From NCBI RefSeq assembly GCF_050920415.1, contig NZ_CP169309.1: a stretch of DNA of 64,000 bases. The stretch is one strand, 5' to 3'. Under the pieces are notes generated by a model. It made no database searches and was not told the origin of the DNA. It saw only the letters and a program-made list of their open reading frames with translations. The position numbers and the translations under genes were made by a program. Shown one piece after another: positions 1-64,000 of this stretch (positions within the stretch are counted from its first letter, which is position 1; every line of letters starts with the position of its first letter). The stretch is from Escherichia coli (GTDB lineage Bacteria; Pseudomonadota; Gammaproteobacteria; Enterobacterales; Enterobacteriaceae).

Positions 1-11051: not shown

Positions 11052-12086
11052 TCAATATTTGATATACGCGTCCTGCACTTTGCCGCCAGCGATAGCCAAC
11101 ATTGCTTTCTGCGCGAATTCTTCGGGAATGCCTTGGGCTATCAGATCTGCGATTACTCTGCTGTTAACGGTACGGCGATGCTCTTTATCTGCAGCTCGGC
11201 GCGATTCTTCGTCGGCGATACGCTTCTGTTCGTCAAGGCGGGCTTTTTCTGCCGCCTCTTGGCGTCGGCGTTCCTCGGCAACGGCTTCTTCTTTTTCGCG
11301 TCGTGCACGCTGCTCTGCTTCAATTCGCTGACGTTCTGCTACTTCAGCACGTGCTTTTTCTTCCGCCGCCAGGCGTTCCGCAGCCTCAATTTCAGCTTTC
11401 GCTTTTTGTTCAGCTTCGAGCCTGGCCTGTTCAGCAGCTTCCCGGCGGATATTCTCTTCTCGCTCAATGCGCGCTTTTTCCTCCGCTTCTTTGCGAAGTC
11501 GCTCCAGCTCAGCGGCTTCATGCTCGCGTTTTTGAGCTACTGCGAGTGATTCTTCCAGTTTCTGGATGGTTGAATCCTTGGCTACTCCAGCTTCTGCTGC
11601 GTACTCCTGCCAACTTTCATCAAGTGCTACTGATTTAGCCTCTTGAATTCGTTCCTGAATATCAGATGATGGCAAGTAGTTTCCGGAGAGATCGATCACG
11701 TCAGCTAGTGCTCGCAAATTTGTCAGGCGTTGTTGCAGTGCTTCAGTGCGTAATTTCTCCGCATTTTCCCACTCGGTGAGTGGGCGGCGTACTTCATCAC
11801 GAAGCCGATCGCATTCGGTTACGAAGCGTCGTAACTCTGCTTCAACTACTTTCGGCTGTTCTTTCAGGCGTTTCAGATAATCACGTCCTGGTTTTTCTAC
11901 CGCTGTTTTACTTCTTGAAACCTTCGCAGCCAGAGATGCAATGCGCTTTCTGCCTTTGTCTGTGCTAATGTCAGGCACTTCATTAACACCTTCACGGATC
12001 TGCTCGAGAAACTTTTCCAGCCCTTTTTCAACGTAAATTCTTGGTGCCATGTCTGGTGTGATTTCGATGATTGATAATTCACTCAT
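11052..12086 (-). CDS. coiled-coil phage protein (E/A/R/K-rich C-terminal half)
   Basis: 344 aa, long EAxxRAxxE repeats; function unknown. Confidence 0.6.
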   Translation of the reverse strand: MSELSIIEITPDMAPRIYVEKGLEKFLEQIREGVNEVPDISTDKGRKRIASLAAKVSRSKTAVEKPGRDYLKRLKEQPKVVEAELRRFVTECDRLRDEVRRPLTEWENAEKLRTEALQQRLTNLRALADVIDLSGNYLPSSDIQERIQEAKSVALDESWQEYAAEAGVAKDSTIQKLEESLAVAQKREHEAAELERLRKEAEEKARIEREENIRREAAEQARLEAEQKAKAEIEAAERLAAEEKARAEVAERQRIEAEQRARREKEEAVAEERRRQEAAEKARLDEQKRIADEESRRAADKEHRRTVNSRVIADLIAQGIPEEFAQKAMLAIAGGKVQDAYIKY

Positions 12087-12244
12087 TTGCTAACCTCCTC
12101 CCATATCTCGTTATCGTTGGCCACATCGCGAGCTTCTTTGCTGACGAAAGCCCACTTAATGCCTTCCTGTAAGGTGCGGAACTTCCAGCTCATGAATCCG
12201 CATGCAGTAACGCAGTACCAACCGTTGATGATTTTCCACTGCAT
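12083..12244 (-). CDS. small Cys-containing protein (53 aa), first gene of leftward early operon
   Basis: MQWKIINGWYCVTACGFMSW...; GAGGT RBS; stop overlaps next ATG; not in ORF track (<60 aa). Confidence 0.4.
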   Translation of the reverse strand: MQWKIINGWYCVTACGFMSWKFRTLQEGIKWAFVSKEARDVANDNEIWEEVSK

Positions 12245-12263
12245 AACTTGTTACCTCGGTCTG

Positions 12264-12278
12264 TTACCGTTGAGGTAA
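12264..12278. promoter_or_regulatory. operator-like palindrome TTACC GTTGA GGTAA (OL-type)
   Basis: Upstream of leftward early operon; extra TTACC half-site at 12251-12255. Confidence 0.5.
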
Positions 12279-12325
12279 TAATTATGCGTATCTGGTTTGA
12301 TGTCAATAGATATGAGTTAAAAAAA

Positions 12326-12340
12326 TTACCCGTTAGGTAA
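12326..12340. promoter_or_regulatory. operator-like palindrome TTACC CGTTA GGTAA (OL-type)
   Basis: Between repressor terminator and leftward early operon. Confidence 0.5.
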
Positions 12341-12347
12341 TCGAATA

Positions 12348-12377
12348 GGCAATAAAAAAGCCGCCATAAGGCGGCTT
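12348..12377 (-). terminator. rho-independent terminator after repressor gene
   Basis: aagccgcc-ttat-ggcggctt hairpin then TTTTTTATT on minus strand. Confidence 0.7.
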
Positions 12378-12397
12378 ACTTACTGAAAAATATGATT

Positions 12398-12982
12398 TTA
12401 TTGTTTGTTTTTTTCGTTCTGGTTGATGACAAATTCAATGTAACTTTCGATCTTTGCCTTCTCTGTTTCAGGTAACAATGCGTAGCGCGAGCGGTCATAG
12501 TTGATAGTTGCAGGGTCATGCGGATGAATCAGTAGTTCATATCCGTGACGCCCGAATGCAGATGCAACATTCTCCAGGGTGGAAATGGAAACGCTGACCT
12601 CATTGTTTAACAGGCGGCTGATTGTCACCTGGGCGACGCCGGATGCGCGGTGAAGTTTTCCCTGTGTTGAAAGGTCGCGGCTTTCGCTCATCCAGCGTTC
12701 CAGGTTGTGAGCCGCCAGCTGACCAATGTCGCTTGGGCCGACAGGCTGAAAACCTTCCTGAGAAAGCGAGCGATCGATATCAAGCCAGTTACGGGGTTTA
12801 TTGGCGGCAGCTTCAATTTTTCGCGCAACCTGGTCGCCGATAACCTTCTTGCCAAGAGCCCAGCGGTTTACCAGATTTGCCTGAGTTCCAAGTTTTTCTG
12901 CCATCCGCGTCTGAACACCATTGAATTCACGGTCGATCAAGTCGTTGAGATTTTGCCTGCGGACGTCCTGGATACTTTTCAT
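12398..12982 (-). CDS. phage repressor, tandem HTH_XRE domains (CI-like, no peptidase domain)
   Basis: 194 aa; HTH at GVQTRMAEKLGTQANLVNRW and at HRASGVAQVTISRLLNNEVSVSISTLENVA; divergent from Cro-like gene. Confidence 0.65.
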   Translation of the reverse strand: MKSIQDVRRQNLNDLIDREFNGVQTRMAEKLGTQANLVNRWALGKKVIGDQVARKIEAAANKPRNWLDIDRSLSQEGFQPVGPSDIGQLAAHNLERWMSESRDLSTQGKLHRASGVAQVTISRLLNNEVSVSISTLENVASAFGRHGYELLIHPHDPATINYDRSRYALLPETEKAKIESYIEFVINQNEKNKQ

Positions 12983-13037
12983 TTTCTGGAAAATCGCCTC
13001 ATATATGAATCAGTAGATGATTCAATTTAAAGCAATA

Positions 13038-13052
13038 TTACCCAACAGGTAA
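13038..13052. promoter_or_regulatory. operator O1 (TTACC CAACA GGTAA)
   Basis: In repressor/cro divergent intergenic region. Confidence 0.55.
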
Positions 13053-13054
13053 AT

Positions 13055-13069
13055 GCACCTCATAGGTAA
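13055..13069. promoter_or_regulatory. operator O2 (GCACC TCATA GGTAA)
   Basis: 2-bp gap from O1. Confidence 0.5.
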
Positions 13070-13085
13070 CTATCCTTGATTTTTG

Positions 13086-13100
13086 TTACCTTATGGGTGA
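13086..13100. promoter_or_regulatory. operator O3 (TTACC TTATG GGTGA)
   Basis: ~35 bp upstream of cro-like start. Confidence 0.5.
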
Positions 13101-13136
13101 ATATTTATTATCTGAAATAAATATCAGGCAATAGCT

Positions 13137-13367
13137 ATGAGCGATAACGGACATTTCGATTTCAAAAAGCACTGGCTTGCACTTACTCCGGATGAGCGTG
13201 AAGCCTTCGCACAGGAAGCCGGAACGACGAGTCACTATATCCAGACTCACTTAACAGGTAAGCGAAAAATGCCAGGTAAAGTATTGATGAATGGGCTTTT
13301 TAAAGCCTGTAAAACAAGACAATGGCTGCGCTCAAAAGCAGAACTGGCATACTTCTTCTACTCATGA
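13137..13367 (+). CDS. Cro/YdaS-like HTH regulator
   Basis: 76 aa, divergent from repressor; ...TTSHYIQTHLTGKRKMP... HTH pattern. Confidence 0.6.
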   Translation: MSDNGHFDFKKHWLALTPDEREAFAQEAGTTSHYIQTHLTGKRKMPGKVLMNGLFKACKTRQWLRSKAELAYFFYS

Positions 13368-13388
13368 TATCCAGCTACAACCCTCTGT

Positions 13389-13412
13389 AGACCGCCATCC
13401 GGCGGTCTTTTC
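13389..13412 (+). terminator. rho-independent terminator after cro-like gene
   Basis: gaccgcc-atcc-ggcggtc then TTTTCAT. Confidence 0.65.
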
Positions 13413-13421
13413 ATATCTATT

Positions 13422-13436
13422 CGTACCTTAAAGGTA
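13422..13436. promoter_or_regulatory. operator-like palindrome GTACC TTAAA GGTAA ahead of replication operon
   Basis: Immediately after cro terminator. Confidence 0.5.
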
Positions 13437-13517
13437 ATAAAAAACCAAATCTGGTTGATCTTTTTTTTGTGTCAGCACAAAATAACCGTAATCCCAATAC
13501 TAATAACAGGGCTTACC

Positions 13518-13718
13518 ATGGAAATCATTACACGTATTGATGCCGCAAAGCGCGGACTTAAACGCTACTACACCGGAAAACCATGTAAGCACGGACATGA
13601 CAGTGAACGCTGGGTTTACAACGGACACTGTGTTGAGTGCACCATGGAATCAAACCGTCGCATTAGGGCAGAGATTAAGCAGATCATGATTAATTCCTCC
13701 CCACAACATTCAAGCTGA
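13518..13718 (+). CDS. small zinc-finger protein
   Basis: 66 aa from internal ATG; KPCKHGHDSERWVYNGHCVEC Cys/His cluster. Confidence 0.45.
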   Translation: MEIITRIDAAKRGLKRYYTGKPCKHGHDSERWVYNGHCVECTMESNRRIRAEIKQIMINSSPQHSS

Positions 13719-13733
13719 TAGCGGAGATTAATC

Positions 13734-14549
13734 ATGAGCAGACATGCAACAGATTGGGCCTGGGAGACAGATCCAGGCAGCTCATCATTAAAGCTCATAC
13801 TGCTCTCGATGGCTGACAGAGCCGATGAATATAACCTCTGCTACCCCAGCATAGAACGCCTCGTTAAAGACACTTGCCTGAATAAAAAAACCGTGCAGGC
13901 CGGGCTTATATCGCTCATGAAAATGGGGCTTATTTCAGATACCGGAGAGAGAAAGGGAGCGACGAAAAGAGTGCGGGTTTTCTCTCTTAATATAACCAAA
14001 AACGGGAACATTAAAGGCAACCGGGAAGGGAGTAATGAACCCGAAAACGGAAATGTTACCGAAAACGGGAATATACCCAAAAACGGGATGTTGAATGATC
14101 CCAAAAACGGGATGTTGAATGATCCCAAAAACGGGATCCAGAACCAGTCATATAACCAGTCATTTAACCAAGAGAGGGGGAGCAGGACAAAAACCGGGGA
14201 TTCTGTGCCTCATGACCCCGGCGCAAACAACGCCGTGATGAATAACTTTGTTCCTCCTGGTGGGCCAGGGCAATTAGGCAAATTTGTCATGCATGAACAA
14301 TGGCAACCATCAGATGACTTTCTTCGGAAAAGCTCATTGCAGGGAATCTACCTGGACAGTCTGCCAACGGCACAGGAACTTGCAGAGTTCAGAATTTACT
14401 GGATGGCTGAGGGTAAGGCATACCATCAGGCACAGTGGGAGCAGAAGCTGGCAAGGCGGCTGCAGATTAGCAGACAGAAGCAATCAACATTACCTGATAA
14501 CAACGTTCCGCACTGGAACAGCCCTGAAGCGTGGGAGGATTTCTTGTGA
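13734..14549 (+). CDS. replication initiator (lambda O-like role) with internal iterons
   Basis: 271 aa; N-terminal HTH-like domain; repeat-encoded ENGN/PKNG peptide stretch; directly upstream of P-like gene. Confidence 0.6.
   Translation: MSRHATDWAWETDPGSSSLKLILLSMADRADEYNLCYPSIERLVKDTCLNKKTVQAGLISLMKMGLISDTGERKGATKRVRVFSLNITKNGNIKGNREGSNEPENGNVTENGNIPKNGMLNDPKNGMLNDPKNGIQNQSYNQSFNQERGSRTKTGDSVPHDPGANNAVMNNFVPPGGPGQLGKFVMHEQWQPSDDFLRKSSLQGIYLDSLPTAQELAEFRIYWMAEGKAYHQAQWEQKLARRLQISRQKQSTLPDNNVPHWNSPEAWEDFL
13998..14141. repeat. iteron array (AAAACGGGA core, ~6 copies incl. two exact 24-bp tandem units at 14076-14099 and 14100-14123); putative ori
   Basis: Direct repeats read in sequence inside initiator gene. 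Confidence 0.6.
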
Positions 14550-15331
14550 ACAACGTTTTTACCGCGATACAAAACCGTGACGGAGAAGCCCTTTCTCGCA
14601 TGTCAGGTTATGAGCATCAATACGTCAACAATGACAATGTGGTGAACATGTCAGCAGAGAGGCTTGTTGATGCCCTTTTCAAACAGCTGAAACAACTGTT
14701 TCCGGCGGCAGTAGTAACCAACCTGAAGACGCCAGAGCAGGAAGTTGCTGCAAAACAGCAGTGGATTGCTGCGTTTGCCGAAGGTGGGATCCGAACCCGT
14801 GAACAGGTTTCTGCTGGTATGCGCCACGCTCGCGCCAGTGAGTCTCCGTTCTGGCCGTCGCCAGGGCAATTCATCAAGTGGTGTAAAGACAGCAAGATGG
14901 TTCTTGGCGTCACCATTGACGATGTGATGGCGGAGTTTCACCGGTACAGCAAGGAAAAAAGTTTATATCCTGGTGGTCCCGAAAGATTCCCGTGGCGACA
15001 TCCGGTTATGTACTGGGTCGTATGTGATACCCGCCGTGCAATGTATCAGCGCCAGCTTAGCGAGATTGAGGTTGAGAAACACGCGCGCAGGCTGCTCGAT
15101 GATTGGGCGAAAAAGGTGGCTTCCGGACAGCAGATACCCGATCCGGTGATCAGCATACAGGCAAAGCCAGAGCCCATGAGTACGCCTCCGGACACAGGGA
15201 GAGACGTTTACCATCCACCAGGGCGAAGTTTCGGGTGTATGCCTAACGCCGCCACCCTGGGGGGAATAACACCGGCGCAGTGGCTAATGGAGGAATACAG
15301 GCGGGGAAAGGCGGCAGGATTTATCAAGTAA
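14546..15331 (+). CDS. lambda P-like replicative helicase loader
   Basis: Alignable by eye to lambda P: ...QWIAAFAEGGIRTREQVSAGMRHAR...PFWPSPGQFIKWCK; GTG start overlaps initiator stop. Confidence 0.7.
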   Translation: MNNVFTAIQNRDGEALSRMSGYEHQYVNNDNVVNMSAERLVDALFKQLKQLFPAAVVTNLKTPEQEVAAKQQWIAAFAEGGIRTREQVSAGMRHARASESPFWPSPGQFIKWCKDSKMVLGVTIDDVMAEFHRYSKEKSLYPGGPERFPWRHPVMYWVVCDTRRAMYQRQLSEIEVEKHARRLLDDWAKKVASGQQIPDPVISIQAKPEPMSTPPDTGRDVYHPPGRSFGCMPNAATLGGITPAQWLMEEYRRGKAAGFIK

Positions 15332-15336
15332 TACCA

Positions 15337-15357
15337 GCGCGATAGCGCATTTTTTTA
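15337..15357 (+). terminator. weak terminator after replication genes
   Basis: short GC hairpin then TTTTTTT. Confidence 0.35.
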
Positions 15358-15368
15358 CGTCTCAATAA

Positions 15369-15383
15369 TTACCTATAAGGTAA
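15369..15383. promoter_or_regulatory. operator-like palindrome TTACC TATAA GGTAA
   Basis: Intergenic, upstream of 15449 operon. Confidence 0.5.
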
Positions 15384-15430
15384 CAAAATATTCTAAACTC
15401 TATTGATTTAGTGTCTTATGTGGTTTTTAA

Positions 15431-15445
15431 TTACCTCAGAGGTAA
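15431..15445. promoter_or_regulatory. operator-like palindrome TTACC TCAGA GGTAA overlapping RBS of next gene
   Basis: Ends 4 bp before ATG at 15449. Confidence 0.5.
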
Positions 15446-15448
15446 ATC

Positions 15449-15796
15449 ATGAGAAAACAGATACAGGCTCTTGGTCGACTCAAAACAGGCCAGATGAACA
15501 AAACAGAATCTGCGTATTGCCAGCACCTTGAGCAGCGTAAACGTGCAGGGGAAATCGCCTGGTATCGATTCGAGGGTATCAAGCTGCGGTTAGCTGACAA
15601 CACGTTCTATACGCCCGATTTCGCTGTGATGCTCGCCACCGGCGAGATGGAGCTGCACGAAGTGAAAGGGGGATTCTGGACCGATGACGCCAGAGTGAAA
15701 ACCAAAGTCGCCGCAGATCAGTATCCGTTCCGAATCATCGGGGTAACGGTTAAGCCAAAGAAAGCAGGTGGTGGCTGGAACATCGAAGAGTTCTGA
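15449..15796 (+). CDS. small PD-(D/E)XK-fold nuclease-like protein (VRR-NUC/resolvase-like)
   Basis: 115 aa; PDFAV...ELHEVKGG matches D...ExK signature. Confidence 0.45.
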   Translation: MRKQIQALGRLKTGQMNKTESAYCQHLEQRKRAGEIAWYRFEGIKLRLADNTFYTPDFAVMLATGEMELHEVKGGFWTDDARVKTKVAADQYPFRIIGVTVKPKKAGGGWNIEEF

Positions 15797-15857
15797 ATCG
15801 ACGATCTTTTTAGTTATCAATGTAATCAATAAGTTATGTGGATAAGCGAGGGTAAAG

Positions 15858-16697
15858 ATGGAAAGTAATATCAAAGGGTTAGTTTCCGCCGGGCATGAGA
15901 TGGCTTCGGAACTGAAAGCAGAATGTGGTGCCGTTGATATGCGCAGTGTGGCAAAGCTGATCAGCGATTTGGCAACGCAACTGGAAGTGCAACTGGTGCG
16001 TGCTAATGCGCAGGACGAAGACAACCAGAGAGCCATTGAGTCAATTAAACAGGCTGATTCGGCTGTTAAGTTGGCACACGAGAAGTTTTCGGCGCTGGCG
16101 GCGAAACGTGCAATTCCAGCAATGGAACGCCTGTTAATGTTGCCAGCTGATGATGATTTGTTAAGTGAACAGGAACTTAAAGATTACGGTGTGGATATTG
16201 ATGCGCTCAACGCCTTCAAATTTCTGGCCGGACCAGAAACCGTGCTGGCACTACTGGATGAACGGGAAAGAAACCAGCAATACATCAAACGCCGTGACCA
16301 GGAGAACGAGGATATTGCGCTAACGGTAGGGAAGCTGAGAGTTGAGCTTGAGGAAGCAAAATCAAAACTCAACGAGCAGCGTGAGTATTACGAAGGTGTT
16401 ATCTCGGATGGAAGTAAGCGCATAGCAGAACTGGAAGCGCGGGAAATAAAACCAGCCAAAGGTGAAGTTCTGGTCGTTGTATCTGGTTTTACTGGTTGCG
16501 GAAAAAGCGCCATTGCCGGGGAAATAGAAATCGCGATGAAGGCTATTGGTGTACCGGTTAAGTGGACTAATGGCGATGCAGAAAAGCGCATGACTGGCGC
16601 TGACTGGCTGACTGCGATTGAGATGTACAAACCAACTGTGCGCATCGTGGAAGTTAATGTGCCCCGCGCCGCTGGCATTCGCATCAAAGGAAAGTGA
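15858..16697 (+). CDS. Ead/Ea22-like phage protein
   Basis: 279 aa; recalled similarity to lambdoid Ea22 family. Confidence 0.45.
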   Translation: MESNIKGLVSAGHEMASELKAECGAVDMRSVAKLISDLATQLEVQLVRANAQDEDNQRAIESIKQADSAVKLAHEKFSALAAKRAIPAMERLLMLPADDDLLSEQELKDYGVDIDALNAFKFLAGPETVLALLDERERNQQYIKRRDQENEDIALTVGKLRVELEEAKSKLNEQREYYEGVISDGSKRIAELEAREIKPAKGEVLVVVSGFTGCGKSAIAGEIEIAMKAIGVPVKWTNGDAEKRMTGADWLTAIEMYKPTVRIVEVNVPRAAGIRIKGK

Positions 16698-16698
16698 T

Positions 16699-16920
16699 AT
16701 GGCTAACTCATTACTTGAAACCTGCAACAACTGGCAGATTCAGAGGGCGGAGATTTTATCTCGCAATCCAGATATGGCAATGACAATCGATAATCTGGAT
16801 ACGCTAATTGAACGTACCGTGCGTTCTGCAATTGATATAGCACGTCGAGTTGACTGGGATTTCAGAGAAGCGGAGCGGCTTGCTAAAGAGCAGGAGAAAG
16901 CAGCGGGTAAAGGAGACTGA
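16699..16920 (+). CDS. hypothetical protein
   Basis: ATG at 16699 two bases after upstream stop; 73 aa. Confidence 0.4.
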   Translation: MANSLLETCNNWQIQRAEILSRNPDMAMTIDNLDTLIERTVRSAIDIARRVDWDFREAERLAKEQEKAAGKGD

Positions 16921-16921
16921 T

Positions 16922-17119
16922 ATGGATAAAAACACCACTGCTTACTGGAATCTGTCACTTGATACCGAATGCCCAAAATGCGGTCACAATTTCGATCTGC
17001 TTTGTGATGCTGATTTCTGGGAGTTTTCTGGAGCTAAACAGGCATGTGAAGAAATAAAAGGTTACGAAACATGCTGTCCAGAATGTAACCATGAATTTAA
17101 AACAGATTTCGTGTATTGA
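16922..17119 (+). CDS. zinc-ribbon protein
   Basis: CPKCGH...CCPECNH; ATG two bases after upstream stop. Confidence 0.4.
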   Translation: MDKNTTAYWNLSLDTECPKCGHNFDLLCDADFWEFSGAKQACEEIKGYETCCPECNHEFKTDFVY

Positions 17120-17129
17120 GGCATAACAA

Positions 17130-17915
17130 ATGACCACTATTACCAGAGAACAGGCACAGAAAATTATTGAAGCAGCCGATGAGGTTATTAGTGCGCTGGC
17201 CGGAACTAACGAGGATGTTCACCCTGGTAGCGATAACATGCTACGCCTGTGGGATGACCTGAATGACCGTTACGCGCCGCCGGAAGTTGTGCGTGAGCTG
17301 GCGCGTATCGTGCTGGCATCGCTGGAAGCAGAACCAGTTGCTTATATTTTCAAACATCCGGCCGGGAAATTATTCTGGGCTTTAACGGATGAAAGCAATA
17401 AAGAGCAAGCGGACGTTATTCCTGTTTATGCTGCCGCGCCTGCGTCGGTTGTGCCGGATGATGCATCAGGGTCGCTTGCTTATGCTTACAAAGAGCTTAC
17501 GCCTGAGATTATGCGCGGTCATATCGCTGTATTCGAGCGATATGGAATAGCCCCAAACGATAGCATTACCACAATTCAGGCACTGCGAATCGCGCTGGAT
17601 GGCATAGAGCGGAGCGACGCCATGCTTCATGGTGCCGAACCCGTAAGCCAAACTTACAAGTTGAACGAGCTATCTGGCAACTATCCGGCAACTCCGGATA
17701 GTTGGATAAGCTGTAGTGAGCGAATGCCGGAAAAGAACAAGAACGTGCTTATTTCGGTGAATTTCGACAGCTCTCTGGTTGAACCGCTAATATGCTCCGC
17801 ACGCTATACCGGAAGCACATTCCGGCGAGGAGAAGCAACGATTAAGCCGGGTAATGGTATTGAGCAGGCAACTCACTGGATGCCGCTACCGGAACCGCCG
17901 CAGGAGGTGAAGTAA
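17130..17915 (+). CDS. DUF551-like phage protein
   Basis: C-terminal W.SCSERMPE...HWMPLPEPP motif. Confidence 0.5.
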   Translation: MTTITREQAQKIIEAADEVISALAGTNEDVHPGSDNMLRLWDDLNDRYAPPEVVRELARIVLASLEAEPVAYIFKHPAGKLFWALTDESNKEQADVIPVYAAAPASVVPDDASGSLAYAYKELTPEIMRGHIAVFERYGIAPNDSITTIQALRIALDGIERSDAMLHGAEPVSQTYKLNELSGNYPATPDSWISCSERMPEKNKNVLISVNFDSSLVEPLICSARYTGSTFRRGEATIKPGNGIEQATHWMPLPEPPQEVK

Positions 17916-18020
17916 TGAACAAGTGCAACGCTCTGCTTTATGCCATGGTGATTGGTTTCGGCCTGGCTGCTGGTATCCGGGTTTATATTGCCTGGGAGTC
18001 ATTAATCAATCTGGCGTGGA

Positions 18021-18368
18021 GTGCGATTCGTGGCTAAATCCCCCGCAGAACGCAAAGCCGCGCAGCGCGCTCGGCAGTCCGCCGCCGGTGAGCGCAAAAT
18101 TGAACTGGTGCTGGATAAGCAGGAGCAGGAAATGCTGGAGCGTAACTGTGCCGCCCGTCGCCCTGGTCGTGCGCCGTATGAAATGAGCGAATACATCGCG
18201 TTACTGATCCGCCAGGATGATGCACGCGTGCGCGGGCGTATAAAATCGATCAGCAGAAAACGTTGCGGTAAGTGCGGCGAGAGAGTTCCAGTTAATTCAT
18301 GCCCGTGTAATGGTGACTCGCAATGCTGGGTGACTAAAGGCTGGCATGAAACGAAATTAATAGTGTGA
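18021..18368 (+). CDS. hypothetical Cys-rich protein (start uncertain, GTG 18021 or 18030)
   Basis: ORF ending in palindrome; RKRCGKCGERVPVNSCPCNG cluster. Confidence 0.4.
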   Translation: MRFVAKSPAERKAAQRARQSAAGERKIELVLDKQEQEMLERNCAARRPGRAPYEMSEYIALLIRQDDARVRGRIKSISRKRCGKCGERVPVNSCPCNGDSQCWVTKGWHETKLIV

Positions 18369-18376
18369 CATGTCAC
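18364..18376. repeat. palindrome TGTGACATGTCAC, copy 1
   Basis: Perfect 13-bp palindrome; 42 bp before terminator hairpin. Confidence 0.6.
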
Positions 18377-18417
18377 GAGTAGATTATGCATGATGAATTT
18401 GATGGATTTTGAATACT

Positions 18418-18443
18418 GCCGCCAACTATGGCGGCTTTATTTT
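18418..18443 (+). terminator. rho-independent terminator before packaging operon
   Basis: gccgcc-aactat-ggcggc then TTTATTTT. Confidence 0.65.
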
Positions 18444-18454
18444 GCATGGTACTA

Positions 18455-18469
18455 TTACCACAACGGTAA
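18455..18469. promoter_or_regulatory. operator-like palindrome TTACC ACAAC GGTAA upstream of terS
   Basis: Flanked by partial half-sites (CTATTACCAC repeated). Confidence 0.5.
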
Positions 18470-18486
18470 CTATTACCACGGTGGTT

Positions 18487-19083
18487 ATGATGCCTGCTGA
18501 ACCTAAAACCTATAAACGCAAATCAACGCAATTTAAGCCGCTCACAGCAATGCAGGAGGCTTATTGCCAGTCATACATCAAAACGCCTGAAAACCAGACT
18601 CAGGCAGCGATTAACGCAGGATTCTCCCCAAACACAGCGGCAGTTAAAGCCAGTGTCATGATGCGCGATGAACGCATTCAGAAACGGATTGCCGAGTTGA
18701 TGGAGGAGCGCAACAAACGAATGCGCGTCAGTGCTGATTACGTTCTCATGCGCCTGGTGGAGATCGACCAGATGGACGTGATCGACATCCTCAACGACGA
18801 TGGGAGCCTTAAACCAATCCGTGAGTGGCCGAAAATCTGGCGCACTACGCTTAGTGGCTTTGATCTGTCGTCGACCATCATGAACATGAACGAGGATTCG
18901 ATAGAGACAATCCTCAAAAAAATTAAATGGCCTGACAAGGTGAAGAACCTTGAGCTGATTGGTAAGCATGTTGATGTCAACGCGTTCAAAGAACGTCTGG
19001 ATGTTAATGTGAATGTGACAATTGCTGATCGCATAGCAGCAGCCAGGAAGCGACTCAAAGAACGTCAGGATGGTAATCAGTGA
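18487..19083 (+). CDS. terminase small subunit
   Basis: 198 aa directly upstream of and overlapping large terminase; HTH-like N-terminus. Confidence 0.6.
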   Translation: MMPAEPKTYKRKSTQFKPLTAMQEAYCQSYIKTPENQTQAAINAGFSPNTAAVKASVMMRDERIQKRIAELMEERNKRMRVSADYVLMRLVEIDQMDVIDILNDDGSLKPIREWPKIWRTTLSGFDLSSTIMNMNEDSIETILKKIKWPDKVKNLELIGKHVDVNAFKERLDVNVNVTIADRIAAARKRLKERQDGNQ

Positions 19084-20555
19084 CAGATACAGCGTTATCT
19101 CCTGAAGAGCAGTTGATCGAGGATATTGCAGGGTTCACTCACGATCCGCTTGGCTATGCCCTCTATGCGTTCCCGTGGGGGGAAGAAGGGACTGAACTGG
19201 CACATGCTACCGGCCCACGTCAGTGGCAGGCTGATGCGTTCCGAGAGATACGTGATCACCTGCAGAATCCAGCGACGCGCTATCAGCCGCTTATGCTGGC
19301 ACGCGCTTCTGGTCACGGTATTGGTAAATCCGCATTCATCTCAATGCTGATCAACTGGGGCATGTCCACTTGCGAGGATTGTAAGGTCGTGGTGACCGCC
19401 AACACCGACAACCAGCTACGAACGAAGACCTGGCCGGAAATTATCAAGTGGTCGAACCTTGCTATCACGAAAGACTGGTTTACCTGTACCGCTACCGCGA
19501 TGTACAGCAATGATCCTGGGCACGACAAGCGGTGGCGAGCTGACGCAATCCCCTGGTCTGAGCACAACACTGAGGCATTCGCCGGACTACACAACGAGCG
19601 CAAACGCATCATCGTGGTATTCGATGAAGCGTCGAACATTGCGGATCTGGTGTGGGAAGTTGCTGAGGGTGCGCTTACGGACGAAGACACTGAGATTATC
19701 TGGGTGGCGTTCGGAAACCCTACACGTAACACCGGGCGTTTCCGCGAATGTTTCCGCAAATATAAACACCGCTGGAAAACTGCGCAGATTGACAGCCGGA
19801 CGGTGGAAGGCACTAACAAACAGCAGTTGCAGAAATGGGTTGATGACTACGGGGAAGACAGCGACTTCGTTAAAATCCGTGTGCGCGGCATATTCCCGGA
19901 TGCATCTGAATTGCAGTTTATCCCTACCGGACTTACTGACGAGGCAATGAAACGGGTGGTAACCGCTGCGCAGGTTGCACATGCTCCGGTGATAATCGGC
20001 GTTGACCCGGCATACTCCGGCGTTGATGACGCTGTGATATACCTGCGGCAGGGGCTGCATAGTAAGGTGCTGTGGACCGGCAACAAGACCACTGATGATC
20101 TGATTATGGCGAAGCGTATCGCTGACTTTGAAGACCAGTATCAGGCTGACGCGGTGTTCATCGACTTCGGTTACGGTACCGGGCTGAAGTCAATCGGTGA
20201 CGGTTGGGGGCGCACATGGCAACTTGTTCCGTTCGGTGGCGCGTCTACTGACCCGCAGATGCTCAACAAGCGTGGGGAGATGTTCAACTCATGCAAGACA
20301 TGGCTGAGGCTGGGCGGCATGCTGGATGACCAGGAAACAGCGGACGACCTGTCGGCGGCAGAGTACAAAGTTCGAGTGGACGGTAAAATCGTTATCGAAC
20401 CGAAGGAAGATATCAAGGAGCGGCTTGGGCGTTCGCCGGGTAAAGGCGATGCGCTACTGCTGACGTTTGCGTTCCCTGTGTCTAAGCGTCTGCGAATTCC
20501 CGGGCAGCAGAACCAGCAAGGCAAGGCCATTACAGATTACGATCCCTATGCTTAA
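19080..20555 (+). CDS. terminase large subunit
   Basis: 491 aa; ATPase then nuclease domain arrangement, position after terS. Confidence 0.8.
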   Translation: MTDTALSPEEQLIEDIAGFTHDPLGYALYAFPWGEEGTELAHATGPRQWQADAFREIRDHLQNPATRYQPLMLARASGHGIGKSAFISMLINWGMSTCEDCKVVVTANTDNQLRTKTWPEIIKWSNLAITKDWFTCTATAMYSNDPGHDKRWRADAIPWSEHNTEAFAGLHNERKRIIVVFDEASNIADLVWEVAEGALTDEDTEIIWVAFGNPTRNTGRFRECFRKYKHRWKTAQIDSRTVEGTNKQQLQKWVDDYGEDSDFVKIRVRGIFPDASELQFIPTGLTDEAMKRVVTAAQVAHAPVIIGVDPAYSGVDDAVIYLRQGLHSKVLWTGNKTTDDLIMAKRIADFEDQYQADAVFIDFGYGTGLKSIGDGWGRTWQLVPFGGASTDPQMLNKRGEMFNSCKTWLRLGGMLDDQETADDLSAAEYKVRVDGKIVIEPKEDIKERLGRSPGKGDALLLTFAFPVSKRLRIPGQQNQQGKAITDYDPYA

Positions 20556-20605
20556 TCCGTTAGCGGGGATAATGACGGAGATATCCTCTGGTGAGGATAA
20601 AACAA

Positions 20606-20629
20606 AGCCAGCTCATCGGCTGGCTGTTT
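20606..20629 (+). terminator. terminator after terminase
   Basis: agccagc-tcatcg-gctggct hairpin, short T-run. Confidence 0.5.
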
Positions 20630-20641
20630 GTGACATGTCAC
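20629..20641. repeat. palindrome TGTGACATGTCAC, copy 2
   Basis: Perfect 13-bp palindrome abutting terminator. Confidence 0.6.
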
Positions 20642-20645
20642 GGTG

Positions 20646-21017
20646 TTATTGCTCGCTTAACTTCTGCTTCAGCAAGTAACCTTCAAGCATCCAGATTTTG
20701 TTTACAGCATTCTGCCGGGCAATCTTCCGACCAATTTCCGCATCAAAGTTTTCCGGGCTTGCACAGGCGCTCTCTCCGGTGACGGTGAAGCCATTGCGCA
20801 GCACCAGAACGCAGAACGTCAGCAGAGAAAGTGATTCGTGCGGCTGGTAGTTTACCTCTCCGCCAGTATGTTTCGCTTTTATGGCTACGCCAAAGATACC
20901 ATCTTCTGCTGTGAAATATGCCTCCTGAGCAATAATACTCTCGATATGGTCTGGCGTAACGCGCGGCGCGGCTAAACCTTTAGCCTGAATTTCAGATTCA
21001 ATGTCTTTGTCACTCAT
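20646..21017 (-). CDS. hypothetical protein (opposite-strand moron between terminase and tRNA)
   Basis: 123 aa MSDKDIESEIQAKGLAAPRVTPDHI...; family not recognised. Confidence 0.5.
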   Translation of the reverse strand: MSDKDIESEIQAKGLAAPRVTPDHIESIIAQEAYFTAEDGIFGVAIKAKHTGGEVNYQPHESLSLLTFCVLVLRNGFTVTGESACASPENFDAEIGRKIARQNAVNKIWMLEGYLLKQKLSEQ

Positions 21018-21032
21018 AGTCTAATCTCACCT

Positions 21033-21060
21033 TAAAAAAATGCCCGGCGAACCGGGCGAA
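21033..21060 (-). terminator. terminator for tRNA transcript
   Basis: minus-strand cgcccgg-ttcg-ccgggc hairpin then TTTTTTT. Confidence 0.55.
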
Positions 21061-21220
21061 CTGGAAGCAATGAGTTATGCCTTCCGTGGCTGTACTGGTT
21101 TACAGCATGAAGCCATCGCAATGGCGTCCTGCTGTAAAAAGGGCGGTGATAGTCCTTCAAGGGAAACCATCACCGCCAAGCCCCTGGAACTTCTGGCATC
21201 ACGGTCCTTAGGCGTGATTC

Positions 21221-21297
21221 TGGCGTGGCATGCAGGATTCGAACCTGCGACCGACCGCTTAGAAGGCGGTTGCTCTGTCCAACTGAGCTAATGCCAC
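21221..21297 (-). tRNA. tRNA-Arg (anticodon UCU)
   Basis: Minus-strand cloverleaf: acceptor GTGGCAT/ATGCCAC, anticodon loop CUUCUAA, T-arm GGTTCGAATCC, 3' CCA. Confidence 0.85.
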
Positions 21298-21619
21298 AAC
21301 GCTGAGAGCACTTAGCCTGTTAAGGCGCCACACTTTGTCGCGGCTCCATAAATGCTCTCATCGTTGCACCCTCGTCTCTTCCGAGGCGTCACACCGAATC
21401 GCCGGGATGGTGAATCCCCGTGCGCGGAATAAAACCGCTCGACTTGCACATTCCGGCTACCTGGTTCGTTTGCCCGAGCAAGGGAGGGTGCCCATTAAAC
21501 GTATCCAGACCGCTATCGGCGCATGTGCCATACGCCGTACTGCTCAAAATAAAATCTCACTCCACCTGTTCAATTTAACGACAAGCCAGTCAGGTTAATA
21601 ACAGGAATGCACTCTCTGC

Positions 21620-21634
21620 TTACCTGAAAGGTAA
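21620..21634. promoter_or_regulatory. operator-like palindrome TTACC TGAAA GGTAA ahead of virion operon
   Basis: ~90 bp upstream of ORF 21725. Confidence 0.5.
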
Positions 21635-21724
21635 TAATTCGTGCGTTAAATGTCAACTGTCTACGATAAATAAATCATATGTGGTTAAATTGGTAATAAT
21701 TTAATTGCGTACGGAGTCATTGAT

Positions 21725-21931
21725 ATGTGCATGGGTAGCTCACCATCAGTGCCTGCAACACCAGAAGTTCAGGCAGCACCACAGGAGCAGGATGCCGCCG
21801 TTGTTGATGCCCGCGACGAAGAAACACGTCGCCGTCGCGCTGCTGCTGGTCGTAGTTCTACGCTGCTTACCGGTTCTCAGGGTGACACATCAACCGCTAA
21901 TACCAGCGGTAAAACGCTGCTTGGTCAGTAA
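21725..21931 (+). CDS. small protein preceding portal
   Basis: 68 aa; GGAG RBS with same ccggagtcattga leader as portal. Confidence 0.4.
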   Translation: MCMGSSPSVPATPEVQAAPQEQDAAVVDARDEETRRRRAAAGRSSTLLTGSQGDTSTANTSGKTLLGQ

Positions 21932-21945
21932 CCGGAGTCATTGAA

Positions 21946-23625
21946 ATGGCGGAAACAACTAAAGAGCGATTGAACAAACAGTTCGCACAACTTGAAAGCG
22001 AGCGTCAGTCGTTCGAGCCGCACTGGCGCGAGTTGAGTGATTACATCAACCCGCGTGGTTCCCGCTTTCTGACTTCTGAGGTCAACCGTAACGATCGACG
22101 CAATACACGCATTATTGATTCGACCGGGACTATGGCGGCGCGCACTCTCGCCAGCGGCATGATGTCAGGCATCACAAGCCCCGCGCGTCCGTGGTTTCGC
22201 CTGGCTACGCCAGATCCTGAAATGATGGATTATGGCCCTGTTAAGTTGTGGCTTGAGGCGGTGCAGAACCGCATGAACGATATGTTCAATAAGTCGAATC
22301 TCTATCAGTCGCTGCCGCAGTTATACGGAAGCCTCGGCACATACAGCACTGGTGCAATGGCGGTACTGGAGGATGACGATGACATCATTCGCACAATGCC
22401 ATTCCCGATAGGCAGTTACTACCTGGCTAACTCACCTCGTGGCAGTGTGGACACCTGTTTTCGCAAGTTCTCTATGACTGTTCGTCAGCTTGTTCAGGAG
22501 TTCGGGCTAAATAACGTCAGCGAATCCGTAAAAAGCATGTGGGAAAGCGGCACCTACGAGAAGTGGATTGAAGTGATGCATTCGGTTTACCCGAACATTG
22601 ACCGCGATACATCGAAGCTGGATAGCAAGAACAAGCCATTCAAATCGGTTTATTACGAGGTTGGCGGTGATAACGACAAGTTGTTGCGTGAGTCAGGATT
22701 CGATGAGTTTCCAATTATGGCTCCGCGCTGGGAAGTTAACGGCGAAGATGTTTATGGATCATCATGCCCGGGTATGCTGGCGCTTGGACCTGTTAAGGCA
22801 TTGCAGCTTCTCCAGAAGCGCAAGTCGCAGTTGATTGATAAAGCCACCAATCCGCCGATGATTGCTCCGACTTCCCTCAAGAATCAGCGCGCCTCCCTTC
22901 TTCCTGGCGACATCACGTATATCGATCAGATTACTGGTCAGGATGGTTTCAGGCCTGCTTATCTGGTTAACCCCAGTACAGCAGATCTGGTGGCAGACAT
23001 TCAGGACACTCGTCAAATCATTAACAGTGCCTACTTTGTCGATCTGTTCATGATGTTGCAGAACATCAATACCCGTTCGATGCCTGTTGAAGCGGTGATC
23101 GAAATGAAAGAAGAAAAACTTCTGATGTTGGGGCCGGTTCTGGAGCGTCTGAACGACGAATGTCTTAATCCTCTCATTGACCGCGCTTTCTCGATGATGG
23201 TGCGTAAAAACATGCTGCCGCCCCCGCCTGACGCGATGGAAGGTATGCCCCTGAAGGTCGAATACATTTCCGTCATGGCTCAGGCGCAGAAGTCTATCGG
23301 CCTGTCCAGTCTGGCGTCTACGGTCAACTTCATTGGTCAACTTGCGCAAGCGAAACCAGAAGCTCTCGACAAACTCAACGTTGATCAGGCAATCGATGCA
23401 TTCGCTGATATGTCCGGAGTGTCTCCAACCGTCATTGTTCCGCAGGAACAGGTTGAGCAGGCTCGCCAGCAACGGGCACAGCAACAACAGCAGCAACAAA
23501 TGATGGAGATGGGGATGGCGGCGGCACAGGGTGCCAAGACGCTAAGCGAAGCTAAAACTTCGGATCCGAGTGTTTTGTCAGCTATGGCGAATGCAGTTAG
23601 TGGTCAGGGTGGGCAATCACAATGA
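21946..23625 (+). CDS. portal (head-to-tail connector), T7 gp8-like
   Basis: 559 aa; C-terminal QQQ...MEMGMAAAQG tail resembles T7 gp8. Confidence 0.75.
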   Translation: MAETTKERLNKQFAQLESERQSFEPHWRELSDYINPRGSRFLTSEVNRNDRRNTRIIDSTGTMAARTLASGMMSGITSPARPWFRLATPDPEMMDYGPVKLWLEAVQNRMNDMFNKSNLYQSLPQLYGSLGTYSTGAMAVLEDDDDIIRTMPFPIGSYYLANSPRGSVDTCFRKFSMTVRQLVQEFGLNNVSESVKSMWESGTYEKWIEVMHSVYPNIDRDTSKLDSKNKPFKSVYYEVGGDNDKLLRESGFDEFPIMAPRWEVNGEDVYGSSCPGMLALGPVKALQLLQKRKSQLIDKATNPPMIAPTSLKNQRASLLPGDITYIDQITGQDGFRPAYLVNPSTADLVADIQDTRQIINSAYFVDLFMMLQNINTRSMPVEAVIEMKEEKLLMLGPVLERLNDECLNPLIDRAFSMMVRKNMLPPPPDAMEGMPLKVEYISVMAQAQKSIGLSSLASTVNFIGQLAQAKPEALDKLNVDQAIDAFADMSGVSPTVIVPQEQVEQARQQRAQQQQQQQMMEMGMAAAQGAKTLSEAKTSDPSVLSAMANAVSGQGGQSQ

Positions 23626-23918
23626 CAGATTACGAAGACGATCAACTGAAAGAAGAAAACGCCCGTAAGCAACGTGACATGGCACAACGTGAAATTGATG
23701 ACATTCGCTTTGTCATGAGCAGTGAACAGGGGCGTCGCGTTGTCTGGTCTGTGCTGGAGAAAGGCCGGGTGTTTTCCGCTATCTCTCCGATGGATGCTAT
23801 GGCAATGGCATTTAATGAGGGGCAACGCAATCTGGCGCTGGAACTGTTTCAGCGCGTTATGGCGCATTGCCCTGAACAGTATTTGAAGATGGCCAAAGAG
23901 GCCAGTGAACAGGAGTGA
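23622..23918 (+). CDS. hypothetical protein
   Basis: 98 aa, overlaps portal stop by 4 bp. Confidence 0.45.
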   Translation: MTDYEDDQLKEENARKQRDMAQREIDDIRFVMSSEQGRRVVWSVLEKGRVFSAISPMDAMAMAFNEGQRNLALELFQRVMAHCPEQYLKMAKEASEQE

Positions 23919-23920
23919 TC

Positions 23921-24616
23921 ATGAATTTATTTGAGCGTTTGCTGTATCGCCGTCTTTGCAATGAGCAACCAGTCGATGGTGGAGCAGCTCCGGCTGCGTC
24001 AGAACCGTCAGCGCCTGCAGGTGATAACCCTGCTCCAGTTGGTGATCCATCACAATCGGAAGGTGATAAGCCACAACCTGTTGCTGATGGCGATAAACCT
24101 GCTGATGACAAAAAGCCTGAAAACGATAAGCAGGATGAAAAAAAGGACGGCGATAAACCAGAGGGTGCGCCTGAGAAGTACGAGTTTCAGGCTGCCGAAG
24201 GCGTAGAGCTGGATACAGAAGCGTTGAAGGAATTCGAGCCGGTGGCGCGAGAACTTAACCTGACCAACGAGCAAGCGCAAAAGCTGGTTGATGCTTATCC
24301 GAAGATTCTGGCAGGTGTGCAGCAGCGCCAGGCAGAAGCCTGGCAGAAAACAACCGAGCAGTGGGCTGCTGATGTAAAAGCTGACAAAGAAATCGGTGGC
24401 GACAAGTTGATTTCTAACCTTAGCGCCGCACAGCGTGCGCTTGACCAGTTCGGGACACCTGAACTCAAAGAATATCTGAACACCACCGGGCTGGGTAATC
24501 ACCCTGATCTGGTCAAAACGTTCGTGAAAATCGGAAAGGCGATGTCTGAAGATGGCATGGTCACCGGTGGTAATGAAGGCCAGCGTAGTGCGGCCGAAGT
24601 GCTCTATGGCAAATAA
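23921..24616 (+). CDS. scaffolding protein
   Basis: Highly acidic, low complexity, between portal and capsid; AGGAG RBS. Confidence 0.6.
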   Translation: MNLFERLLYRRLCNEQPVDGGAAPAASEPSAPAGDNPAPVGDPSQSEGDKPQPVADGDKPADDKKPENDKQDEKKDGDKPEGAPEKYEFQAAEGVELDTEALKEFEPVARELNLTNEQAQKLVDAYPKILAGVQQRQAEAWQKTTEQWAADVKADKEIGGDKLISNLSAAQRALDQFGTPELKEYLNTTGLGNHPDLVKTFVKIGKAMSEDGMVTGGNEGQRSAAEVLYGK

Positions 24617-24630
24617 GAGAGGAAATGACA

Positions 24631-25617
24631 ATGGCTGTTAAAGGCTTAACTGCGCTAACGCTGGCTGACTGGGGTAAGCGCGTCGATCCAAACGGGAAAG
24701 TCGATAAGATTATCGAGCTTCTCGGTCAAACTAACCCGATCCTTCAGGATATGCCTTTTGTCGAAGGGAACCTTCCTACCGGACACCGAACCACCATTCG
24801 TTCTGGTTTACCTTCAGCTACCTGGCGTTTGCTGAACTATGGCGTACAGCCAAGCAAATCAACCACAGTGCAGGTAACCGATTCCGTTGGCATGCTGGAA
24901 ACCTATGCTGAAGTCGATAAGTCACTGGCTGATCTGAACGGCAATACCGCCGAATTCCGCCTGTCTGAAGACCGCGCATTTATTGAAGCGATGAATCAGC
25001 AGATGGCGCAGACGCTGTTTTATGGTGATTCCAGCGTTAACCCTCAGCAGTTTATGGGACTGTCCTCCCGCTATTCCAGCCTGTCTGCGGGTAATGCTCA
25101 GAACATCATTGATGCTGGTGGCACGGGTACAGATAACACCTCAATCTGGTTAGTGGTGTGGGGCGAAAACACCGTGCATGGCATCTTCCCGAAAGGGCAG
25201 AAGGCTGGCATCCAGATGGAAGATAAAGGCCAGGTGACACTGGAAGATGCTAATGGCGGCAAGTACGAAGGCTATCGCACCCATTATAAATGGGATAACG
25301 GACTTGCTCTGCGTGACTGGCGTTATGTTGTTCGCATTGCAAACATCGATGTCAGCAATCTTTCAGAACCTTCCTCTGCCGCAAATATTGCGAAGTTGAT
25401 GGTTAAAGCACTGCATCGCATTCCAAACCGTGGCATGGGCCGCCCGGTGTTCTACATGAACCGCACTGTAGGCCAGGCTCTTGATCTGCAATCTCTGGAG
25501 AAAACATCTCTGGCGATCAGCGTAAAAGAGACAGAAGGCGAGTGGTGGACTTCATTCCGTGGTGTACCAATCCGTGAAACTGATGCGCTTCTGGAAACAG
25601 AAGCCCGCGTGGTGTAA
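24631..25617 (+). CDS. major capsid protein
   Basis: ~330 aa, position after scaffold; start 24625 or 24631. Confidence 0.75.
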   Translation: MAVKGLTALTLADWGKRVDPNGKVDKIIELLGQTNPILQDMPFVEGNLPTGHRTTIRSGLPSATWRLLNYGVQPSKSTTVQVTDSVGMLETYAEVDKSLADLNGNTAEFRLSEDRAFIEAMNQQMAQTLFYGDSSVNPQQFMGLSSRYSSLSAGNAQNIIDAGGTGTDNTSIWLVVWGENTVHGIFPKGQKAGIQMEDKGQVTLEDANGGKYEGYRTHYKWDNGLALRDWRYVVRIANIDVSNLSEPSSAANIAKLMVKALHRIPNRGMGRPVFYMNRTVGQALDLQSLEKTSLAISVKETEGEWWTSFRGVPIRETDALLETEARVV

Positions 25618-25633
25618 CGCCTGTTATTAACCT

Positions 25634-25653
25634 GTGGGTCGTAACAGACCCAC
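25634..25653 (+). terminator. stable hairpin after capsid gene (no T-tract)
   Basis: gtgggtc-gtaaca-gacccac; position analogous to T7 T-phi. Confidence 0.35.
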
Positions 25654-25668
25654 TAATGGAGAAAGAAG

Positions 25669-26106
25669 ATGATCACCGACAAACTGTTGATGTTCTCCGA
25701 AGCTCAGGCGGTTACGAATACCGCGGCTTCTACTGACGTAATCGATCTCGGTCCAATTGACGGAAAACGTCGTGATATCGGCGTGGGTTACCCGCTTGAG
25801 TTTTGGGCGCTGGTTAACACAGCCGCCGCGGCAAGCGGTGATGCAACTGTAAACATCCAGTTGCAGACGAGTGAGAATAACAGCTCATGGACCACTATTT
25901 ATGATAGTGGCGCACTGGCAAAGACCGCCCTGACAGCAGGTAAACGAGTTGTTTCTGCAAAGGTGCCTGCCGGTGTTCAGCGATATCTGCGTGTTAACTA
26001 CTCCGTCGCAACTGGCCCACTAACGGCTGGCGAATTCACTGCTGGTATCAGTCTTGATGTTGATGCCAATACGCCGTATCCGATCCGCTCAAAAGTAACT
26101 GGTTAA
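25669..26106 (+). CDS. hypothetical virion protein (decoration-like)
   Basis: 145 aa, Gly/Ala/Thr-rich, in capsid gene block. Confidence 0.45.
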   Translation: MITDKLLMFSEAQAVTNTAASTDVIDLGPIDGKRRDIGVGYPLEFWALVNTAAAASGDATVNIQLQTSENNSSWTTIYDSGALAKTALTAGKRVVSAKVPAGVQRYLRVNYSVATGPLTAGEFTAGISLDVDANTPYPIRSKVTG

Positions 26107-26107
26107 G

Positions 26108-26452
26108 GTGATATCGATGTCAGGTGAGAAACCAAGATACCGCGTTATGCGCCTCTCTCATATCCATAACACTCTGTGGCCGGAGGGGGCAGAAATCGAA
26201 TACGAAGGTGAGCCTGGTAGCGCACTGGAACCTGTTAACGATGCAGCCAGACAGGCAAAAGCAAAGGTAGCAGGAAAGGTGACTATGGCAGCAACCAGCA
26301 CCAAAATCATCAACGATGTGTCAGATGATGGTGAACTGGATAAGCTCCGTGAAGAGTACGAATTGCTCTTTAACGAGGAGCCACACCATAACGCCAAAGC
26401 CGAAACGCTCCGCGAGAAGATCGCAGATAAGCGTAAAGAACTGGGCGTGTAA
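26108..26452 (+). CDS. hypothetical protein
   Basis: 114 aa in structural block. Confidence 0.4.
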   Translation: MISMSGEKPRYRVMRLSHIHNTLWPEGAEIEYEGEPGSALEPVNDAARQAKAKVAGKVTMAATSTKIINDVSDDGELDKLREEYELLFNEEPHHNAKAETLREKIADKRKELGV

Positions 26453-26502
26453 GCCTCGCGAATCAGACAAGGGGCTTCGGCCCCTTTATTGCAGGAGTGT
26501 AT

Positions 26503-26826
26503 ATGGAACTCGTAAACCTCAAAACCGGCACTGACAGCTACCAGGATGAGAGCGGAGAAACCAGAACTCGCGATGAATACCCGTGGGGGCTGTGCATCAC
26601 TCTTAATAACGACACATTGAATAAGCTGAAGGCACAACCTCAGGGCGTCGGAACAGAAGTGATGATAACTGCAAAGGCTGTTATTCGAGGCCTGTCTGCC
26701 AGAGAAACTGACGATGGTGTTAATCGCAGCGCCGATCTGCAGATCACTGATATGGCGATCGCTCCTGTTTCCAGGGATGTAGAAAAATCAGCGGCTGAAA
26801 CCCTGTACGGCAATGGGGGTGAGTAA
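26503..26826 (+). CDS. hypothetical protein
   Basis: ~107 aa; stop overlaps next start. Confidence 0.4.
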   Translation: MELVNLKTGTDSYQDESGETRTRDEYPWGLCITLNNDTLNKLKAQPQGVGTEVMITAKAVIRGLSARETDDGVNRSADLQITDMAIAPVSRDVEKSAAETLYGNGGE

Positions 26827-27431
26827 TGGCCTCTGTAGTAGAGATCTGCAATCGTGCGCTGTCCAATATTGGCAATAGCCGCAGCATTAACAGCCTGACG
26901 GAAGCCAGTAAGGAAGCGGGGGAATGTTCGCTGCACTTTGAGGCCTGCCGTGATGCTGTGCTTTCTGATTTTGACTGGAACTTTGCTACCAAACGCGTGG
27001 CGCTTGCAGATACGAGCAATCCACCGCCTGACTGGGAATATGCGTATCAGTACCCGTCAGATTGTCTGCGCATTACTGAAATTATGCTTCCTGGTGTACG
27101 CAATCCAACAGCAGCAATGCGCGTTCAGTACGAAGTTGGTGCAGACACCGACGGAACAGGAAAGTTGATCTACACAGACCAGCCGCAGGCATGGCTCAAG
27201 TATGTCTCTCGCGTTTCAGATGTGAACATGTTTGATGCCATTTTTATGGAGGCGTTGGCCTGGCGTCTTGCGGCAGCCATTAACATGGCGCTGACTGGGA
27301 ATGCGGATCTCGGTACATTTGCTCTCAATATGTACAATCGCGTGATTCTTAGTGCTGGCTCGCATAGCCAGAATGAATCACAGGAACCACAGCCACCGGT
27401 TGACGAGTTTACCATTGCGAGGTTGTCCTGA
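26826..27431 (+). CDS. tail tubular protein A (T7 gp11-like)
   Basis: 201 aa, size and N-terminal pattern like gp11; precedes gp12-like gene. Confidence 0.55.
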   Translation: MASVVEICNRALSNIGNSRSINSLTEASKEAGECSLHFEACRDAVLSDFDWNFATKRVALADTSNPPPDWEYAYQYPSDCLRITEIMLPGVRNPTAAMRVQYEVGADTDGTGKLIYTDQPQAWLKYVSRVSDVNMFDAIFMEALAWRLAAAINMALTGNADLGTFALNMYNRVILSAGSHSQNESQEPQPPVDEFTIARLS

Positions 27432-29902
27432 TGGCTATCAGTTGGATCCAGCCCAGCTTTGCCGGTGGTGAGATTGGACCGTCGTTGTACGGTCGTATCG
27501 ACATGGCGAAGTACCAGGTGGCATTGCGCAAGTGCGATAACTTTATCGTGCGGCAGTATGGCGGCGTTGAGAATCGACCTGGTACGCGTTTTGTCGGTGC
27601 CGCCAAATACCCAAATCGGAAATGCCGCCTGATCCCGTTCCAGTTCTCGACGGTTCAGACCTACGCTCTGGAGTTCGGACACCAGTACATGCGCGTTATC
27701 AAAGATGGTGCGTTGGTGCTGAACAGCAGCAATGTTATTTATGAAATTGCCACGCCATATACTGAAGCCGATCTGTTCCGAATTAAATTCACGCAAAGCG
27801 CCGACGTGCTTACGCTGGTTCACCCGGCATACCCGCCGAAAGAGTTGCGCCGCTATGCGCATGATAACTGGCAACTGGTTGATGTGGTAACGAAGAACGG
27901 GCCATTTGAAGATATCAATATTGACGAGTCAGTGACGGTTTATGCCAGCGCCAGCACCGGGACAATTACGTTAACGGCAAGCGCCTCTATTTTTGGCGCG
28001 GAGCAGGTAGGCAAATTGTTCTATCTGGAACAGCCTGCAGTGGATTCTGTGCCGGTATGGGAAACCAGTAAGAGTACGTCGATTGGCGATATTCGCCGTG
28101 CAGACAGTAACTACTATCGCGCCGTTACAGCAGGCAAAACAGGCACTTTGCGCCCTTCGCATACAGAAGGCACATCATGGGATGGCTGGGGCGGATCCGG
28201 TGATGATGATACCGGCATTGAGTGGGAGTATCTGCACAGTGGTTTTGGCATTGCCCGTATCTCTGCTGCAAATGGAACTACTGCAACTGCCGAGGTGATT
28301 TCCTATATCCCTTCGCAGGTCGTTGGCGAGGATAATGCCAGCTATAAATGGGCTAAATATGCCTGGAACAGTGTTAATGGTTATCCTGGCACTGTTGTTT
28401 ATTATCAACAACGTCTTTACTTCGCCGCATCGACTGCGTTCCCTCAGACTATCTGGGCCAGCCGTACTGGGGATTATAAGGATTTTGGCAAAAGCAATCC
28501 TACGCAGGATGATGACAGAATTATCTACACCTATGCCGGGCGTCAGGTTAATGAGATCCGTCACCTGATTGATGTAGGTTCGCTGGTGGCGCTGACTTCC
28601 GGAGGTGAGTACGTCATCACCGGCGACCAGAACAAAGTGTTAACCCCATCATCATTTGCATTTAGCTCTCAGGGATCAAATGGCTCAAGCAACGTCCCAC
28701 CAATTGCTGTGGCGAATATTGCTCTGTTCGTCCAGGAGAAAGGCAGTGTTGTCCGTGATCTGGCCTACTCATTCGATGTTGACGGCTATCAGGGGAACGA
28801 CCTTACTATCCTTGCCAATCATCTTTTTCAGAAGCACAGCATTGTTGACTGGTGCTTCTCTATTGTCCCTTACTCCAGCGCCTTCTGCATTCGTGATGAC
28901 GGTAAATTACTGGTGATGACCTATTTGCGTGATCAACAGGTTTTTGCATGGGCACCACAGTCCAGTACCGGAAAATATGAAAGCACATGCAGTATCAGCG
29001 AAGGAAATGAAGATGCGGTGTATTTCGTCGTTAACCGAACCGTTAACGGGCAAACAGTGAGATACATCGAGCGGCTGTCCAGCCGTTTATTTACCAGCGA
29101 TGAAGATGCTTTCTTTGTTGATTCTGGCCTTAGCTATGATGGAAGAAATACGTCTGACAGAACGATGACCATCACTGGTGGTTCTGGTGAATGGGATTAC
29201 CGCGTGGAATATACAATCAGTATTTCTGGTGGTGCGTACTTCACCAGTAGTGATGTCGGTGCGCAACTACAATTCCCTTATACCGGAACTGATCCTGATA
29301 CTGGCGATGAAGTGTCAAAAGAATTACGTTGCGACATTATTTCTGTAACCAGCAATACCGCTGTAGTGGTTCGTGCTAACAGGAACGTCCCGCCATCCCT
29401 CAGGAATGTGGCCACCACGAACTGGCAGATGGCGCGCCGGACATTTGGAGGCCTGTCTCATCTTGAAGGCCAGACCGTAAACATTCTCTCTGATGCGAAC
29501 GTGGAACCACAGAAAGTGGTTTCCGGAGGTGCCGTCACGCTGGAATCTCCGGGGGCTGTAGTGCACATCGGCCTGCCAATAACTGCTGAATTCGAAACAC
29601 TGGATATCAACATTAACGGACAGGAAACGCTGCTGGACAAAAAACAGGTGATCCCATCCGTTACTCTGGTTGTGAATGCCAGCCGCGGCATCTGGGCGAC
29701 TACGCCCGGCGGTAAATGGTACGAATATCCACAGCGTGAATTCGAGTTCTACGATGATCCTGTTGATGATGCTACCGGAAAAGTAGAAGTGAAACTGGAC
29801 AGTAACTGGGGCAAAAACGGACGTGTAAAAATCCGTCAGCTTGATCCGTTGCCGCTGTCTGTTCTTGCCGTTATTCCTCGCCTTACTGTTGGGGGATTCT
29901 GA
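27431..29902 (+). CDS. tail tubular protein B (T7 gp12-like)
   Basis: 823 aa; N-terminal pattern similar to T7 gp12. Confidence 0.65.
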   Translation: MAISWIQPSFAGGEIGPSLYGRIDMAKYQVALRKCDNFIVRQYGGVENRPGTRFVGAAKYPNRKCRLIPFQFSTVQTYALEFGHQYMRVIKDGALVLNSSNVIYEIATPYTEADLFRIKFTQSADVLTLVHPAYPPKELRRYAHDNWQLVDVVTKNGPFEDINIDESVTVYASASTGTITLTASASIFGAEQVGKLFYLEQPAVDSVPVWETSKSTSIGDIRRADSNYYRAVTAGKTGTLRPSHTEGTSWDGWGGSGDDDTGIEWEYLHSGFGIARISAANGTTATAEVISYIPSQVVGEDNASYKWAKYAWNSVNGYPGTVVYYQQRLYFAASTAFPQTIWASRTGDYKDFGKSNPTQDDDRIIYTYAGRQVNEIRHLIDVGSLVALTSGGEYVITGDQNKVLTPSSFAFSSQGSNGSSNVPPIAVANIALFVQEKGSVVRDLAYSFDVDGYQGNDLTILANHLFQKHSIVDWCFSIVPYSSAFCIRDDGKLLVMTYLRDQQVFAWAPQSSTGKYESTCSISEGNEDAVYFVVNRTVNGQTVRYIERLSSRLFTSDEDAFFVDSGLSYDGRNTSDRTMTITGGSGEWDYRVEYTISISGGAYFTSSDVGAQLQFPYTGTDPDTGDEVSKELRCDIISVTSNTAVVVRANRNVPPSLRNVATTNWQMARRTFGGLSHLEGQTVNILSDANVEPQKVVSGGAVTLESPGAVVHIGLPITAEFETLDININGQETLLDKKQVIPSVTLVVNASRGIWATTPGGKWYEYPQREFEFYDDPVDDATGKVEVKLDSNWGKNGRVKIRQLDPLPLSVLAVIPRLTVGGF

Positions 29903-30366
29903 TGATTGGTGTTCAAATTATTCCCGCAACCGAAGAGCATCTTCAGATGATTTTGCCGGATGTTCGTCAGGCTGATATTGACGAACTGTATGCGGTATCG
30001 CTGATGACTACCGAAGATGCGCTGCGTGTTGGTCTGCGCACTGCGACTATGGCCTGGTCAGGGTTCGCGAACGGAGAACTGGTAACCATGTTTGGTGTAT
30101 CTCCGGCGTCAATGATCGGTGGCAATGGTACGCCCTGGCTGGTCGGGACCAGCCGTATTGAAAAATATCAGAAGACATTTCTTCGCCACTGCCACCCTGT
30201 ATTGCGGCAGATGCTGGCAGTTTATCCGCGCCTGGAAAACTACGTCGACGAGCGAAACCATGTTGCCAAAGCATGGCTCCACTGGCTTGGATTCAGGCTT
30301 GAAGAAGCCGCGCCTTATGGTGCTCTTGGTCTTAATTTCCACAGATTTCACATGGAGAGAAAATAA
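29902..30366 (+). CDS. internal virion protein (gp13-like position)
   Basis: 154 aa; overlapping stop/start chain. Confidence 0.45.
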   Translation: MIGVQIIPATEEHLQMILPDVRQADIDELYAVSLMTTEDALRVGLRTATMAWSGFANGELVTMFGVSPASMIGGNGTPWLVGTSRIEKYQKTFLRHCHPVLRQMLAVYPRLENYVDERNHVAKAWLHWLGFRLEEAAPYGALGLNFHRFHMERK

Positions 30367-30911
30367 TGTGCGATCCGGTTATTGCTGGTGGCGCAATGCT
30401 CGCCATGAGTGGCATTCAGGCATACACCCAGTACCAACAGGGAAAGTATGCCTCGAAGGTTGCAGAAGCGAACGCAGATATAGCCACAGCTCAGGCAAAT
30501 GATGCAATAAATAGGGGTAACGCTGAAGCTGAGCAACGGCGCAGAGAGACCCGACAGCGGCTTGGTACACAGGCGGCGACAATGGGGGCGACCGGCGCCG
30601 ATTTATCTACAGGTAACGCGCTGGATATATTTGGTGACACTGCTCAGTTTGGCGCCCTTGATTCGCTGACGACGGTGAATAACGCGCAACGCGAGGCTTA
30701 CGGTTATCAGGTTCAGGCTGCTAACTATAAAGCAGAAGCCAGTTCAGCCCGTAAACAGGGGAATGTGGGAGCAGCAACAACATTGCTCACTGCGCCTCTG
30801 AAGGCATACGGTGCGTACCAGATGTTTGGTGGGACGTGGAGTCCGTTTACTCAAAGCACTCCTGCGCCAATCGGGGCAGCAGCAGGAACCAGATTACCTG
30901 GAGGATTATAA
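30366..30911 (+). CDS. internal virion protein (gp14-like position)
   Basis: 181 aa Ala/Gln-rich. Confidence 0.45.
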   Translation: MCDPVIAGGAMLAMSGIQAYTQYQQGKYASKVAEANADIATAQANDAINRGNAEAEQRRRETRQRLGTQAATMGATGADLSTGNALDIFGDTAQFGALDSLTTVNNAQREAYGYQVQAANYKAEASSARKQGNVGAATTLLTAPLKAYGAYQMFGGTWSPFTQSTPAPIGAAAGTRLPGGL

Positions 30912-33424
30912 TGCCAGTCGTACCAACAGTATCCGGACGTCAGGTTGAGAGCCGTGGAGTTCAGTCAGCAGGCTTGCAGACGTTTTCTCAGCCAGGTATT
31001 GGTGATGCTTTTGTTCGGGCAGGGGCAGAGACAATTGATGTTTTTGGTCAGGCAAAACAGCGTGCCAATATCGCTCTGGCTCAGGAGGCATCCCTTAAAC
31101 TCAGTCAGACAGGCAGCGATCTGCTGAATAACCCTGAAACAGGTTTGCTTAACCTGAAAGGGAAAAATGCTATTGGAAAAGGTCAGGAGTATACGCAGCA
31201 GTTTGATGCTCAGATCGAACAACTGGCTATGTCGCTGCCGGATGAACAGGCTCGTAATGCTTTCATGCAGCAGGCGCAGCAGCAGCGTATTCAGTTCACT
31301 ACGCAGGCCGGGCGGCACGAGATAGGGCAAATAAATGCCTACGAAGAAGGTCAGTTTCAGGCGACGCTGCTGAACAATGGTAAAAATGCCGCAGCATTGT
31401 ATGGCGACAATGCCGCATACGTATTGGCTAATAAGCAAACTTTCCAGCAAATTGAGGAGTACGGTGCTGCACATGGCTGGAGCGACGAGCAAATACAGGC
31501 CAAGAAAATCGAGTTTAAAGAGAAGGTTGCTGATGCAGCATTGTCCCAGTGGTCGGCAAACAATGCGATCTCATTTATCCAAAGTAATGGCGAGTTAAGC
31601 GATACTGCTGCTGGAGCTCGCCGTGCTGTAGCAGATAGTGACTCTTCCGAGCGTGCCCGTGGCATACGCAACAATAACCCAGGAAATCTCGAATACAGCA
31701 AAACTAATCCGTGGGTAGGCCAGACCGGTGATGATGGTCGATTTGCTAAATTCGAAACACCTGAACACGGGATTCGTGCATTAGGGCGGAACCTGATGTC
31801 GTATCAGAGGCAGGGTATTGATACCGTCAGCGAGATAATTAATCGCTGGGCACCGCCTACTGATAAAAATGACACTATGTCGTATATCAAAGCAGTGTGC
31901 GAACAACTTGGCGTTTCTGCTGATGAGCCTCTCGATGCATCTAATCCTGATACCCTGAAGGCGCTTTGTGCAGCCATTATCCATCATGAGAACGGTAGCC
32001 AGCCATACAGTGATCAGCAGTTAACTGCTGGTGTCAGTGCAGCACTTGGTTTATCAACAATTCCAACCAACACCAAACGCTATACCGGTAATGCAGCATT
32101 CGATGCGGCATCTCCTGAGGCGCAGGCAAGTTTTATGCGACAGGCGGATCAACTGCGTCGGCAGCAGCAGGCTGAATATAAAACGATGATTGACAGCCAG
32201 GTTCGCGATGCGACAGCTGCGTATATGCGTGGCGTTGAATTTCCTAACCCACCTGGTGAGGCTGATTTTATTGCAGCTTATGGAGTCAGAGAAGGAAAAC
32301 TGCGATATACCGAGTTCAGAAATACGCAAATCGCCGGACAGTATATAGGCTCTTTCCGCAACATGCCGACAAGCAGCATTACAGCATATGTTGAGCAATT
32401 ACGCCCGGATACTGGTGAGACAGGGGAGGGTTATGCGGCACGAGCCGCTCTTTATGACAACGTTGTGTCGGCTGCAAGTCAGGTGATAAAGCAGCGACAG
32501 GCTGATCCTGTACAGTTCTCTCTTGCCGCCGGACAGGCAAAGCCTATCGACATGAGCAATAAGGATAACTTTGGACAGAGCGTTGCCTTGCGTGCTGCTC
32601 AGGTCAGTGACCTTGCTAAGTCATATGGCACTCCACTGACGTTCTTTTCCAAAGACGAGGCCAATCAGATCGGTGTTTTCTTTCGTGATGCGCCCGTTTC
32701 CCAACAGGCAGCATATCTCGATACCATCAGGCAGAGCACTGGTGGTGGGCAGGTGTATATGTCAGCACTACAGCAGATCAGTGCCAACGCTCCATCTGCT
32801 GCCGTTGCCGGGATACTGATGGATAAGCCAGGTGGTATTTTGGCAGAAAAAAACTGGTTTAATCCGGATGTTTCCGTGTCTCCTGAAACCGCTGCGCAGA
32901 CAATTCTTGCTGGCGCGGCGGCTCGTAAAGGTACTGATGACGCGAAAGGTATTCCGATGCCTAAAGATGCTGATCTCCGCCTTGAGTTTTCTGACATGGT
33001 GAAGGATGCATTTGCTGGTGATGCTCAGGGGGCATCAATGGCATACGAGATCGCAAAGGACTATTACGCTGGTGTGATGGCGAAAAAAGGCGTGGTATCA
33101 GGCGAAATTGACAATGATATCTGGAAACAGGCTGTTAACGTAGCTACAGGTGGCGTGCATGACTATAACGGAATGGGGAATGTTCTTTTGCCGTGGGGAA
33201 TGTCTGCAGAGCAATTCGATAAGCAGGTTAATCAGGCTTGGAATGAACAAGTTGTTGGCACAGGGATAAAAACACCGCCTGGTCAGTATGGTTTGCAAAG
33301 TTACGGCGATAGTCAGTACCTGGTGAAACTTGGTACTGGTTATCTGCTAAAAGATGATGGTTCTCCCGTTGTTCTTGATCTGACACAGAAGCGTCAGAGA
33401 TTCTCCGGAGATATTCCGCAATGA
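30911..33424 (+). CDS. internal virion/ejection protein with candidate cell-wall hydrolase motif
   Basis: 837 aa; GIRNNNPGNLEY...GRFAKFETPEHGIRALGRNL segment. Confidence 0.55.
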   Translation: MPVVPTVSGRQVESRGVQSAGLQTFSQPGIGDAFVRAGAETIDVFGQAKQRANIALAQEASLKLSQTGSDLLNNPETGLLNLKGKNAIGKGQEYTQQFDAQIEQLAMSLPDEQARNAFMQQAQQQRIQFTTQAGRHEIGQINAYEEGQFQATLLNNGKNAAALYGDNAAYVLANKQTFQQIEEYGAAHGWSDEQIQAKKIEFKEKVADAALSQWSANNAISFIQSNGELSDTAAGARRAVADSDSSERARGIRNNNPGNLEYSKTNPWVGQTGDDGRFAKFETPEHGIRALGRNLMSYQRQGIDTVSEIINRWAPPTDKNDTMSYIKAVCEQLGVSADEPLDASNPDTLKALCAAIIHHENGSQPYSDQQLTAGVSAALGLSTIPTNTKRYTGNAAFDAASPEAQASFMRQADQLRRQQQAEYKTMIDSQVRDATAAYMRGVEFPNPPGEADFIAAYGVREGKLRYTEFRNTQIAGQYIGSFRNMPTSSITAYVEQLRPDTGETGEGYAARAALYDNVVSAASQVIKQRQADPVQFSLAAGQAKPIDMSNKDNFGQSVALRAAQVSDLAKSYGTPLTFFSKDEANQIGVFFRDAPVSQQAAYLDTIRQSTGGGQVYMSALQQISANAPSAAVAGILMDKPGGILAEKNWFNPDVSVSPETAAQTILAGAAARKGTDDAKGIPMPKDADLRLEFSDMVKDAFAGDAQGASMAYEIAKDYYAGVMAKKGVVSGEIDNDIWKQAVNVATGGVHDYNGMGNVLLPWGMSAEQFDKQVNQAWNEQVVGTGIKTPPGQYGLQSYGDSQYLVKLGTGYLLKDDGSPVVLDLTQKRQRFSGDIPQ

Positions 33425-35223
33425 GTTACTTTGGCCTTAATCCAGTAAACCAGAATCAGCAGCTTGACGAAGCAGCATCAAATCCAGCTGGCTTTAACAG
33501 CGATGTTGGTTTTTTCGACAATGCTGTAGGAGCGGCATTGTCTGGTTTGTACTCCGGGCTGGTGGCAAAGCCAGATCAGTTGCTCTGGGCAGGGATGGAT
33601 AAAATCGTATCCCCGATTGCTCAGTTTGTTAACGAAAACACCTCGCTCAATGACACTTCAGTTTCATACATTGCCGAGCAGAGAAAACTAGCAGAGCAGC
33701 AGGTTAAGCGGCTGACGCCTGATGCCGCGACAACCGGAACCGCCGGGCAGGTTCTTTATGGGTTGTTCGATATGGGCGGGCAGGCTGTTATCGGTACAAC
33801 GCTCGGTGGTCCGGCCGGAGGTGCTGCGGCGGTAACTTCGCTACAGGGTTTTTCTGAGTTTGAACGGCTGACAGCACAGGGTGTTGATTTCAGGACGGCG
33901 CAGGAAGCGGGATTAGTGCAGGGTATTACTGCTGGTGCCGGAACAATGATCCCTATGAGCCTCGGGTTACGTGCTGGTGGTGCGCTGGCGGAAGGTGTGG
34001 CGGCTCAGCTTGCGCGGACGGGTGAAAGTTCAGTGCGACGCGCCGCAGCAACAGCAGTAAGTGCAACGCCAGATATTGCCTATGCCGCAGGTACAAATAT
34101 TGCGTTCGGTATGGCACAGCGTGGGCTTACTGCAAAAACGCTTCGTGATGGTGGCTATAGCGAAATGGCTAACCAGTATGATGTGTTGGATCGACAGGCA
34201 ATTGCTATTGATGCTGTTCTTGGGGTGGCGTTTGGTGGTGTCGGCAGATTTATTAACTCTCGCGGCGAGTCTACAAGCGCACCAAATTTTTCACCAGTTG
34301 ATATTGATGCTGCACTGGCGGCGAATGCCGCTCATCATGCTGAAATTGATATTGCGCCCGGCGTGCCGATCAACGTGCTTTCGCGCAATTCTCACATTCA
34401 GGCTCTGCGAAAAGCTATGTCTGATGTTAGCCAGGGGAGACCTGTAGACGTTGCCAGCATTGTTGAGTCTGCATCTTTCAGTGAAATTCCTGGGCGCAAG
34501 AGTCTGCTGTCTCAGGCAGTTAATGAGGCTCTGTCATCTGTAGATGATGGAGTAACGGCGCGCGCTATAGAAAATCGGTTGCTTGAAGAACAGGCCGCGC
34601 AGCTTTTGCCGCGTGGAGATAGACAGGTTTACCAGTCTGAAATCGCTAATAGCCAACGAATTATTGAAAATCTCACTGAACAGCGTGCACAAATTCTTGC
34701 AGAAGAGCCAACCGGTAGCGGTAAAGCTTTGTCTCGTGCTCGATCAGATAAACAGGCCAGACTTCGTGATATTGATCAACGAATCCGGCAGGCACAAGAA
34801 CGCCTGGAATTTTCCCGTAACGCGTTGGCACCGCACGAGCCTGGAGGTCAGTTTTTTGAAGCTCGAGCAGAACTGGCACGGCGACAGCAGGCAGAAAGTG
34901 AACTTAATGCTCAGGCTGTTTCATTCTATAAAACAGCAGAGGTCAGGACGCCAGACGAAGTAGCTCCTTTTGAGCCCGGTAAGATATTGCAACAGACAGA
35001 ACAAAAAATGATGGCAGATCCGGCAGGAGATATTGATCTGCGTATAGCTGAAGACTCGCTGCTTGAATCACCTGACATGATAATCACCGTGCTGGATGAT
35101 GATGGTAATCCACAATCGCGCAGTGCGCGTGAAGTACTGGATGAAGCTAACAGGGAAAGTGAGCAGGCAATACAGGATTCCAGCCTGTTTGATGTTGCTG
35201 TGGCGTGTTTCTTGAGAGGTTAA
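33421..35223 (+). CDS. internal virion/ejection protein
   Basis: 600 aa, Ala/Gly-rich, overlaps flanking genes. Confidence 0.55.
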   Translation: MSYFGLNPVNQNQQLDEAASNPAGFNSDVGFFDNAVGAALSGLYSGLVAKPDQLLWAGMDKIVSPIAQFVNENTSLNDTSVSYIAEQRKLAEQQVKRLTPDAATTGTAGQVLYGLFDMGGQAVIGTTLGGPAGGAAAVTSLQGFSEFERLTAQGVDFRTAQEAGLVQGITAGAGTMIPMSLGLRAGGALAEGVAAQLARTGESSVRRAAATAVSATPDIAYAAGTNIAFGMAQRGLTAKTLRDGGYSEMANQYDVLDRQAIAIDAVLGVAFGGVGRFINSRGESTSAPNFSPVDIDAALAANAAHHAEIDIAPGVPINVLSRNSHIQALRKAMSDVSQGRPVDVASIVESASFSEIPGRKSLLSQAVNEALSSVDDGVTARAIENRLLEEQAAQLLPRGDRQVYQSEIANSQRIIENLTEQRAQILAEEPTGSGKALSRARSDKQARLRDIDQRIRQAQERLEFSRNALAPHEPGGQFFEARAELARRQQAESELNAQAVSFYKTAEVRTPDEVAPFEPGKILQQTEQKMMADPAGDIDLRIAEDSLLESPDMIITVLDDDGNPQSRSAREVLDEANRESEQAIQDSSLFDVAVACFLRG

Positions 35224-35786
35224 ATTAAATGAGACAGGAATGTATACAAGCGGTCCAGCAGGCGGCGCAGCGCACGTTAACGGCGCGAGAAATACAGAAC
35301 ATTGAAGACCGCATTTATCGCAATATGCGCTCCATTGCTCGTGATGACCCTATGTCGTGGCGACAACTTTCCGAGTCAGAGCGGCTGTATCGTGCAGCAC
35401 AATTGGCATCTGAAGAATTACAGCGAGAAGCGGCATTAAAGAAACGTCGTGTGGCTCTCACTATAGCTGCACGTCAGAGATTGGATAAATTTATCAATAG
35501 CTATCAAGGGGCTGATGGGAAACTTGGCGCTCTTAACCGTACTATAGCTTTTAATGCAGACGGTAAATCTAATTTCCTCTCTGTTGAATCCAGAACAAAA
35601 GCCACCCGTGATTATGCATTGAGTCAATTGCAGGAGGCATTCGAAGCAGTTGATCCTCGCTTTTTTGGTCTGTTTGAAGATGAAGCGGGCGTACGTAGAC
35701 TGGCCCCCTGAATCTCCAGACAACCAGTATCACTTAAATAAGTGATAGTCTTAATACTAGTTTTTAGACTAGTCATTGGAGAACAG

Positions 35787-36152
35787 ATGATTGATGTCTT
35801 AGGGCCGGAGAAACGCAGACGGCGTACCACACAGGAAAAGATCGCAATTGTTCAGCAGAGCTTTGAACCGGGGATGACGGTCTCCCTCGTTGCCCGGCAA
35901 CATGGTGTAGCAGCCAGCCAGTTATTTCTCTGGCGTAAGCAATACCAGGAAGGAAGTCTTACTGCTGTCGCCGCCGGAGAACAGGTTGTTCCTGCCTCTG
36001 AACTTGCTGCCGCCATGAAGCAGATTAAAGAACTCCAGCGCCTGCTCGGCAAGAAAACGATGGAAAATGAACTCCTCAAAGAAGCCGTTGAATATGGACG
36101 GGCAAAAAAGTGGATAGCGCACGCGCCCTTATTGCCCGGGGATGGGGAGTAA
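35787..36152 (+). CDS. insC: IS2 transposase OrfA
   Basis: [26 protein letters not shown]... matches recalled InsC. Confidence 0.9.
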
Positions 36153-37015
36153 GCTTAGTCAGCCGTTGTCTCCGGGTGTCGCGTGCGCAGTTGCACGTCA
36201 TTCTCAGACGAACCGATGACTGGATGGATGGCCGCCGCAGTCGTCACACTGATGATACGGATGTGCTTCTCCGTATACACCATGTTATCGGAGAGCTGCC
36301 CACGTATGGTTATCGTCGGGTATGGGCGCTGCTTCGCAGACAGGCAGAACTTGATGGTATGCCTGCGATCAATGCCAAACGTGTTTACCGGATCATGCGC
36401 CAGAATGCGCTGTTGCTTGAGCGAAAACCTGCTGTACCGCCATCGAAACGGGCACATACAGGCAGAGTGGCCGTGAAAGAAAGCAATCAGCGATGGTGCT
36501 CTGACGGGTTCGAGTTCTGCTGTGATAACGGAGAGAGACTGCGTGTCACGTTCGCGCTGGACTGCTGTGATCGTGAGGCACTGCACTGGGCGGTGACTAC
36601 TGGCGGCTTCAACAGTGAAACAGTACAGGACGTCATGCTGGGAGCGGTGGAACGCCGCTTCGGCAACGATCTTCCGTCGTCTCCAGTGGAGTGGCTGACG
36701 GATAATGGTTCATGCTACCGGGCTAATGAAACACGCCAGTTCGCCCGGATGTTGGGACTTGAACCGAAGAACACGGCGGTGCGGAGTCCGGAGAGTAACG
36801 GAATAGCAGAGAGCTTCGTGAAAACGATAAAGCGTGACTACATCAGTATCATGCCCAAACCAGACGGGTTAACGGCAGCAAAGAACCTTGCAGAGGCGTT
36901 CGAGCATTATAACGAATGGCATCCGCATAGTGCGCTGGGTTATCGCTCGCCACGGGAATATCTGCGGCAGCGGGCTTGTAATGGGTTAAGTGATAACAGA
37001 TGTCTGGAAATATAG
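36110..37015 (+). CDS. insD: IS2 transposase OrfB
   Basis: 301-aa ORF, DDE catalytic domain; matches recalled InsD. Confidence 0.9.
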
Positions 37016-39048
37016 GGGCAAATCCAGTACGTGACCTGGTATATGAAATGCGGGGGCAAAATACTGGCAATGCTAAAGCAAGAAAAGGTGCTAAGGCGTG
37101 GAGAGAAGTTACAGAGCTGCTGCGCCGCCGGTTTAATGATGCTGGTGGGGACATTGGCTATCTCGAAAACTGGGGGATCCCTCAACATCATTCTATGGAA
37201 AAGGTTGGGGCGGTATCAAAGGATAAGTGGGTTAGCGATGTTATAGGTAAGCTGGATCGCAAATATTATATCCGAGCCGATGGACAACTGATGAACGATG
37301 CCGAGTTGTCTGCATTTCTTGGAGAGGCTTATAACACGATCGCTACTGGTGGGCTGAATAAGCTTACTGATACCGGAATGCGAATTTCCGGCGCACGTGC
37401 TAACCGTGGTAATGCATCACGACAGATACATTTCAAAGATGCAGATTCCTATCTGCAATATCAGCAACTTTATGGCGATCGCTCTCTATGGGAAATCATG
37501 GTCGGTCACCTGGAAGGTATCAGTAAAGATATTGCACTGGTGGAAACATATGGCCCAAACCCCGATCATGTTTTCCGCTCTCTTCTTGATCAGGTGAAGG
37601 CAGAAACGGCAACAGCTAACCCGAGTAAAACCGGTAAAGTCGAGCGGCTGGCGAACAACACAGAGAATCTGTACAACTTTATTTCCGGAAAGACACAGCC
37701 TGTAGCAAATCCGCACATCGCGCGATGGTCTGACAATATCCGCAACTGGCTGGTTGCCAGCAGACTCGGATCCGCGTTGCTGTCATCGTTCTCTGATCTT
37801 GGAACCATGTATCTGTCTGCGAAGGTGACCAACCTTCCAATGAACCAGTTATTCCGCAACCAGCTTGAAGCTATGGACCCAACGAACCGTACTGAGCTTG
37901 CGCGGGCGCGCCGCGCTGGTCTGGCGATGGAATCTCTACTTGGCAGCGTTAACCGCTGGGCGATGGATAATATGGGGCCGTCAGTGTCTCGTTGGGCTGC
38001 AACGGCGGTAATGCGTGCCAGTGGGCTTACAGCATGGTCAGATGCGCACAAGCGCGCCTATGGCGTAACCATGATGGGAAGCCTGGGAGAAGTAGTGTCA
38101 CGGACACCAGACCTTCGTAGCCTCGATGACTCTGATTTTCGTATCCTGAAAAGCAAAGGGATTACTGACACAGACTGGAGCGTATGGAAGCTGGCGCAAC
38201 AGGAGGACTGGGGGAACGGTAATAATACGATGCTGACACCGGAAAGCATTATGCGTATCCCTGATTCAGCAGTTAAACATCTTGGTGAGCCTGAACGCGT
38301 GAAATTTGAGGCAATGCGTAAACTGCTCGGTGCCGTAACTGAAGAAGTTGATATGGCTGTTATTACACCGGGAGCACGTGAGCAACTGATAACCGGTTCT
38401 GGTATTCAGCGTGGAACATGGAAAGGTGAATTAACGAGAAGTGTTTTCCTGTTTAAATCGTTCCCTATCTCGGTGGTTATGCGTCACTGGTCACGCGCTA
38501 TGGGTATGCCGTCTGCTGGTGGGCGTGCGGCATATATTGCGACGTTTATTGCCAGCACGACCATTCTTGGCGCTTTGTCTCAGCAACTTAACGACCTTGC
38601 GTCTGGTCGTAATCATCGCGAGATGACAGGAGAAGATGCTGCTAAATTTTGGCTTGGTGCTCTACTGAAAGGTGGTGGTCTTGGCCTTTACGGTGACTTT
38701 TTATTGTCAGATCACACTAGGTACGGAAGCGGCGCGCTGGCGTCGATGCTTGGCCCGGTAGCTGGTCTGGTTGATGACGTAGTGAAGATTGCTCAGGGCA
38801 TACCGTTAAATGCTGTGGAAGGGAAGAATGAGCAGACTGGTGGTGATCTGGTTAAGCTGGGGAAGGGGCTGATGCCAGGTGCGAATCTCTGGTACTTGAA
38901 GGCGGCTCTCGATCACATGATCTTTAACCAGATGCAGGAGTATTTTTCACCAGGCTATTTGCGTAAAATGGAGCAACGTTCGAAGAAAGAGTTTAACCAG
39001 ACATACTGGTGGCGACCACAGGATGTCACTCCGCAATAAGGATGAGAA

Positions 39049-39189
39049 ATGATTGCTTTTATTCTTGTTGTGTTTGCGCTTGTTGCACTTGGCGTTATGA
39101 ACCGTAAATGTATCATTGACGATGGCGAATTTGCTGTTGCAGTTATTTTGATATTATCTGGTGTAGCAGGATACATAGGCTTGTCATAA
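39049..39189 (+). CDS. small hydrophobic membrane protein (46 aa)
   Basis: MIAFILVVFALVALGV...; AAGGATGAG RBS; not in ORF track. Confidence 0.3.
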   Translation: MIAFILVVFALVALGVMNRKCIIDDGEFAVAVILILSGVAGYIGLS

Positions 39190-39195
39190 CGTGAG

Positions 39196-39209
39196 TGTGA
39201 CATGTCACA
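39196..39209. repeat. palindrome TGTGACATGTCACA, copy 3
   Basis: Perfect 14-bp palindrome immediately before terminator. Confidence 0.6.
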
Positions 39210-39233
39210 GGCCGCTTTCGCGGCCTTTTCTTT
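39210..39233 (+). terminator. rho-independent terminator after virion-protein operon
   Basis: ggccgc-tttc-gcggcc then TTTTCTTT. Confidence 0.7.
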
Positions 39234-39507
39234 ATGTGGTTTGTTTTCGTAGTTGTTCGGCACAATAGTCGAGATGTGTTTGCAGATCCTGCATAGACAT
39301 CTGTGAGCTGGTGACGTAGTTAATCAGTGCAGTCAGTTCGGCAAGTGGGCCATCGACATTAAATCCATCCTTATCGAGATCCCGGAGTAATTTCATCAAG
39401 TGCGATCCTTCCACCAGTGACCTGACGCCTCCCGGCGTGTGAATCCTTTCGGTAAATCCCTCTTCCAGTGGATAGTGATACTGCTGCATCTTATCTTCTC
39501 CATGCAA
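39232..39507 (-). CDS. hypothetical protein (opposite-strand moron before tail fibre)
   Basis: 91 aa (or 85 from second ATG); family not recognised. Confidence 0.4.
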   Translation of the reverse strand: MHGEDKMQQYHYPLEEGFTERIHTPGGVRSLVEGSHLMKLLRDLDKDGFNVDGPLAELTALINYVTSSQMSMQDLQTHLDYCAEQLRKQTT

Positions 39508-39565
39508 TAACTGTATGTTTATACAGTATCAAATAATTTGTTTGCTATCCAGCACGTTTTGCGAA

Positions 39566-39580
39566 TCACCTGAAAGGTAA
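39566..39580. promoter_or_regulatory. operator-like palindrome TCACC TGAAA GGTAA
   Basis: Divergent region between moron and tail fibre; extra half-site near 39623. Confidence 0.5.
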
Positions 39581-39684
39581 TATCTGCTCACATTAACACT
39601 CTTTCCATCCATATATGGTTTTTCAGGTAATAGAATAACCAGATATGCGGCGCAACGGGTGCTGCGACTATCTGGAGATTTAAC

Positions 39685-41940
39685 ATGACGGTCTCAACCG
39701 AAGTTGACCACAACGAATACACAGGCAATGGCGTTACGACTTCATTCCCTTATACCTTTAGGGTTTTCAAGGAATCTGATCTGGTAGTGCAGGTGGTTGA
39801 CCTTGACGAAAATATCGCTGTGCTGGCTCTGGATACTGATTACACTGTCACTGGGGCTGGTGGATATAACGGCGGTAATGTAATTCTGTCGAAGGCGTTA
39901 GCTAACGGTTACCAGATTTCTATATCACGAGAGCTCCCGGTTACGCAGGAAACTGATTTGCGTAATCAGGGGAAGTTCTTTGCAGAAGTGCATGAGGATG
40001 CTTTTGATAAGCTAACGATGCTGATCCAGCAGGTTCGAAGTTGGTTTAGCTTGGCGCTGCGCAAGCCGTCATTCGTGGCAAATTATTATAACGCGCTGAA
40101 CAACTATATTCGAAACCTGAAAGACCCGGTAAACCCGCAGGATGCATCCACAAAGAATTATGTGGACAGTACGGTTTTATCGAATATCGACCATACAATC
40201 CGTGTTCCTGATTCTTATATCGATCCGCTGCCACCTCTCGCTCAACTTGAAGGAAGCATAATCGGCATCGCCAACGGTAAGCCCGTTCCGTTCCCTGTGC
40301 CTTCAGGAACGGCGGCTGACGTATTCAACCAGTTGGCCAGCAGCGCTGACGGGAAAGGTGATGCGCTGATAACAGTGAAGCAGCCTTACCAGGGGGCAAT
40401 TTCTCTTTCGCAGCATATAAAAAATGCACAAGCCATTAGTGTTGTTGATTTTGGAGCGACAATTGATGGAACGCTTCACCCTTTAAGCGAGATATTTTCA
40501 ACACTATCAGCTGCTCAGATGGTATATCCATTTGTTTCATCTCTATCTCAATCTGTTGATTATGCTGCGCTTCAGTCCGCATGTAACACGGGAAAAACAG
40601 TGCTTATTCCAAAGGGAACTGGTTACTATAATTCAACTATTTTTCTGAAAAACTCCGTTAGGATTGTTGGAGAGGGAACTGATACAATAAATAGAGCGCA
40701 ATCATTTATGTCTATTGTTGGTAATATTTCAGCCTTTGCTTTAGATCAAGGTGATTCCCTATCGACAAAAATGATTCAGATTTTTATTGATGGTCTTTAT
40801 ATTTTCTATGATCCAGGAACCACACCAACGAATCCTGAAAATGATGGTGGGAAAATTGCATTTAATTTCTACTCGACAATTCCAAATTCAACAAGCTTGG
40901 AAATGTCTGAAATTAAAAACTGTACAGTTCATGGTGCATGGTCATGCTTTAATGATCAGACTGGCACATACTTGACAAAACTTACGAATGTGTGGGCCAG
41001 AAACTGCCATAATGGTTTTACAAAAGGAACTGGCACTACCATTCTGATGGAAAGATGTTATACATCTGGATGTATATCACCATATCAGTTTGGTTCTGTC
41101 TTTGCAGCTACAATGATTAACTGTGCCATGGATGGATCAAATATTTCGTTAAACGCAGGTTCGCTTGGTGGGGCTGGCGTTCATGTTCTTAACACACATA
41201 GTTTTAACATTATTGGTTTTGATGCGGAGGGTAACACCATCTCTACAGATGGTTATGGAGAGGCAGCACTATTCCATTTCGAAAATAGTAGTGGTGGCAT
41301 TTCTGGCCTGACTGCACATCAGAACAGCATGCGAAGTGTTGCGCCAAGTGATGCTGGTGTAGTTTCCTACATCAGGGCGTCAGGTAGCAGCGATGTTAAA
41401 ATTGAGTCATCAGAAGATGATTTATCTGACACCAACACAGTTGCATATACTGGGTCTGGGTATCCCATCATGCTACATGCAACTGACACAGCTAAAATAA
41501 GCGTCTTTAATAGCAGATTCAGGGCGACTACCACTGGTACCCCTGTCTTAAGTACGCTAAGTACTGGTGATGTATCATGGTATGACTGCCCTAAAAAAAC
41601 AGGACTTATCGTAGATGGTTATTCACAAATAACATCTAAGGAAGGATTGCAAACATCATGCTTCTATACCAGTAAAGGCTCTACTGCTGTTGCTGAAAAT
41701 ACTCCGACAACACTTTTCTCTCTACCAGATTCGCAAGGTACTTACATTATTAGCGTATGGGTGGCTGGAAGCGGAGAAAATTACGCATCTACACAACTGG
41801 CAATGTATGATGGAGATAAGCTAATTCTTGTTGCGTTAAAAATAGCAGCATTTCTTAGTTTTTCAGCAACAGGGAGAATTGTAACCATTACAAGCCAGGT
41901 GGCAGGCACTTTAAACTGGACTTACACTAAAATAGGTTGA
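39685..41940 (+). CDS. tail fibre/tailspike with T7 gp17-like N-terminal adaptor domain
   Basis: 751 aa; N-terminal ...YTGNGVTTSFPYTFRVFKESDLVV...DTDYTV pattern; Gly/Ser/Thr-rich C-terminal region. Confidence 0.7.
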   Translation: MTVSTEVDHNEYTGNGVTTSFPYTFRVFKESDLVVQVVDLDENIAVLALDTDYTVTGAGGYNGGNVILSKALANGYQISISRELPVTQETDLRNQGKFFAEVHEDAFDKLTMLIQQVRSWFSLALRKPSFVANYYNALNNYIRNLKDPVNPQDASTKNYVDSTVLSNIDHTIRVPDSYIDPLPPLAQLEGSIIGIANGKPVPFPVPSGTAADVFNQLASSADGKGDALITVKQPYQGAISLSQHIKNAQAISVVDFGATIDGTLHPLSEIFSTLSAAQMVYPFVSSLSQSVDYAALQSACNTGKTVLIPKGTGYYNSTIFLKNSVRIVGEGTDTINRAQSFMSIVGNISAFALDQGDSLSTKMIQIFIDGLYIFYDPGTTPTNPENDGGKIAFNFYSTIPNSTSLEMSEIKNCTVHGAWSCFNDQTGTYLTKLTNVWARNCHNGFTKGTGTTILMERCYTSGCISPYQFGSVFAATMINCAMDGSNISLNAGSLGGAGVHVLNTHSFNIIGFDAEGNTISTDGYGEAALFHFENSSGGISGLTAHQNSMRSVAPSDAGVVSYIRASGSSDVKIESSEDDLSDTNTVAYTGSGYPIMLHATDTAKISVFNSRFRATTTGTPVLSTLSTGDVSWYDCPKKTGLIVDGYSQITSKEGLQTSCFYTSKGSTAVAENTPTTLFSLPDSQGTYIISVWVAGSGENYASTQLAMYDGDKLILVALKIAAFLSFSATGRIVTITSQVAGTLNWTYTKIG

Positions 41941-41950
41941 TGTTATGCGT

Positions 41951-41967
41951 GGGGAGCAATGCTCCCC
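41951..41967. terminator. hairpin between convergent tail-fibre and acyltransferase genes
   Basis: ggggagc-aat-gctcccc; no clear T-tract on either strand. Confidence 0.3.
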
Positions 41968-41975
41968 ATCATCAA

Positions 41976-43835
41976 TTAAAAAATAAATGGCTTGTCATTT
42001 TTTAATTTTTTCCCAAACTCCCTTGAGCCTTCTAGAGTGAAATGACTATTATCAAAGTAAAGATAATCACCTTTAGTAGAAAGGATGTCACAATTCATTG
42101 ACTTTCCGCACTGCTCGGCAAGCGTATCTATGTATTTATACGAATGCTGGTTGCTACCAAGATAGCCTTTTATCGTATTGTTAATTTCAACTCTACTATT
42201 GTCATAATACTTTTTAGAGTATTTATTTATCCCATCAACTGTGTTTACGCCAGATTTAAAAGCAGACTTAATTATTTCCATTGGCTGTGCCGTAAACTTC
42301 ATCTTAGGCCCAAATACAATAACTTCTCCTTTAGTCCTCTCCTGTATTTTGCCTATAGAGTAAAGCATCCCGAACAGATCGCCAACGCCATAATCATCAT
42401 GAAGGATTATAATGTTAGCTTCAGCTATGGCTGGAGATGAGATTACGTCATTGAATATTTTTTTGCACTTTTCTACATAGGGCATGTCGTTTGGTGTATA
42501 ACCAAAGTTTGAACATAAGTTTGTAGTTCTTATATAAGTTATATCACCCTTCATCCCATTTTCAGTAAGTGCATAAGTCAGATCTATGCCATGAGAATTA
42601 CCGATTATTACTATTTTTTTGTCACCTGTCTTCGGTACAGGGTGAGGCTTGTCTCCATCAACCCAATACCTGTTCATTTGTTCTTTTAGCTGTTCGGACG
42701 TCATTGTGGCAAACGAAAACCTTGATGGAATTCCAGATAGCAATAGTACAGCGAAGCACAAACCAACTACACCACCTACAGGTAGCACGATTGAAGTTAA
42801 TTCATTCAAGGACCTGCCGTTTTTAAATTTTGAAAGTGCCTTTCTTGAAGGGTTTTCAATTAAATAAAATGATGCGGCACCAATAAGAATTGATAAGGCA
42901 ACACCTGATACTGTATAAACCATATCATCCATCTTATTCATTGACATATATACAACTATGGGCCAGTGAACCAGATATACCGAGTATGAAATTTTCCCAA
43001 CCCATTGAGATAATGCATTATCAAGTAATAGGTTATCTTTACATCCAAGATAAATGACAAAGAAAGTAGAAACGACTGGTATTAAGGCAAGATACCCAGG
43101 CCACTTCATTAAGCTGTTAAGCAAGACTATCCCCGATACTGCAAAGGCTATGGCAATCCATCTAAATACAGCAGTGCGTTTTGAATTTTGTATAGTAGGA
43201 AGAAGGTAGGCAAGGCCGCCAGCCAGCATCTCCCAAGCTCTGCTTGACAGAAGATAAAATGCAGCGCCCTGATTATTATAAGAAAGATACACTGAGGCAG
43301 TAAATGATATAATTGCAAGGATGGCAACAACATACCTTATATGCTTAGCGCCCAATAGCTTTGCAATCACCATCATTATGATTGGATATACCATGTAAAA
43401 CTGCCACTCTACAGAAAGCGACCATGTATGAAGAAGCCATTTCTGCTTTGATGCAGTATCAAAATAATCAATGCTATGGTAATACTCAACGTTTGAGAAA
43501 AATAAAAGGCTACTTCTTACGTGTTGAGCCAGGTATTCATATTCAGAAGGTAAAAGAATGAAGTAACCAACTATCAGAACAGCAACTGAAACTACAGTTA
43601 AAGCAGGTATAATTCTTCTTGCCCTATCAAGATAAAATCCTAACAGTGAAAAGTTTCCATTAGATATCTTTGTGTAAATTATTCCAGTCATCAGATACCC
43701 TGATATAACAAAGAATATATCTACGCCTGAAAATCCACCAGAGAACCCTTTGACTCCGAAGTGATAAAGGACAACTGCCATAACAGCAATAGCCCTAAGC
43801 CCGCCTATATCTGTTCTGTATTTTAAAGAAGACAT
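41976..43835 (-). CDS. O-antigen acyltransferase (acyltransferase-3 membrane domain + C-terminal SGNH-like domain, OafA-like)
   Basis: 619 aa; N-terminal multi-TM with ...AVVLYHF...DIFFVISGYL...; lysogenic-conversion candidate. Confidence 0.75.
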   Translation of the reverse strand: MSSLKYRTDIGGLRAIAVMAVVLYHFGVKGFSGGFSGVDIFFVISGYLMTGIIYTKISNGNFSLLGFYLDRARRIIPALTVVSVAVLIVGYFILLPSEYEYLAQHVRSSLLFFSNVEYYHSIDYFDTASKQKWLLHTWSLSVEWQFYMVYPIIMMVIAKLLGAKHIRYVVAILAIISFTASVYLSYNNQGAAFYLLSSRAWEMLAGGLAYLLPTIQNSKRTAVFRWIAIAFAVSGIVLLNSLMKWPGYLALIPVVSTFFVIYLGCKDNLLLDNALSQWVGKISYSVYLVHWPIVVYMSMNKMDDMVYTVSGVALSILIGAASFYLIENPSRKALSKFKNGRSLNELTSIVLPVGGVVGLCFAVLLLSGIPSRFSFATMTSEQLKEQMNRYWVDGDKPHPVPKTGDKKIVIIGNSHGIDLTYALTENGMKGDITYIRTTNLCSNFGYTPNDMPYVEKCKKIFNDVISSPAIAEANIIILHDDYGVGDLFGMLYSIGKIQERTKGEVIVFGPKMKFTAQPMEIIKSAFKSGVNTVDGINKYSKKYYDNSRVEINNTIKGYLGSNQHSYKYIDTLAEQCGKSMNCDILSTKGDYLYFDNSHFTLEGSREFGKKLKNDKPFIF

Positions 43836-43871
43836 AATCGCTATCGTTTTGAGTAAGATGCATTAATGATA

Positions 43872-43886
43872 TCACCTTTAGGGTAA
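43872..43886. promoter_or_regulatory. operator-like palindrome TCACC TTTAG GGTAA
   Basis: Divergent region between acyltransferase and lysis cassette. Confidence 0.5.
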
Positions 43887-43991
43887 TTTCGTTAAGAGTT
43901 ATCCGATCAAATTTAATCCACATATGGTTTATTGTGTATGATGAACTCACCAACTAAGGGGGTTCTTTATGCACAATAAACGGTGGTCACT

Positions 43992-44396
43992 ATGGCGCAT
44001 GTGCTGACAACAGAGTCAGTAAATCAGGGGTTAAGCCTGACTGCACTGGCGTCCGTGTTCGTTGGTATACCGCCTGAGGTGGCTTTAGGTGCTCTTGCTG
44101 GTGCGGTAATTTTTGTTACCTCAGCGGTTGAGTATCCGATAAAGCGTAGGTTGCTCCTGGCGCTCCTAAGCTTCCTCTGCGGCGTTCTCTTCTATAAAGC
44201 GACAGCTTCCATTCTGATTGGCTTTGCCAGCCTGATACCAACGATTACGCAGGACTCTTTTGAGAAGGGCATTGTGTATTCCGCCGGGGCATTCGTGTCT
44301 GCAATCGTCGCTGTTCGCATTGGCATCTGGCTGTATCACCGTTCTGAAAATCCGCGCGACATGATCCCGGGGAGAAAAGACGATGACCAGTCCTGA
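43992..44396 (+). CDS. holin-like membrane protein
   Basis: Multi-TM, first gene of lysis cassette; start 43983 (GTG) or 43992 (ATG). Confidence 0.45.
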   Translation: MAHVLTTESVNQGLSLTALASVFVGIPPEVALGALAGAVIFVTSAVEYPIKRRLLLALLSFLCGVLFYKATASILIGFASLIPTITQDSFEKGIVYSAGAFVSAIVAVRIGIWLYHRSENPRDMIPGRKDDDQS

Positions 44397-44676
44397 TCTG
44401 CTTCTCATCCTTAACGCCGCTATCTGCGGTGGCATTGCAATCCGAGTGCTTCTGTTCCGCCGTGACGGGTCACGTCACCGCTGGTGGGGTGGGTGGCTCG
44501 CCTATCTGCTGATCGTCGTGGCAGCCAGCGTACCTATCCGGACTTTCTACGGGTACTACGTCAGCGCCGACTGGTCAGAAGTCATCATCAAAGCCGTGTT
44601 CCTGGCTGCGCTCATCAAGACAAAAGGGAACGTGGTGCAAATTTTCAAGATAACGAGGTCCCAGCATGGACATTAA
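44383..44676 (+). CDS. lysis-associated membrane protein (holin/antiholin candidate)
   Basis: 97 aa with TM segments, overlaps neighbours. Confidence 0.4.
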   Translation: MTSPDLLLILNAAICGGIAIRVLLFRRDGSRHRWWGGWLAYLLIVVAASVPIRTFYGYYVSADWSEVIIKAVFLAALIKTKGNVVQIFKITRSQHGH

Positions 44677-45295
44677 CCAATTCCAGCGTGCAGCTGGCAT
44701 CAGTGAGGTGCTGGCCGCGCGCTGGTACCTGCATATCACCGCAGCCATGAAAGAGTTTGGCATCGAGCAACCGCTGCACCAGGCGATGTTTATCGCGCAG
44801 GTGGGGCATGAGTCTACTGGTTTCACCCGGCTGCAGGAAAACTTCAACTACAGCGTTGCAGGGCTCGCAGGATTCGTCCGCGCCGGGCGACTTACTCAGG
44901 GTCAGGCCAACGCGCTGGGCCGCCGTGCTGGCGAGCCATCGTTACCGCTGGAGCGCCAGCGCGCGATCGCCAATCTGGCGTACAGCAAACGCATGGGGAA
45001 CAATGCCCCTGGTGATGGCTGGAATTACCGTGGCCGCGGACTTATCCAGATTACCGGTTTGAATAACTATCGTGATTGCGGAAACGTCCTGAAAGTGGAC
45101 CTGCTGGAGAATCCTGAACTGTTGGCGCAGGACGAATATGCGGCTCGTAGCGCGGCGTGGTTCTTCGCCAGCAAAGGATGCATGAAGTATACCGGCGATA
45201 TTGCACGTGTAACTCTGATTATCAATGGTGGCCGGAACGGCATCGACGACCGGCGCGCGCGGTACATCACTGCCAGTAAGGTGCTGGCGGTATGA
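44666..45295 (+). CDS. endolysin, glycoside hydrolase family 19-like
   Basis: FIAQVGHESTGF and GRGLIQITG signatures. Confidence 0.75.
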   Translation: MDINQFQRAAGISEVLAARWYLHITAAMKEFGIEQPLHQAMFIAQVGHESTGFTRLQENFNYSVAGLAGFVRAGRLTQGQANALGRRAGEPSLPLERQRAIANLAYSKRMGNNAPGDGWNYRGRGLIQITGLNNYRDCGNVLKVDLLENPELLAQDEYAARSAAWFFASKGCMKYTGDIARVTLIINGGRNGIDDRRARYITASKVLAV

Positions 45296-45774
45296 TCTGG
45301 GCATTCGCAAAAGCATACTGGAAACAGTTGCTTATCGTGGTGATGCTTGCTGTTCTGGTCATATCGGGAATTGTTTCCTGGAATGTACACGGCAGTCGTC
45401 AGTACGATGCCGGGTATGCGCAGGCGAAGGAAGACCGCAAAGCTGAAGATGAGATAGTTCGTCAGCACTACGAACAGGAGAAATCGATCAATGAACGTGA
45501 AGCGCAGCAGAGGATCGACCAGGCGCGCAATGATGCTCTTGATGCTGCCGCTCGCGCTGGCCGGTTGCAGCAACAACTCTTTGCCATCCGTGAGCAGCTC
45601 AGGCAGTATAACGCCATTGTCGGCGCTGGGACGTCAGCCGCAGACACCGGAGTTTTGCTTGCCGACGTGCTCAGCAAATCTCTCGAGAGAAACAGACAAC
45701 TGGCAGAGTATGCTGACCGGGCAGCCGAAGCCGGAAGAGTCTGCGAAAAACAATACGACACCCTGACCAGATAG
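45292..45774 (+). CDS. i-spanin (Rz-like)
   Basis: N-terminal TM then coiled coil; ATGA overlap with endolysin. Confidence 0.6.
   Translation: MIWAFAKAYWKQLLIVVMLAVLVISGIVSWNVHGSRQYDAGYAQAKEDRKAEDEIVRQHYEQEKSINEREAQQRIDQARNDALDAAARAGRLQQQLFAIREQLRQYNAIVGAGTSAADTGVLLADVLSKSLERNRQLAEYADRAAEAGRVCEKQYDTLTR
45530..45766 (+). CDS. o-spanin (Rz1-like) lipoprotein embedded in +1 frame
   Basis: MMLLMLPLALAGC lipobox, Pro-rich; entirely inside Rz-like gene. Confidence 0.5.
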   Translation: MMLLMLPLALAGCSNNSLPSVSSSGSITPLSALGRQPQTPEFCLPTCSANLSRETDNWQSMLTGQPKPEESAKNNTTP

Positions 45775-45802
45775 CATGGCATTTTTCATGGTACTGATTT
45801 CC

Positions 45803-45813
45803 GGTGACGGTAT
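45803..45813. repeat. GGTGACGGTAT, candidate integrase arm-type site (right arm)
   Basis: Same 11-mer as 6187-6197. Confidence 0.3.
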
Positions 45814-45884
45814 ATAAAACGGTACTAGAAAAATGAAGTTTTGGAAAAATGTTATCACTCAATTGGTTATGATTGTCGTAAATA

Positions 45885-45901
45885 ATTGAGTGGGAATGAT
45901 T
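45885..45901. repeat. attR core (ATTGAGTGGGAATGATT)
   Basis: Exact copy of 6047-6063. Confidence 0.65.
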
Positions 45902-45928
45902 TGATCCCTGCACTATGAATTAGCAAAA

Positions 45929-45954
45929 CCCTCTGTTACTACAGAGGGTTTTTA
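45929..45954 (+). terminator. native guaA-type terminator hairpin displaced by the prophage
   Basis: ccctctg-ttacta-cagaggg then TTTTT; same stem as phage-side copy at 6110. Confidence 0.6.
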
Positions 45955-45991
45955 TACTCACGAATCATAGGATTGAAGTTACTGACATCGC

Positions 45992-46531
45992 TTAGTTAAA
46001 CCAGCTGTCCGATTTGTTCTCTTCTGCTTTGCCCACGCTTTTCATCAGATCGCGACCGCCTTCAGTCATATTCCTGTTTGCGTCAGCTTCAGATTGCACC
46101 ACATCGGTTTGCGCAGCTTTGTGCTTCAGTTCCTGATCGATAAATTCGTTTTCTCGCTTAACGCGGGCTTCTTCTTTCGCCAGCGCCAGTTTTTGTTTCT
46201 GAATCTCTAAGCTGCGTAGCTCATCTTCATAACTTTGATCGCGTTTCTTGTCCGCAGTGGCTTCGGCGTCCAGTTTATCCTGACGAGCTTTCTTATTCGC
46301 CGCTGCCGTTGCCGCTCTTTTATTAGCCGCGGCCTGGGCGTTTGCGCGACGTTGCTTCTCTTGCTGGATTTCCCTGTTGCGCTCCGCGACCCATTCGTCA
46401 TGCTGCCTTTGCTCTTCATTTTTACCTTGCTGTTCCGCTTCTGCGACAGCAGAGAGTTGATCCTGCAATGATGAGGCGATAGCCGGATAGCTTAAGGAGG
46501 CTAAGATGGCGCAAAGAAAAACTTTCTTCAT
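45992..46531 (-). CDS. yfgI: periplasmic protein YfgI
   Basis: 179 aa with signal peptide; position between guaA and yfgH as in K-12. Confidence 0.75.
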   Translation of the reverse strand: MKKVFLCAILASLSYPAIASSLQDQLSAVAEAEQQGKNEEQRQHDEWVAERNREIQQEKQRRANAQAAANKRAATAAANKKARQDKLDAEATADKKRDQSYEDELRSLEIQKQKLALAKEEARVKRENEFIDQELKHKAAQTDVVQSEADANRNMTEGGRDLMKSVGKAEENKSDSWFN

Positions 46532-46546
46532 GACTCCTCCTGATTA

Positions 46547-47065
46547 TTAGCTCTTTTCAGGACATTTGGTATTTGGCTGAATACGCGTTTCGTTATACGT
46601 CGTGGTAATAACAACGGCTAAACCTGTCGTAAACTGGCACTCTTTACCCACCTGGGTGGAGGTATACACTTTGGTGCCTTCCTTATACGTTAGAGAAACA
46701 CCTTCCACTAAGGTTTTATCATTCACCATAGAACCTGCTGCCGCGCCAACAGCTCCGCCGCCAACTGCACCTGCCGTCGTTCCGGAATTGCTGCCAGACC
46801 CCACGTTGTGGCCGATAACACCGCCAGCGACTGCACCAATAAGCGCGCCGAAGGCTTGTGCGTTTCGTTTATTTTGGGAGTTGTCTACGGCAACTTTTGC
46901 GGGAAGAATGGAAATAATATTAACGGTTTTAGTTTCTTGTTTGGTATTCAGTTGATCGGTTTGATAAACATCGGCGGCATGATCATCAGCATTTGACTGG
47001 CATCCTGCCAGAGTGAATGACGCTAACATTGCCACAGGCAGAAGACATTTTTTAAATTTCATCAC
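46547..47065 (-). CDS. yfgH: glycine-zipper outer-membrane lipoprotein YfgH
   Basis: 172 aa, lipobox LAGC, Gly/Ala-rich repeats. Confidence 0.75.
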   Translation of the reverse strand: MMKFKKCLLPVAMLASFTLAGCQSNADDHAADVYQTDQLNTKQETKTVNIISILPAKVAVDNSQNKRNAQAFGALIGAVAGGVIGHNVGSGSNSGTTAGAVGGGAVGAAAGSMVNDKTLVEGVSLTYKEGTKVYTSTQVGKECQFTTGLAVVITTTYNETRIQPNTKCPEKS

Positions 47066-47375
47066 TATTCCTTGTTATACACATTACGAAAAATAAGACA
47101 TTTAAGATCATCAAAAGAGGAAAGTAAATGTATTGCGTATAAAGGAATAGATTAAATTTATTAAAATTCATGTGGAAAATAATTTATAAAAATACATCAT
47201 TAAAACATATGTATTAATTTTATATTTATTTCGCAGCCAAACAGGATAAACATCAGTCAGGACAAAGACGTAAAATTTAAGATGAAAGAATATCTGCCGC
47301 TTTGATAATCCCAAAGAGCAAAAGCATCCGACAGCGAGGTGCCGTTATGTTCTGTGAAAGTGGAGAAGGTAACCG

Positions 47376-47567
47376 CTAACGTTGTACCGGTGATTCGACG
47401 GAGAGTGTGGATTGCTGAGCTTCTTTTTTGCTCTGATGGTGCTGCCATGCACCGACGGACGAGTAGATAAAACGGCCAAAGAAGAAGATAAAGCTGATGA
47501 GCAGTACGATACGGGTCATGCGACTGTTAAATCGGTGTCGTTTTCGCATACTGGTTGCCTGACTCAC
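47376..47567 (-). CDS. yfgG: small membrane protein YfgG
   Basis: 63 aa, single TM. Confidence 0.55.
   Translation of the reverse strand: MSQATSMRKRHRFNSRMTRIVLLISFIFFFGRFIYSSVGAWQHHQSKKEAQQSTLSVESPVQR

Positions 47568-64000: not shown

What the first reader, a model, noticed from the sequence alone, without database searches (positions are those of the whole stretch)
30911..33424. Internal virion protein carrying an NNNPGNL-containing segment
The 837-aa protein in the gp15-equivalent position contains GIRNNNPGNLEY...GRFAKFETPEHGIRALGRNL. I recall similar motifs in virion-associated cell-wall-degrading domains of podovirus ejection proteins but cannot confirm the family. T7-type phages need a virion-borne murein hydrolase for DNA ejection.
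Basis: inference. Interest (0 to 1): 0.35.

Follow-up and report, generated by a model that had tools for sequence, protein, structure and literature searches.

The report
Virion protein with embedded cell-wall-cutting domain
This gene, in an epsilon15/phiV10-type prophage of E. coli, encodes a large virion protein with a lysozyme-like, wall-cutting domain in its middle, most likely used to breach the cell wall during DNA injection; this is an ordinary, already described kind of phage protein.

Summary
ORF 30911-33424 (+) encodes 837 aa, and GIRNNNPGNLEY lies at residues 251-262.

Residues ~249-390 are an Enc34-type (CDD PHA02564) lysozyme-like catalytic domain:
- Sequence match to PDB 7q47 at E=3e-17.
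- The Enc34 catalytic Glu131/Trp79/Tyr95 align to E360/W313/Y325, and E360 is invariant in 73/73 related domains.

The phage itself is not T7-type. It is a temperate Uetakevirus prophage (98.5% nt identity to phiV10 p18; ortholog of epsilon15 gp15). It does keep a T7-like order: tail tube A/B, IVP-A, T7_gp14-family IVP-B, then this gene.

Homologs with the same helical scaffold carry SLT or GH108 domains, or none, in the same slot. A separate holin/GH19 endolysin/Rz cassette handles lysis.

Best reading: a virion-borne peptidoglycan glycosidase used at entry. Activity is untested. This is already known in kind (Hardies 2016; GenBank annotation of epsilon15 gp15), so interest is low.

Incidentally, IS2 splits the downstream gp17-like gene, so the prophage is probably defective.

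The parts
30911..33424 (+). CDS, 837 aa: ortholog of phiV10 p18 and epsilon15 gp15; a virion (IVP-C-position) protein with an embedded lytic domain
   Evidence: ORF, start. (98.5% nt identity to phiV10, 100% coverage). (59% aa identity to epsilon15 gp15 over the full length). (phrog_992, full length).
30900..30904 (+). Shine-Dalgarno GGAGG, 6 nt upstream of the ATG; the ATG overlaps the stop of the upstream gene (TAATG)
   Evidence: read directly from the sequence.
30911..31039 (+). N-terminal ~43 residues, predicted disordered
   Evidence: pLDDT below 50 for residues 7-43.
31034..31588 (+). N-terminal all-helical module (aa ~42-226)
   Evidence: long helices H42-226, pLDDT above 90; this module is detectable by phmmer in 51 of 150 representatives.
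31655..32086 (+). Enc34-type (PHA02564) lysozyme-like catalytic domain, aa ~249-392
31661..31696 (+). GIRNNNPGNLEY motif (aa 251-262), the signature N-terminal loop of the domain
   Evidence: position. (near-invariant across 73 domains).
31847..31849 (+). W313, equivalent of Enc34 Trp79
   Evidence: alignment. (paper); aromatic in 73/73.
31883..31885 (+). Y325, equivalent of Enc34 Tyr95
   Evidence: alignment.. Tyr in 67/73.
31988..31990 (+). E360, equivalent of the Enc34 catalytic Glu131
   Evidence: alignment (HHENGS vs RHENGS).. Glu in 73/73.
32093..33400 (+). C-terminal conserved module (aa ~395-830): mostly helical, with a small beta domain at the end; the most widespread part of the family
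   Evidence: structure; detected in 132 of 150 representatives; full-length scaffold matches in BFVD.
29902..30366 (+). Upstream gene, 154 aa, IVP-A-like (epsilon15 gp13 ortholog)
   Evidence: phrog_308, internal virion protein. (epsilon15 gp13 annotation). (weak T7 Gp13 hit, below cutoff). (Hardies: standard IVP-A homolog).
30366..30911 (+). Upstream gene, 181 aa, IVP-B / T7 gp14 family
   Evidence: PF24072 T7_gp14, 31.2 bits against a cutoff of 27. (phrog_418). (RefSeq: 'virion core protein, T7 gp14 family').
33421..35223 (+). Downstream gene, 600 aa, epsilon15 gp16 ortholog (second IVP-C candidate); one hydrophobic segment at aa 260-278
   Evidence: phrog_1145. (synteny). (hydropathy). (Hardies).
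35229..39039 (+). gp17-like (IVP-D homolog) gene, split into a 160-aa and a 679-aa ORF by IS2 (35696-37026)
   Evidence: phrog_684 positions 1-161 and 157-831.. (epsilon15 gp17 = IVP-D homolog).
43983..45774 (+). Separate lysis cassette: holin (43983-44396), GH19 endolysin (44666-45295) and Rz-like spanin (45292-45774). This shows the embedded domain is not the phage's lysis enzyme
   Evidence: Phage_holin_8, Glyco_hydro_19, DUF2514. (phiV10 annotation: holin, endolysin, Rz-like spanin).

Best explanation
The gene encodes the epsilon15-gp15 / phiV10-p18 type virion protein of a Uetakevirus prophage. It is a ~700-aa, mostly alpha-helical scaffold that occupies the T7 gp15 (IVP-C) position in a T7-like internal-virion-protein operon. 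A ~140-aa Enc34-type (PHA02564) lysozyme-like glycosidase domain is inserted between its N- and C-terminal helical modules.

Proposed mechanism:
1. The protein is packaged in or on the virion.
2. It is expelled with the other ejection proteins after the tailspikes engage the O-antigen.
3. As the trans-envelope conduit forms, the embedded domain cuts glycan strands of the peptidoglycan locally, using E360 as the acid catalyst with W313 and Y325 positioning the substrate. This makes a hole for the conduit and the DNA.

By analogy with biochemically characterised relatives, the bond cleaved is more likely the GlcNAc-MurNAc bond (N-acetylglucosaminidase) than a lytic-transglycosylase reaction.

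Shown here: domain identity, fold, intact catalytic residues, gene context, alternative lytic cassettes in the same slot, and a separate lysis cassette.

Inferred: presence in the virion, ejection, activity, bond specificity and the role at entry.
For: Domain identity:
- phmmer to 7q47 E=2.7e-17 and to 9vvp Gp29 E=3.9e-38.
- AF2 model pLDDT 90.4.

Active site:
- Enc34 Glu131/Trp79/Tyr95 (PMC8943055) align to E360/W313/Y325.
- Conservation is 73/73, 73/73 aromatic and 67/73.

Family activity: the Enc34 domain lyses permeabilised E. coli, P. aeruginosa and Hafnia. The M4Lys PHA02564 domain degrades peptidoglycan with N-acetylglucosaminidase products by HPLC-MS (PMC7143992).

Virion/entry role:
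- The gene lies in the tail/IVP operon after tail tube A/B, IVP-A and a T7_gp14-family gene.
- Hardies 2016 assigns epsilon15 gp15/gp16 as IVP-C candidates and gp17 as IVP-D, and states that IVPs variably host tail lysozyme domains.
- The same domain heads the gp16-type internal virion protein D of Kayfunaviruses.
- There is no signal peptide or TM segment.
- The phage has its own holin/GH19 endolysin/spanin cassette.

Slot logic: among 111 long homologs with the C-terminal module, the slot holds the Enc34-like domain in 50, SLT in 22, GH108 in 16 and nothing detected in 23 (Pfam-confirmed examples). BFVD full-length structural neighbours are annotated GH108, SLT, tail lysozyme, NlpC/P60 and M23.
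Against: - No enzymatic or virion-proteomic data for this protein were accessible. The epsilon15 papers that report virion composition (Kropinski 2007, Jiang 2006, Guichard 2013, Chang 2010) are not held.
- The older epsilon15 literature, as cited by others, places gp15 in the tail hub or tube and takes gp17 to be the core. The exact location in the virion (internal core or tail hub) is therefore unsettled.
- 23 of 111 scaffold homologs have no detectable lytic domain, so the enzyme may be dispensable.
- In this particular genome IS2 splits the gp17-like gene, so the protein may never act in a working virion.
Confidence: 0.82

Rival explanations
1. The domain is the phage's (or a second) lysis endolysin, acting from inside at the end of infection, as the same domain does in Enc34, chi-like phages and BSPM4.
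For: The closest solved relative is an endolysin. PHROGs that match the protein are partly labelled 'endolysin'. Many tblastn hits to the domain are annotated endolysin or lysis protein A.
Against: The prophage has a complete holin/GH19 endolysin/Rz cassette elsewhere (phiV10 annotation). The domain is embedded in an 837-aa structural-operon protein with no TM anchor or signal sequence, unlike Enc34 and M4Lys, which have C-terminal TM domains. Synteny with the T7 internal virion proteins also argues against it.
Confidence: 0.05
2. The protein is a fixed structural part of the tail (hub or central tube) rather than an internal, ejected protein. On this reading the lytic domain is displayed at or in the tail and acts without being ejected.
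For: Papers citing Guichard et al. 2013 and Jiang et al. 2006 describe gp15 as part of the tail/injection device and gp17 as the core. From memory, Guichard 2013 places gp15 and gp17 in the central tube of the adsorption apparatus; this was not verified here because the paper is not held.
Against: The genome encodes separate homologs of T7 tail tubular proteins A and B, which should form the adaptor and nozzle. The neighbours are IVP-A and IVP-B families. Hardies 2016 treats gp15/gp16/gp17 as IVPs that form a transient tube. An all-helical ~90 kDa protein is typical of ejection proteins.
Confidence: 0.12
3. The domain is a lytic transglycosylase of the SLT/GH23 kind, as annotated in GenBank for epsilon15 gp15 and as in T7 gp16.
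For: The GenBank note on epsilon15 gp15 reads 'putative lytic transglycosylase; HHpred 4anr SltB'. The Enc34 paper finds distant structural and catalytic-residue similarity to GH23 enzymes (phiKZ gp144, MltC) as well as GH73.
Confidence: 0.15
4. The domain is a catalytically inert peptidoglycan-binding or purely structural module.
For: No activity data exist for this protein. Enc34 crystals bound no sugar ligands.
Against: The catalytic Glu is invariant (73/73) and the two aromatic residues are conserved. Identity to an active enzyme is 44% in the structural alignment. The slot is otherwise filled by bona fide enzymes.
Confidence: 0.04

Closest known systems
phiV10 p18 (YP_512272) / epsilon15 gp15 (AAO06078), Uetakevirus virion proteins
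   Same: Orthologs. 98.5% nt identity and identical length to phiV10 p18. 59% aa identity to epsilon15 gp15 over the full length, with a nearly identical lytic domain. Same gene order.
   Different: Nothing substantive. The window copy lies in a prophage whose gp17-like gene is split by IS2. Database names disagree: 'head protein', 'hypothetical structural protein', 'putative lytic transglycosylase', and 'hypothetical protein' in RefSeq.
Enc34 ORF39 endolysin catalytic domain (PDB 7Q47; CDD PHA02564) and BSPM4 M4Lys
   Different: Those are ~26 kDa lysis proteins with a C-terminal transmembrane domain, encoded in lysis cassettes. Here the domain is internal to an 837-aa soluble virion protein, with no TM segment, encoded in the tail/IVP operon.
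Kayfunavirus gp16-type internal virion protein D (PDB 9vvp 'Gp29', 1295 aa; e.g. Citrobacter phage SH4 gp39)
   Same: The same Enc34-type domain on a podovirus internal or ejection protein (E=3.9e-38).
   Different: There the domain is N-terminal on the gp16 (IVP-D) homolog of a lytic T7-like phage, replacing T7's SLT domain. Here it is in the middle of the protein in the gp15 (IVP-C) position of a temperate phage. The rest of the two proteins shows no detected similarity (one search matches only aa 249-398).
T7 gp16 N-terminal SLT domain; phiKMV gp36 and K1E/K1-5 gp35 lysozyme-bearing internal proteins
   Same: Same concept: a peptidoglycan-cleaving domain fused to an ejection protein, and one that can move between gp15- and gp16-type proteins (PMC8954989; Hardies 2016).
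   Different: Different enzyme families: SLT/GH23 in T7, with no SLT signature here.
T7 gp15 (IVP-C, periplasmic tunnel protein; PDB 7K5C, 6YT5)
   Same: Same position after the gp14-family gene. All-helical and of similar size. Best non-lytic Foldseek hits in the PDB (E~6e-3, probability ~0.9).

Membership tests
Enc34-type / PHA02564 lysozyme-like catalytic domain | Significant sequence similarity to a characterised member | tested here: met
   7q47_A E=2.7e-17 over aa 249-367; 9vvp_L E=3.9e-38.
Enc34-type / PHA02564 lysozyme-like catalytic domain | All-helical fold resembling the alpha-lobe of lysozyme and superposable on Enc34 | tested here: met
Enc34-type / PHA02564 lysozyme-like catalytic domain | Catalytic Glu (Enc34 Glu131) plus Trp79 and Tyr95 equivalents | tested here: met
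   E360, W313 and Y325 align (residue roles from PMC8943055). Conservation 73/73, 73/73 aromatic and 67/73.
Enc34-type / PHA02564 lysozyme-like catalytic domain | Muralytic activity on Gram-negative peptidoglycan | not testable with these tools
   Shown only for Enc34 ORF39deltaC and M4LysdeltaTMD.
Enc34-type endolysin (whole-protein architecture) | Small protein with the N-terminal catalytic domain plus a C-terminal transmembrane domain, encoded in a lysis cassette | tested here: not met
   837 aa with an internal domain. No hydrophobic segment with mean Kyte-Doolittle hydropathy of 1.6 or more over a 19-residue window. Located in the tail/IVP operon. The lysis cassette lies elsewhere.
T7-like internal virion protein C (gp15 / IVP-C) | Encoded between IVP-B (gp14 family) and the IVP-D homolog | tested here: met
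   The upstream gene is Pfam T7_gp14, above cutoff. The gp17-like gene downstream is the IVP-D homolog according to Hardies 2016.
T7-like internal virion protein C (gp15 / IVP-C) | Extensively alpha-helical protein of ~50-100 kDa | tested here: met
   DSSP on the AF2 model: predominantly helices outside the small C-terminal beta region.
T7-like internal virion protein C (gp15 / IVP-C) | Sequence or profile similarity to T7 gp15 (Pfam PF26212) | tested here: not met
   hhalign probability 0.2 and 0.3. No precomputed Pfam domain on the target's relatives, against PF26212 on T7 gp15 relatives.
T7-like internal virion protein C (gp15 / IVP-C) | Fold similarity to solved T7 gp15 | tested here: inconclusive
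T7-like internal virion protein C (gp15 / IVP-C) | Present in virions (~8 copies) and ejected into the host envelope | not testable with these tools
   The primary epsilon15 proteomic and cryo-EM papers are not held.
SLT / GH23 lytic transglycosylase | Match to the Pfam SLT (PF01464) profile | tested here: not met
   No Pfam family at E<=1. Scaffold homologs with true SLT domains score 1e-14 to 1e-18, and T7 gp16 scores 1.7e-31.
Uetakevirus (epsilon15/phiV10-like) prophage gene set | Near-identity and colinearity with phiV10/epsilon15 structural genes | tested here: met
   (GP7 capsid, portal, tail A/B, IVPs, tailspike, lysis genes, integrase).

The most novel reading that the evidence does not exclude
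The ~700-aa helical scaffold (N-module + C-module) is a very widespread podovirus ejection-protein chassis: 12,725 representatives at the 50% clustering level. It has a single hot-swappable slot between the two modules. That slot accepts at least three unrelated glycosidase families (Enc34-type, SLT, GH108). Judging by the annotations of structural neighbours, it may also accept endopeptidases (M23, NlpC/P60). It can also be empty. This would make the chassis a natural plug-and-play system, and the Enc34-type N-acetylglucosaminidase, not the textbook lytic transglycosylase, would be its commonest cargo. The idea extends Hardies 2016 quantitatively but is not qualitatively new.
Probability: 0.6. 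Interest if true: 0.35.

Novelty: already known. Interest (0 to 1): 0.15.

Why it matters
It matters mainly for annotation. RefSeq calls this gene 'hypothetical protein' in the hits listed from the 404 of 5,426 complete E. coli genomes that carry it. Phage records variously call it 'head protein' or 'lytic transglycosylase'. A better name is 'internal virion protein with Enc34-type (PHA02564) peptidoglycan hydrolase domain'.

The domain is a compact, soluble enzyme module active against Gram-negative walls in relatives, so such virion copies add to the pool of candidate enzybiotics. The slot-swapping pattern is a tidy illustration of mosaic evolution in ejection proteins. None of this changes current understanding.

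Tried and rejected
- Pfam and NCBIfam scans of the protein gave nothing. The domain is not modelled in those libraries, so that absence is uninformative.
- I looked for the publication behind PDB 9vvp and found none. I identified the phage group by tblastn instead.
- I tried to read the primary epsilon15 papers (Guichard 2013, Kropinski 2007, Chang 2010, Jiang 2006). None is held, so the virion location of gp15 rests on secondary citations and memory.
I re-ran it with 87 sequences.
- The ~100-aa insert of the 935-aa variant has no Pfam hit and no PDB sequence hit.
- The lysis-endolysin reading was rejected because of the separate lysis cassette and the lack of a membrane anchor.
Full report
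OBSERVATION. Window 30911-33424 (+) is an uninterrupted 837-codon ORF. The mechanical ORF list extends it to a GTG at 30836. The ATG at 30911 is the better start: GGAGG lies 6 nt upstream, the ATG overlaps the upstream stop codon (TAATG), and it matches the phiV10 CDS exactly. GIRNNNPGNLEY is at aa 251-262 and GRFAKFETPEHGIRALGRNL at aa 276-295.

WHAT GENOME THIS IS. The gene is 98.5% identical in DNA to phiV10 p18 and about 75% identical to the epsilon15 gp15 gene. At protein level it is 59% identical to epsilon15 gp15 over its whole length, and the lytic region is nearly identical. The surrounding genes are the Uetakevirus set: portal, GP7-type capsid, tail proteins A and B, tailspike, an AT3/SGNH acyltransferase, holin, GH19 endolysin, Rz-like protein and integrase. 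The same gene is found in 404 of 5,426 complete E. coli genomes, almost always on the chromosome. So the window holds a temperate epsilon15/phiV10-like prophage, not a T7-type phage.

The tail and internal-protein module nevertheless keeps the T7 order. T7 gp11- and gp12-like tail proteins come first, then a 154-aa IVP-A-like gene, then a 181-aa gene that passes Pfam's curated threshold for T7_gp14 (31.2 bits against a cutoff of 27). The target follows, then a 600-aa gene, then a gp17-like gene. Hardies et al. [quoted passage not shown] 'gp15-equivalent position' is therefore right as a positional statement.

The Enc34 paper (PMC8943055) defines this as the PHA02564 family. It describes an all-helical relative of the alpha-lobe of lysozyme, with catalytic Glu131 and the catalytically important Trp79 and Tyr95, and it shows muralytic activity on permeabilised E. 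coli, P. aeruginosa and Hafnia. In the alignment those three residues correspond to E360, W313 and Y325; PDB chain numbering runs one ahead of the paper's. In a MAFFT alignment of 73 such domains (70 from the 50%-clustered representative search, plus the target, Enc34 and Gp29), E360 is Glu in 73/73, W313 is aromatic in 73/73 and Y325 is Tyr in 67/73. The RNNNPGN loop is almost invariant. A second family member, M4Lys, degrades purified peptidoglycan and yields products that indicate N-acetylglucosaminidase activity (PMC7143992). The Enc34 authors reach the same conclusion for the family.

9vvp Gp29 is 95-99% identical, by tblastn of the aligned stretch, to proteins of Kayfunaviruses (T7-like Autographiviridae). 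These are annotated 'internal virion protein D' or 'internal virion protein with endolysin domain'. In Citrobacter phage SH4 the match lies at the very N-terminus of gp39, which follows internal virion proteins A, B and C. That is the place where T7 gp16 has its SLT domain.

ARCHITECTURE AND COMPARATIVE EVIDENCE FOR FUNCTION. The model shows:
- a disordered N-terminus (aa 7-43);
- a long-helix module (aa ~42-226);
- a lower-confidence linker;
- the lytic domain (aa ~249-390);
- a large, mostly helical C-terminal module with a small beta region (aa ~395-830).

An exhaustive HMMER search of 1.84 billion representatives finds 12,725 relatives at E<=1e-3. Many of them match only the lytic segment or only the C-terminal module.

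Among the 111 listed representatives of at least 650 aa that carry the C-terminal module, the slot before it holds an Enc34-like domain in 50, an SLT domain in 22, a GH108 domain in 16 and nothing detectable in 23. Pfam confirms SLT and GH108 in examples. BFVD structural neighbours of the full-length model are annotated as containing GH108, SLT, 'phage tail lysozyme', LT_GEWL, NlpC/P60 or M23 domains. Interchangeable peptidoglycan-cleaving cassettes in one slot of a conserved virion scaffold are strong indirect evidence that the slot's job is to cut the wall.

The protein has no signal peptide or transmembrane segment. The prophage has its own holin/GH19 endolysin/Rz cassette at 43983-45774. 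The embedded enzyme is therefore not the lysis enzyme.

MECHANISM. Most likely the protein is packaged with the other internal virion proteins and released through the portal and tail after the tailspikes bind. While the helical modules take part in building the trans-envelope conduit, the embedded domain opens the peptidoglycan locally, with E360 as the acid catalyst. Shown here are the domain identity, the intact active site, the operon context and the slot swapping. Virion packaging, ejection, activity, bond specificity and any conditional requirement are inferred. The review PMC8954989 notes that the T7 gp16 transglycosylase is needed only under some conditions, and that lytic domains swap between gp15- and gp16-type proteins. 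The slot-less homologs fit that picture.

WHAT IS NOT ESTABLISHED.
2. Location in the virion. Secondary sources cite older epsilon15 work that places gp15 in the tail/injection apparatus and takes gp17 to be the core. The primary papers were not available.
3. Activity and bond specificity of this protein.

COMPARISON WITH WHAT IS KNOWN, AND NOVELTY. The gene is a near-identical copy of a gene in sequenced phages. Its epsilon15 ortholog is already annotated 'putative lytic transglycosylase'. The idea that podovirus IVPs host variable tail-lysozyme domains is published, and the domain family is structurally and enzymatically characterised.

What this analysis adds is a more precise family assignment: Enc34-type, probably an N-acetylglucosaminidase, and not SLT. 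It also adds a count of the slot alternatives. The finding is real and correctly interpreted in substance, but already known, so interest is low.

IN PASSING. A 1,331-bp IS2 lies at 35696-37026, with NCBIfam IS2 TnpA and TnpB above cutoff and a 5-bp target duplication GTACG. It splits the gp17-like IVP-D gene into 160-aa and 679-aa ORFs, so this prophage is probably unable to make infectious particles. Many E. coli prophages carry a 935-aa variant of the target, with a ~100-aa insert of unknown nature immediately before the lytic domain.

Noticed in passing
window 35696-37026 (within 35229-39039): A complete IS2 (1,331 bp; orfA 35742-36152, orfB 36110-37015; imperfect terminal inverted repeats; 5-bp target-site duplication GTACG at 35691-35695 and 37027-37031) interrupts the gp17-like (IVP-D homolog) virion gene. 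It splits the gene into 160-aa and 679-aa ORFs. The prophage is probably defective for infectious particle formation.
   Followed up: yes
relatives of window 30911-33424 (e.g. P0004, aa 243-346): Most close E. coli relatives listed are a 935-aa variant. It is identical in the rest of the protein but has a ~100-aa insert (…GNINLFNRPSVKNEDGTISTVRTISIG…[32 protein letters not shown]…) placed exactly between the N-module and the lytic domain. There is no Pfam hit and no PDB sequence hit, and its function is unknown.
   Followed up: partly
window 30911-33424; RefSeq E. coli genomes: The gene occurs in 404 of 5,426 complete E. coli genomes (four listed records are 100% identical). In the rows shown it is annotated 'hypothetical protein' by RefSeq, while its upstream neighbour is named 'virion core protein, T7 gp14 family'. 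This is an annotation gap.
   Followed up: partly
window 33421-35223: The 600-aa downstream protein (epsilon15 gp16 ortholog, phrog_1145, no Pfam hit) has a single strongly hydrophobic stretch at aa 260-278 (AIAIDAVLGVAFGGVGRFI). This may be a membrane-inserting segment of the ejection apparatus.
   Followed up: no
window 41976-43835 (-): A 619-aa AT3 acyltransferase fused to an SGNH domain lies between the tailspike gene and the lysis cassette. phiV10 has its 338-aa O-antigen O-acetyltransferase (Oac) at this position, so this is probably a different or longer serotype-converting enzyme.
   Followed up: partly
tblastn hits of the domain: MG945180.1 Microviridae sp., PQ007220.1, Vibrio phage NO16-like and 10N.* (PM2-like/Autolykiviridae) records: The Enc34-type domain also occurs in tailless phages (Vinavirales; the NO16 GP11 protein is detected in the virion) and apparently in some ssDNA Microviridae genomes. 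It is used by very different virion types.
   Followed up: no
PDB 9vvp chain L: The entry holds four chains of a 1,295-aa 'Gp29' from a Kayfunavirus-like phage. No associated paper was found in the library. Four copies would fit a gp16-type core tetramer (inference).
   Followed up: partly

Follow-up and report, generated by a model that had tools for sequence, protein, structure and literature searches.

An IS2 element interrupts codon 156 of a gp17-type virion gene in an otherwise intact prophage of Escherichia coli. Since the split protein probably belongs to the internal virion/ejection class needed for DNA delivery, particles produced from this prophage are assumed to be non-infectious, a reading to which we assign a probability of roughly 0.85. 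The gene is the last large gene of a late structural operon in the window, by which we mean the whole stretch of 64,000 nucleotides that was analysed. The coordinates of all features discussed are collected in Table 1.

Table 1. Features of the prophage, its late structural operon and the IS2 insertion, with positions in the window and the basis of each assignment (TSD, target-site duplication).
Feature	Position	Strand	Basis or remark
Uetakevirus (epsilon15/phiV10-like) prophage at guaA 3' end	6047-45901	+	att core repeat, empty attB, phage identity
Tubular tail A	26826-27431	+	full length; PHROG, tblastn
Tubular tail B	27431-29902	+	full length; PHROG, tblastn
IVP-A-like	29902-30366	+	full length; PHROG, tblastn
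T7 gp14-family core protein	30366-30911	+	full length; PHROG, tblastn
gp15-like protein with transglycosylase region	30911-33424	+	full length; PHROG, tblastn
gp16-like protein	33421-35223	+	full length; PHROG, tblastn
gp17-like virion gene, 5' part	35229-35695	+	codons 1-155 and 2 nt of codon 156
GTACG TSD, left copy	35691-35695	.	sequence
IS2	35696-37026	+	transposase genes co-directional with phage late operon
IS2 left inverted repeat (IRL), 42 bp	35696-35737	+	alignment of ends
IS2 orfA (insC), 121 aa, intact	35787-36152	+	NCBIfam NF006928
A6G programmed -1 frameshift window (AAAAAAG), joins orfA to orfB	36104-36110	+	sequence
IS2 orfB (insD), 301 aa, intact	36110-37015	+	NCBIfam NF006918
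IS2 right inverted repeat (IRR), 41 bp	36986-37026	+	alignment of ends
Chance hybrid ORF, 679 aa	37000-39039	+	ATG inside IS2 IRR
GTACG TSD, right copy	37027-37031	.	sequence
gp17-like virion gene, 3' part	37032-39039	+	rest of codon 156 to stop
46-aa membrane-like ORF, epsilon15 gp18 position	39049-39189	+	identical to SCU-116 CDS
Intrinsic terminator-like hairpin (AGGCCGC-TTTC-GCGGCCT, then T-run)	39209-39226	+	closes late structural operon

The IS2 copy and its target site

A sequence-only reading of this DNA had placed a complete 1331-bp IS2 (insC/insD) at 35696-37026 between 5-bp direct repeats of GTACG, all of which held on closer analysis. Direct reading and a script agreed on a length of exactly 1331 bp, and over its full length the element was 100% identical to copies annotated as 'IS3-like element IS2 family transposase'. 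It starts with TAGACTGGCCCCC and finishes with GGGGCAAATCCA, and an alignment of the ends showed imperfect inverted repeats of 42 and 41 bp with 31 matching positions and one gap, the lengths being those described for the IRL and IRR of IS2 (PMC3299598). OrfA matched NCBIfam NF006928 'IS2 repressor TnpA' with 276 bits (cut-off 229 bits) over positions 1-121 of 121, and OrfB matched NF006918 'IS2 transposase TnpB' with 728 bits (cut-off 597 bits) over positions 1-301 of 301. The A6G window, whose role in the -1 frameshift between orfA and orfB has been described (PMC3299598), is also present. The likeness to IS2 (IS3 family; insC/insD of K-12) comprises the length, the terminal repeats, OrfA and OrfB with the A6G window, and the 5-bp target duplication. 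Compared to known IS2 the element itself showed no differences, and within the records searched the novelty lies in the insertion site only. Near-full-length IS2 was found in 4058 of 5426 complete E. coli genomes. The contig also carries an IS629 with its own 3-bp duplication.

The GTACG motif flanks the element on both sides and occurs as a single copy in the uninterrupted gene of E. coli SCU-116, which represents the empty site. Removal of IS2 and one GTACG joins 35229-35695 to 37032-39039 and results in an unbroken frame of 2475 nt, which bears out the earlier proposal that the two flanks share a frame and together encode a protein of 824 aa. This product is identical to WP_001248460.1 from the uninterrupted prophage in SCU-116; between the reconstructed and the intact gene one synonymous base differs, and no amino acid. 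For a 5-bp repeat by chance alone the odds are 1/1024. Since the known protein and the single-copy GTACG site, at a position where 312 of the 313 complete E. coli genomes with the gene show no interruption, are both exactly restored, a chance origin of the combined pattern of IS2, duplication and reconstruction can be excluded on sequence grounds.

Two readings would question the interruption itself. If a multicopy IS2 had been misplaced during assembly, the real gene would be intact, and such an artefact is conceivable in general terms, as repeats often cause misassembly and IS2 is highly repeated in the lineage (31 matches in the sister genome). A misjoin, however, would neither make a perfect 5-bp duplication at a site with a single GTACG nor leave both flanks base-exact to the intact gene, and the contig passes cleanly through the IS629 and its 3-bp duplication, as in a finished or long-read assembly, so that an artefact is highly improbable. 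The flanking ORFs could also be naturally separate genes with IS2 in the spacer between them, for which the listing of two ORFs speaks, but nothing more. This reading is refuted by the intact gene of SCU-116 and the alignment with epsilon15 gp17: the joined sequence corresponds to one annotated CDS and an identical protein (SCU-116, phiv142-3, O157 typing phage 9), and its product aligns end to end with gp17. The two ORFs are therefore parts of one gene and not unrelated, as the sequence-only reading had maintained.

In one detail that reading has to be corrected. The upstream ORF was given as 35229-35695, and the part belonging to the gene does end at 35695, but the ORF itself runs 16 nt into IS2 to a TGA stop at 35709-35711. 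Its product comprises 160 aa, made up of 156 native residues followed by RLAP. At the junction the 3' part lacks a start codon, and its residues 155-824 showed 99.6% identity to Orf13 of phiv142-3 (tblastn). The hybrid ORF that opens inside the right inverted repeat would read MSGNIGANP, followed by residues 155-824 of the virion protein; on reading the sequence, no recognisable Shine-Dalgarno motif was found before its ATG at 37000. A promoter for the downstream fragment made by IS2, a possibility with the fusion-promoter background of PMC9330008, was considered and rejected: the -35 candidate TGGAAA (37005-37010) has no usable -10, and TACGTG stands where the -10 would be expected (about 37028-37033). 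For annotation, the two ORFs should be treated as one pseudogene and not as two hypothetical proteins.

The interrupted gene and its prophage

The 17-bp att core ATTGAGTGGGAATGATT marks both ends of the prophage, at 6047-6063 and 45885-45901, and the empty attB of a sister strain equals the left arm of attL, the core and the right arm of attR. Its left 24 kb showed 97-98% nucleotide identity over 80-93% to phiv142-3, PAS61, ZX5 and TL-2011b, and compared to the SCU-116 prophage the identity was 99.7-99.9%. Nucleotide similarity, gene order, integrase and att sites are those of a Uetakevirus. All remaining core phage genes were full length in a tblastn comparison with the phiv142-3 proteins, and among the genes common to the prophage and phiv142-3 no second prophage-killing lesion was found.

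From 26826 to 35223 the gene order is that of epsilon15. The split gene follows tubular tail A and B, IVP-A, IVP-B, gp15 and gp16, with the tailspike beyond it, and the annotation of epsilon15 shows a terminator at the place equivalent to the hairpin found here. Downstream of IS2, only the gp17-like gene and the 46-aa ORF precede the operon terminator, so that the damage does not reach beyond these two; the 46-aa ORF is the one further gene of the operon on which IS2 could exert a polar effect.

Against epsilon15 gp17 the 824-aa protein aligned with 28% identity and an E-value of 4e-108, covering residues 1-824 versus 1-907 (BLASTP), and PHROG 684 'virion structural protein' matched residues 1-824 at positions 1-831 of 840 with 1281 bits. 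Homologs were found in 133 phage records, several of which are annotated as 'internal virion protein' or 'virion structural protein'. With epsilon15 gp17 and its orthologs (phiV10, phiv142-3, SPN9TCW and BcepC6B gp17; PHROG 684) the protein shares full-length homology and the same gene position, while it is shorter than the epsilon15 protein (824 compared to 918 aa) and its gene is broken by IS2 at codon 156. Genes 15-17 of epsilon15 are reported to have been studied genetically by Guichard et al. 2013. By HMM-HMM work, epsilon15 gp17 has been placed in the T7 gp16-type IVP-D class and listed among possible constituents of the transient tail tube (PMC4819975), and PMC12391199 likewise mentions gp17 as a candidate tail-tube/injection component. 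Altogether, the earlier placement of the gene in the internal virion protein block is upheld by homology to gp17, by position and by the IVP-D class assignment (PMC4819975).

The AF2 model of the 824-aa protein is all-alpha with a pLDDT of 75, and in this model the IS2 break falls within the predicted helix H152-162 and not at a domain boundary. The model matched BFVD structures of Autographiviridae 'internal virion protein D/internal core protein' with E-values from 1e-7 to 5e-5, at a TMq of 0.40-0.55 and 12-13% identity, with predicted structures on both sides. No Pfam family was found for the protein even at an E-value of 10, searches of the full set of PDB chains with phmmer and with a profile built from 10 sequences yielded coiled-coil noise only, and Foldseek of the model against PDB returned nothing better than E 0.24. 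PHROG and Pfam showed no transglycosylase domain in it; the transglycosylase/endolysin PHROG matches belong to the gp15-like neighbour (30911-33424). Like T7 gp16, the IVP-D ejectosome component of Autographiviridae, the protein is large and almost all-helical and is encoded at the same relative gene position, but it comprises 824 instead of about 1300 aa, is devoid of the N-terminal lytic transglycosylase and showed no similarity to the solved T7 gp16 structures by sequence or by Foldseek. A putative relationship to T7 gp16 is inferred from synteny, the published HMM-HMM work and the predicted-structure similarity at TM 0.4-0.55.

Consequences for the prophage

The observed arrangement can be explained by transposition of IS2 via the usual copy-out/paste-in route of the IS3 family into a gene of 824 codons, at codon 156, which would have duplicated GTACG; the Uetakevirus prophage that carries the gene would itself be a recent acquisition at guaA. 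The gene would now give a 160-aa N-terminal stub and leave a 669-codon remainder that appears to have no proper translation start. The intact protein, which is conserved at this place among podophages, both epsilon15-like and many others, would be an IVP-D of the T7 gp16-like ejection class and needed for the delivery of DNA through the cell envelope. After induction, the prophage would presumably still excise, replicate, package and lyse, and the released particles would be unable to infect. Whereas the identity of IS2, its duplication, the exact reconstruction, the intact state of the other genes and the recency follow from the sequences, the function of the protein and the lack of infectivity, the latter strongly suggested, are inferred.

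An effectively functional prophage would require that the protein is dispensable, that the two fragments (residues 1-156 and 155-824) complement each other or that IS2 is, on rare occasions, excised precisely. Indeed, the two ORFs jointly encode every residue, an in-frame ATG is available downstream at 37000, every other phage gene is intact, and the 5-bp duplication is intact as well, hence excision would bring the wild-type sequence back exactly. Set against this, a single full-length ORF is kept not only in the 312 of 313 E. coli genomes but also in 111 phage records from distant hosts, which points to strong selection on the intact protein. Complementing fragments are further disfavoured by a break inside a predicted helix, by the missing Shine-Dalgarno motif at 37000 and by an outward -35 of IS2 without a well-spaced -10, while IS elements are, as a rule, excised precisely only on very rare occasions. 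A functional prophage is consequently regarded as unlikely. Still less probable, and in our view very doubtful, is the more specific proposal that IS2 acts as a reversible lock, its precise excision giving infectious phage, or that the ejection protein works in two pieces. If the strain possesses an IS-excision enhancer, this could favour such an excision; the IS629 it carries is of a type that often travels with an enhancer of this kind.

With a non-infectious particle as the preferred reading, which the sequence-only reading had put forward with due caution, annotation of the guaA prophage should flag one of its virion genes as disrupted. It probably no longer spreads as a phage, yet can give immunity and kill the cell on induction, and its acyltransferase can still alter the O-antigen, so that immunity and O-antigen modification would both continue to be conferred. 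The insertion is routine prophage decay, nothing new in kind, and touches no open question. It does show, cleanly and in a datable form, how such decay begins in a lineage with expanding IS2.

Recency and distribution of the insertion

The IS2 junction was restricted to the present contig in all collections searched. A 500-bp probe gave no locus covering the junction in 5426 complete E. coli genomes, and an 872-bp probe gave none in the phage collection. The exact junction 38-mer GAAGATGAAGCGGGCGTACGTAGACTGGCCCCCTGAAT was absent from the GTDB species-representative genomes, and the truncated product of 160 aa, sought as an exact match in a protein-position index, returned no record. In the closest complete genome, MFDS1022581, the right flank is 100.0% identical, attB is empty and the prophage is absent. 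This genome showed 31 IS2 matches, of which at least one per replicon was 100% identical to the present copy. Since the reconstructed protein carries no amino-acid changes, IS2 is identical to copies in the closest genome and the junction occurs in no other record searched, a recent insertion, which the sequence-only reading had deduced, is supported by the sequence comparisons.

IS-inactivated genes are also found in E. coli prophages of the Stx type, where likewise an IS3-family element sits in a phage gene with a target duplication; the comparison records include Stx2a phages whose nleG-like gene holds IS2, and VT2phi_272, where IS629 is the inserted element. Compared to these cases, IS2 is here the sole visible lesion of the prophage and lies in a structural gene of a Uetakevirus. 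As a separate observation, the ORFs of the present IS2 are intact and the closest genome holds many matches to it, which is consistent with a copy that may still be active in transposition.

The IS2 element and the split gene

The sequence-only reading had described a recent IS2 insertion in a gene of the internal virion protein (IVP) block and a prophage probably unable to make infectious particles. As to the insertion, this finding proved correct and well described; the case is an ordinary one, a known IS within a known kind of phage gene. Its coordinates for IS2 and the GTACG repeats were confirmed by sequence reading and a script. The ends of the element are imperfect inverted repeats, 42 and 41 bp long (31 matching positions in the alignment of the ends), its full length is 100% identical to copies annotated as "IS3-like element IS2 family transposase", and orfA and orfB match IS2-specific models over the whole profile above curated cut-offs, all of which fits IS2. 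The same features were described before (PMC3299598), including a 5-bp distance between the transposase's two catalytic centres, in agreement with the 5-bp duplication. Near-full-length IS2 occurs in 4058 of 5426 complete E. coli genomes.

Features of the prophage, the inserted element and the right flank
Feature	Position	Strand	Remarks
17-bp core repeat ATTGAGTGGGAATGATT	6047 and 45885		first copy in last codons of guaA
Integrase	6254-7504		single 416-aa ORF
Repressor	12398-12982
tRNA-Arg (anticodon TCT)	21221-21297	minus	phage-borne, between terminase and portal genes
GTACG direct repeats	35691-35695 and 37027-37031
IS2	35696-37026		1331 bp between GTACG copies; starts TAGACTGGCCCCC, ends GGGGCAAATCCA
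orfA	35787-36152		121 aa, intact; NCBIfam 276 bits (cut-off 229)
A6G slippery sequence	36104-36110		-1 frameshifting, fuses orfA and orfB
orfB	36110-37015		301 aa, intact; NCBIfam 728 bits (cut-off 597)
Hybrid ORF	37000-39039		679 aa; MSGNIGANP + residues 155-824; ATG inside IS2 right inverted repeat, in frame
46-aa ORF	39049-39189		between 3' part of split gene and hairpin
Strong terminator-like hairpin	39209-39226
Tailspike	39685-41940
Acyltransferase	41976-43835	minus	adjoins tailspike
IS629	49001-50310	minus	1310 bp, IS3-family; 97.2% full-length identity to annotated IS629

Joining 35229-35695 to 37032-39039 by script results in a 2475-nt ORF of 824 codons. A single synonymous base separates it from the intact coding sequence in the prophage of E. 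coli SCU-116 (WP_001248460.1); the two proteins are identical. The intact gene comprises only one GTACG at the insertion site, and a 736-nt probe across the repaired site was uninterrupted in 312 of the 313 complete genomes having the gene. These matches show the flanking ORFs to be two parts of a single gene and the insertion to be genuine. The proposed same-frame reconstruction of an ~824-aa protein was thus borne out, and the suggested comparison of this protein led to the SCU-116 protein, not to unrelated genes.

The upstream half runs 16 nt into IS2 to a stop at 35709-35711, so that the stub has 160 aa, of which 156 are native and the last four are RLAP. The downstream half lacks its own start; together, the stub and the hybrid ORF, which starts within the right end of IS2, encode all residues of the original protein. 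The break falls within a helix predicted by AlphaFold. A 165-aa viral protein (BFVD/UniProt A0A2I6TCD7) showed 100% identity to the first ~157 residues and may represent a further allele with its truncation at almost the same position. It was rejected as the window allele, whose 160-aa product is not on record.

Relationship to epsilon15 gp17

The placement of the split gene in the IVP block is upheld by gene order and homology. It is a full-length homolog of epsilon15 gp17 (28% identity, E 4e-108) and the last large gene of a block comprising tubular tail A, tubular tail B, an IVP-A-like protein, a T7 gp14-family core protein and gp15-like, gp16-like and gp17-like proteins, with a transglycosylase region on the gp15-like neighbour. 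The 824-aa protein aligns with PHROG 684 ("virion structural protein") from one end to the other, and homologs were found in 133 phage records (Vibrio, Pelagibacter, Pseudomonas, Burkholderia, Liberibacter and others); for some of them the annotation is internal virion protein. In a published HMM-HMM comparison (PMC4819975), epsilon15 gp17 and BcepC6B gp17, the latter also a match in our search, fall into the T7 IVP-D (gp16) class, and epsilon15 gp17 is named as a possible constituent of the transient tail tube. A passage in PMC12391199 citing Guichard et al. 2013 names gp15 and gp17/16 as injection device parts.

For the 824-aa protein, Pfam returned no family and a sequence search against solved structures no match. 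The AlphaFold model (10-sequence alignment, mean pLDDT 75, pTM 0.78) is almost all helical and found no Foldseek match in the PDB. Among predicted viral structures it matched its own family (E 1e-33 to 1e-17) and also "internal virion protein D", "internal core protein" and "internal virion protein" of phiKMV-like and other Autographiviridae (E 1e-7 to 5e-5, TM 0.40-0.55). T7 gp16 has a transglycosylase domain, whereas the 824-aa protein has none. Since our own tests of the IVP-D link were mixed, the protein is firmly assigned to the epsilon15 gp17 family and regarded as working like an IVP-D ejection protein, while strict IVP-D membership is not claimed.

State of the prophage

The prophage between the cores comprises 39.9 kb. 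In the closest complete genome, E. coli MFDS1022581, guaA carries no prophage, and the unoccupied site equals the attL left arm, the core and the attR right arm. The integrase is more intact than that of phiv142-3, since the latter deposit shows two "integrase-like" CDSs (122 and 294 aa) instead of one ORF. The repressor is followed by replication genes, terminase, portal, protease, capsid, tail and internal proteins, tailspike, acyltransferase and a lysis cassette. Epsilon15 has the same gene order, and phiv142-3 and the SCU-116 prophage carry tRNA-Arg at the same place. The left 24 kb showed 97-98% identity over 80-93% to phiv142-3, PAS61, ZX5 and TL-2011b (genus Uetakevirus), and the stretch from 14.4 to 39.2 kb 99.7-99.9% to the SCU-116 prophage. 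Only the N-terminal ~170-260 residues of the tailspike are common to relatives; its receptor-binding part and the acyltransferase, which probably modifies O-antigen, are rare: out of 5426 complete E. coli genomes, only FT130 matches at least 80% of 37027-44000. In tblastn, all phiv142-3 proteins with a counterpart gave full-length, uninterrupted matches except Orf13, which was split into residues 1-158 and 155-824 flanking IS2. Accordingly, IS2 is the only visible lesion.

As solely the 3' part of the gene and the 46-aa ORF lie between IS2 and the hairpin, any polar effect of IS2 stays local; tailspike and lysis genes form units of their own. The prophage would retain immunity, O-antigen modification, excision, replication, packaging and lysis, and would be without one of the conserved virion components, a part of the DNA-delivery apparatus. 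Because this component should be missing, we infer that non-infectious particles are the most likely outcome. On paper, precise excision of IS2 would restore the exact wild-type sequence, and the hybrid ORF, a product of chance, could be read from the ATG at 37000 through residues 155-824; by sequence reading, neither an obvious ribosome-binding site nor a usable fusion promoter was seen for it.

Age of the insertion and related prophages

Since the split gene carries no amino-acid changes, the insertion is young, and it came after a recent phage acquisition. The IS2 junction was absent from the complete E. coli genomes, phage records and GTDB representative genomes searched, and the stub was not found in a protein-position index. 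In MFDS1022581, 20 chromosomal and 11 plasmid IS2 matches were observed, at least one per replicon being 100% identical to the window copy; IS2 thus appears to be expanding in this lineage. The unchanged gene, the identical copies and the absence of the junction from the records searched together support the recent insertion originally proposed.

In the SCU-116 prophage (locus L001, 12203-14674, NZ_CP051719.1), the annotation of tubular tail B (gp12-like) gives a pseudogene with an internal stop, while the window has the gene intact (27431-29902); sibling prophages therefore decay via different lesions. Duck E. coli HL15 and SF10 (NZ_CP079771.1, NZ_CP079768.1) each carry the intact gene on a "plasmid" record of 41,027 bp and also have a chromosomal copy. 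Both records resemble the circular genome of a related Uetakevirus, either excised or episomal, suggesting activity among the intact relatives. The related prophage of Eco_23-2678 (NZ_CM176498.1) has an annotated "IS3 family transposase" between the gp17-like gene and the tailspike; here an IS struck this phage type independently, at another position.

Over the right chromosomal flank (45902-64000), identity to MFDS1022581 reaches 100.0%, save one extra IS in the window. IS629, flanked by a 3-bp duplication (CAT), lies in the chromosomal gene pdeF (yfgF), which codes for a c-di-GMP phosphodiesterase and is thereby split into ORFs at 47919-49040 and 50321-51475; in MFDS1022581, pdeF is intact.

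Follow-up and report, generated by a model that had tools for sequence, protein, structure and literature searches.

The closest described relative of the gene considered here is ant of the Salmonella phage SPC32H. Its primary accounts are Kim and Ryu 2013 (J Virol 87:11775) and Kim et al. 2016 (PNAS 113:E2480), and its structure is given by chains E-H of PDB 5D50. The mechanistic details given below rest on secondary citations of this work. According to PMC7380047 (citing Kim and Ryu 2013), self-cleavage of LexA leads to the synthesis of Ant, which inhibits the phage repressor by protein-protein interaction. In PMC9638917 and PMC7380047, binding of Ant to Rep with release of the operator, and SOS-dependent expression of Ant, are known for SPC32H only.

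A small minus-strand ORF lies between the virion-protein operon and the tailspike gene of a prophage in the 64-kb window, i.e. the whole stretch of E. coli DNA that was analysed. It is very probable, at about 0.9, that this ORF is ant, an orthologue of SPC32H Ant and the SOS-sensing part of the lysis-lysogeny switch of the prophage, as judged from sequence comparison. The four features that define an SPC32H-type Ant are found together here: homology, a LexA box at the promoter, a Rep partner and the genomic position. Thus the gene is of a known type, with no new biology beyond the SPC32H paradigm, and it is a core regulatory gene rather than accessory cargo.

The ant gene and its product

The ORF list of the window gives a minus-strand ORF at 39232..39507 with a TTG start and a product of 91 aa. 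An in-frame ATG at 39489 reduces the coding sequence to 39232..39489 (85 aa plus stop), and the same start is found in all homologues compared. A Shine-Dalgarno GGAG, read from the sequence at 39498..39501 (minus strand), lies 8 nt upstream of this ATG and is invariant across nine aligned relatives. Because the ATG is preceded by GGAG and coincides with the starts of the homologues, the real product of ant is, on this sequence context, the 85-aa protein. The 91-aa TTG start was rejected, since no homologue keeps it and its extra codons would cover the ribosome site and abut the LexA box directly. Database versions of Ant with 126-127 aa (PAS61, at 32710-33090 of its record, and protein clusters P0005, P0015 and P0024-P0029) were set aside as start miscalls that extend upstream through the LexA box and the promoter.

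The original prediction had described an acidic minus-strand ORF of 85-91 aa with a sequence that was not recognisable. The ORF is present with both starts, and its product is mildly acidic (pI 5.1; 12 D+E against 7 K+R). Its sequence, however, is readily placed by database comparison: 75 of 84 residues (89%) are identical to SPC32H Ant (SPC32H_020) over the full length (pairwise E=3e-58), and the product matches PDB 5D50 chain E, 'Anti-repressor protein', at E=5e-48 and phrog_450 at E=1.6e-47 over residues 2-84. The GenBank records of the Salmonella phages SPC32H and SPC32N label the orthologue 'ant: anti-repressor protein'. The products of phiV10 (p24, 96% identical) and epsilon15 (gp19, 86% identical) come from the same locus and are both annotated as hypothetical; the record of phage ZX5 likewise gives its small ant gene as a 'hypothetical protein'.

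Comparison of ant with its orthologues in Salmonella and Enterobacter phages gave dN/dS values of 0.05-0.08, with dN of about 0.1 and dS of 1.5-2.1, the latter near saturation. By this measure ant is a real coding gene under strong purifying selection. Neither Pfam nor NCBIfam contributed a meaningful family for Ant; what came up, DUF724 (E=0.0038) and UpsF (13 bits, cutoff 400), respectively, was rejected as noise. A scan of 38900-39800 against Rfam produced only a sub-threshold snoRNA match, which was also rejected.

Control region and 3' end of ant

The ant gene and the 751-aa tailspike gene (39685..41940) diverge from a common region of 195 bp (39490-39684). A predicted LexA (SOS) box, AACTGTATGTTTATACAGTA, is located at 39509..39528, 20-39 nt upstream of the ant ATG and between the predicted -35 and the ribosome site. 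The box contains the CTGT-N8-ACAG pattern, agrees with the E. coli LexA consensus TACTGTATATATATACAGTA at 17/20 positions and is the only site with three or fewer mismatches in 64 kb, where 0.00 were expected. The CTGT-N8-ACAG patterns at 21090 and 25632 were rejected as LexA boxes, with more than three mismatches to the 20-mer and GC-rich spacers.

The upstream region was aligned in nine phages of Escherichia, Salmonella, Enterobacter and Klebsiella, namely the window, phiV10, SPC32H, SPC32N, epsilon15, Tyrion, BUCT554, BUCT711 and Kp4865-1. The arms of the LexA box, TACTGT and ACAGT, are kept in this alignment while the flanks diverge. In SPC32N the ACAG arm of the box carries a C-to-A change relative to SPC32H; this is reportedly the mutation by which SPC32N, in the 2013 work of Kim and Ryu, expresses Ant constitutively.

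A consensus scan for sigma-70 promoters called no ant promoter on the minus strand, and the promoter may therefore be weak or non-canonical. From hexamers conserved in the alignment we infer an ant promoter at 39523..39551 (minus strand), with TGGATA as the -35 (39546-39551), a 17-nt spacer and TACTGT as the -10 (39523-39528). The putative -10 sits within the LexA box.

Further from the gene is an operator-type palindrome of the ATTACC-N5-GGTAAT family, ATCACCTGAAAGGTAAT, at 39565..39581. The divergent region would thus hold two operators, one for the host protein LexA and one of a type annotated as a phage-repressor site. An operator-bearing divergent region shared with the tail-fibre (tailspike) gene had been anticipated from the sequence, and both the LexA box and ATCACCTGAAAGGTAAT do lie within 39490-39684. 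The palindrome is centred about 57 bp upstream of the putative ant transcription start. Towards the tailspike gene, a conserved TAGAAT follows the palindrome after about 50 bp and overlaps an operator half-site that faces this gene. A conserved GGTAATAGAAT is seen in the ant-tailspike region at 39627-39637.

The 3' side of ant agrees with the original prediction, which had placed a palindrome and a terminator beside the ORF. An exact TGTGACATGTCACA at 39196-39209 lies just past the 3' end of the gene, and a terminator-like hairpin on the plus strand, AGGCCGC-TTTC-GCGGCCT followed by TTTCTTT, occupies 39209-39226. RNA of the minus strand at this site is predicted to fold more stably than shuffled controls (z = -3.2). 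The whole unit of palindrome, GC hairpin and T-run (39196..39226) is predicted to act as the plus-strand terminator of the virion operon and as the 3' hairpin of ant. The hairpin stem and the palindrome are kept in PAS61, SPC32H, epsilon15 and BUCT554, and the loop varies.

Other copies of TGTGACATGTCACA are present in the window with one mismatch at 18364 and 20629 and with two mismatches at 23673. The four matches compare with 0.27 expected, and none of 100 shuffles reached four. A palindrome TGTGACATGTCAC(A/G) occupies the same three positions in three phages: immediately before terS, immediately after terL beside an antisense gene, and in the gap that separates ant from the last virion gene. 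These sites are at 18364-18377, 20629-20642 and 39196-39209 in the window, at 38628, 2144 and 19633 in SPC32H, and at 12342, 14607 and 32674 in PAS61. At two of its three positions TGTGACATGTCAC abuts a GC hairpin. It was rejected as a CRP site, the spacing being 4 rather than 6. The antisense gene after terL, the second such gene in the prophage, is at 20646-21017 (minus strand) and encodes 123 aa matching phrog_322; a tRNA-Arg(TCT) gene lies upstream of it on the same strand (21221-21297, minus), as in SPC32H.

The LexA box, together with the acidity of the product and its size of 85 aa, also recalls the dinI genes, which are carried by many enterobacterial prophages. A protein of this sort would be a DinI-like or other SOS modulator, acting on RecA or the SOS response and not on the phage repressor. 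The Pfam scan, however, gave no DinI (PF06183) match for Ant. In addition, the only named family relative of Ant is an antirepressor PHROG, and its PDB match is the Ant chain of a Rep-Ant complex. A DinI-like function is thus extremely improbable, and the evidence favors an antirepressor.

The prophage and its repressor

The ant gene is carried by a podovirus prophage of the genus Uetakevirus that resembles phiV10 and epsilon15. Over most of its length this prophage shares about 98% identity with the E. coli O157 typing phages 9 and 10, phiv142-3, PAS61 and phiV10. Two 17-bp att cores, ATTGAGTGGGAATGATT at 6047-6063 and 45885-45901, bound a prophage of about 39.9 kb, including an IS2 element. 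A 525-aa ORF (4484..6061), taken to be guaA, overlaps the left core with its 3' end. This agrees with guaA as the published attachment site of phiV10, epsilon15 and ZX5 (PMC9782041).

The genes around ant follow the order of SPC32H: a 46-aa membrane protein, ant, tailspike and O-acetyltransferase, corresponding to SPC32H_019-ant-tsp-oac. The first of these is a hydrophobic ORF at 39049-39189 (plus strand), a member of phrog_7892 and homologue of the SPC32H_019 'putative integral membrane protein'; it closes the virion operon, ahead of the terminator. The last is a 619-aa ORF at 41976-43835 (minus strand), downstream of the tailspike gene and at the position of the SPC32H O-antigen acetylase gene (oac); it is likely to be the serotype-converting cargo of the prophage. 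65FD, PAS61, epsilon15 and BUCT554 also have an antisense ant at this position, with the last gene of the virion operon on one side and the tailspike gene on the other.

The original prediction had called the gene an antisense moron, which would make it a horizontally inserted piece of accessory cargo of unknown function, for lysogenic conversion or defence, expressed from the prophage and unrelated to the phage life cycle. Parts of that description hold: ant is small, acidic and antisense to the late genes, with a regulated promoter region of its own and a 3' hairpin. An own promoter and terminator are expected of a moron, but are insufficient alone to make a gene one. The label itself does not hold. 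A moron would be variably present, but ant is at the same position in 35 of 35 matching phage records (>80% coverage, four host genera). Its GC content of 0.48 is not foreign compared with 0.43-0.52 in the flanks, and it has no PADLOC match, hence no support for a defence role. The 89% identity to an antirepressor with a solved Rep complex (PDB 5D50) also speaks against cargo, and such an origin is very improbable.

The prophage has been interrupted by an IS2-type element of 1331 bp (35696-37026; ORFs 35742..36152 and 36110..37015), flanked by a 5-bp GTACG target duplication at 35691-35695 and 37027-37031. The insertion splits a gene-18-like virion gene into 35229..35711 and 37000..39039, and the prophage is therefore probably defective for particle formation. 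The Ant orthologue in such a prophage might be a relic that is inconsequential, or might act in trans on co-resident Uetakevirus-type prophages with a compatible Rep. Crosstalk by trans-acting antirepressors is documented for the Gifsy and Fels prophages in PMC3121763 and PMC7380047. On the other hand, ant retains an intact ORF, ribosome site and LexA box, and rep, the operators and the att sites are likewise intact. The IS insertion is probably recent, and the switch itself is not abolished by it. A tblastn search of the 64-kb window found neither a second copy of Ant nor a second Uetakevirus. A relic is therefore improbable, though less so than cargo, and ant is better read as part of an intact switch.

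The presumed target of Ant is encoded by rep, the prophage repressor gene, at 12398..12982 (minus strand). The assignment of its 194-aa product is by homology to SPC32H Rep, to which it is 42% identical over the full length (N-terminal domain 52%, C-terminal domain 38%). Rep has two HTH-like regions and matches PDB 5D50_A, 'Repressor', at E=4e-42, so that both partners of the solved Rep-Ant complex have a counterpart in this prophage. A Peptidase_S24 domain was looked for in Rep and none was found. Rep would therefore not undergo RecA-responsive self-cleavage, and SOS induction is expected to go through an antirepressor.

The ATTACC-N5-GGTAAT family has 47 sites with two or fewer mismatches in the window, against 6.9 expected. 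Ten 17-bp operator-like sites have one mismatch or none, and every one of them is inside the prophage (12263, 12325, 13037, 15368, 15430, 18454, 18472, 21619, 39565 and 43871). Two operator-like palindromes, at 13037 and 13085, separate rep from a divergent cro-like gene (13137..13367). The sites are found on both sides of rep and ahead of the replication genes, terS, the portal operon, the tailspike gene and the lysis cassette. Since by position they precede most transcription units, the pattern suggests that Rep directly represses many dispersed promoters. In SPC32H the same palindrome is found at syntenic positions, though the two repressors have diverged, and the GenBank record of epsilon15 annotates the homologous palindrome as a protein_bind site, 'repressor, lysogeny'.

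These elements can be assembled into a switch. In the lysogen, host LexA bound to the SOS box overlapping the ant promoter would keep ant silent. Upon DNA damage, RecA-stimulated self-cleavage of LexA would free the promoter and Ant would be made. Ant would then bind Rep, a repressor unable to cleave itself, and break up the DNA-binding Rep tetramer. As Rep leaves its ATTACC-N5-GGTAAT operators, the lytic transcription units would be derepressed. The steps of LexA control, Ant-Rep binding and tetramer disassembly are carried over to this prophage by homology with SPC32H. Binding of Ant to this particular Rep is an extrapolation because of the low identity of the two repressors, most of all in the C-terminal domain.

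Distribution and comparison with known antirepressors

The gene is widespread. It is present in every Uetakevirus examined, i.e. in the same 35 phage records, and conservation in related prophages, on which the original prediction had made the gene depend, is thus observed. The Ant proteins form 134 clusters from Escherichia, Salmonella, Citrobacter, Klebsiella, Enterobacter, Yersinia, Cedecea and others. Many prophages of Salmonella, Citrobacter, Klebsiella and Enterobacter have the locus too. Of 5426 complete E. coli genomes, 532 (about 10%) carry it, and 'hypothetical protein' is the label of the features at the 12 E. coli genome matches that were listed. The practical value of the assignment lies in annotation. 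A LexA-controlled Ant would explain how phiV10-like prophages, which include O-antigen-modifying phages of E. coli O157:H7, sense DNA damage with a repressor that has no self-cleavage domain.

Ant is also related to larger antirepressors of sister phages. Residues 2-79 of Ant are homologous to the C-terminal ~75 residues of these proteins, with 40-44% identity and pairwise E values of 1e-13 to 2e-16, and Ant matches phrog_1760, a family of Bro-N / P22-Ant-type antirepressors, at E=5e-7. Three examples are ORF4 of vB_EcoP_ZX5, a Bro-N protein at 1078-1773 of its record (42% identity); gp42 of TL-2011b, a P22-Ant-like protein whose gene adjoins an Arc-like repressor gene (44%); and gp46 of TL-2011b, a Bro-N protein (40%). 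The two TL-2011b proteins are encoded at 31300-32244 and 33420-34115 of that record, and TL-2011b has three Ant-domain proteins in all, in different gene contexts. Unlike the small Ant, the Bro-N / P22-Ant-type proteins are 231-314 aa long and have an additional N-terminal Bro-N or Ant domain.

The homology of Ant to the C-termini of larger antirepressors suggests that the Ant fold of about 75 residues may be a portable Rep-binding module. Uetakevirus-type phages would then have placed this one module under different inputs: alone in a LexA-controlled gene, or at the C-terminal end of a P22-Ant-like or a Bro-N protein. A further proposal adds to this module the operator upstream of ant, through which ant and the tailspike promoter could both be coupled to Rep; this combined proposal is tentative, and we think it more doubtful than otherwise. 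If true, the coupling of ant to Rep would create positive feedback once Ant starts inactivating Rep. To our knowledge neither a portable module nor coupling to Rep has been described for E. coli phiV10-like prophages.

In the study of the 98.8%-identical phage vB_EcoP_ZX5, it was the Bro-N protein that was tested as "the" anti-repressor, and overexpression of ORF4 lowered the prophage (lysogen) titre (PMC9782041). phiV10 has a Bro-N 'anti-immunity' gene after ant on the same strand. The arrangement in the window is instead like that of SPC32H.

Small antirepressors under LexA control are known from other phages as well, namely Tum of coliphage 186 and the Gifsy/Fels-2 antirepressors (Shearwin et al. 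1998; Lemire et al. 2011, PMC3121763). The 2013 abstract of Kim and Ryu is said to describe SPC32H Ant as structurally distinct from these proteins. In PMC7380047, Tum and the Gifsy/Fels-2 antirepressors are, as Ant is, small, LexA-controlled and able to inactivate a non-cleavable repressor by binding it. They belong to other phage lineages and their link to Ant is one of functional analogy only; no family of the Tum or Gifsy type is among the Pfam, PHROG and NCBIfam matches of Ant.

The comparison with SPC32H is much closer. The host is E. coli here and Salmonella for SPC32H, and the product has 85 aa instead of 86, with one codon missing after the start. The partner repressors are only 42% identical, and the IS2 insertion in the surrounding prophage is a further difference. 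The SPC32H gene carries its antirepressor name, whereas most of the listed E. coli genomes and E. coli phage records call the locus a 'hypothetical protein'. Here and in SPC32H, nevertheless, ant lies in the same orientation, flanked by the tailspike gene and the gene of the 46-aa membrane protein. The type of Rep, the operator palindrome family and a LexA box that covers the ant promoter are shared as well.

Follow-up and report, generated by a model that had tools for sequence, protein, structure and literature searches.

In the 64,000-nucleotide stretch of Escherichia coli contig NZ_CP169309.1 analyzed here (the window), a minus-strand gene at 41976..43835 encodes a 619-aa protein that we consider, with a probability of roughly 70%, to be a membrane enzyme, an O-acetyltransferase of the OafA/OafB type with fused AT3 and SGNH domains, that a phiV10-like prophage carries for lysogenic conversion and that acetylates the O-antigen and excludes phages carrying the cognate tail spike. 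In this mechanism the ten-helix AT3 domain would accept the acetyl group of a donor in the cytoplasm (acetyl-CoA, probably) via R14/H25 and the RxxR motif, and would hand it across the inner membrane, where a periplasmic SGNH domain (Ser414-Asp595-His598) would move it to an O-antigen sugar. The beta-helix tail spike encoded by the adjacent gene would then no longer bind or cleave the acetylated O-antigen, and we propose that spike-bearing phages would therefore be excluded and the serotype altered. The acetyl donor, as well as expression of the gene in the lysogen, is what we infer from these features, and by analogy with tested systems the acceptor would be the O-antigen, possibly a rhamnose-rich antigen of the O2/O50 type, and the window gene would bring about the serotype change and the exclusion of the cognate phage. 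Exclusion of related phages by O-antigen acetylation is a familiar strategy among phages and not an unusual one; prophage O-antigen acetylases encoded beside the tail spike and giving exclusion have been textbook examples since Sf6, epsilon15, P22 and phiV10.

The acetyltransferase gene and its protein

The preliminary description of this DNA had proposed an antisense 619-aa acyltransferase with a C-terminal SGNH-like domain, and had suggested a domain search as a check. Both domains were found above their curated Pfam cut-offs. Acyl_transf_3 (PF01757) covers aa 10-319 (42879..43808, minus strand; E 3.6e-31, 108.9 bits, cut-off 31), and the SGNH domain PF19040, which Pfam describes as ‘fused to AT3 domains’, covers aa 402-611 (42003..42632, minus strand; E 8.4e-13, 49 bits, cut-off 27). 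PHROG_6705, ‘O-antigen acetylase’, covers the protein over its full length (E 9e-179). The ORF begins with ATG and has a weak Shine-Dalgarno sequence. Some gene callers place the start at M19 instead, giving 601 aa; we favor M1 because it keeps the conserved R14. A 5' lesion in the 601-aa copies was ruled out, as two of them (L022 and L023) match the window at 100% identity, and only the start that the caller chose differs.

The residues expected of an active enzyme are present. Among 73 homologues, H25, G33-D39, F41-G46, R71, R74, E327, G412, S414, D595 and H598 show no variation, and R14 is kept in at least 90%. R14 and H25 form the R/K-X10-H motif of TMH1, and the membrane domain also contains G33GFSGVD39 (GG-F/Y-xGV-D, of the fused type), F41FVISG46 (FFxISG) and R71ARR74 (RxxR). 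The invariant SGNH triad consists of S414 in block I and D595 and H598 in block V, although block I reads GNS where GDS is canonical. Mutagenesis of OafA and OafB has defined the residues essential in those enzymes, including OafA R14 and H25 in TMH1 (PMC7448272), and all of them are also found in the window protein.

The AF2 model (pLDDT 93.2) has 11 transmembrane helices and an alpha/beta periplasmic domain. Its secondary structure includes a helix at aa 342-365 (42741..42812, minus strand), the predicted 11th transmembrane helix, followed by a linker helix at 380-393 and the alpha/beta domain. The 11th helix is predicted to put the SGNH domain in the periplasm, the architecture described for AT3-SGNH enzymes (PMC9558356). 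The top PDB fold match was 6SE1, the periplasmic domain of the LPS-acetyltransferase OafB (E 3.7e-5, TM 0.61, 247 columns). The link to 6SE1 comes from the fold search, as a sequence search against PDB chains gave no match at E<0.01.

There is a close likeness to Salmonella OafB/BTP1 GtrC, a rhamnose O-acetyltransferase, and to OafA, which have the same two domains and 11th transmembrane helix and share with the window protein the R/K-X10-H, GG-F-xGV-D, FFxISG and RxxR motifs and the Ser-Asp-His triad. OafB/BTP1 GtrC is also prophage-borne beside a tail spike. It differs from the window protein in its sequence (about 30% identity) and in the GDS of block I, as well as in host genus, phage type and perhaps acceptor. 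Compared with its counterpart in FT130, the acetylase gene has 13 synonymous and 4 non-synonymous codon differences, and by this measure it is under purifying selection.

The prophage and its exchangeable cassette

The gene is part of a Uetakevirus prophage that resembles phiV10 and is inserted at guaA. The attL core, ATTGAGTGGGAATGATT, is at the 3' end of guaA (6047..6063, plus strand) and the same core recurs as attR at 45885..45901 (plus strand); the attP core sequence was taken from PMC9782041. The structural genes are 98% identical to those of phiV10, and the HTH_3 repressor (12398..12982, minus strand) is identical at 194/194 positions. The prophage is probably defective because an IS2-like insertion (35697..37026, plus strand) splits a virion structural protein gene.

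In this epsilon15-like prophage the acetyltransferase gene occupies the slot that has the tail-spike gene on one side and the holin/endolysin cassette on the other. The 751-aa tail spike (39685..41940, plus strand) joins a conserved Uetakevirus N-terminal anchor to a cassette-specific C-terminal region that forms a parallel beta-helix of the Sf6/LKA1/phi297/HK620 type, with a beta-helix start in common with the Sf6 spike. The spike is of the polysaccharide-degrading (depolymerase) type and is no esterase. An acyltransferase gene immediately after a tail fibre gene had been described here; the adjacency holds, the two genes being convergent and 35 bp apart, but the neighbor is a beta-helix tail spike and not a fibre. 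Between the two stop codons is a GC-rich hairpin (41950..41968; dG -16.8 and -15.4 kcal/mol, z about -3.6) that is a possible bidirectional terminator without a U-tract, although a terminator scan gave no call at this site. On its other side the gene is divergent from the lysis cassette, as had been noted; that cassette (43992..45774, plus strand) encodes two holins, a GH19 endolysin and a DUF2514 spanin, and no rightward sigma-70 promoter was called in the intergenic region upstream of it.

Homology breakpoints against phiV10 (40166 and 43862), together with the GC profile, delimit a variable low-GC (36-43%) cassette at 40167..43861 that comprises the receptor-binding region of the tail spike and the acetyltransferase gene. 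In a related contig, L016, identity is 87.5% for the acetylase and 83% for the C-terminus of the adjacent spike, and sequence comparison indicates that the two exchange together as one unit. The pairing is not obligatory, because a P22-like prophage has a 94%-identical receptor-binding domain with a reverse-transcriptase/AAA module beside the spike and the acetylase absent; this rules out that the domain always comes with the acetylase. The cassette boundaries make this a compact case of temperate podoviruses swapping a receptor-binding domain jointly with the matching receptor-modifying enzyme.

O-antigen-modifying genes occur in the same slot in phiV10, epsilon15, PAS61 and five E. coli prophages, and the slot contents in relatives include phiV10 oac, epsilon15 gp21/22, gtrABC modules and other acyltransferases. 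The likeness to serotype-converting O-antigen acetylases that had been pointed out is well founded. In phiV10 it is oac that fills this slot, and it points the same way. The phiV10 and window prophages have the same backbone, down to the repressor and the guaA att core, and their conversion genes have in common the minus strand and an operator-type site about 40 bp upstream. The annotation of the phiV10 Oac protein (YP_512280) assigns it acetylation of the host O-antigen and a role in superinfection immunity (PMC11854483, PMC9558356); it acetylates O157 and stops phiV10 binding (PMC11854483). Among the Uetakevirus conversion modules, phiV10 Oac is the only one for which exclusion of the cognate phage has been demonstrated. 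It is, however, a 338-aa, AT3-only protein with 23% identity to the window protein over the aligned part, whereas the window protein has SGNH fused to its AT3 domain and another spike receptor-binding domain as its partner, so that it presumably acts on a different O-antigen.

Other known systems are related in part. Epsilon15 gp21/gp22 have the slot and orientation of the window gene but are a Wzy-like beta-polymerase and a polymerase inhibitor rather than an acetyltransferase. The ‘O-antigen acetylase’ of vB_EcoP_PAS61 (618 aa, O146 host) is an AT3-SGNH protein in the same Uetakevirus slot; unlike the window gene, it shares its strand with the lysis genes and is without an operator-type site, and it resembles the window protein in the AT3 half only (45% over aa 6-303). 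Shigella phage Sf6 Oac and OacB-D are prophage O-antigen acetylases of the AT3 family, and they block the endorhamnosidase spike of the cognate phage; in contrast to the window gene, they are AT3-only and belong to a P22-like backbone.

The operator-type site at the cassette junction

A TTACC-type palindrome had been reported in the promoter region of the gene, and one is indeed present: TCACCTTTAGGGTAA at 43872..43886 (TCACC-N5-GGTAA), 37 bp upstream of the acetyltransferase start and one mismatch from TTACC-N5-GGTAA. The motif occurs 16 times in the window, versus 1.0 expected, and 13 of the 16 sites are inside the prophage. Its identity as an operator follows the GenBank annotation of epsilon15, in which sites equal to the window motif are labeled ‘repressor/lysogeny’; the HTH_3 repressor is the presumed binder. 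The gene had been described as lying under the same operator motif. The motif is real. The site belongs to the conserved backbone and not to the moron: it lies on the backbone side of the 43861/43862 breakpoint, at a distance of about 10 bp, and marks the junction of cassette and backbone.

The predicted sigma-70 promoter of the acetyltransferase (43866..43895, minus strand) consists of TTAACG, an 18-nt spacer and the extended -10 TGATATCAT. The palindrome is within the spacer and overlaps the predicted extended -10. An equivalent of the latter (TGnTAnnnT) was found in seven of eight related loci, and an operator-type site is kept at the junction in all eight loci with a divergent conversion module (in one of them with two mismatches); the epsilon15 site at this junction is a perfect TTACC-N5-GGTAA. 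The TCACC half-site is a weaker match to the consensus, yet it creates the TG of the extended -10, and this variant is present in 6/7 E. coli loci, the window included. The backbone, at whose conserved site the cassette docks, contributes the -35, this repressor-type operator and the TG/TA of the predicted extended -10.

Repressor control would be paradoxical for a conversion gene, which has to be expressed in the lysogen. A doubtful but conceivable reading is that cassettes dock at the operator itself, as part of a plug-and-play site of expression. Each O-antigen-modifying cassette that arrives (acetylases, gtrABC) would complete the -10 begun by the backbone. The T-to-C change would weaken repressor binding while making the TG, the repressor would tune or positively couple conversion genes across this E. 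coli/Salmonella prophage family, and cassettes would recombine at the operator. If so, a conserved backbone promoter/operator can drive any cassette that arrives. The palindrome could equally serve a late promoter that depends on an activator and is marked by CCAYATATGGTTT.

Acceptor, exclusion and alternative explanations

The acceptor glycan cannot be deduced from the sequence of an acetyltransferase, and AT3-SGNH enzymes, among them the peptidoglycan acetylases OatA and OatB, also modify other glycans (PMC9558356). It is possible that the enzyme is active on another envelope glycan, such as peptidoglycan (as OatA is), ECA, capsule/colanic acid or the LPS core, and shifts lysozyme or phage susceptibility without O-serotype conversion. 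Identity to the O-antigen enzymes is only about 30%, and PatB was also among the fold matches. We nevertheless find this explanation unlikely. In the fold search OafB, an O-antigen enzyme, ranked first, with its extension region included in the match, the PHROG family is that of O-antigen acetylases, the slot elsewhere holds gtrABC, Wzy-like and Oac genes, and the acetylase travels with a beta-helix tail spike of the O-antigen type. We did not adopt the OatA-type peptidoglycan O-acetyltransferase class for the same kind of reason: the window protein has its AT3-SGNH architecture but not its chromosomal housekeeping context, being encoded by a prophage in a conversion slot, and the best fold match is OafB and not OatA.

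The gene might also be without effect, a silent or decaying passenger of an IS2-crippled prophage whose promoter operator keeps it off, with no current phenotype. The split virion gene, the weak Shine-Dalgarno sequence and the operator inside the promoter spacer, which could silence the gene in the lysogen, are in line with this, as are split or truncated copies of the acetylase in some other genomes and its presence in just 1 of 5,426 complete E. coli genomes. We regard it as quite improbable given the intact 619-codon ORF with all catalytic residues, the 13:4 ratio of synonymous to non-synonymous differences and the widely kept TCACC variant, which weakens the operator match. PhiV10 is, moreover, arranged alike, and infection by it is reported to modify the O157 antigen (PMC11854483). 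Very improbable, in our view, is that the phage's own spike is not shut out by the acetylation, which is instead aimed at other phages or host immunity, or makes the form of the receptor that the cognate spike needs. In one relative (L012) the tail spike paired with an AT3/SGNH acetylase has the annotation of an SGNH esterase, which suggests that recognition depends on acetyl groups in at least this case, and the P22-like prophage has the window's receptor-binding domain without the acetylase. In the tested precedents phiV10, Sf6 and BTP1, however, acetylation blocks the cognate phage (PMC9558356, PMC11854483), the window spike is of the depolymerase rather than the esterase type, and acetylase and receptor-binding domain co-vary.

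If acetylation of the O-antigen and exclusion of the cognate phage are indeed the function of the gene, the cassette would give Escherichia a source of O-antigen O-acetylation that has gone unrecorded, and the antigen may be of the O2/O50 type. It would then bear on serotyping discrepancies, on glycoconjugate-vaccine epitopes and on which phages to choose for therapeutic or detection use, the last because carriers would resist phages with a matching tail spike. O2 is an ExPEC vaccine serogroup. The single complete E. coli genome that carries the gene has an O2/O50 O-antigen cluster, the host O-antigen type being known in only one or two acetylase carriers. The difference between serogroups O2 and O50 itself has been attributed to a point mutation in fdtB (PMC7685785), and the cassette was ruled out as its cause. 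Beyond E. coli, acetylase relatives with 45-51% identity adjoin tail-spike genes in Enterobacter and Citrobacter, and a relative in Aeromonas is at the end of the tail-gene cluster of a P2-like prophage.

A membrane acyltransferase gene beside the tail spike

The 619-codon ORF called on the minus strand at 41976..43835 is convergent with the gene for a 751-aa tail spike (39685..41940) and divergent from a lysis cassette comprising two holins, a GH19 endolysin, and a spanin. A stable hairpin without a U-tract (41950-41968; -16.8 kcal/mol, z -3.6) was found between the convergent stop codons. Pfam searches assigned residues 10-319 of the product to Acyl_transf_3 (AT3; E 3.6e-31) and residues 402-611 to an SGNH family "fused to AT3 domains" (E 8.4e-13), both far over the curated cut-offs. 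The whole protein belongs to PHROGs family phrog_6705, "O-antigen acetylase", category moron (E 9e-179). The ORF layout and domain search therefore bear out the preliminary description, which had proposed an AT3 and SGNH acyltransferase opposite the spike and divergent from the lysis genes.

The protein was aligned with 72 homologues and with BTP1 GtrC (OafB; PDB 6SE1 is the structure of its C-terminal domain). It has all of the residues defined as required by mutagenesis of OafA and OafB (PMC7448272), namely R14, H25, GGFSGVD33-39, FFVISG41-46, R71xxR74, S414, D595, and H598. Positions H25, G33-D39, F41-G46, R71, R74, E327, G412, S414, D595, and H598 were invariant in the alignment, and SGNH block I reads GNS, not GDS. 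The AlphaFold model was confident (pLDDT 93.2, pTM 0.85) and comprised a membrane domain and an alpha/beta periplasmic domain, with an 11th helix and a linker helix between them. Its top match among solved structures was 6SE1, a Salmonella O-antigen acetyltransferase periplasmic domain (E 3.7e-5, target TM 0.61), followed by generic SGNH esterases and PatB. By every sequence and structure criterion, the protein is a member of the AT3-SGNH O-acetyltransferase family.

Comparison with the copy in the FT130 chromosome revealed 13 synonymous and four non-synonymous codon differences, which indicates purifying selection. Relatives in Enterobacter and Citrobacter (45-51% identity) also adjoin tail-spike genes, and an Aeromonas relative lies at the end of the tail-gene cluster of a P2-like prophage. 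Within the reach of sequence analysis, the earlier interpretation as an O-antigen acetylase is supported; that the O-antigen is the acceptor, that the gene is expressed in the lysogen, and that it excludes phages with the cognate spike are all steps that we infer. Of the 50 near-identical copies in public Escherichia genomes, several are in two pieces (156+456 aa, 288+318 aa) or shortened (233 aa); the gene has been repeatedly inactivated in some lineages.

A conversion slot and its exchangeable cassette

In phiV10, the site flanked by the tail spike and the lysis cassette holds oac on the opposite strand, annotated for host O-antigen acetylation and superinfection immunity. When cloned, this gene modified O157 and blocked phiV10 binding (PMC11854483; PMC9558356). 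The same slot contains a Wzy-like polymerase and a polymerase inhibitor in epsilon15, and a 618-aa acetylase on the forward strand in PAS61. Among our comparison loci, it holds an AT3-only acyltransferase (L008), gtrA-gtrB-gtrC (L009), gtrAB with a glycosyltransferase and a Wzy-like gene (L010), or a split AT3 plus SGNH pair adjoining a spike with an SGNH hydrolase annotation (L012), and in L011 it is empty and the tail spike is deleted. The acetylase studied here thus adds to the list of genes in this well-known conversion slot, a further case of a known kind of gene and not a new principle. It is rare, being found in one of 5,426 complete E. coli genomes (FT130, 98% identity). Its closest functional analogue is phiV10 Oac, with which it shares phage, slot, orientation, and upstream site, although Oac is AT3-only and 23% identical. 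In mechanism and structure it is closest to OafB/GtrC(BTP1), which has the same two domains and motifs at ~30% identity.

The L012 record (NZ_CP079771.1, pHL15EC-2), a 41-kb circular sequence labelled a plasmid, is a complete Uetakevirus genome. The pairing at 1139-5958 of its spike, annotated as an SGNH/GDSL hydrolase, with a split AT3 and SGNH acetylase runs counter to a simple exclusion logic.

Homology of the prophage to phiV10 stops at 40166 and restarts at 43862, and the interval, which comprises the spike from ~residue 161 onward and the acetylase gene, has a GC content of 36-43% versus 50-58% in its flanks. On L016, a metagenomic contig, an acetylase with 87.5% identity to the one here adjoins a convergent spike whose C-terminus has 83% identity, whereas more distant acetylases adjoin unrelated spikes; acetylase and spike C-terminus therefore travel together. 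In the model of the spike C-terminal region (pLDDT 81), the chain forms a right-handed parallel beta-helix, and the best matches were to O-antigen- or capsule-degrading spikes (phi297, LKA1 gp49, Sf6, HK620, and CBA120 TSP2). The pairing is not obligatory, since a 94%-identical receptor-binding domain was found on a P22-type head-binding domain with no acetylase alongside (L021, JAIQNZ010000041.1, 7001-12304). In that P22-like prophage, a reverse transcriptase (RVT_1) and an SMC/AAA ATPase, a defence-system-like pair, come after the spike in place of a conversion gene.

The operator-type site at the acetylase promoter

In the window, the motif TTACC-N5-GGTAA (up to one mismatch) was counted 16 times versus 1.0 expected. 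Thirteen sites are inside the prophage, at 6197, 12264, 12326, 13038, 13086, 13423, 15369, 15431, 18455, 18473, 21620, 39566, and 43872, and precede nearly every transcription unit, late operons included (terminase, portal, tail spike, lysis). This distribution would imply direct genome-wide repression and not control at OL/OR only. Exactly these sequences are annotated as repressor-binding sites in the epsilon15 GenBank record. The palindrome that had been noticed in the acetylase promoter region is present as TCACCTTTAGGGTAA at 43872-43886, 37 bp upstream of the ATG, and its description as the same operator motif was correct.

The motif can be read in more than one way here, since a site for simple repression would be at odds with a role in lysogenic conversion. 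The site fills the 18-nt spacer of the sole sigma-70-like promoter predicted in the region (minus strand; TTAACG, 18 nt, TATCAT), and its variant half-site TCACC, GGTGA on the minus strand, gives the -10 the TG that makes it an extended one (TGATATCAT). In a junction alignment of eight loci with a divergent conversion module, seven have an equivalent TGnTAnnnT. The site may be a deliberately weakened operator, or it may provide repressor-dependent tuning of the conversion gene. In the same alignment, whatever lay left of the site was cassette-specific, and the site itself and all sequence right of it were conserved backbone; the site is absent from PAS61, where acetylase and lysis genes run in one direction. 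The site may instead serve the rightward late/lysis promoter, which also carries a second shared element, CCAYATATGGTTT, with four matches in the window versus 0.14 expected. Copies are exact at 39609-39621 and 43918-43930 and have one mismatch at 21672-21684 (minus strand) and, in the chromosomal flank, at 54155-54167. Each of the three prophage copies precedes an operon (tail-spike, lysis, or portal) and has an operator site ~45-50 bp away; the element is a candidate late-promoter or activator site. The promoter/operator may also represent a plug-and-play docking site for conversion cassettes.

The prophage and the O-antigen of its hosts

The ~39.9-kb prophage is flanked by the 17-bp core ATTGAGTGGGAATGATT at 6047 (guaA 3' end) and 45885, which is the published attP/attB core of phiV10, epsilon15, and ZX5 (PMC9782041). 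Its structural genes are 98% identical to those of phiV10, ZX5, and PAS61 (all genus Uetakevirus), and its repressor is that of phiV10 (194/194 identical). An IS2-like element with InsC/InsD-type ORFs (35697-37026) interrupts the gene for an 824-aa virion structural protein (phiV10p20 homologue), so the prophage is probably defective; the conversion gene is intact despite this insertion. A ~1-kb phiV10 segment with p22 and the Bro-N antirepressor p23 is missing (window 39040-39232), which, together with the insertion, suggests that the prophage is no longer inducible. Downstream of the OL operators, the first gene is a 344-aa ORF at 11052-12086 (minus strand; PHROG_1376, no Pfam match, function unassigned), which stands in place of the small phiV10p39 and may be a further accessory or moron gene.

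The wzx/wzy cluster of FT130 is of the O2/O50 family, and an organism labelled E. coli O2 is the source of one near-identical spike. Together these tentatively suggest an O2/O50-type rhamnose-rich antigen as the acceptor. The difference between O2 and O50 is already accounted for by an fdtB mutation. The fdtC-like acetyltransferase of the FT130 cluster (13705-14076 of locus L020, on the FT130 chromosome) is annotated as pseudogene fragments, and the antigen of this strain may therefore be O50-like, lacking Fuc3NAc.

Elsewhere in the window, the c-di-GMP phosphodiesterase gene pdeF is interrupted by an IS3-family element (49043-50256; transposase ORFs of 108 aa and 295 aa), with its MASE1 portion on one side (47919-49040) and its EAL portion on the other (50321-51475).

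Follow-up and report, generated by a model that had tools for sequence, protein, structure and literature searches.

Layout of the lysis cassette

The DNA analysed (the window) is a 64,000-nucleotide stretch of Escherichia coli contig NZ_CP169309.1 (assembly GCF_050920415.1). At positions 43992-45774 it carries five tightly overlapping genes on the plus strand, in the order gpA, gpB, endolysin, Rz and Rz1. Two small membrane proteins followed by a GH19 endolysin, an i-spanin and an embedded lipoprotein had been proposed for this region from an initial reading of the DNA, and all five plus-strand open reading frames are present. Successive genes overlap by 14 nt (gpA/gpB), 11 nt (gpB/endolysin) and 4 nt (endolysin/Rz), which makes coupled translation of the genes probable. 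A leader hairpin and a mini-ORF precede gpA, while a phage attachment core and a terminator-like hairpin follow Rz.

Pfam matches for four lysis families (those of gpA, gpB, the endolysin and Rz) were all above the curated cut-offs, and PHROG spanin, holin and endolysin families were matched with E values of 1e-34 to 1e-89. NCBIfam gave no meaningful match for any of the lysis proteins. The interpretation of the region as a lysis cassette is supported, and the cassette is already known: the same five genes are annotated in BUCT554, phiV10, epsilon15 and SPN1S, with 78-86% identity at the DNA level. It was matched in 564 of 5426 complete E. coli genomes, and IMG/VR already contains an identical copy of the stretch (2155/2155 nt). 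Its spanins were included in a census of spanins published in 2018 (PMC6139136).

Leader hairpin and mini-ORF

The sequence preceding gpA folds into a hairpin of 23 pairs with a 6-nt loop (43927..43981, plus strand). Its minimum free energy is -27.8 kcal/mol (z = -8.8) on the plus strand, compared with -15.7 kcal/mol on the minus strand. The hairpin folds in 47 of 47 distinct homologues, with a mean of -24.8 kcal/mol versus -13.3 kcal/mol on the opposite strand, and it is 92% identical across homologues, compared with 77% for the gpA coding DNA. When the single-sequence structure was imposed on the 47 sequences and pairing was counted, 92.8% of the cells were paired and five cells had double changes. 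These sequences are highly similar, and their covariation did not rise above that of shuffled alignments, the score being reached by 45 of 500 shuffles; a covariation-proven leader RNA is therefore not claimed. RNAalifold returned no consensus structure for the 47 sequences, and the sole match when 43700-46100 was scanned against Rfam was a chance one to a miRNA (E = 0.28). The support for the hairpin comes from thermodynamics, strand asymmetry and conservation.

Enclosed in the hairpin are a strong Shine-Dalgarno sequence, AAGGGGG, and, 6 nt downstream of it, the ATG of a mini-ORF of 12 codons, MHNKRWSLWRMC (43969..44007, plus strand). The original prediction included a 12-codon ORF with a strong ribosome-binding site just upstream of the first lysis gene, at 43967-44005. 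Such an ORF does exist, with the coordinates corrected to 43969-44007; rather than lying merely upstream, it runs out of frame into gpA, over the first 16 nt of that gene. The Shine-Dalgarno sequence and ATG were tallied in 62 of 65 distinct upstream regions, and the other three, which were misregistered in frame by the tally, show the same Shine-Dalgarno sequence and ATGCAC by eye. The mini-ORF has 12 codons in 55 of the 62 variants and 6, 8 or 11 codons in the remaining seven. The possibility of a programmed frameshift joining the mini-ORF to gpA was discarded, since the gpA frame is closed upstream by a TAA at 43977-43979 and no slippery heptamer lies between this TAA and the ATG. The leader of Burkholderia phage Mana, compared with the one described here, lacks the hairpin.

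There is a substantial chance, a little short of even, that the mini-ORF is not translated. The G-run and ATG would then be by-products of the hairpin. The hairpin itself would serve in RNA processing or stability, as a site for RNase III or as a 5' stabiliser, or would act in the DNA as a promoter or operator. Pairing of the ATG and the G-run within so stable a hairpin would hinder 30S binding, and the encoded peptide varies both in residues (H/N, I/S/N, S/L and others) and in length. The epsilon15 record marks a putative RNase III site, not a CDS, at the same position (24755-24817). In addition, the left arm of the hairpin holds a conserved TATNAT hexamer, the variable position of which breaks a pair in 11 of the 47 sequences, as would be expected if the hexamer were a -10 promoter element. 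Nevertheless, the G of the ATG and two of the Shine-Dalgarno G residues form G-U wobbles and are (nearly) invariant in the 47 variants, whereas the constraint of the hairpin alone would equally allow A. The spacing between the Shine-Dalgarno sequence and the ATG is near-optimal in every readable homologue. In all cases the mini-ORF stop codon is located from -5 to +16 nt relative to the gpA ATG, which is the geometry of termination-reinitiation, and the much weaker hairpin on the minus strand argues against a purely DNA-level palindrome.

By analogy with known lysis genes, the leader most likely sets the level or the timing of gpA and gpB translation. Possible routes are processing by RNase III, sequestering of the ribosome-binding site, or coupling of termination and reinitiation. 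A more elaborate version, which we consider distinctly unlikely as it stands, would make the leader and mini-ORF (43927-43981 and 43969-44007) a dedicated post-transcriptional lysis timer of Uetakevirus phages. The strong ribosome-binding site would be locked in the stem of the unprocessed transcript and would be freed by RNase III cleavage, or by transcription starting from the TATNAT element in the left arm. After completing the mini-ORF, ribosomes would reinitiate at gpA, the start of which is weakly signalled, and this would set the gpA:gpB ratio and, through it, the time of lysis.

Two holin-family membrane proteins

The first gene, gpA (43992..44396, plus strand), encodes a polytopic membrane protein of 134 aa, a putative antiholin or second holin. 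It matches Pfam PF16931 (Phage_holin_8) with 48.9 bits, against a cut-off of 26.4, and phrog_198 'holin' with E = 1e-38, and it is 81-88% identical to its homologues in epsilon15, phiV10, SPN1S and BUCT554. The length of 137 aa originally given for this protein is obtained only from the GTG at 43983, a start that homologues do not use; from the ATG at 43992 the protein has 134 aa, and all annotated homologues are likewise 405 nt (134 aa). The suggestion that it is large for a holin does not hold either, 134 aa being normal in Phage_holin_8 (model length 121). An in-frame dual start like that of lambda S (GTG 43983 plus ATG 43992) was also rejected, as the extra V-V-T is uncharged and an ATG is found at the upstream position in only two of 65 homologues.

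The second gene, gpB (44383..44676, plus strand), encodes a membrane protein of 97 aa that matches Pfam PF05449 (Phage_holin_3_7, DUF754) with 90.4 bits, against a cut-off of 25.4, as well as phrog_217 'holin'. In epsilon15, phiV10 and SPN1S it is the homologue of gpB that carries the holin annotation. The C-terminus, KTKGNVVQIFKITRSQHGH, is basic, and it is encoded where the gene runs 11 nt into the start of the endolysin gene.

The transmembrane helices expected of putative holins were sought by hydropathy, and hydrophobic segments were found in both proteins: at about 14-48, 53-83 and 93-115 in gpA, and at 4-26 (TM1) and 34-57 (TM2) in gpB. AF2 models placed helices at 7-23, 28-44, 50-79 and 92-117 in gpA (pLDDT 63) and at 4-28, 31-55 and 65-95 in gpB (pLDDT 59), the third helix of gpB being amphipathic. 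With pLDDT values this low, only the helix boundaries were used, and with caution. The models and hydropathy together suggest three or four transmembrane helices in gpA and two or three in gpB, the number being uncertain.

A Phage_holin_8 gene also lies directly 5' of a Phage_holin_3_7 gene in unrelated phages, namely Burkholderia phage Mana, coliphage mEp390 and Pseudomonas phage PP9W2, where the gpA homologues have 122-131 aa. In Burkholderia phages KS5, KS14 and KL3, a gene for a membrane protein of 113-124 aa is directly upstream of the DUF754 gene; the former was predicted to be the antiholin and the latter the holin (PMC3091744). By analogy with such arrangements, it is more likely that gpB is the hole-former, with gpA acting as a regulator (antiholin) or as an obligatory partner. 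The literature searches turned up no experimental study of the Phage_holin_3_7 (DUF754) family, nor any genetic testing of members of either holin family from this group of phages.

The converse assignment, in which gpA forms the hole and gpB is an antiholin or auxiliary protein, or in which both are jointly required for the hole, is rather unlikely. Both proteins are labelled 'holin' by PHROG and RefSeq, and gpA resembles a class I holin in hydropathy and charge, with KRR in a cytoplasmic loop at 51-53 and a C-terminus rich in charged residues. Co-inheritance of the pair across distant phages fits an obligate two-component holin as well as it fits a holin and its antiholin. Against this, the curators of epsilon15, phiV10 and SPN1S and the authors of the Burkholderia study gave the name 'holin', as a prediction, to the DUF754 gene beside the endolysin, and the same sources labelled the upstream gene, again as a prediction, 'membrane protein' or 'antiholin'. 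Homologues of gpB were moreover found in 232 phage records versus 37 for gpA at the same tblastn threshold, a difference that may just reflect faster divergence of gpA.

Endolysin

The third gene (44666..45295, plus strand) encodes a soluble protein of 209 aa, predicted from its sequence to be a peptidoglycan-degrading endolysin of the SPN1S type. The GH19 signatures noted earlier were borne out by a match to Glyco_hydro_19 (Pfam PF00182; 38 bits, cut-off 25.5) and by a full-length match, over residues 1-208, to the solved SPN1S endolysin (PDB 4OK7, E = 7e-113). Glu49 and Glu58 are present in an HES...QEN motif and are conserved in the alignment with 4OK7; both residues have been named in the binding groove, in the SPN1S/LysSA05 numbering (PMC12391199). 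Hydropathy revealed neither a signal peptide nor a SAR helix, the maximal 19-residue Kyte-Doolittle average being 0.86 compared with a threshold of 1.6. Having no hydrophobic segment, the endolysin needs a hole-forming holin.

Spanins

The fourth gene (45292..45774, plus strand) encodes an Rz-like i-spanin of 160 aa. It matches Pfam DUF2514 with 151 bits (cut-off 26) and phrog_312 'Rz-like spanin' with E = 4e-60. A single N-terminal hydrophobic segment at residues 4-35 (Kyte-Doolittle 2.49) is followed by a long helical periplasmic domain.

Wholly inside Rz, in its +1 frame, lies the gene for an Rz1-like lipoprotein o-spanin of 91 aa (45491..45766, plus strand; phrog_11621, E = 1.6e-40), as the original prediction had it. 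It is offset by 199 nt and ends 8 nt before the Rz stop codon. The predicted lipoprotein signal is there, in the form of a lipobox, ...LPLALAGC|S, and the residue at +2 is Ser (non-Asp), which is consistent with sorting to the outer membrane. The mature protein would contain 66 aa, including 8 Pro and 12 Ser. Rz1 spans 0.41-0.98 of the length of Rz, which is the modal position reported in the spanin census (PMC6139136). In the same census, the embedded 'Bcep176' spanin family lists epsilon15, phiV10, SPN1S and TL-2011b, and by sequence the present Rz/Rz1 pair belongs to this family.

The length of the embedded ORF was dropped as evidence for a gene, since an out-of-frame ORF of at least 91 aa occurred in 12.6% of synonymous-codon shuffles of Rz. 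With length within the range of chance, the case for Rz1 is made by the lipobox, by homology and by conservation, a +1-frame ORF with a lipobox being found at 73 of 79 related loci. Rz1 is annotated in the phiV10 and epsilon15 records; RefSeq/PGAP omits the embedded gene from E. coli genomes.

Prophage setting

The cassette is the last operon of a phiV10-like prophage flanked by E. coli guaA on one side and by yfgI/yfgH on the other. The attL core (6047-6063) overlaps the guaA stop codon and is repeated exactly, over 17 bp, by the attR core, ATTGAGTGGGAATGATT (45885..45901, plus strand). The 17-bp core has the same sequence as the attP published for phiV10, epsilon15 and ZX5 (PMC9782041). About 39.8 kb separate the att sites, an integrase gene is present, and the right half of the prophage aligns with phiV10 over 80% of its length, with 96.3% identity.

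A hairpin with a U-run, resembling an intrinsic terminator, was found by folding at 45925..45954 (plus strand; -17.8 kcal/mol, z = -5.7). It was absent from the output of a consensus promoter/terminator scan, and folding confirmed it. In the prophage state it is the nearest terminator 3' of the lysis genes; because it is located past the att core, in the bacterial flank, it probably belongs to guaA itself. The same scan gave no sigma-70-like promoter for the operon on the plus strand upstream.

Taken with the gene content, this setting makes it very probable that 43927-45954 represents the lysis operon of a phiV10-like prophage (genus Uetakevirus), apparently intact, at the 3' end of guaA, and that it directs canonical three-step lysis. 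Many E. coli prophages are defective, but a decaying, non-functional remnant in a cryptic prophage is highly improbable here: none of the five ORFs is truncated, each having the length seen in phiV10 and epsilon15, which form plaques, no start codon, overlap, lipobox or catalytic Glu has been lost, the att cores and the integrase gene are in place with the spacing given above, and the structural region is 96% identical to phiV10.

Proposed lysis mechanism

To the gene structure, protein families, hydrophobic segments, lipobox, synteny, prophage context and stable, conserved hairpin observed here, what is known of lambda, P2 and SPN1S adds the likely hole-forming, muralytic and spanin activities and the likely division of labour between gpA and gpB. 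In the proposed sequence of events, gpA and gpB would accumulate in the inner membrane and, at a programmed time, large holes would open. The soluble GH19 endolysin would leave through these holes and cut the glycan strands of the cell wall. The Rz-like i-spanin in the inner membrane and the Rz1-like lipoprotein o-spanin in the outer membrane would form a complex that spans the periplasm and destroys the outer membrane, fusion of the two membranes being the probable means.

As a textbook holin-endolysin-spanin module, the cassette carries little weight as a discovery; its endolysin family already has a crystal structure, and its spanins are already catalogued. Its value for annotation is that it locates the right-hand boundary of a phiV10-like prophage at guaA and that it shows an embedded o-spanin gene to be present where RefSeq/PGAP leaves one out. 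Specialists in phage lysis may find two points of interest, namely which of two co-inherited holin-family proteins forms the hole, and the possible regulation of these two proteins by an unusually conserved leader hairpin and mini-ORF.

Comparison with known systems

The closest relatives are the cassettes of Escherichia phage phiV10 (PhiV10p27-p30a) and Salmonella phage epsilon15 (gp23-gp26 plus Rz1), which have the same five genes in the same order and with the same overlaps. In both, as here, the cassette is placed between the O-antigen conversion gene(s) and attP; the adjoining conversion gene encodes a 619-aa AT3-SGNH acyltransferase here, compared with the 338-aa Oac in phiV10. Identity to the phiV10 proteins is 83% for gpA, 90% for the endolysin, 95% for Rz and 96% for Rz1. 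By contrast, gpB (97 aa) is only 65% identical to the phiV10/epsilon15 protein (102 aa) and 99% identical to that of Enterobacter phage BUCT554, which indicates that the cassette is mosaic. Both relatives also have the leader hairpin and the start of the mini-ORF, the mini-ORF of phiV10 having 6 codons instead of 12.

Upstream RNA structures that tune the translation of lysis genes are represented by the 'sdi' stem-loop of lambda S, with its dual start, and by RNase III sites in the lambda N leader and in T7 mRNAs; RNase III requires a stem of at least 20 bp. The present leader is similar in that a stable stem-loop of at least 20 bp, involving a ribosome-binding site, lies right 5' of the first lysis gene. 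It differs from lambda S in enclosing the start of a separate, out-of-frame mini-ORF instead of an in-frame dual start. If the timer scheme were true, it would be a third mode of tuning the holin clock, beside those of lambda S, which uses in-frame dual starts, and of P2 and T4, which have separate antiholin genes.

The pairing of gpA and gpB has counterparts in P2 (Y, LysA) and in KS5, KS14 and KL3 (gp35/gp34-type), in which a protein of about 115-135 aa with three or four transmembrane segments stands beside a holin of about 90-105 aa with three. P2 Y and LysA are unrelated to gpA and gpB in sequence, and the endolysin gene lies between them. In KS5, KS14 and KL3 the gene order is that found here (membrane protein, DUF754 holin, endolysin, Rz/Rz1), the likeness being one of position; in Mana the upstream protein was confirmed as a Phage_holin_8 member, like gpA.

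The endolysin shares with the two-module GH19 enzyme of SPN1S (4OK7) and with LysSA05 of epsilon15 the Glu49...Glu58 pair and the lack of an export signal; relative to the SPN1S enzyme it is 81% identical, with about 39 substitutions. The spanins are organised like lambda Rz/Rz1, with an i-spanin anchored by a transmembrane segment and a Pro/Ser-rich lipobox o-spanin wholly embedded in its +1 frame, and may be expected to work in the same way. Periplasmic cysteines that could form disulfide links, as in lambda Rz/Rz1, are present at C151 of Rz and at C31 and C35 of mature Rz1. The lambda spanins belong to a different sequence family from the present pair, which falls into the 'Bcep176' family (Kongari et al. 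2018; Pfam DUF2514), and the mature lambda o-spanin is shorter, at 40 aa compared with 66 aa.

Gene organization of the lysis cassette

The ORF list and the sequence give five plus-strand genes: gpA (43992-44396, 134 aa) and gpB (44383-44676, 97 aa), both encoding membrane proteins, the endolysin gene (44666-45295, 209 aa), Rz for the i-spanin (45292-45774, 160 aa) and Rz1 for the lipoprotein o-spanin (45491-45766, 91 aa). Rz1 is embedded in the +1 frame of Rz at an offset of 199 nt, its end falling 8 nt short of the Rz stop. The overlaps gpA/gpB, gpB/endolysin and endolysin/Rz are 14, 11 and 4 nt. The original prediction, a lysis cassette at 43992-45774 with a GH19-type endolysin and an embedded o-spanin, was right in coordinates and description apart from two small points. 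The 137 aa ascribed to the first protein require GTG 43983 as the start, and all annotated homologues are 405 nt, or 134 aa. The 12-codon ORF upstream, put at 43967-44005, lies at 43969-44007, out of frame and overlapping the first 16 nt of gpA.

Holin-family proteins

gpA matched Phage_holin_8 (48.9 bits) and gpB matched Phage_holin_3_7 (DUF754; 90.4 bits), both above the curated Pfam thresholds. Hydropathy analysis placed hydrophobic regions at about residues 14-48, 53-83 and 93-115 of gpA and at 4-26 and 34-57 of gpB. Low-confidence AlphaFold2 models, used solely for helix boundaries, gave helices at 7-23, 28-44, 50-79 and 92-117 in gpA (pLDDT 63) and at 4-28, 31-55 and 65-95 in gpB (pLDDT 59). 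The placement of basic residues suggests that both proteins have an N-out/C-in, class-I-like topology: gpA has KRR at 51-53 and its C-terminus is charged, and gpB has RR..R.R at 26-33 and ends in a basic C-terminus.

The adjacent Phage_holin_8 and Phage_holin_3_7 genes, in this order, are conserved in unrelated phages, namely the Burkholderia myovirus Mana (124 and 106 aa), the lambdoid coliphage mEp390 (131 and 93 aa) and Pseudomonas phage PP9W2 (122 and 94 aa). About 130 aa is therefore a normal length for the first protein, not large for a holin as had been supposed, and the two proteins presumably work together. In the epsilon15, phiV10 and SPN1S records the second gene is named holin and the first membrane protein, as curators' predictions. 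Burkholderia phages KS5, KS14 and KL3 carry a 113-124-aa membrane-protein gene directly upstream of a DUF754 gene, the upstream protein being predicted as antiholin and the DUF754 protein as holin (PMC3091744). No genetic test of the roles of gpA- or gpB-type holins was found in the literature searched. Our analysis leans towards gpB as the holin and gpA as its antiholin or partner. PHROGs labels each protein a holin; the main rival, in which the roles are reversed or the pair forms a two-component holin, is possible but rather doubtful.

Endolysin and spanins

The third protein matched Glyco_hydro_19 (38 bits, above the curated Pfam threshold), is labelled endolysin in PHROGs and aligned along its whole length to the solved SPN1S endolysin 4OK7 (E = 7e-113), to which it is 81% identical. 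It retains Glu49 and Glu58, substrate-groove residues in the epsilon15 homologue LysSA05 (PMC12391199). It has no hydrophobic segment (peak 19-residue hydropathy 0.86), so the predicted endolysin is of the cytoplasmic type that needs a hole-forming holin.

Rz matched DUF2514 (151 bits, above the curated Pfam threshold), is labelled Rz-like spanin in PHROGs and has a single N-terminal transmembrane segment by hydropathy (residues 4-35). The Rz1 lipobox is L-A-G-C with Ser at +2, a residue that fits the outer-membrane sorting rule, and the mature protein is 66 aa long and rich in Pro and Ser. The length of the Rz1 ORF is not by itself beyond chance: an out-of-frame ATG ORF of at least 91 aa arose in 12.6% of synonymous-codon shuffles of Rz. 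The embedded gene is real on the strength of its lipobox, its match to the Rz-like spanin phrog_11621 (E = 1.6e-40) and its conservation. A +1-frame ORF with a lipobox was present in 73 of the 79 related loci having a complete Rz, and was kept even with other spanin sequence types, for example those with ...LLTAC or ...AVSGC. Rz1 occupies 0.41-0.98 of the i-spanin, the modal placement reported for embedded spanins (PMC6139136). RefSeq/PGAP annotation of E. coli genomes, including UTME-3 (related locus L003), gives four cassette genes and omits the o-spanin, an instance of the gene-caller bias against embedded genes described by Kongari et al. (PMC6139136).

A conserved leader upstream of gpA

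The 12-codon mini-ORF and the hairpin around it form a leader. Among 65 distinct upstream sequences from 85 related loci, a strong SD (AAGGGGG or AAGGAGG) and an ATG 23 nt ahead of the gpA start were tallied in 62; inspected by eye, the other three (L040, L049 and L058) have the same SD and ATGCAC. Of these 62 mini-ORFs, 55 have 12 codons and the remaining seven have 6, 8 or 11; the stop always falls between -5 and +16 nt relative to the gpA ATG. The G of the mini-ORF ATG and the SD G residues that pair only by G-U wobble are invariant or nearly so, and SD-to-ATG spacing is kept near optimal, which suggests selection on the SD and ATG beyond pairing.

The SD and ATG are enclosed by a long hairpin (43927-43981) of 23 pairs with a 6-nt loop (MFE -27.8 kcal/mol, z = -8.8 versus dinucleotide shuffles). 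Every one of the 47 distinct homologues folds likewise (mean -24.8 kcal/mol). Because of its G-U pairs the opposite strand is far weaker (-13.3 kcal/mol), and this asymmetry points to an RNA-level structure of the sense strand. Three results count against regarding the structure as proven: compensatory changes were few among the 47 homologues, with no excess over shuffled controls; RNAalifold returned nothing for the leader homologues, and Rfam gave no match for the hairpin. Nucleotide identity to the window is 92% in the leader versus 77% in the coding sequence after it.

Within the left arm is a TATNAT motif; its fourth base varies and disrupts a pair in 11 of the 47 sequences, a pattern expected of a -10 hexamer that suggests an overlapping promoter element. 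No conserved -35 accompanies it, and a consensus scan gave no plus-strand promoter. Just upstream of the hairpin, 43918-43927 (CCACATATGG) is conserved as CC-N6-GG, and many homologues have the perfectly palindromic form CCATATATGG. A protein might bind there, at the place of a -35 for the TATGAT element.

We take the leader to be genuinely conserved and probably regulatory. Candidate mechanisms are processing by RNase III, sequestration of the SD, and coupling to gpA by termination and reinitiation. A role of hairpin and mini-ORF as a lysis timer is unlikely. The leader is absent from distant phages that share the holin pair and is thus specific to this phage group.

Prophage context

The cassette forms the right end of a phiV10-like (Uetakevirus) prophage. 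guaA ends at 6061 and is followed by an integrase gene (6254-7504). An exact 17-bp repeat, ATTGAGTGGGAATGATT, occurs at 6047-6063 and 45885-45901 and matches exactly the attP published for phiV10, epsilon15 and vB_EcoP_ZX5 (PMC9782041). E. coli yfgI, yfgH and pdeF follow the prophage at 98.4% identity. Two terminator-like hairpins have a near-identical stem (AACCCTCTG...CAGAGGGTT): one closely follows guaA and is phage-side of attL (6108-6131), the other is in bacterial DNA beyond attR (45925-45954). The phage appears to bring a substitute for the guaA terminator displaced at integration. The record of Escherichia phage TL-2011b (L005, NC_019445.1) continues beyond the att site into host sequence (3596-4666). 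It closes with yfgI (DUF5384) and a gene resembling yfgH, whose label, 'DNA methyltransferase', looks like mis-annotation of bacterial flank.

phiV10 covers 80% of the prophage's right half (21000-45900) at 96.3% identity. The uncovered 20% includes a 751-aa plus-strand ORF (39685-41940) located where a tail-fibre or tailspike gene would be, which had no Pfam match at E <= 0.001 and may encode a different receptor-binding protein. Divergent from the lysis operon, a minus-strand gene (41976-43835) encodes a 619-aa acyltransferase-3 and SGNH fusion (PF01757 and PF19040) that looks like an O-antigen-modifying lysogenic-conversion gene. A sigma-70-like promoter on the minus strand (43866-43895; TTAACG, 18 nt, TG-TATCAT; 9/12 matches) is aimed at it, and the surrounding block (CACCTTTAGGGTAATTTCGTTA) is conserved among homologues with quite different conversion genes. 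The slot is an exchangeable moron site, holding a 338-aa Oac in phiV10, O-antigen polymerase and inhibitor genes in epsilon15, and gtrABC in BUCT554.

Comparison with known lysis systems

The cassette is 78-86% identical to those of Enterobacter phage BUCT554, phiV10, TL-2011b, epsilon15 and SPN1S and is present in 564 of 5426 complete E. coli genomes; IMG/VR (L008) holds a 100% identical copy of 43836-45990. It is internally mosaic: gpB is 99% identical to BUCT554 but 65% to phiV10, and Rz and Rz1 share 95-96% identity with phiV10. At least three spanin sequence types are paired with one gpA type across related loci.

By homology and architecture, lysis would most likely follow the canonical three steps, in which the holin or holins, a soluble muralytic endolysin and a two-component spanin act in turn, as extrapolated from work on lambda, P2 and SPN1S. 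The cassette is already known, since all its protein-coding parts belong to described families, reference phage records annotate the whole, a crystal structure exists for the endolysin type and the spanins are in a published census. The mini-ORF within the hairpin is the sole cassette element for which no description was found in the literature searched. The hairpin itself is already flagged in the public record, the epsilon15 GenBank entry having a putative RNase III site at exactly its position (24755-24817 of that entry).
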